DNA from: Lophium mytilinum
Lineage: Eukaryota
Assembly (NCBI GenBank): GCA_010093605.1
Contig: MU004186.1
Span: 2,274,616-2,308,982, forward strand
Direction: 5' to 3'
DNA: 34,367 nucleotides
How positions within the stretch are numbered: the stretch's first letter is position 1; every line of letters starts with the position of its first letter. Both the position numbers and the translations under genes were made by a program. A model generated the notes under the pieces. It was not told the DNA's origin. It saw nothing but the letters and a program-made list of their open reading frames with translations, and did no database searches. Below are positions 1-34,367 of this stretch, in pieces.

Positions 1-1059
1 CACTCTAAATAAGCACACTCGTGGATAGCGACAGTCTTCAGGTCCGCGCGCAAGAACAGCTTCAACGTCTGAGGAGTGAGGACTCGCTTCTTTGAGAAGA
101 TTTCGCAGAGACGCTCAATGATAGAATCTGGCAGATCGCCGAACTCCTCTACTTCTTGATGGTGCTGAACGATTTTCTCGATGCAGAGCTGCTGCAACGA
201 CTTGGCTCCGTGGGTGACGATACCGTCGAGGCGGTTGCTCTCCACCTTGCGACGGGTCTTTCGAACGGCGGGCTTGTTGGCCTTCTCGGTCGCCTTCTCC
301 TCCTTTGCAAGATCCTTTCCGCAGGGTGTGCAGACCAGACCACCGTCTGGGCCAGTTTTGCTGTACGGGGTGACGGTGAAGCGTTTGCTGCATGTCTCGC
401 AATTCTCCAGCTGGCCTGGCAGCGGCTTGGACTTCTTGTACATGTTACCCAGAGCATCATCGTAATCTTCATCGGAGTCTTCGTCGTCAGAGTCGTCGCG
501 CTTCTTCTTCTTGCTTGCAGCCTTCTTCTTGTCTTGCTTGCCCTTCTTCACCTTGGCGATGGCATCTTCTTGGTTCCTCTTGCGCTTGCGCGACCTCTCA
601 ACAGCCTCGGCGACGGCATTCTCTTCGGCTTCCTGTTCTTCAGCTGTCTGCACCTGGTGGCTTGGACCTTCGCCGTTGTCTGGGGCCGCCTCGTCGCCAT
701 CTTCACCACCTTGTTGCTCGGCCTGCTGAACTCGTTGGAGGTAGGAATCACGGATCTGGGCGGCGGAGATATTGTTCGCCTATTGGACCGCACGAGTTAG
801 CCAGGGCTCGACGATACTGAGACTGGTTTGCTGGTCTTCAAAAGGCTAGGAGAAACTTACAGCAAGGAAGTCGGTCAAAGCGGAATGACTGTGACATCGT
901 CAGCTCAGCTCAGATCACACATGCAATAGCTGCTGGAGACTTACGGTCCACGGATACCGGCGGTGCCACGGTTGGCGCCATTGTTGCGTGCGCGACGATT
1001 CGACCTGTTTGACGGATGATCAGTACGACCATCTCTCGAGCGATCAGGGAGCCTTACAT
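1..1059 (-). CDS. RAD7: Nucleotide excision repair protein Rad7 (5' part; continues off the window). Exons 1059-1058, 1004-945, 888-861, 779-<1
   Basis: Manual splicing with GT..AG introns and CTRAY branch sites gives MSNRRARNNGANRGTAGIRGP-HSALTDFLA-ANNISAAQIRDSY. A lysine/acidic tract follows, then LPGQLENCETCSKRFTVTPYSKTGPDGGLVCTPC and KSLQQLCIEKIVQHHQEVEEFGDLPDSIIERLCEIFSKKR. These motifs are characteristic of Pezizomycotina Rad7. Confidence 0.85.
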
Positions 1060-1226
1060 TCTATCGCGAACCAAGAAGATGAAAGCGAATCGATCAAAAT
1101 TGCATCAATCAAAGCAGAGCGAGGTTGACTGGAGAGGTAGATGGTGGAAAGAAGTCTGGTGTTGGAGGTTGGGGTTGGTAGAAGTGAGGAGCGACAAGTC
1201 GGCGGTCGGTGGGGCCTTTTCAATTA

Positions 1227-1232
1227 ACGCGT
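1227..1232. promoter_or_regulatory. MCB-like box (ACGCGT) upstream of RAD7
   Basis: ACGCGT followed by CTCGCG, about 170 bp upstream of a DNA-repair gene. A 6-mer can occur by chance. Confidence 0.25.
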
Positions 1233-1591
1233 CTCGCGCAGTCAGGTGGCAATTAAGGCTTATTCAGAAGGGATTAGCGCCTTATTGAGTGCCCCTTTTT
1301 GCTAAAGGCTTTCACGTCATGCAAATGCATCACTGTCCAATGTGCTCCCATGACATTCCTGATACTCAATTGGTATTTTCTCCACGCCTTATGATCTGGA
1401 GCCCATAATGCACCCCCAGGGGCAGCCGAACAAGTATCGCCCCGATGCATACTCCTAAGCTATGCCGAATCCAGGACTGAAATCCCATGAATGAAAGATG
1501 CATCTCAAATTCCGAAGATACAACACCAACCTGTCCGTGCTGATGGGAAGGCCCCACCAGTACAGAAGAGTTTCAGCTGTCCGAGCGATTC

Positions 1592-2920
1592 CTAGAACCG
1601 GACGTCGTCATCGCTATCGCTGTGATCGTCATCGTCGTCTTCGTCATCCGACTTCCAGACTTCAGGCTCCGGGCTAGGAGGTTTCTAGAAATCAATTAGT
1701 ACAAGTCAACGTCGTGATGTATTCCGGGTACACTCACGTATGCCTTGATCTTGGCGAACTTGCCTCCGCCCGCATTGACGGTGCGCTGGGTAGCAGTAGA
1801 ATGGACAGATCCAGCGACAGACGACCCTGTAGTTGAACCACGTCCAGCAGGGTGTCCATATTTCGTAGGATCGAAACCGCCGGAGGAGAGGCCCGTCGGC
1901 TTGCTCTGCAAGGAAGAGGTCGCACGGGATGACTTTCCCTTCGCAATCATCCACTCTTCGTCCTCCTCCGCTGGCCGTCCACCGACCGAGCTACCAAGTC
2001 CGGTATCAGACGAATCATATCCGACCCACGGGTTGACAGGTTTGGTAGCCGCATATCCGTCTTCAGTCGCAGAGCGCGACGAAGCAAGATTCAGCTTCTC
2101 CATCTCTTGTTCGAGCGCCACGCCGCCGCCATAGGTAGTATCGCCCTGTCCGGTGTCAGCTCATGTTGCGCATCATGCTGGGTGTTGTATCAGGCACTGA
2201 CATTCTCAGAGGCCAGAGAGCTGCTGCCATAGGCACTGTCGTAGTATTCTAAGTTTGCCGCCTCCTCCGCAATCACCTTAGAGACCGGGGCGCTCTCTGG
2301 AGCCTCGTAGCGGTCCTCATCGATCGGAGTCAGCGCCAGATGCTTTTCCATGCAGGCCATGCATTTCTACGCGGATGTATTAGCATATGCCTTCCGAATG
2401 AATCGCAAGATGTCTTACAGCACGGTCTGGATTGGACCGCTGAGCCTTGGCGAACTCCTCGAGTCCCTTGGTCTTGCCGCACTCAATGCACGACAGCTCC
2501 ACGACCTGTCCACCGGAGCACACGCGGCAGTTAACAGAGGGGTTGCGATAACCATCGAGGACCTTGGCGCGATACTCAGCGAGCTGCTTGGTCGAGAATT
2601 GGGGCTGGTGCTTGTTCTTGTTGCATCGGCCGCACTTCAGCCTGTCATAGGTGATTAGCAGTTTGCACGTGAGACCGTGGAGGCAATTGGCTCCAGCTGG
2701 GAAGCTACGGTGCTGAAGCTCTGTGTAGCGCGGATAGAGTCCTGTAGGAAGGTGAGGGAAACTTACATCTCCGGGATCTTGACCTGCTTGAGCCTGCACG
2801 GTACTGTTAGTCACTCCAAACGCCCAAGGCACTGGCCGTTGAATTGGCAAAAACTTACTGTCCTGAGCCATAGCTGCCCCAGCCGCCTGTGACTTGATTC
2901 CATCCACGGTTCTTACCCAT
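1592..2920 (-). CDS. Stc1-domain tandem zinc-finger protein, about 6 exons
   Basis: Spliced product MGKNRGWNQVTGGWGSYGSGQ-LKQVKIPEM-LKCGRCNKNKHQPQFSTKQL..NCRVCSGGQVVELSCIECGKTKGLEEFAKAQRSNPDRA-KCMAC has four CxxC pairs with FS.kQ and Fa.aQR spacing. A disordered S/G-rich tail follows (KFAKIKAY) with an acidic end DDEDDDDDHSDSDDDVRF*. Confidence 0.7.
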
Positions 2921-4975
2921 GGTTTCTGTGGTGTGTGGTGATGGAGGTAGAATCTGGTCAATGAGGGTAGGCGGTGGCCAAGGATGCTAAGATGGAGTGA
3001 GGTGGAGGAGCGAAGATCGAGAGAGGGTGGCAGACGTTGATATGTCTGCGGTGGGGCCTGCAGCTGGTTGGTCGGCCAACAAGGTCAGGTGAATGAGCGG
3101 CTACCGGCGCTGCACAAGGCCGTCGGCTTGCTGCCTCGTGCTCCGACTCTCGGCTTCACTCGGAAGATAAGCTGGCCTGGGTGGATGAAGCGAAAACGGG
3201 AGGTGACTGGATAATGGATGGTTCGTGAGATGGAGAGAGGAGAGAGGCGGTGCAGGCGGGGTGACGTTGAAGAGCAGATGATGGCTCGTGAGGCAGCCGC
3301 GAGCGCAATGAGAAGTCACGCACCGACACACGAGATTTCGAGGAAAAGAGAATCTCGTGGAACTTCACCCAGGATAAACAAGCCTAGGGACGGTATCTCT
3401 ATTTACCAATATTTACCGAGCATCGTTCTATTCGTAGTCAATACGATATCATCGGCCAGAGGCCATCTCTTTGTGAAGTCTTACGCTTGTGCAGTAGGAC
3501 CGTATCTTGCTTCTGAACTCGTTCCAAACTTCCAGGTTAGCCCGAAGACACAAAGGCAGTCAATTCCAGCCTGATGCAGGCTTTCAATCTCATGCACGAG
3601 GTTCTGCGCGTACCCGCTCGATGTAACATACAGTCCCCACTGTCTGAGATCCCGTTCGTTCAATGAAGTATCATTTCAAGCTGCCATAAAGGATATAGTT
3701 TAGTACGTGAACGATACTTTCGAAGATTCGGGATCAGGTGAGGGAGAAAGGGATGAGACATAGATAATACAGATGGTGGTGCGAAGATGAAGTAGGCGGG
3801 TTCAAGAACTTGTTCCTCCATCTGCCCGCGAGTAAATCAGCAACTTCCCTCCAATGGAGAGAAAAGTTATACAAACAAAAAAAAGAAACACCCAAACATC
3901 CTTCGCTATCGCAACAGGGCCTTGAGCGCCTCCAAGCCACGCTTTACTCATTCCAAGCTATCCTTCCCGTATCCAAATCTTCCTCATACCCCTCAGACCA
4001 TTCCCAGGCCCTCCCAGTTGAAGGATGCAGGTTGGGGACAGACGTGATTCTATAGCAGCGCCATGCCCTACAAAGTGGAGAACAGACGCGGCCAAACGAC
4101 TGTTCTCGATACGGAACATGAAACACCGTACTGAGCTCTCGGTGTTGAAAGGCTAGCGAGAAAACCTATGATACCACCCCTAATCACTAAACCTACTAGT
4201 ATAATACGTTACCCATTCCAAGGTCTGCCTCAGCTTTATCCGCTGCTCTCCTGGCCTGGCATAAAACGAACTGCGGTACAGCAACCAGAGTGACGTGCTC
4301 AATGACCGGAAGCATGATTCTGAGCTTCCTTTTGCCGGAGACGGGTCCTGGGGGTATTCTTGTCTAACGCACGTCGCGTGCGATCATGAACAACCCCGTC
4401 TTATGCATGCTTTGCTGCGTCGATCCGCGCACGGTATCACGAGTTCCTTGCTTTTTACATATTCCTTCTCTTCCAGACATCGACACTCCGACCTGCCACC
4501 AAAATCATCGTCCAGTGTTCATGTGATGCTTGAAGGGGTTTGGCAGAGGGTTTGCCAGATGAGAGGGATGAATTGTGGTCAGAATAGGCATTGGTGTGTC
4601 GGATGAAGTTGGCGATTCTCCATAACCTCTCGACGCTTGGACCATGGTCATCTTTTTCGTCTAGGCCTAATTTGGTCATCCTTCTCCGACTAGCCCCTTC
4701 TCAATCAACATCTACACGTAGTTTGCAACTCAAAGTGTAGCACGAGAGCAGACCACCTCATATCTTGAATGAGAACACAGTAGACTGGTCATATTTCGTT
4801 ACACCAACGCCGGAAGACGTCGATACTCTACGAAGCCAAGAACAAATAGACAAACTCCTTCCGACACCTCCTCAAATCGGTCTGTCGAGCTCAGTCCAAC
4901 ACCAAATCAACTTTCTCGATCTCTAGGGAATAACCTTCAGAATAACGCCCCTTGGATGTTCCAGACCTCGTTATC

Positions 4976-7299
4976 TTAAAACCCTCCAGCGCCCCTCACT
5001 CTGTCAATCGCCCCCACAATTCCCGTCGCCCACGAAAACTTTCCAGGGTTCTTCCCAATAGCGCCCTCGGCCTCCTTTCCATTCTCGTCTCTCCACACGC
5101 CATCTTCCTGCGACGCCGCGCCGTACAGATGCGTGTTCTGATTCCTCCTTATCCCATCCAGCCACGCCTTGCAGATTACGGAGGAGTCGATCATGATATT
5201 CGCTTCTTGCGAGTGGTACCACGATTGCGTATCCTGGTTGCCGTTACCTTGAATGCCGACATGCTCATCGACAACCATGAGTTTGACTATCCATGTATCA
5301 GCGTCCATGCAAGCGGGGAAGTGATGCAGAGCGGGAGGAATGCACTTACTATGACAGCTTCGCTTCTTGAACTTGTTATGAATCGGTTTCGTCTGGTCCT
5401 TCCCGACGTAGAAATACACGTTCAAGTTCTTCCTCTCTTCCTTCTCGAGACCGGCATAGAGCTTGCTCGACACCATCTCGTTCGTCCCGCCTTGGAAGGG
5501 GAGAAGCTCGCCAGCGTCGTTGTAGCCGAGACAGACGTAGTATACTACCGTTATGCCTCTTCGAGCTGCGGCTTGGAGCTCAGGGAGGAGCGGCTCGGCG
5601 TTGAGGTTGGGGGTTTGGATGAATACGCTTGTCTTTGCGTTGCGGATACATGAGAGCCATGCTTCGTTTTGCGGGGTGTTTACGCATGCGTGATTGGGAG
5701 CGCCCCACGGCTTCCTGTTTACGAGAGCGATTGGGAAAGCCTCGTGGGGTGCGTGTGGTATTAGCGGTGTCATGTCTTCTGCAGGGTCGCATTCGGGTGC
5801 TGTCGCTTTAAGGTCTAGGTGGGTGGCTTCGTCTTTGTGTGTTCGTTAGGGTTTGTTCTCCTTCAATATTGGGCTTGCTCACTTAGATGTATGGCTACGC
5901 GATCCATCTTCTTCTCATTTCCTCGCGTTGACAATACAGACTGCACTCGCGCGATCTCATCCGCAATGGAATCGTCCCAATGCGGATCAGGACCCGTGTG
6001 TGTTTTCTCTCGTTCTAGATTTTGAGTCTGGGTTCCATCCGACTTCTCCACATTGACGTTTCCGTTAGCGGTCCGAAGACTCCCGTCTGAGTTGAACAAA
6101 CTCAAGAAGCTCTCCAATTCGAATGTGGGGTATTCGCCTTGGTTCACTGGTTTGTTATGCAGCGGTAGTGGCGGGTCCAGCTGCTTATCCCACGAGATCA
6201 AACAAAGGTCATAGAAAGAGTCGACAATCGGTCCTTCCAAGTGCGTCGCCATCTCGCAATTGTCGTTACTTTGGATGTTGTTCGAGCTGATGACTGCGAT
6301 CTTCCGGTCCACGACCATGAACTTGGAGTGGAAGGTTCCCAGCATCGGTCGATGGTAGTTCATGACCTGCAAGTCAACGTTTGGGATCTCTAGCGGGTGC
6401 GGCATATTGACTGCCTTCCCGCTGTATGCCTCTTCCGGCACTAAAGTATGGTTGTCTACCAACTGTCGTACTGTCAGCTCCCCATCCCCTTTCTCCAAAT
6501 AAATCATAGCACCTCCACTCACCTGTTTGATATGCCCTCGATCATAAATGATCTTCACCACCGCCTTGACACCCCTCTCCCCTGCCCTCCGACTTAACTC
6601 CCTGATAGCATCACAAATGAGCAACGAACTCTCGGAACTCAACCCTGCACACAATTAGCCCAATTGCACCCCCTACACCTCTCACGTTTCACACAACCTA
6701 CAAAAGTTCGTCGCCAAAAACACTTCCGACTCAGCTCTCGCAATCAAGTTACTCATGTGCCGACAAATGTCCACGATGTTCCCGACTATACTCATTGGGA
6801 TGCACCCACTACTGCCCATCAGACTCGGACTCACGCACCCCATTAGCGGGTCATGCTCCAGCGTCAGCAGCGCATCGTGGTACGCGCGCAAGAACAGCTC
6901 GCTGGGCCGCGTGTCGCCGAACTTCCCGCATTGGTACGCGCGCTCGAGATCCTCTGCCGTCGCGGGCGTGCGATTGGTAGACGCTTTGGGCTCGAGGACG
7001 GAAATGTTGCGGTCACCTGTCGCGCCGCCGGGTCCGTAGAGCGTCGCTGCGATCTTGCCTGGGGCCGTGCTGGGCGCGCGGGCGTATTCGGCGGAGACGG
7101 AGGCCGGGGAGGTGCAGAGCTTATACACCTTTTCTGAGATCTTGGTCGCCATGGTGGCGCGGGGGACCCAAGGCTGGAGGTGCCAGATGTAGAATGCTGT
7201 GGATAGAGAGACGAGTATGAATGTAGAAATGACAAGCTTGGGATTCGAGTGAAAGAGATTGGACGAAGTGGGTTCGGGGACACCAGGGAGGTGGGACAT
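4976..7299 (-). CDS. Phospholipase D/nuclease superfamily protein with two HKD motifs, 4 introns; possible alternative start at 7152
   Basis: ORFs 6682-7332, 5863-6654 and 4976-5773 join through canonical introns. The motifs are HSKFMVVDRKIAVISSNN and (spliced) HIKLMVVDEHVGIQGNGNQD, both HxKxxxxD. Confidence 0.85.
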
Positions 7300-7973
7300 C
7301 TTAAGCTTTCCCTGGGTGGTAGCTCTCACCACACCACCAAGGCAAATAAAGGACTACGGACCCGACTCTACGCGGTTCCAGGTCTCAGGTGCATGCACGC
7401 GAAAGCTTACCGTTTCCAAGCGCGAGGGTGAGAGAGAAAGGCTGGGTACGCGAACCGACTGGCCGTTGCAATCGAGGCCGCGCAATACTGCTGGTCGAGA
7501 CGTCATGGGCAAGCCCTCCCAATCAGGGACCGGTATGACGCGCTGGTGGGCAGGAATCCAGGGATGCAGGGCTGGGGAAACAAGCAATACCAAGGAAAAA
7601 CAAGCCTTTGAGCGCGCCGATCGCTGCTGGATGCGGGTTTGACAAGGGGCTAGCTTGGGAACGGCCGGCCCACGCGTCATGGCAGATCAGGGTTTAGAAG
7701 GGCACGGAAATAGATGTGGCATTGTCTGCTAGCATCATCATTCACACAGCGCCGCATATGGCCAGCTGAATGAGGAGCTCATGCCCCTGCCGAAGACGGA
7801 ACCAACTGGTCTAGTTGAGGTCAAGATCATAATCCATCAAATCCTCATAGTGGTACTTTATTCATACCGTCTATGCAGCTATCATTGCTCGTAATTTAGA
7901 CCCTCGGAGCATCTCCGCAACCAGCCTAACCTATCAACAAGCGCCGAAAACACCCCTCCAATCAAAGAGACAT

Positions 7974-10623
7974 CTACTCTTGAAACTGTACGGCAGACCT
8001 TGGCCAGACCCGTTTGTAGAGTGAGCAAGCAACTGCATCCAGAGGGTTGATTTTCCCATCGAAAGTGGCCTGTGTCTTGGTCAGTATATTTCAGGTTTGT
8101 CAATTGCTAGAAGAATGTCTTACCTTGAAGTACCCATGCGTGCCCAGGCTCTCACGGATAAAGCCGCTCCTACCCCTCTTCGTCCAAAGTTGCAGTGCTT
8201 TGAACCAAGCAACATCTTCCGAGTTGAAGAACATGTACCGTACAGTTACCAGCTTCTTGTGGATCTTGTACGGATGTCCAGTGAGAATAATGCGCTTGGT
8301 GACGACTCTGTTAGTGGAAGGTGCCAATGAAGTTCCTGTCGCGACCAAGTTCAGTGATTGCGGTGTAAGGTCTTCTGGGTCTGATGGGACCACTCGCTCA
8401 AAGTACAGAGCAGGCACCGAGCCCCATGTCAACGGGCCAATGAACGAAGCAATGGCATTGCGACCAGGATGGAGATAGCGGTCGAATTTATGGACGTCAT
8501 TAGGAGAGTTCCCGGCTGCTGAAAAGATGGGCTTGATGACCATTCTTCGTGGTCCACATTGGACTACAAATTCTGTCTTCGATTTGACCGGGACAGGATA
8601 GCTGGAGCTGAGGGTTATGCTGTAGTTCACAGACTGCAGAGAAATTGTTAGCGTCTGCGACAGCAGAATGGAGATGTATGAGTGACCTACGGTGCGTTTA
8701 TGCTCGTGGCGGAGCAGTGAGAACATTGAAAGAGTACGAGAGGGGTTGTACGAATCCTGGAATGATAGTGGTACGTTCTTGAGATGAACATTGACACGAA
8801 TGCCAGGCGCCACGCCTCCGACCGATGTTTCTCGAAGCACCTTCTTCACAGCGCCCTTGAAGTCTTTCACCTCCAAGAGACGCGGCCATTCTGATGGCTC
8901 GTGTGGCTTGTCTTCATCGGTCTCCCAATTACTGGTCCGCAGGCTCTGATTCAAACGTTAGTATGGACGATCTACTAGACAGGAGATTGGAACGCACCTT
9001 CAAGCCTCGGTACCTAGCGAGACGCTCCCTCGCTAGAACATTCGGGGGAAGTTCAATCTCGTCTGGAAACTCAAGATCCTCCTCAGCTTCGTCTTTCCGT
9101 GTCCTCCGATATTCAGCTAGCTGATCAGCCTCGTCTTCTGGAGAAGGATCCAAAAACATCTCCGATTGTGCATAAGTTGTCGGAGCGCCTTCAGTAGGTT
9201 CTGGTCCATTGGGATCCATTCCCTCAACACCATCAGCAGGATTTGCTGGTCCCTCCATGTCGAGATCGCCATCTTCATCTTCTTCGGCGTCCTCCAGATC
9301 AGACCCAGAATCTGACACGTCATCCAGATACCAAGCAGATTGATAGTTCGATGTACCCTTAGGAAGTCGTTTTGGCTTCGCGCCATAGGCAACATCTTCA
9401 TACTCGTCGGAAAAGTAATGATGGTCGTCTAGTAGCACTCCCTTCTTCTCTGAAGGTGCGATTGACATTGGATAATTCGACGCATCTTCCATGACAGCTT
9501 CTTCTGGCGCCAGCTCTTCAAGGCCTTCCTGATCAGCTGTGGGTTCTTGTAGTAAAGCCGGATCAACATCCTCCATCTCCACCTCGCCGTTGCGCTTTTT
9601 TGATGCCAGTGGTGCTGCAGTAATCTTGCCGATCTGGAAATCACCCCAGTCTCCAACAGTCACCAATCTATCTACGTTCAGACCCCGACCTCTCACCACG
9701 CCAGTCAGAACCACCTCTCCCGTTGCACCATCAGTCATGGCAGACTTTCTGGCAAGCCATTGAACATCTTCTACCATCATCCACGACCGTTGTTCCCTCC
9801 AGCTGATTCCCTTCGGTATCGTGGTGCAGAGTGACCGTACTAGGTTGGCAGATTCTTGTCGTGAGTCCAAGGAAAAGACCTTCTCTATCGCAGGTAGGAA
9901 ATGATTGATGTACGACAAAAGCGAGACGGCGGTTTGGGTTCTCCGTTTCGGCGGTTCGACAGCATCAAGGCCTTGGACCACTGTGAAGCAATTCGACAGT
10001 CCCTGACTCTCTATCGCCCGGAGAAGGTGCTCTCCTTTCGCATCCACCTCTTCCTCGGGTGAGAGCACAAAGACCACATAATCTGCAACTCTGCAAGCGT
10101 CAAGAGCAGCCAGAAGATCCCTCTTCACCATTATGTATGACACCTTTTGCTTGAATCGCTCGACGTTTGTCCGCACCCAGCCCTCCTCTGGCACCTCCAC
10201 TTCCAAGTCGACGCCTAAGTTTAGACTTCGAACTGCAGCGGCCGTAGAGAGGTTCGCGCATAACGGAACAATCGCGACAATTCTAGGCGCGCCATCTCGA
10301 CCGGAGAATACGCCAGTGGCTTTGAGGTGTTCATTGTGGTTCGTAAGGCGCTTCTGCTTCGCTTGATTCCGCCGGTCCAGCTTGGACATGACTTGTTGGT
10401 GTGGCGTCTTCCGTATTCCTCTCTCGGTCTCAATCTTACCTAGAGCCAAAGTTAGAAATGTTTGCATTCACAGGGCACTCAGCCCTCCCTGTATCAACGA
10501 GGAAAGTCGCGAGAACCAACCTTTCGACCGATCCCTCAATGCACTTTTCGAGGCATGCCGAGATTTAAATCCCTTCTGGATCGCCTTCGTCGTGCTCCGG
10601 TGGTGGTGGTCAATAGGCGCCAT
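7974..10623 (-). CDS. TSR1: 40S ribosome biogenesis factor Tsr1 (Bms1/Tsr1 family), 4 introns
   Basis: N-terminal [131 protein letters not shown]. Confidence 0.95.
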
Positions 10624-11312
10624 GCTGCCACCGGCCTTGAATCTGAATGGGATACTCGCCACGTTGGCTAGGATCTCGATCGAGGATAGTCGTGATGTTG
10701 AGTTTTGACAAGAGGCGTAAAAATCTTAGTGGGGGATAATTGCCTTATCGATAAGGATTGCAGACTGTGAATGCCCGACTCTCCGGGAAAAAAGTGGTAG
10801 TCAGCGAACTCGCGGTAATGCCACAAGAACAAGACATTCCCCTCGAGCTCACATGAATACACCTAAATGGTTTGAGGTCCTTTAAAATCCTACTGGAATA
10901 TACGGTATAACAGTTTTCGTACGCTTGACTGCGTGACTGCTCTACCGGCCACCTTATTCTACGGTGCTGGCTTGGCACGCCGGGCATGAAAAAAGTGGCA
11001 CACTCACCAAGATCTATCTTTTGCGGTCGTGTGTATACATGTCTGCCACTGCTTGGAGTGCTTCGACCGGTTTCCAGATAGCCCAAAGCTAAAAGGTTCT
11101 ATCTCTTTTACATTTCAAAAGATGTATTGAAGCACTCCAAACAGGGACAGACAAGTGTACAAGAGGTAAATGCGGGTTGAGTATGCCACCTTTTTCGTGC
11201 CCCGCGTGCTTGGTTAGCTTGCCACTTTCCTTCCCGGCCGAGGTCGAGCCGGCGCCATATCAAAAAATCAAAACCTCACGATTCTCAAGCTCCAACTAGC
11301 ACACCAGCAACC
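10624..11312. promoter_or_regulatory. Bidirectional promoter region shared by TSR1 and UTP7
   Basis: 689 bp between divergent ATGs. It contains the palindrome CCTTATCGATAAGG (10743-10756), repeated (GA)AAAGTGG-type motifs and a 32-bp inverted repeat. Confidence 0.7.
10975..11209. repeat. 32-bp imperfect inverted repeat (arms 10975-11006 and 11178-11209)
   Basis: Left arm GCACGCCGGGCATGAAAAAAGTGGCACACTCA versus reverse complement of right arm GCACGCGGGGCACGAAAAAGGTGGCATACTCA: 28/32 identical. Confidence 0.85.
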
Positions 11313-13055
11313 ATGGACATAACGCCGTCGGATCCGCCAGCAGCTCCTCCCACGCACCGGAAATCAAAAAGCATAACGCCCGCGCAGGCTGCAGAAAAAG
11401 CAGCGGTTCAGAAACACAGCGAGGACGCCCAAAGCACGTATGGCCGCGGAAAACATATTCGAACGCGCAGCGTGAAAGACAAGAAGCTGCGCGCAAACCT
11501 CAAATCTCTGGAGACCAAGTATCAAGATGCGACCCTCCAAGCCAAGAATGCCGAGATCCTCCTCGAACACACCTCCGGATTCCTCGAGCCCGAACACGCC
11601 CTCGAACGCACCTACAAAGTACGGCAAGACGAGATACGACAAGATGTCGCAATTGAGACGGCGAAGAAGGGCTTTGAGCTGAAGCTGGAGGGTCTGGGGC
11701 CTTACGATGTGTGCAACTATACGCGGAATGGGAGAGAGCTGTTGATAGCTGGGCGGAAAGGGCATGTTGCGACAATGGATTGGCGGAGTGGGAAGCTGGG
11801 CTGCGAATTGCAGCTCGGGGAGACTGTGAGAGATGCGAAGTGGCTGCATAACAACCAGTCTTTTGCGGTGGCACAGAAGAAGCACGTCTACATATATGCG
11901 CATGACGGTGTGGAGTTGCATAGGTTGTCGAAGCACATTGAGGTTACAAATATGGAATTTCTGCCCTACCATTTCCTTCTATGTACCACTGTAAGTGCTA
12001 TTTTACTATTCCCAGGTTTCAACAGTCTTGGGCCTTGCTAACAAGCTCCCCAGTCCAACTCTGGCGTCCTCCGCTATACCGACATGTCGACAGGCCAAAT
12101 GGTCACAGAACTCCCAACACATCTCGGCCCCACAACTGCTCTCTGCCAGAACCCCTGGAACGGGGTCATGCACCTCGGTCACCAAAAAGGCGCTGTAACG
12201 CTCTGGTCCCCAAACTCTACATCCCCTCTCGTCAAACTCCTACCCAACCACGGCCCCGTCCGAGCCCTTGCAGTCGATCGATCAGGCCGATACATGGTCT
12301 CCACCGGCCAAGACCGCCGCATGTCCGTCTGGGACATCCGAATGTTCAAGGAAATGCACGCGCACCACCTCCGACAGCCCGGCTCTACGATTTCGATCAG
12401 CGACCGCGATCTTACCGCCGTCGGATGGGGTACCCAGGTCTCAATTTTCAAACCAGACCTATTCACCAAAGCGCCAGATGACTTTGGATCAGGGCCGCGA
12501 CCGAAAGTTCCAAGCCCGTACATGCAGTGTGGCGGCGAAGGCCACGCAATTTCACGCCTTCAATACTGTCCGTTTGAGGACGTGTTGGGAATATCACATT
12601 CGTCTGGCTTCAGCAGTATTCTCGTCCCTGGCGCTGGTGAGCCAAATTACGACGCACTAGAATTCGGCACCAATCCCTACGAAACCGTTAAGCAGCGACA
12701 AGAAGGCGAAGTACGTGCGCTACTCAATAAGCTACAACCTGAGATGATCTCCCTTAATCCGAACTTGATTGGAAATGTGGATATGGCGTCTGCGGAGCAG
12801 AAGAAGAAAGAGAAAGACCTTGACGCTAAGCCGGAGGACAAGATCAAGAAGCTGAAGGAGAGAGGCCGGGGGCGAAATAGTGCGTTGAGGAAGCATTTGA
12901 GGAAGAGAGGACAGAAGAACGTTATCGATGAGCAGAAGGTTCGCGCACAAGAGGCGTTTGAATCGCAAAAGGGCAGGGAGAAGGATAGGGTTAAACGGTT
13001 GGAAGTTGAGTATGGACCTGCGCTTGCGAGGTTTGCGAGAAAAGGGGCAACGTGA
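11313..13055 (+). CDS. UTP7: U3 snoRNP/SSU processome WD40 protein Utp7 (BING4CT-type C-terminus); intron 11991-12053
   Basis: VKDKKLRANL, GFLEPEHALERTYKVRQDEI, YTRNGRELLIAGRKGHVA, FAVAQKKHVYIY, MEFLPYHFLL, CPFEDVLGISH, SILVPGAGEPNYDALE..NPYETVKQRQEGEVRALLNKLQPEMISL. The intron reads GTAAGT..GCTAAC..CAG. Confidence 0.95.
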
Positions 13056-13353
13056 TGAGAGACTCGACAAAGAATCCGGAGCATTTATCGGTGTTATGGT
13101 GCCCAGCATGATGGCGTCTAGGACGGGAAAATAGCATGCGTTATTTTGATACCAAGAAGTGGAAATTAGGTTAGCAAGCTGAATATGATCAGAATCCCAA
13201 TAGTCCATGGTCTCGAGATTCTGATCTAGTTAAATGAGTTGAAAAGGGAATCCTTGGCAGAGAAATCTTGTGGAGCGTTGGGGGATTTGATTGTCTAGAA
13301 AAACCTAGCGAGTTCGGGCCGGAAATCAGGATTATTTTGCCAGGGGTCGTATA

Positions 13354-14058
13354 TCAGGTACCGATTCCGAGGTTTACAAATGAATGACTTTCAGACTTCG
13401 ACTCTCCCCTCGCGAGTCGATCTCCTCCACCTCGCTCGCCTATCATCCAATCACACCCCCGCCGAACCACGATGCAAAGGCTTGATCTCCGAACGTTCTC
13501 ACCATCTTCTATCCTTGCAAACTTTACACTCGGACGTCCGAACACAATCGGAAATAGATCTCTCAAGATAGTCAGCATGACAGTTCCCAAAACACGAGCT
13601 GTTAATGCATACCTAGCTGTTTCCATTCAAAATCTATCTATCACCTTCGCATCTAAACACATGCGGCGAATCTGATGCAGATCCGGCAACTCGGGTCGTA
13701 CCCGCATGCTAGCCCTATTTGTACATCCATCGAGCTTCTACCGCGGCTATGTACGCCCTGGTAATGAGCCTCTGTAACCCCAGAGTGGAGGTGGGCCAGC
13801 GCGGGGACGTGTCTCGTCATGGGGTCTGGAGCTCGGCAGATGATAGAACTGCACTTCGTAAGGAGGTAGTGAACGAGGACGGGGTTCCGGATCCTCGGGA
13901 GTGGGCCATGACATAACTTGTGTGACCATATTTCGGGTGGGTGGTGCATAGATCTTCTGATCTGTGATTTCGTCGGCTCCTTCCTCTTTTTTTCTCTTCT
14001 GGGCCACTTCCGAAAACCCTTTTCTTGTGCCCATGACCAGTCGAACTTCCTGTAGCAC
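13354..14058 (-). pseudogene. Possible eroded gene
   Basis: ORFs 13747-14058 and 13354-13626 are in the same frame, separated by three in-frame stops. No family recognised. Confidence 0.2.
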
Positions 14059-14150
14059 TCGATAATCCCTTTCTTCCTAGTCCTCCTTTTGCTCGTGACG
14101 CATACAAGCATCTCTATACTTCTCAATTACCTCTAGGCTCGTCTTTCGCA

Positions 14151-16159
14151 ATGGGTGGCTCTAAACCATGGCCGCAGGTGTCAGTGGGGAACAAAGACCA
14201 CACGAGTGCTGCAGTTGTCATCATAGGAGCTGGGATATCTGGTATGTTGAAGCAGACTCGTCGAATGAAAGGCAACTAACGAGAGCGACAGGCATGTGTA
14301 TGGCAATTGACTTGATCAGACGAAACAAGTGCCACAATTTCGTCATTCTAGAGAAGAGTAGTGGAGTGGGAGGGACGTGGCAGTGAGTAGCGGTCATCCT
14401 CTTCACGAGATATCCGTGTGCTGATTCGCCTGCAGTGACAATAAGTACCCTGGCTGTTGCTGTGATGGTAAGCCCTTCCCTTTTGACTCTGTTTCCTCGA
14501 CTAGTCTCATGAATCGCAGTCTCCAGCCATCTCTACAGCTACTCCTTCGAGCAAAATCCGGACTGGTCGCGCGTCTACCCTGGGCAGGAAGAGATACTTG
14601 TGAGATACCCCCAGATATACCTGATACATGGATCTAAGCTTATGATGGGAAATACCAGGACTACCTCATCCACGTCGCTGAAAAGTACAAACTCTACAAA
14701 TACATCCGCTTCAACACCTCTGTCGAGGAAGCCCGCTGGGACGATAATGAACTCAAATGGAAAACCGACGTCAAGGTCTCGGGTGACAAAGATAGCGAGT
14801 TCAACGACTGCTATACTATCACCTCCGACTTCCTCATCTCAGCTGTCGGTCAACTGAATCAACCCGCGTACCCCAAAATTCCTGGCCTCGACGACTTCCA
14901 TGGGAGGGTTATGCACTCAGCACGCTGGGACTGGTCCTACGACCTTTCAGGCAAGAAAATCGCCATTATCGGCAATGGTATCTCTCCTCCTTCCCCCTCT
15001 TCCCCTAAACTCAACACTAACCACCATCCCTACAGGCGCAACAGCAGCCCAACTCCTCCCCGAACTCACCAAAACCGCCTCCGCCATAACCCTTTACCAA
15101 CGCACTCCCAACTGGGTCATGCCGCGCCTGGACGCCCCCGTCCCCTCTCTCCTCCGCTCCGCCTACCGCTACCTCCCACCGCTCCTCTGGCGCGCCCGCG
15201 CGCTGCAAATGGACTTCCGGGAAGATTTCTACTCTGCCGTAACCGACTCGGACTCTGTCATCGCGAACCAGATCCGCGGCTGGTGCGGTGACGCGATGCG
15301 CGCCGCCTTCCCAGACCAGCCAGAGGTGTGGGCGAAGCTGACGCCGGAGTATGCCCCGGGGTGCAAGAGGGTGATCATTAGCGACGACTACTTTCCCGCC
15401 CTTGCAGCCCCCAACTGTACGCTCGAGACCTCGCCGATCCGGCGGATCACGCCCACCGGTGTCTCTGTCGAGGGAGGAACAGAGCAGGAGTTCGATCTCG
15501 TGGTGTTGGCGACTGGCTTCCAAACAATTGAGTTCCTGTCGCCTATCAAGATCACGGGTGCGAATGGTCGTGGGCTGGCGGATATATGGGAGGAGAGTGG
15601 TGGCGCCACAGCCCTATACGGCACAACCGTCCCCTCTCTGCCAAATTTCGGCCTCTTCTACGGCCCGAATACGAATTTGGGGCACAACTCTATCGTGCTG
15701 ATGATCGAGGCGCAGAGTCGCTATCTCTCCACTCTCATATCTAACGTCCTCGACGCCCGCACCAGCGGCAAGCCCCTCGCGCTCCAGCCGAAAGCATCGC
15801 GCGTGGCAGTGTTCAACGCAGAGATTCAAGAGAGGTTGGGGAAGAGCAGTTTTGCGGATGAGAGATGTAGCAGCTGGTATAAGAATGCGGAGGGCAGGAT
15901 TACGAATAATTGGGCGGGGACGGTGGTGGAGTATCAGGAGGTGTTGTCGAAGGTTGACTGGGGGGATTTTGAGGCTGTAGAGAAGGGGGGAAAGGGGAGT
16001 GGGGTCGTGCTTGGGGGAAAGAAGGAGACGAAGCTGGGAAGGGTGAGGGAGGAGACGGTGGTGGGCAATACGGCGTTGGTTGTGGCTGGGATAGTGGCCG
16101 TGACGGCGGCTGTTGGGGCTGTGGTCTTGGAGAGGAGACGGGGCGGGAGGAAATGGTGA
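14151..16159 (+). CDS. Flavin-binding monooxygenase, type I Baeyer-Villiger-like, 5 introns, hydrophobic C-terminal tail
   Basis: Spliced [37 protein letters not shown], fingerprint FHGRVMHSARW (FxGxxxHxxxW), second Rossmann motif IAIIGNG-ATAAQ, PGCKRVIISDDYF, DLVVLATGF, YGPNTNLGHNS, CSSWYK. Confidence 0.93.
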
Positions 16160-16304
16160 TGTGGGATAGTCGTTGACGTAGAGTATAGGAAACGCTTATG
16201 GGGCGAAGTAGTAGAGTAGGTGTATAACGATGAATATATCGCTTTGCCTTCGCATCCCACCCTCCCATCGGCCTTTCCTTCATCACGGCGCTTCACACCA
16301 CGGC

Positions 16305-16835
16305 TTCGGACCAGCAACAGTTTCTTAAAGCAATCTCGCATGAGCTTAGCCGGGCAGCTAGGCTTGGTAGAGGACATATCCGGGGGTAATGTGGTTGCAA
16401 TGGTTGTCTGGAGATGCGGCGTCCTAACCATCTCGATGGCCTCTCTCCCTCCCCGCTGTGCACTACGTCCCTACGCCGGACCAGCAAGAGTTTCTCGGAC
16501 TGTGATCTCTTTACGCAATGTAGCGGGGTGGTCTATGCGCGCAAAGCAGCCGGGGGCCGCGTCGACGTCGCCGTCATCCAGAGGTCCGACGTCCTATCCA
16601 TCCTGGAAGCCTTTTCTCCTCGCGGTGCATCCTGACGCAGCGCCAGATTGGTAAGAGTTTCTCGGACTGTAATCTCTTTACGCAATGTAGCAGGGTGGTC
16701 TATGCGCGCAACGCAGCCGGGTAGCGCGTCAATATCGACGTCGTCCAGAGCTGCGATGTGCTACTCCTCTTGCGAACCTCATTTTCCTCATGGCGCCTAA
16801 TGCCACGGCCCCAGACCAGCAGTAGTCTCTCTACC
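16305..16835. repeat. Degenerate tandem repeat, period about 167-170 bp, about 4 units
   Basis: 16486-16583 and 16653-16750 are near-identical (AAGAGTTTCTCGGACTGTRATCTCTTTACGCAATGTAGCRGGGTGGTCTATGCGCGCAA). The GACCAGCA anchor recurs at 16309, 16479 and 16814. Confidence 0.75.
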
Positions 16836-17118
16836 TGGATTCTTTCGATCAAGCTCCGTAGGTTCGCCATGGAGAACGGCTGGGTAGCGCGTTGGCATCG
16901 GCGTTCTTTGGAGTGCGGTCTCTCAGCCGCTCCACCACATCACGCAACGACGATAACACTGGTCTGGCACCAAATTGTTCAAGCTCTCAGTACCCGCATA
17001 CTACTTTGGAGGGTCAGTTGCATGCAGCGGAGCCGTGACGTCTGTTGATGTTCCTAGAGCCCATCTGATGCCCCCGCAGGTCCATTACACCCGATGAATT
17101 CACAGATCCTCTCTTTGA

Positions 17119-17750
17119 AGCCCACTTCCTTCTTCTCGAAAACACTTCCCTCTCGCTACGCCCGCTTCGCTCCTCGCTTTCAGCCCAAGACGGGTACCGA
17201 CACCACTTGCTCCTCTCTGCCGACGTCTTCTGCACGAACGCTTAGACCGACGGGGAATGTGTTTGGGGGACGCCACAGCCGTCTTAAATCCTGGATGATT
17301 GGTATCTGTCGAAAGCCCCGGAGGTCGTATTATCGTGATTCTCCCACAGGATCGGTGCTTGGGAACGCCAGAGCCGTCTCAAAACTTGGCGATGAAATCG
17401 AAGCTTCTCACTTCCAAAGCCAGCATGGTACCGGCATCACTCCATCTCCACCGGGGTGGGCATTCTCTGCTTGCTCTCTTTACCGAAGAAACCAGCCTTA
17501 CCATGACATCCCTCCTCTTCTCGACCGGAGTGGGCGCCGCCCACTTCCTCCTATGCACTGGAGGACGCGGTCTATTCACTCCTCGCTTCAAGCCCAGGAT
17601 GGGCACCGACAGCACATCGTGTCTCTCAACGCCTTCTGCACCAGTTCGTGGACCGTCGAGCAACATGCTTGGTGGGACGTCGGAGCCGTCTCACAACTTG
17701 AATGACTGGTATCCGTTGACGTTCTCGGATTCCCCGTCGTAGGGTCGGTC
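17119..17750. repeat. Diverged direct duplication (about 200 bp, offset about 409 bp)
   Basis: CTCCTCGCTTTCAGCCCAAGACGGGTACCGACA (17170) versus CTCCTCGCTTCAAGCCCAGGATGGGCACCGACA (17579). Collinear similarity continues through TTCTGCAC..AGCCGTCT..TGAYTGGTATC. Confidence 0.7.
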
Positions 17751-17773
17751 CTTTGAGGATGCGGGAGTCGTCC

Positions 17774-17811
17774 CGAATCTGCAGGCTCGTCTCGAATCTG
17801 CAGGCTCGTCT
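17774..17811. repeat. Perfect 19-bp tandem duplication
   Basis: CGAATCTGCAGGCTCGTCT occurs twice in tandem. Confidence 0.9.
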
Positions 17812-17989
17812 CGGAGGACGTAGTATGCCATGAGTGAGTGCTCTCTCGGTCCGATTTGGAGAACATTGTGTAGAGGTGATCTAGAAGCTCATGCTAACGC
17901 TTCCAGAACTCGCACGATCTTCTCGCAAATTCGTCGGTTGGAAAGTCAGTGGAAGCAAAGATCCGCCATATCGTCTATAAGAGCCGGGC

Positions 17990-18844
17990 TTATTCCCACG
18001 CCTCGGTATCTGTTTCTTCGGCGGCCTGGCTGCTATCGGATTGGGAAATCCTCTCCTGGTCCTTCTTGTCTCTTGCCCCTTTTTCGGGGGGCTGCCTTTC
18101 TCGCGCCGGGCGAGTTTTTCGTCTCACTCCCTGCCGCTTGGCCTTCTGGTGTTCGGAGGTCTTCTCGTCGATCCCCCATTCCCCTACGTCTCTTGAGCGA
18201 TAGCCTCTTTCTCCGTTTCCGGCCCTTCGTAGTGAGGCCCGGTGAGAAAGGTTCAAATGTGTTGGGGTGGATGTGCGGCAGTGTGAGCCTTTCCTGTCTC
18301 GGCCTTTATGTCCTTCGTCCTTCCTCACTTTTAGTCTTTGAGTGAGCCCGAGATTACTCTCATTGGAAGACTTGCTGGATGGGACGAATGCTATGGTCCA
18401 ATTCCTCTGGTCCGATCTGGTGGTATGAGCATCACTGGCCGGAGGTGATCTTCCTCCATAGCATGGCGATGTGCGTTTCGAGTTGAATGAGAGCGAGGGC
18501 TACAAGCTGCCTGCACGCCCTGCTGTGTTTGATGGAATCTTCGGAGCTGAAATCAGCGTCCCTTATGAACATGAACTATTAGATCTGCCTTGCCCTTGGG
18601 GTCATAAGCTCCTTTGTGGGCGCTGCCTACCATGACTGTGATCACTGTGAGGGATTGGACGTTGCTCTCGGCGATTCGACATTGTGAATGATGCGTCGTT
18701 GAACGCCCTCGCGACGGTCTCACGGTTTCTAGATCTCTTGTTTGCTAGCGGTTGGGTAGAGAGATAGGTACGCGTAGTGCGTTCTCTGACAAGTCTGGCT
18801 AACGTATCGAAGACACTCTCTTTTGTAATCCCGCGAACCCTCAT
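17990..18844 (-). pseudogene. Possible eroded low-complexity (S/P/R/K-rich) gene
   Basis: ORFs 18602-18844 and 17990-18328 share a frame, with only three stops between them over about 285 codons. No recognisable domain. Confidence 0.25.
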
Positions 18845-18977
18845 CTTGTCAAATCAAACCAACACAGCCTGGAGAGTACCCACTGATGGCCTATTGCCGC
18901 CTCCGAGCCGAAGACCCAGGCGAACAACAATCTCTTCCAAGTCGGATTGGAAAGAGCTCCCAGTTACGGCCTCCGAT

Positions 18978-19800
18978 CCGAACATCTAGGGTGCCTCCAA
19001 TCAACCCTAGAAGACTCTCCTGATTGCGAAGACAGGATTTCCAGCCCAGGGAAATCACAGCCTCCAGGCGGAACATCCAGGCTGTGTCCTGCCATAGAGC
19101 AGCTTCTCTGAACATCCAGGTTGCCTCCTGCCATGGGGCTACTTCGCCGAACATCCAGGTTGCCTCCTGCCATAGGGCTACTTCTCTGAACACCCAGGTT
19201 GCCTCCTGCCACGGGGCTACTTCTATGAAAACCCAGGTTGCCTCTTGTGATGGAGCAGCTTCTCTGAACACCCAGGTTGCCTCTTGTGATGGAGCAGCTT
19301 CTCTGAATATCCAGGTTACCTCCTGCCATGGAGTGGCTTCGTCGAACTTACGCACTCCCTTCTGCTATAGAGCGGCTTCGTTGAATATCCAGGTTGCCCC
19401 CTATCAATTCTAGAGGGTCCTCTAAGTCACACTAAGAGAGTGCCGCGATTTTGCAGGGTGGCCTCGAACTTGGCAATGGTCTGTCTTGCAATCCCGGCCT
19501 TCCGAACCTTTCGCCTACACAATACATGTACGCGCGCGTGATGCGGTATTCATTGCGGGGAGTGCCCACTGTTGAATTGTGGGATTTCATGACCTCCGAG
19601 CGGGACATTCAGGTTACCTCCTGCCATGGGGTTGCTTTGCCGGACATCCAGGTTACCTCCTGCCATGGAGTTGCGTTGCCGAATATGCAGGTGGCGTTCT
19701 AGCAATCTTGGAGAGTCCTCCAGATTGCATTGAGAGGGTGGCTAGTCTTGAATAGTGGGTTATCACGGCCTTCTAGCCGGACATCCAGGTTGCCAGCGAA
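18978..19800. repeat. Hierarchical 39-bp minisatellite
   Basis: About 9 units of AACATCCAGGTTGCCTCCTGCCATGGGGCTACTTCTCTG at 19072-19410, about 3 more at 19604-19700, and solo copies at 18981 and 19780. Confidence 0.9.
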
Positions 19801-22204
19801 GTCCTCCGGAACCCACTGGAGGAATCGCGCTATCATTCCGATTACCTCACTACAACTGCTACGGACTAGTACAAGCTTCTTGGCGTTGTTGCGAGCTTTC
19901 TGGCGCTTACTCGGAAGGTGATAACAATTGTCCGTGTGTCTCAACCACTGAAGAAACATGCGCTCGACTACTGAACAAATATGCGGCACTCTCTCCAACG
20001 AGGACCTCATCTCCAAAGCGTACACGTCGTATCCACGAAGCTGTTTCGCCTAACCTTGCAGATCAATACATCGGCCGCGCGAGTTGATTGATACTACGGT
20101 GGAGTCTCTTCGCGAGACATCTGCCATTTCAAGATGCAAGCCGAACCAAAACGGAAGTCAGTTGAGTACACACTATCGCCCACTAACGAGGACCAGAAGC
20201 TGAGATCAAGGCAAAGATCCAGCTGGGACTGCCCCAGGCTCTAGGGAGTATCGGGAAACCGCTCGCTGACCGGAGCAAGAGTTTGGGGCCATGGGACACC
20301 CACTGGGAGGCAAGGAGTCTGCGCTTCTGGTTGACGATGGCACAAGAAGCAATCTCTCGTGTACTTGCAGAGACCAAGAGCAGTAGCAATTTCGAGCAGA
20401 GCTGAGACATTGCCGACCTCAACAACACGCACTGCCGCTACAACATGCGCAATTTCTGCATAGACCATCTTCAAGCGTTGGACTAGTAAACGAGTGTACA
20501 TCGGTCGACGACCTGTTATCCAGGCTACAACGGCATCGTACCTGCAGAGCAATCGGAACGCCGTACCACAACCGTATCCTCGGCCTCGTCGCGCTCGAGC
20601 CACGGCCCTCATGCCCCCCTCTCAAACGAGCTTCAGTTGCTGGCACGCCGTTTGCTACTGTTACACCGTCCCTCGGGACCGATCGAATTCCGTCGCAGGC
20701 AGACTTGTCGCGTCGGTGACTCTCAAGTTGACAGCAGTAATCGACCGGTTTTATCCACTATTGCAGACCCGACTCTGTGGGTTGATTGGCATTCGTTGCT
20801 ACTGGAATCGTCCCTTTCCCAAGTTATACTGGCGAACTCTCTGGCTGCAGTCTTAGGAACGGGCGAAAATCGCCTGCCATCAAAGGCTTGGGGCGCATTT
20901 CTGGGCAGGAGTTGACGAGATATGGTGCGGTGGGAGCTGGTGGGATCTGATTCCTCGACGTGGTAAATACCGATGAACTCCCATCTGGGTAGCTCTCTGT
21001 TTCGACGTTGGCGCGGCTCTGGCAGAGCATCGTGCTGTATCGACTGGACTGGTCTCTGCTGGCTTTGGAAGCTCTTCTTGTTTCCCGTCATTGCCGCGGA
21101 AGATCAACGATTTCGAACAATCAACTCGGCGGCGAAACACCGCGCCATAGATGATCGTCCTCCACGCCATAGCGGTTTGATCTTCGAAGCGAGTTGGCGG
21201 AAGGGGGTCGATCCTTCACGATCATGAAGATGTGACCTTCGAACCCTAAACTCATAGGGGAGCGACCTGTAGCCTAACTGGGTGAGGTTTTGAGTCAAAA
21301 GTCAACAGATGGGCGATACGTCGTCCAGCGACACCATGTAGGAGGTGAGCATCTTGTAGAAATACGACGACGTGTCTTTCAAATTGGGAACGAGGAAGGG
21401 GTGACTCTCTGAGGTTTGTACTGCACCAAAGATGCTTGATATCTGCAACAACGGCGACGTGATCCTCAGATCAGGAGGAGCGGGCTCAAACCGCCGTGCT
21501 TTTGGAGACCGCTACAGCAGTAGGAGTTGCTCGTTCTCCGTAGACATGGCGACGCGGATATTGCGCGATCCCGAACCTGACGACCCCGTCAAACAATATC
21601 CTCTAGATGCATAGTGAGAGACGCGACCCAGGCGTTACCAAACCGCTTCACTGTCGGCGAAGATCACGACATGGATACTGAGGTGAATTTCGAGCTGGAT
21701 GGAGATGCTTCGCCGGGTCCGTGTGTGCTGCGCGTCGTCGTATGCTATCAAAACTCATCTCGCACTTTTACATGGGCTCCAGGGTGTATCCACTGGTTGA
21801 TCTAGGACGAGCTAGGAGCTGTTTACGTTTCTTCATATCCGAAAGTCTCCCCTGTAGTCTTGCAACGAGAAATGATTTTTATCCCTCCCTTTCCGCTTAC
21901 TTGGAAACCATATCGCGCCATTCTACTCGTCGCGTTGCTTCTACAATTCTGTCCGAATTTCCTCCAGCATCACTATCGTAGACGGTGATGCAATCCGCTA
22001 GAACTTTATCAGACGGGTTGCCAGAGCCTAGCACCACAGCTTTGGAGATGCTCGTCCTTCGCAACACGACCGTATCGTCTTAGTGGTAGGCCTTGCTCGC
22101 CTTCAACACCAGACTCCTTCATCTCCAACACCTCCAACACCTCCTCACCACTTCTTTCGCCTGCGCACGTCTCTACATCTGTTTCTCTTGGAACCAGAGT
22201 CAAC

Positions 22205-22992
22205 ATGGTGTCCTTTGCTACCTATAGCGCGGCACGTAGTTACGGCAGAACCAACGCCCTCTTCCGTAGCATCGTCACCGGTAACCGCGCTCGCTATGGG
22301 CCTCCCATCAAAACTGATGAGTATGAGGGGCTAAAGTCCGCCCTCGACCTAGATGGTGACAGACTGTTCCTCGGATCGAATACAACGCCGTCGAGGAGTC
22401 CTTGAAGGAGAAGAAGGGGTTCGCCAAGGTAACTATCGTATCTTTCTAGGTCTAGACTGACACCGCAGAAGAACATCGCACTGACCTCATACTTCCTGGC
22501 AGCTTCCTGGATGCGACCAACACTTGGGTCCGCATGACTGCACAGACGAATGCTGAAATCTTTGCGCGAGTTGCCGAGCATAAGGCGGGCAATGTCAACC
22601 CGCCACGCGTCAATCCTCGCCGCGTTCGAGCTCCGAGGCGGATTGTTCTTCCCGTTACAAGAGAGCCTTCCTTTCCCGCTACTGCGCTTCCCGCTGCAGA
22701 AGTCTCTACTCTTCCCCTTGCTCGTAAGCATCCGGTTCTGCCCTTCTTCAGAGTCAAAGGCAAGGAACCAGCGAAGGGGCCCGAGCATTCTCATGAGTCC
22801 AAGCCGGTCGAAGAGTACGAGCACTTTCATCAGTCCAGGTCAATCGAAGTATTTGGGCAAGTGTCCGGAAGTGCTTCCGGTTCGACTGATTTGCTAGAAG
22901 AAGCCGCCGGCGCCCATCAGGTGGACGACAAGCCAATCCTCCAGCGTCTGTACGGCCTGAATTCGTTGAGCGGGATTACACGCAACAAGTAG
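22205..22992 (+). pseudogene. Possible eroded gene with intron relic
   Basis: CT-rich leader, ATG at 22205, a candidate 40-nt intron at 22429-22468 (GTAACT..ACTGAC..CAG) and ORF 22534-22992. Joining them requires frameshifts. Confidence 0.25.
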
Positions 22993-24354
22993 CTCATCAC
23001 GGATGGGGATGAGTTCCTTTCGCTGGAGAACGAGAAGGCTACCAAATATGATAGCAAGTGAGAGGACCGACCTCGGGTCACCCTCGAGGGGCTGAAGGTC
23101 GATCGAAGCCCGTTGCATGAAGCCGTAACCGTCAATTTCAGGACGTTTCGCAGCCACGAGGACCTCGTTTATTGCTCGTTAGTCTGCAAGCCGCACAAGG
23201 TGCCCCGTCAGGAGTACATACCCGTGGTTTGACGCTCACTTCCCACGTGATGAGGATAGACCGCTGCGAGCGGTTCCATGCAGGGCGTATCCTGCGAGGA
23301 CGTCTCGGACCCTACGAACACTCTAGTTGGGTCTCCACGGGGAGAGCCCCATTGCCTCTAGAGTGTTTGCTTTTAACTCGACTCAGAAAGCCTCGCTCAC
23401 GTTGCGGGCCTAACTTCCCGCATACCTAAGACCCTACGACAGGCCTACTCCCCCCCAACATTGCGAAGAGGACCGTAATATCCCGTGGCTGTCATAAGAT
23501 GCTGGCACCATATCGCAAAGAATGGAACCAGCTCGACGATTCTAGCCGAACGAGTTTACTCCTGGGCCGAGACTTGCCATTACTGCTGCGAGGAGGGCTA
23601 CGGTATCCGCGACCGTCTTGCCAAGCCGTCACGCCGCTGAAAAATCTCCTATCAGCCCAACTTGACCTCCCTTTGGTGGGGACATATTATCATTACTGCG
23701 AGGAAAGTCGTGGCATCCGTGACGCGCCTACGAAGGCACTGTGCAGGTCCATACACACTAAAAAATTCGTCCAAGATCACATCGTTGTCGTACGCTGGAC
23801 GGTAGATCCTAAACTCAGCGGCGTGAACACTTAGGGTATCCTAGTGGATGTCGCCACTGCTTGGAACCTTACTAACTCTATCTGGCCTGGAAACACAGGC
23901 GTATGCGGCGGAACTCAGCTTCGTTGGCGCGCCGTGGTCGCGATTGGACGGATTCCCGGGGCTCGATGCTGTGTATACAACGACGTGAATTCTTGGGAGG
24001 TAATCTTACTGCTCCAGGGATTGGCAAACTTCGTCTGACGAGAAGGTAGGTGTGGGTTAGTGATAACTCCTGCTCCGCTTGCCCTACGTGACTTTGCAGC
24101 TCAGAATGGAGACTCCAGAAGTCGATGTCGTGGACGTAGGCGCCGGGAAAGCAATGGCAGACCCCGCGATAGTCCGTGACTTTGTCTAGACACTTAAGAT
24201 TAAAGTAAACCCTCTTTAATAGTAGCCTTGCCTTCGGTTTCAGAGCGCAGTCGGGTTCATTCTTCACGTCCAATCAAAGAAATGATGCGTGCACCAGAGT
24301 TCCGAAATTCTGCAGATTAAACTAAACCTTATTCGCAAGCCCTATATTGAGACC

Positions 24355-24607
24355 ATCTGGGCCCTAGGACATCGTCGTAGGCCTAGAAGTGACGCAGACA
24401 GCCCATATATCCCACGTTGAACCATCTGGAGCCTCACCCATCGCCACGTAACTCCACTCCAGGGAGTAACGCAGACAGCACCGCCTAGGGACACTCCGCA
24501 ATCATGTGAGGCCTCAACCATATGGAGCCTCAGCTATTCAGAGCCTCAAGCATCTGGAGTCTCAGCCATCATCACATGTTTCCACCCCAGAGAGTGGCAC
24601 AGACAGC
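24355..24607. repeat. Degenerate repeat: three units of about 50-60 bp ending in CAGACAGC, with internal 16-bp subunits
   Basis: CATCTGG..GCAGACAGC or CACAGACAGC at about 24355, 24422 and 24550. Consecutive 16-mers CTCAACCATATGGAGC / CTCAGCTATTCAGAGC / CTCAAGCATCTGGAGT. Confidence 0.65.
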
Positions 24608-27600
24608 CCGAGGCCTGAACTACGTTGCTAACACCCTATCCACAGTCCCCGCGCCAACGACCTTGTATGATTCCGCAGCCCTATCTTAGTCACCGCATCG
24701 GACTACTGTTATCCTTGCCTCTATCGACGACAGAAACGCTTGGAGCTACGCTATTTTTCGATATAGATTCGGAGTCATGCGGATGAGGCAGCCGGTACCG
24801 GGACTGCCGGTGGATTGGCTATTTCTGGCTACCGTTCTATCTCCTGAAGATATAGGATCGCCTCTTCGGTTGATGTCTTCGCACTATCGATAGCGAGAGC
24901 GCATCTTCTCTGGCACTATCGGATCGAGGCCGGTGCAGGGAATGTCTGTGGAGTTGGACACAGTAAGGAAATGTTGTCGATGTCTGGCTTCGTCGTACTC
25001 GAGAGGAGTGGTAGTCTGGTCCTCGCAGGTTCCAGTCTTTGTAGTTTATACACAATGACAGGCTATAGGTTTCAGCACACTGTATCGACACTGCTGGGGT
25101 TTTCCCTTTAGGATTTGGGATGTCCAATGGTGATGTCGAGGGTCAAGCGGTGCATACTGGACTACCTCTTGACCAATTTGCTGCTCAGAAGCCAGGGAAC
25201 CCCCGACAGTGGTGTCGAGTGGGCAAGTTGGAGCCAAGCCGTGATGAGTCCATGTGCCCAATCTTATAGCTTAGTATTGTAAGTACATGTTCAACCCAAT
25301 GCTCGAGCCCTCTTTCCACGCCACGGTCGTGAAGTGGATTATACATTTTTAAGGAGACTTAGAGGCGCACGTATTTGGCAAAGGAAACCGCGCAGCGCGC
25401 GCAAATTGATCCAGAACACCAGTGGGCGAGCGCTGAAGAAGCCGTAGTCTGGACGCTGCGTAAGTCATCCACGAGGCGTAGGTTCATCGTCTTGTCATGT
25501 GCATCTGAGTGGAGCCTTTCAAGTCTTCCAACGTACTAGACCCACCCCTACGTAAGGCTCCCATCGCTTCTCCCTCCCCCTATAGAGAGATTGAGCGCCT
25601 TCTACCCATCCGGGCCAGATTGTGCACGGCAGCTGCAGTTGAGTTCGACCCGATCAAGCACCATTGCGCGGAGCTTTTCATGCTGTTGAGCTTCAATCTC
25701 CAAAAGATGACATCTCTCCACACGCTCTCGTCTTCTCGATGCGCTTTGTCTTCGCAGGGACTTTCTTTCTGTCCTTTTCCAAAGCAAGCGGCTCGATCCT
25801 CCCTGTATACTCCTCGGACTCGGGGGCGAGGGGATTTGTTTTCTCTTCCAGAATCGTGTAGCGCCCATCCCTGGTATTTCTGTCTATCGGAAACAAGAGG
25901 CGCCTACATGAAGCCTCCAACGTACATCTTCGTTCAGATCGTCCCGCGTGCACCTTTGACTGCGCTCACTAAGTTAGTATACGGGCTCGGGTCCTTGCTG
26001 TTGATCACGGCTACATACTACTCGTTAGAGGGGTTTGCTTCCTTCATAGTGTCCACTAAGTTCAGGGCAGGGTACTTAGATGCAACACGGGATTACAGTT
26101 ACCCGAACGACAGTGATACGCCTCCAGGGACGTTAGCGATGGGGCCTGTAGCCCTGAGAGTACAGAGGCTTAGCGCGAGGATACTGAGAGGCGGGTAAGC
26201 ACCCAAAGGCATCGCGGATAGATTCGTGTTAGCACTGGAGCATGGAAACTCAGCGCACGATACTGGGAGGCGATATAGTGCCTGTCACTCTCGCTCGGAT
26301 CCTCGGATTGCTCGGCGTGGTGAGTGTGAGAGGAGAGCAGCTGCTTGGTGCCGTCGCTGACGGGCTCTCGTGTAAAATTTCTGGCTACCTGGATTGCAGC
26401 AACCGCTTAGCCCCAGCGTGGTTGGGATGTGAGACAAGAATGAGGGAAATGATCGAGTATAGCTCCTCGAAGCTCTTAGCTTACATCTCGGGCATCTTGA
26501 TCACCACATCATACTCAGGCTTGGTGAGCCCGAGCCCAATTCCTTGCGAGGTGCTTTCATTAGGCCGGAGAACGGCGATGGAAGAAGGCGAATCATCTGT
26601 AGAGATCACGGTGATGCGGCTCTTCCATCAAGGTGGAACTTGGTTCAATCTCAGTATCCGGCAAAAACTATAGTCGCGTCGGCAGAGAGGAAATACAGGT
26701 ACTCTCGAAAGTACATGGGAAGACCGACAGTATCTGCCAGACCTCTATTCTCGAGGTTGAGCATTCCAAGTGTCTTTTGCTCATCACGGGCGATCTTCTC
26801 ATACCGCTTCCTGCCGCCTGCGCCTTTGCCCCACTCGAATTCGGCACCTGTGTTGATATAAAAGCCTGGAGAAGCCTGGAAGTCATAAGAGAGTATACCA
26901 AGCCGCTGTTGGTTGAGTCTGATGCATGCAGGGCGAATGGCCAGGAAACGTGGGGTCTTCTCTTCTTGAAGGTAGAAAGGAAAGCATGGCGAGTCAGACG
27001 GCGGTGATAGTATAGGAGTAAGGTAGTGAGGCTATCCGAGTACTAATGTACCTCAAACCGATATCCCAGACCATTTCTTCCAGCGCAGAGATTCAACCGA
27101 CCGTACCGTCTGCCCAAACGCGCCGTCTCCGCCTTGGAGGGCCTTCCTTGTAACTGGAGGTTCGCCTTGCCGCTCTTTTGAATTTTAAACGGTCTACCTT
27201 TGTAGGTTAGAGAAGCAACCTTACAAAGGTACGACGGGCATGTGTCTTTCGCTAGTTGGTGATGGATTGCATCGCCTGGTAGGCTCCGATTGAAGTTCTC
27301 GTCAATGCTGCTATGTCCCAAGACCTCAACGACGTCCGTCTAGTACTCGCCCCCCCTTCTGGTCCAATGATTCCTCTCCGTATTGGTAAAGGACGGTTAT
27401 CATCAGCACGGTGTAGCGATGTCGCCAGGCCTAGAAGTCGCGGAACTAACAGACTCGCCCCAAATAAAATCAGAAACTACGACGCGATCTTGCATCCCTC
27501 AAGGAACATATATCCGCTGCTTTCTGAGTTTTTCCAGAGCGGCCTTGAATGTCGCGTCCGAGAACGATCGTCTCCAAGGCATTAGGCGCGATATCGTCAC

Positions 27601-28161
27601 GCTCCATCGCTCCCTCAATCCGAACCTGACGCCACCGTGTTTGTCGGGGGGTGGGTCATCTCCATCAGAATGACGCCGGGCTCGGGCCTTCTTTCTCTCT
27701 CGCTTTCTAGACATGGGGGTCCACGTGAACTCCGAAGAGATCACCGTAGTCGGCGGCTCGGCGAAGCAATGTACCCCAGTGGCAATAAGCCCAACATTTT
27801 CTCCTATGACACTGTCTGTTTATGATAGACGAAGGGTGGGGTAATCGAGTAGCTCCAGAGCGAGATTTCAGCTCTCTCACCTCAGCTGAATTTACGATCT
27901 CTGTTGACATCATCAATTCGCCGCGACATCAATTCCAACTTCATAATCAGCCAGGACGACACAAGAAGGCTGCCCATAAGTTCCGGGTGTTGACGGAGTC
28001 AGATCACGGAGATCAGAGACTAGAGATCGGCCTCAAATTGACGGCACTAAAGACGGAATAGTAGACTTGCTAGCTGTGTTCGCGCCTCCCTTTCAAGAAA
28101 CTTGTACCTCCTCGACTGCTGGAAATTCTCGCGCTTCAACATTTGCTAGACGATTGGCTTT

Positions 28162-28503
28162 CTATTCTGCTACGAGTCTTTTACTCTGCTTTGCGCGCCA
28201 TTCATCTCCCAAGGATAATCGGGCATCCTTGGTCTCAGCCAACTCCGACGTTATGCGATCTCTCTCCTTTTCTGCCTCTTGCCTTTTCTCATACGCTTTC
28301 TTCCATAAAGCATTGAGGTCGTAAAGGAGTCGAAGGTCGATAGCCAACAGCGTTGCCACCAGTACCTGAATGTCCGTAAAATAGATAGAACAATGCCTCA
28401 GTGCCTGGACCAGCGCGAGTCGTTCCTTATTGAGCCTTTCAACTTGCTTCTTAGAGCATGCTACAAAGAGATCATTGCTGGCTCCATTTGCGCGGTCGAT
28501 CAA
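28162..28503 (-). pseudogene. Fragment of a possible coiled-coil protein gene
   Basis: Charged helical translation (LNALWKKAYEKRQEAEKERDRITSELAETKDARLSLGDEWRAKQ) that continues past a TAG. No family recognised. Confidence 0.25.
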
Positions 28504-28972
28504 TGTTGGAAGTGGCGGTAAGATGACGAGGTATTGACGACTTTTAAGACTGCTAAGAAAGAGCTGAGCTTGAGATAAGAAATTCTAAAGGGCCTCGAGC
28601 TTATGTATCCAAAGGTCGATGAACAAATATCGGATCAGATGAAGTGAGGGCTTCGACCAGAACTCGAGCAGTAAACGGGACAAACCTGTCAGCTACGGGA
28701 CATTGTCCAAGAGTTCGAAGAGGAAATGAAGACGGACCAGGCGGATACTCGAGGTCAATGCGAGGCTTCAAGCAAGCAGCTGCAGCTAAAACAGTTGCAT
28801 CCACAGCCCATCCGTCATTCCGGTTCCTAACCAGCTGCCGCTCGAGCTGCCGTTCGAGCTGCGGTACGAGCTCCTGACTCTATTGGGCGGCGTGGAGGTC
28901 ACGCTGATGGATGTAATATTTGGAGCTCCCATACGACGAAATACACCATAGGAGCCTTGCAGAAGACGCAAC

Positions 28973-29136
28973 TGTCACGAGTATCAGTACACGGGACGTT
29001 GCATATGCAGAATGTTGATTGTATTAACTATCTAGGAGAGGCTGGAAGGGAGAGTACACAGCGTTAGCTAGTGTACGGCTCCTTCTAGCCGTCATTAGGG
29101 GGCTCCTTTACTAAGCAGGCCGTAGCCTCCCTAACA
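28973..29136 (-). repeat. 3' LTR (about 164 bp)
   Basis: Starts TGTCA (28973) and ends TAACA (29136; TGACA with one RIP-type change). It lies at the GC/AT boundary and adjoins the PPT. There is no second copy in the window to confirm it. Confidence 0.75.
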
Positions 29137-29148
29137 ATTGCCCCCCCC
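29137..29148 (-). other. Polypurine tract
   Basis: The minus strand reads GGGGGGGGCAAT immediately before the TG of the 3' LTR. Confidence 0.75.
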
Positions 29149-29482
29149 ATAATAAGTAGGCGTCCTCGCCTATGCATCCTAAAGAGAGAGAGAAAAAGAA
29201 AAAGGGGGCATTAAGAAGTACTATACATACTCTTAGGGGAAAGGGTGCTATTTAAGGGTATATTTTTTTATTTAGTTAGAGTATTAATAGTGCAGGGGGT
29301 GTAGTAGCGTAGTGCTAGTATAGTGGCGTAGTACTAGTATAGGGGGTAGTTATATACTATTACTATTAAGAGATAAACTATATAAAGTCGCCGTAGCTAG
29401 TATAGAGAGGGTGCAAATTAAACTATAATTACCTAAAGGTAATTAAGTAGTAATTCTTTACTTCTTAGTACTATCTATAGGC

Positions 29483-32455
29483 TTAATTCTTATAATATAA
29501 ATGCTTCTACTTAGGCTCTATAGATGGGTTCTCCTTAGCTAGATCCTGCAGCGCGTGCTTGTATTAGCTTAATCTTATAGAAGGGATCTCTACTTAGGGT
29601 TCGCGCATTTATAGGTTCTCTTAAGTACTAGATATAACGGGTTGTTCCGGTAGCGGCGTTTCTAGAGTATTCTAGTATAGTAAGTTTTAGTTATATACCT
29701 AGTTATACTACAAGTTAGGCTTAGTAATAAGCTATTTCTCTTAGTTATGCACCTAGTTATACTGTAAGTTAGGCTTAGTAATAAGTTATTTCTCTTAAGA
29801 GGAGAGTATATTATACTCTTAGAGAGGGTGCTCTAGCTACTATAGGGAGTATTCCGGGTTAATTTTTAGTTACTAGACTTCCGGCAGTTACTTTAGTAGA
29901 GCATCTATAGAAGGTAGAGTCTTATCTTATAGTAATAGTTTTCTCTCTAGTAGAAGGCGGCTATTACTACTAAGGCCTAGGTAGCGGTTTATAAAAGCTG
30001 TAATAGATAGGGGAGCTAAGGTAGGCTACTTACTATTACGCAGGTTTAGTTAGTTCTATAGTAAGCTAATAAGGGTAGTTGCTATAAATAGGGAGCTTAG
30101 TATTTATAACGCAGTAGGTATACCGCGCATAAGGCCGGTAGCTTAAGGCTAGAGTTATTCTATAGGTAAGGTATTAGTACTTACTATAAAAGGCGAGCTT
30201 AGTATTTATAGCGTAGTAGGTACTATATACCTAACTTAAGTAGGTAATATTACCTATAGGTTGCCTTCTACCCGCTCTACAGTATTTATATTTTTAAAGT
30301 TTAGAAGCGGCGCTAGCATATCCTCTAGTAGCGGGTAACGCGGAGTACTAGAAGTGCCCGCTACATATTATATACGCTTTGCGTACGCATTATTTATAGC
30401 TTTATTAGTATTATTAAAGTTCTAGAAGTCTATATTTAGGGGGACTATTCTATTAAGAACTATATTATAAGCGCCGGGATTAGTAGCTGCTCTAATAATA
30501 GCTCTAATAAGCTTATTCTTACCCTTTATTTAGTAGTCTAACAGCGCGTTTATAAGCGCTTCTTAGCTTAGTATAACTTCTATTAGCTAGTTTATAAGAT
30601 TTCTTGCGCGCTCGGCTTAGTTGCAGTATAACTCTAATATTTCTAAAGTATAGTTATTAGAGGTGTAAATTACACGCGCTATAGTCTCTAAAACTTAGCG
30701 TTTACTATATATAGCCTGCATAGTTTCCTCTATACTAGCTCTAAGTGCTTACAGCGCGCGGCTTCTAAGTATATCTAGCTTAGTTTTAAGCGCTTTATTA
30801 TCCCCCTATAGCTTAAGAAGCTATTTATATTAGAATATTACCTATGCTTATATATTAGCTATATTTCTAAAGAATACAAAGTTCTTAGCTTATAGAGTTT
30901 TATACTTAGCTTATAGCTCCGCGAGCTTCTTATTAACTCTATTATAACTATAGCTAATATTCTACTTCTTAACTACTATAGCCCTTAGTATTATATATAA
31001 GACGGAGATCTTATATTTATATTTATCTTTCTTCTTAATAAACTTGCTTCTAATTATTATTAGTTACAAGTTAGGGTATAGATTTGCAGTTATTATATTA
31101 TAGAAATCTTGCTAGAATAAGTTATATTCTAGGGTGTACTAGTTATTCTTATAAATTTAGAGCGTATAGTTATTATATACTTTATCTTTATATAGTACTA
31201 ATATGCGGCGTATAGGCTCTATATAGACTTAGTTATCTAGTTATAAAGGTAAAGAAAGAGAAGGTAGTTTCTATAAGGTCTACTCTAGGTTAATAATATA
31301 TCTATATTATAGTACTACTAGCTAAGAGATTATAAATTTATCCTTATATACTCGCGGTTGCGGGCCTTTATTTATGGGGGGTTAATATCTTAGCTATTAG
31401 TTACCTAGCTACTATTAGAGCTATACCTCTATAAGTATTTACTCTAGTTATAGTTCTAATAACTATTCCTAGCGGTTCTATATTTCCTGCTAGAGTACTT
31501 ATTATTAGCCCTGTAGAAGGGCGCTATATAACGCAGGCAAGCTGCCTTTAAAAGATATAAATAACGCATAGGGCTTAAAATTAGCGTTATTATTATTAAG
31601 GTTAATAATAAATCTACTAGTTAGAGCTATTCCGCAATCGGCTTCTAGGTGTTCTAGCGTAAGCGCTAGAACCGCCGTCCGGGGATTAAGGCCTGTTCGC
31701 GGTATAAAGTACAGCCTAAGCCCTAGAAGCTATACAGGTTTCGTAGTAATTATTAGAGGGCCTATTACTAGCTACTTATCTAATTATATTTGCTAGGCGT
31801 AGGTAAGAGATAACTAATTTAGTGTATAGAATTACTTAGGGTCTAGAGAGAGACTATAGGTAGGGGTTATATTAGCTATAATATATAACTTAGCTATAGA
31901 CGCGCTTACTATAATTTACCTATTATAGGTAGCTACCTTAGAAATCTAATTTATAAGGCGGCGTTTAGCTCCCTTATAGCCTATAGTAATATAGTTATAG
32001 TAAAATAGCGTATACTACTATATACTCTTCTTATTCTAGACTAAGTATACGGCGCCTATAGAGACCCGGCTAAGATAGAAGCGTAGGGCCTTAGTAAAGT
32101 TAGAGAGCTAATTCTTCTATAGAGTTTTAGCCTTAATTTCTTCTACTTTAAAGAGTAGTAATATCTTACCCGTAATATAGTTAAATAAGCGCGTAAACCG
32201 CGGGGGGAGGTTATTCTTTATTAGCTCTATTATAAAATTATAGAGGGTAAAGTTATACTACTTAGGCAGCGTATACGCGTTCCCTTAGTTTATAGTCTTT
32301 ACTGCTAGCGGAATAACTATCTCTAGGTCGCCTAGGGCCTATAGTTTTAGTGGCTTGCAAACTAAGAGTACTGCTATATTTTAGGTGGCGCGTTCTGCTA
32401 GTATAGTACGGGGGGTAAAGGTGTCTTTACTAGTATTACGTTCCTCTAAAGGTAT
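29483..32455 (-). pseudogene. RIP-destroyed extra ORF (about 990 codons) between pol and the 3' LTR; both ends approximate
   Basis: One frame can be followed without frameshift, and the stops read are TAA/TAG (RIP products of CAA/CAG/TGG). Internal repeats have periods of 54 and 102 bp. Reverting RIP gives a coherent coiled-coil segment and P/Q-rich segments. Confidence 0.6.
29687..29794. repeat. 54-bp tandem duplication inside the extra ORF
   Basis: TTAGTTATRYACCTAGTTATACTRYAAGTTAGGCTTAGTAATAAGYTATTTCTC twice; the copies differ only by transitions. Confidence 0.9.
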
Positions 32456-32641
32456 AGTAAAAAAGGTATAGAGAATATAGGTAAGTTTTTTATAAGAGGT
32501 TGTTATTAAATATCTTTTTTTAAGTAACGTTATATACTTAAAAAAGTTAAACGCTAATTTACTAATAAACCTAGAGTAGTTCGCGCTAGCTACATTCTTC
32601 TAGAATAATAAGAAACGCTAAATACTAGAAAAGAAAAAACG

Positions 32642-34272
32642 CTAACGCCTTATGCGGCGCTCGCGACGCCGCTTATAGTTTATAACTATAAATAGTACGT
32701 CCTCTATTATATACTCTATAGGTTCTTCTATTTTCTTCTTATATTCTTTCTATCTAACTATATACTTCTTACCCTGCGGGGTATACTTTTACCGTATAAT
32801 TTTTTCTACTATCTATTTCTCTTCCCTATTAATAAGTAGAGGTAGTGGCGGTGCTATACCTCTTATAAAAGGATCTAGTATAGCTTATTTAAGGTGCGTA
32901 ACGCTTATTACTAGGTATATCTTACTATATATCTTTAGTAGGTATAGCTTATACGCTAGATTATTAATTCTTCTTTTTATCTTAAATAGTTCTACTTTTA
33001 CTATAGATAGGGCTATACTACTAGGTAGCTTAAAGCCGGGCTTTATACTACGCACTACCTTTAGGTATACTAATCCTTCTAGGTTTAGAATAGTCCTCTT
33101 TCTATTATAGTGCACGGCTATTCTTACCTGCGCTAGCTTAATAGCGTCTATAATATCTTTATATATAGCGTCCCTATTTACTAGAAAGTCTAGTATATTC
33201 TTACTACTCTTTCTCTAGAAGGTCTTAGGCGGGACTCTATATAGTACTTTAAATAGCGTATACCCTATAGACTTATATATAGCCGTATTTAGGCTATACT
33301 CTACTATTAAAAGTAGGTTCTACTATTCTATCTTATACTTACCTATAAGGAGGCACCTTAAGGTTATTTCCACCATTTAATTTATACGTTCGGCTTGCCC
33401 GTTAGCTAATAGATAGTAGAATGTTATTATATACAGGTTAATACTGCATCTCCTAAATACCTCCTGCTAGAAATTACTAGTAAACTTTAGGTTCTAGTTA
33501 CTAATAATTAATTCTAGTAGGCCCTATATGCCGTATAGCCTATTAAATAGATAGGCTGCCTAGACTTCTATAGAGTTAGTATTAAGGCTAGGTATAAGTA
33601 GTACAGCTTTTAAGAATTTATCTATTACTATTATTAGTATATTAAAGCCTTGCAGCGATACTAGAAGTACTACTATAAAATTAATCGCTACTATAGTAAA
33701 AGGTTTATCTAGGGAGCGCACTAGTTTTAGCTTACTATATAGTTTCTTTCTACTATGCTTTAATAATTAGTACTTTAGACAGGCAAGAACATACTTATCT
33801 ACTCTTTTCTTTAGCCTTAGAATATATACTTTACTATAGAGCTTTTAATAGGTTTATATTAATTCTATATACCCGCTTATATTATAGGCTACTTAGATTG
33901 CGTTATCTACTATTATTATTAGAAGGCACACTCTATAGAACTCGCTATTATTAAAGTATAGTAAGCCCCTATTAAACTTAAAGCTATAGTAGGTAGCTGT
34001 CTTATCTAGTAATACCCTTACTTTATTCTTAATATACTAGAGGATTATACTAAATATAGGGTCTTATAGAAGGTTCTCTTATATTCTAGATTTATACTTA
34101 TTCTTAACTATTATAGTAATTATAGCCTAGTAATATATAGATTCTTCTCTATTCTTATTCTACTCTATATCTTCTTCTGCTAGTAGGCGTAAAAGGCCAT
34201 CTATATTATTATAGTATTTGCCCAGTTTATATATAATAGTTATGTCTTTAAGGTATATTATAAGGTACATTT
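32642..34272 (-). pseudogene. pol remnant: RNase H C-terminus, integrase (HHCC, core, GPY/F), chromodomain
   Basis: IIYKLGKYYNNIDGLLRL (RIP form of the I.hkpGk.n..aDgLSRl motif), AYNISGY..ACLKY (HHCC), YYLLANGQAERIN (YHPs.nGQAER), LFKIKRRINNLAYKL..IYLVISVTHLK, EK*IVEKII..KKYIVR*KEY. Confidence 0.9.
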
Positions 34273-34367
34273 TTAGGGTTAGGGTTAGGGTTAGGGTTAG
34301 GGTTAGGGTTAGGGTTAGGGTTAGGGTTAGGGTTAGGGTTAGGGTTAGGGTTAGGGTTAGGGTTAGG
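34273..34367 (+). repeat. Telomere (TTAGGG)n
   Basis: 15 perfect TTAGGG units plus TTAGG running to the end of the window, in the orientation expected for a right chromosome end. Confidence 0.98.

Follow-up and report, generated by a model that had tools for sequence, protein, structure and literature searches.

A chromosome end of the wood-dwelling fungus Lophium mytilinum carries the fragment of what appears to be a Ty3/gypsy chromovirus, followed on the same strand by the ruins of a long reading frame that may have been an accessory gene of the element. The frame lies in phase with the truncated pol and keeps a codon-type periodicity over three separate segments, and the ORF relic is probably real. 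Our tentative interpretation is that the minus-strand stretch between 32455 and about 29800 was a sense additional ORF of a Ty3/gypsy chromovirus, situated between pol and a 3' LTR. The 2.65 kb would then be a RIP-destroyed protein-coding gene of about 885 codons that shared one repeated unit with pol. The present copy is dead, with 76 stops in the relic and a pol that is cut by the telomere, and can do nothing. All coordinates refer to the window, the whole stretch of 34,367 nucleotides of contig MU004186.1 that was analyzed.

One host ORF in the window is 100% identical to an L. mytilinum protein. The window reaches the end of a chromosome, where TTAGGG repeats (15.8 copies, 34273..34367, no strand assigned) directly cap the truncated pol and adjoin a RIP-mutated block of about 5 kb (29250-34270). 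In 17 of 17 intervals of 300 nt between 29301 and 34400, the TpA/ApT ratio was 1.55-2.68 and (CpA+TpG)/(ApC+GpT) was 0.03-0.38, compared with 0.44-1.38 and 0.89-1.71, respectively, in 10 intervals from 26001-29000. Neither TGA nor TCA occurs within 29250-34270, which bears out an earlier remark, made from the sequence alone, that the RIP-mutated DNA lacks TGA. The RIP indices reach the same extremes in pol as in the 3.4 kb downstream of it, without a break between the two, and the implied pre-RIP GC contents are alike (~0.49 and ~0.51, respectively). From the telomere to about 29250, this is one uniformly RIPed block. A search of sequencing runs listed 2 that contain the stretch, both from the sample that may be its source, and listed none of RNA. 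The stretch was also compared with contigs of the sets X1-X3 from sequencing runs at 80% likeness, a comparison in which uncovered parts and contig ends do not count as evidence and whose outcome was left out of the interpretation. Short pieces of 80-90% likeness from other loci fell in pol (32829-34139), one 47-nt piece from another locus fell at 29401-29447, and none was placed in 29463-32806. One contig set (X2) has a contig end at 32443 and no exact contig for 32444-33782, and a 'joint' from 29295 to 34096 is supported by 23 letters. A source-like contig alone spans the whole stretch, and no other full copy of pol or of the downstream segment was found among these contigs.

The RIP-mutated pol remnant (32642..34270, minus strand) has 22 stops in 543 codons and comprises the 3' part of a Ty3/gypsy pol, namely the integrase zinc finger, core, SH3-like domain, and chromodomain. 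Its stop lies about 15 codons past the chromodomain, at 32642. By BLASTP (E 3e-32), the X-read translation of the minus strand over 32642-34270 matches P0001, a 2152-residue gag-pol protein with PF17921 and PF00385 that is encoded on a 9.5-kb ENA contig. The match begins in the integrase zinc finger and reaches into the chromodomain, and it substantiates the earlier placement of the pol end after the chromodomain at about 32642. P0001 was the best pol match found (E 2.6e-27, 26% identity, 114 bits), and PF00385 is present in 6 of the 13 gypsy relatives found. Pfam applied to the RIPed pol read gave weak, sub-threshold matches to SH3_Tf2-1 (E 0.0024) and Integrase_H2C2 (E 0.065) and no direct match to Chromo or rve. 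Judged by its integrase, with a predicted H2C2 zinc finger, DDE core, and C-terminal chromodomain, this pol is assigned to the chromodomain-bearing Ty3/gypsy chromovirus (Metaviridae) type. RT, gag, and the 5' LTR upstream of the integrase are missing because the telomere, whose repeat begins at 34273, cuts the element. A word-index search with the pol fragment at 'near' lengths returned 0 matches; since it misses even pol, such a search is weak for RIPed queries.

Past the pol stop, a coding-type signal sets in after 187-300 nt (about 32455/32340) on the same strand and runs to about 29800. The relic that we delimit from it (29801..32455, minus strand) has 885 codons with 76 TAA/TAG stops, and its possible start is an ATA at 32455, possibly an ATG changed by RIP, as the sequence-only reading suggested. 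Positions 32455, 30721, and 29608 share the pol frame, so that both ATGs singled out by that reading (30721 and 29608) are confirmed to be in frame; further in-frame ATGs occur at 30319 and 30130. Frames 0, 1, and 2 of 32455-29801 contain 76, 108, and 114 stops, respectively, and the lowest of the three frames in 300 dinucleotide shuffles had a mean of 91.3 stops (sd 5.2) and a minimum of 75. TA dinucleotides in codon phases 0/1/2 number 65/141/132 in pol, 42/66/85 in 32641-31601, 46/58/81 in 31300-30401, and 25/49/43 in 30400-29801, and the depletion at the pol phase, at codon positions 1-2, in the three downstream segments has p values of 7e-4, 6e-3, and 0.018. A six-phase codon model was trained on the RIPed pol, with margins of about 44 log units in cross-validation within pol. 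It chose the sense strand in frame 0 for 3 of the 6 segments tested, and did so in 32341-31601, 31300-30401, and 30400-29801 by 17-41 log units. TA is palindromic, so that one frame of the plus strand has just as few stops, and a low stop count cannot by itself tell the strand. The strand is therefore taken from the codon model; a test of purines at codon position 1 did not separate the strands in 32641-31601. The phase match with pol is in itself a 1-in-3 coincidence, and an accessory gene does not require one. The single pol-sense frame had originally been drawn from 32455 to about 29483, and the coding-type signal upholds it as far as about 29800, but in 29800-29251 the three frames have 27/11/18 stops, with frame 0 the highest. 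With the frame signal lost in these last 550 nt, the ORF is therefore about 885 codons long and not 991.

Several features of the former protein can be read through the mutations. A patch at 31301..31600 (minus strand) has 18 in-frame stops per 100 codons, where about 11 are expected of non-coding DNA, and is ambiguous in the coding model; it fits a former CAA/CAG (Gln)-rich linker. At 30560..30733 (minus strand), the translated frame has a 3.5-residue hydrophobic periodicity (z 3.1-4.9) of the amphipathic helix or coiled-coil type, in agreement with the coiled coil that had been proposed near 30950-30500. The periods of 54 and 102 bp noticed previously were both recovered, the former as a tandem repeat at 29687-29797 and the latter as an in-frame 102-bp (34-codon) duplication at 30075..30222 (minus strand), whose 46-nt cores (30075-30120 and 30177-30222) are 85% identical. 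Windows of 19 residues reaching a Kyte-Doolittle mean of 1.6 numbered 2 of 867 in the ORF (one site, with a stop inside), whereas the soluble pol, taken as a control, had 23 of 525, and the maximum mean within the first 40 residues of the ORF was 1.02. These values match the earlier impression of a protein that has no signal peptide or transmembrane helix and is not Env-like. A retroviral or errantiviral Env was rejected, with no signal-peptide or transmembrane-type stretch beyond RIP noise.

The accessory-gene interpretation hinges on whether the relic lay within the element, ahead of its 3' LTR. Pol and the relic are separated by a T-rich spacer (32456..32641, minus strand; 25% GC) in which a short motif recurs three times and the coding model is ambiguous. 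It contains PPT-like purine runs, one of 9 nt at 32521 and one of 7 nt followed by TG near 32600-32592, which could mark a candidate LTR start. The usual place of the PPT in chromoviruses is 40-120 nt past the pol stop, and the presence of PPT-like runs with TG/TA at just this distance argues against an accessory gene. In favor of the gene, the coding signal stops just where, at about 29800, a tandem-repeat tail starts that itself ends where RIP fades. This RIPed tail (29251..29800, minus strand) lacks a frame-0 coding signal and contains a 19-bp repeat at 29302-29350 as well as the 54-bp tandem repeat, each unit of which opens with an 8-nt purine run and then TA. The tail is a putative 3' LTR by its position, and if the relic is an accessory gene, its 550 nt (29800-29251) are more likely to be the 3' LTR than the site at 29149 suggested from the sequence alone. 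That suggestion relied on a G8 run taken as the PPT (29140..29147, minus strand). The run exists, but it lies in a zone of faded RIP where the DNA is hardly RIPed. The DNA beyond is not RIP-like and the window contains no LTR-type repeat, and the PPT and LTR proposed there are therefore not supported. The original accessory-gene reading keeps its pol stop, its co-oriented ruined coding stretch, and its non-Env character but not its LTR site. PPT-like candidates stand at four places (~32600, 32521, 29796/29742, and 29148), and a search for a second LTR or for an LTR-type or TIR-type repeat in the window and the block found none, nor did one appear when sequences were compared as purines and pyrimidines so as to disregard RIP transitions.

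Homology searches with the downstream region returned no relatives. With the X-read of 1164 residues as query, phmmer had 0 matches at E <= 0.001 among 1.84 billion representative proteins. Pfam in six frames of 29150-32641 gave 0 families at E <= 1, and its sensitivity is poor here, as the two sub-threshold matches of the pol fragment show. In a comparison with 13 gypsy polyproteins, gag parts included, BLASTP found nothing and phmmer --max nothing better than E 1.7. An ORF scan of JGI metagenome contigs produced 387 pattern matches, 0 of them confirmed by tblastn, the patterns being RIP-type Asn/Tyr/Lys words. Neither Pfam in six frames nor phmmer detected RT, RNase H, integrase, or protease downstream of pol, and therefore the region is not simply a second pol; Retrotrans_gag and zf-CCHC likewise had no Pfam match at E <= 1 in the ORF region. 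The pattern Y-x2-Y-x4-Y-x4-Y, the RIP product expected of a CCHC knuckle, has one match, at 31177, and was set aside as being at chance level, with 3 further matches in plus-strand frames. Capture of a host gene was judged unlikely because a parent gene in the proteome of this fungus or of related ones should have surfaced in the phmmer protein search.

It is possible that the relic never belonged to the element that left the pol fragment, and that a short 3' LTR is instead hidden in about 32600-32340, with an abutting RIPed repeat behind it or else the gag of another copy that lies next to it or in tandem. The neighbor could be a lineage-specific repeated gene, a TE fragment, or the long gag of a same-family copy sharing the LTR, and mosaic AT-rich blocks do occur in RIP-active fungi. 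Such a junction would account for the purine runs followed by TG/TA at about 32600-32592 and at 32521, just past the pol stop, and for the ambiguity of the codon model over the first 300 nt past pol, where sense frame 0 leads its mirror antisense frame by 1.7 log units. Yet the gap of 187-300 nt is tight for a PPT and an LTR and tighter still for an LTR, a PBS, and a leader, and a pol-phase TA bias is already present in 32641-32342 (9/17/25, p 0.023). P0001 has about 1000 residues ahead of RT that are of low complexity and rich in Gln, Asn, and Tyr, and therefore a long gag exists in such elements; the one RIP-compatible CCHC pattern would suit a gag as well, but that pattern is at chance level and the gag parts of the 13 gypsy polyproteins are dissimilar to the relic. 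The absence of homologues is expected of a fast-evolving gag or of an orphan gene, but a widespread transposase, RT, or helicase should surface in phmmer, given that the RIPed pol scores 114 bits at 26% identity. 'Complex transposons' arising from multiple insertions have been described for fungi (PMC3248453).

We consider it unlikely that the region held no gene at all and was a long non-coding 3' region or a junk repeat, with a periodicity that is compositional or derived from in-frame tandem duplications. The stop density of the relic is intermediate, which also counts against the accessory gene: its 8.6 stops per 100 codons are twice the 4.1 of pol and exceed the 3.8-5.9 obtained by simulated RIP of five host ORFs (4-6 being expected of RIPed genes), and the shuffles give an expectation of about 11.3. 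At least 1 of the 300 shuffles reached the observed stop count, homologues and Pfam families are both absent, and AlphaFold2, run on the single sequence of 31601-32455 with no alignment, returned a mean pLDDT of 31.5. Set against this are the depletion of TA in the same phase in three non-overlapping segments, all three of which fit the sense-frame codon table of pol better than any of the five other phases, and the heptad periodicity of the translated frame. The 54- and 102-bp repeats cannot cause a signal of 2.5 kb because they cover less than 300 nt. A C-terminal extension of Pol, in which the TAG at 32642 would be a RIP product and the polyprotein would have run some 950 residues further in frame, is very improbable. 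The shared phase, a TA-phase bias that continues across the junction, and a spacer whose 62 codons hold only 2 stops in frame 0, where the other frames have 5 and 9, are what it would predict. However, the T-richness of the spacer by itself lowers the stop count, and a 25% GC content, a position-1 GC of only 0.15, the repeated motif, and a codon model that does not call the spacer sense-like all speak against an extension. A long post-chromodomain extension is also absent in P0001, P0002, P0005, and P0007, the 4 proteins examined of the 13.

If the relic was an accessory gene of the element, its expression may have relied on a spliced or internally started message from the 3' part of the element RNA, by analogy with the downstream genes of env-carrying Ty3/gypsy elements. 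Its product would have been soluble and self-associating, beginning with a domain to which a linker rich in Gln, a helical or coiled-coil region, and finally a tail rich in Pro and Gln were joined, and it might have helped to assemble or tether particles and not to fuse membranes. It is conceivable, if still doubtful, that a lineage of Dothideomycete chromoviruses carried a sense gene of about 885 codons in the env position, encoding a soluble Gln/Pro-rich coiled-coil protein without database relatives. Such a gene would add a sense-strand, non-Env accessory gene to the fungal Ty3/gypsy elements, for which the documented case so far is the antisense brtn of Boty, and would represent a new kind of accessory gene distinct from both brtn and Env. 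A keyword search of open-access text turned up no account of a fungal chromovirus with a sense ORF behind pol. The copy described here is single, dead, and without relatives and therefore cannot settle the question alone, but if the ORF was part of the element, it would prompt a search for intact relatives with a testable function. For the reading of RIPed DNA in general, every frame with few stops is mirrored on the opposite strand by one with just as few, and RIPed repeats can be sought cheaply by comparing sequences as purines and pyrimidines.

Among known systems, plant Ty3/gypsy elements such as Athila and Bagy2 have sense additional ORFs or env-like genes downstream of pol, according to PMC7264820, and errantiviruses have env downstream of pol (PMC13524379). 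They share with the relic a sense ORF in the env position, whereas the relic has no signal peptide or transmembrane stretch beyond RIP noise, shows no homology, and resides in a fungal host. The fungal element Boty/BcGypsy1 of Botrytis cinerea carries the additional gene brtn, of unknown function, between pol and the 3' LTR, and further predicted ORFs are mentioned for other B. cinerea Ty3/gypsy classes (PMC7264820, PMC8365987). Compared by description only, Boty likewise combines a fungal Ty3/gypsy pol with an additional ORF behind it, but brtn is antisense to gag-pol, and the relic is sense and has only a presumed place inside its element. The 'complex transposons' of fungi, which PMC3248453 presents as multiple insertions at one locus, resemble the present case in that extra coding material lies beside the Ty3 domain set and the copy is degenerate and riddled with stops; unlike those described there, this copy revealed neither the termini of a second element nor a known extra domain. 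P0001, the best pol match found, is similar through the chromodomain, but it ends about 100 residues past it, has its long low-complexity region on the gag side, upstream of RT, and is dissimilar to the downstream ORF. MAGGY, Cft-1, and Skippy are fungal chromoviruses of Ascomycota. With fungal chromoviruses the L. mytilinum fragment has in common the integrase H2C2 zinc finger, core, SH3-like domain, and chromodomain and a pol stop soon after. It differs from them in that only the last third of pol remains, with no LTR placed, and in that another 3.4 kb, RIPed to the same degree and bearing an ORF relic in the same orientation, follows pol.

The window closes in 15.8 copies of the telomere repeat TTAGGG (34273-34367) and thus represents a chromosome end. 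Lophium mytilinum, a saprobe, is a Dothideomycete of the order Mytilinidiales, and one of its proteins matches the Tsr1-type host ORF at 8929-10467 with 100% identity. Ordinary housekeeping genes (2380-13055) are separated from the telomere by no more than about 20-30 kb; they are an Stc1-domain ORF (2380-3084), a PLD-like ORF (4976-6654), Tsr1 split over two ORFs (8100-10467), and a WD40 protein resembling BING4/Utp7 (12042-13055). Beyond them are a tandem duplication of about 165 nt with 77% identity (16449-16779) and seven copies of a 39-bp (13-codon) unit (19032-19421), with several frames open on both strands, which may represent either a minisatellite or a gene for a repeat protein. Related 134-nt copies lie nearby (19607-19740), and the last 5 kb or so ahead of the RIP block (24000-29000) contain short ORFs only.

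From about 29250 to 34270 the DNA has undergone saturating RIP. GC drops from about 0.52 to about 0.33, and in all 17 block windows of 300 nt TpA/ApT is 1.55-2.68 and (CpA+TpG)/(ApC+GpT) is 0.03-0.38, compared with 0.44-1.38 and 0.89-1.71 in 10 flanking windows; no TGA or TCA is left anywhere in the block. The telomere repeat (34273) directly adjoins the integrase-coding interior of a RIPed retroelement (34270), so this chromosome end seems to have arisen by breakage inside the element and subsequent healing through addition of telomere repeats, with the loss of RT, gag, and the 5' LTR. When a second sequencing run of the same sample was compared over 28000-34260, the exact contig ended at 32443 and restarted at 33783 at one third of the depth; tangling of repeats in pol and lower coverage near the chromosome end are candidate causes, and a single contig of the first run spans this stretch.

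What remains of the chromoviral pol is a minus-strand frame with 22 stops in 543 codons (34270-32642, read from 34300); the two remaining frames have 92 and 78. Translated with X at stops, it matches 13 Ty3/gypsy polyproteins, of which six carry a Pfam chromodomain. P0001 (E 2.6e-27), the best relative, is an intact 2152-residue gag-pol on a 9.5-kb contig with the composition of an AT-rich genome. Its BLASTP alignment (E 3e-32) takes in the integrase zinc finger, the core, and the SH3-like domain and continues into the chromodomain, which agrees with the sequence-only reading that pol ends at 32642, about 15 codons past the chromodomain. Pfam recovered SH3_Tf2-1 and Integrase_H2C2 from the same translation, both sub-threshold, so RIP strongly blunts profile searches; a word-index search with the pol fragment at 'near' lengths returned nothing.

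The stretch 3' of pol is, in our judgment, quite probably the decayed remnant of a coding sequence about 885 codons long. Stop counts alone mislead on strand in RIPed coding DNA: because TA is palindromic, every frame with few stops is mirrored by one equally poor in stops on the opposite strand, as is found in both pol and the extra region (29150-34300, both strands), and strand is not decidable from such counts. In 32455-29801 (885 codons) the pol-phase frame has 76 stops versus 108 and 114, while the lowest of three frames in 300 dinucleotide shuffles averaged 91.3 (sd 5.2, minimum 75). In each of three separate segments, codon positions 1-2 of this frame are depleted in TA (42/66/85, 46/58/81, and 25/49/43 by codon phase; p 7e-4, 6e-3, and 0.018); the counts in pol are 65/141/132. 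A codon model with one table for each of the six phases of RIPed pol, which gave margins of about 44 log units in within-pol cross-validation, assigned 'sense, frame 0' to 32341-31601, 31300-30401, and 30400-29801 with margins of 17-41 log units. It was ambiguous in the first 300 nt 3' of pol and in 31600-31301, a patch with 18 stops per 100 codons that fits a former Gln-rich linker.

The observation that a frame runs from 32455 to 29483 is partly confirmed: the coding signal extends to about 29801, but it is gone in 29800-29251, where frame 0 is the richest in stops (27/11/18), and 29483 is not reached. In-frame ATGs are present at 30721 and 29608 as had been claimed, with others at 30319 and 30130, and so are the 54- and 102-bp repeats. 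Hydrophobic periodicity of 3.5 residues occurs at 30733-30560 (z up to 4.9), and, as the earlier reading held, no signal peptide or transmembrane helix rises beyond the RIP-produced level of the soluble pol control. Stop density is 8.6 per 100 codons, twice the 4.1 of pol and above the 3.8-5.9 of five host ORFs from the window after simulated RIP (in silico mutation of 85% of CpA/TpG sites), which speaks against a clean ORF. That the stretch is no gene at all we regard as unlikely.

A 1164-residue translation of the extra region, with X at stops, had no match at E <= 0.001 among 1.84 billion representative proteins. Nothing was found by Pfam in all six frames of the region or by phmmer at maximum sensitivity against the 13 polyproteins, none of 387 pattern matches in a metagenome scan was confirmed, and a single-sequence AlphaFold model was unusable (pLDDT 31.5). 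Because the pol fragment, although RIPed to the same degree, reaches 114 bits against a relative of 26% identity, this lack of matches would argue against a transposase, RT, or helicase of a widespread family and against a recently captured host gene. It would leave a rapidly evolving protein of accessory, gag-like, or orphan type.

From this one dead, telomere-cut copy, we only tentatively favor the reading that the ORF was once an accessory gene of the element, in sense orientation. The layout would be pol, then a T-rich spacer of 187 nt, the ORF, and a RIPed non-coding tail of 550 nt that carries tandem repeats; this tail, whose end coincides with the RIP end, would be an ordinary-sized 3' LTR. 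The PPT and 3' LTR had been placed at about 29149, and a G8 run does exist there (29140-29147), but by this point RIP has waned (the CpA+TpG that survive number 0-2 per 50 nt above 29350 and 4-7 below 29150). The LTR of a repeated unit is expected to be as RIPed as the remainder, so the barely RIPed adjacent DNA counts against this placement. No LTR-type or TIR-type repeats were found inside the block, and none linked the block to the remainder of the window, even with all transitions ignored. Candidate PPTs are purine runs with TG/TA directly behind them: those at 29796/29742, where the non-coding tail starts, and those at about 32600-32592 and 32521, just 3' of pol where a PPT customarily sits.

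The latter two runs would fit a rival reading that we hold to be only slightly less likely, in which 32600-32340 contains a short LTR and a neighboring repeat or the long gag of an adjacent copy comes after it. A long gag is not far-fetched, as about 1000 residues, partly Gln/Asn/Tyr-rich low complexity, precede RT in P0001; however, the 187-300 nt between the pol stop and the coding signal are tight for an LTR, PBS, and leader, and the extra ORF is similar to no gag among the 13 polyproteins. That the stretch, which is in phase with pol, was a C-terminal extension of Pol strikes us as highly improbable.

Degenerate 'complex' fungal elements are described as arising by multiple insertions (PMC3248453). 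Keyword searches of open-access text found no sense ORF 3' of pol in a fungal chromovirus. Additional ORFs (aORFs) between pol and the 3' LTR, both sense and antisense, are well described in plant elements (PMC7264820). The fungal case treated there and in PMC8365987 is brtn of Boty/BcGypsy1, and more such ORFs are predicted for other Botrytis classes. Whereas brtn is antisense, the extra ORF of Lophium mytilinum is in sense with pol; if it was an accessory gene, it would be an aORF, a category already known rather than a new one.
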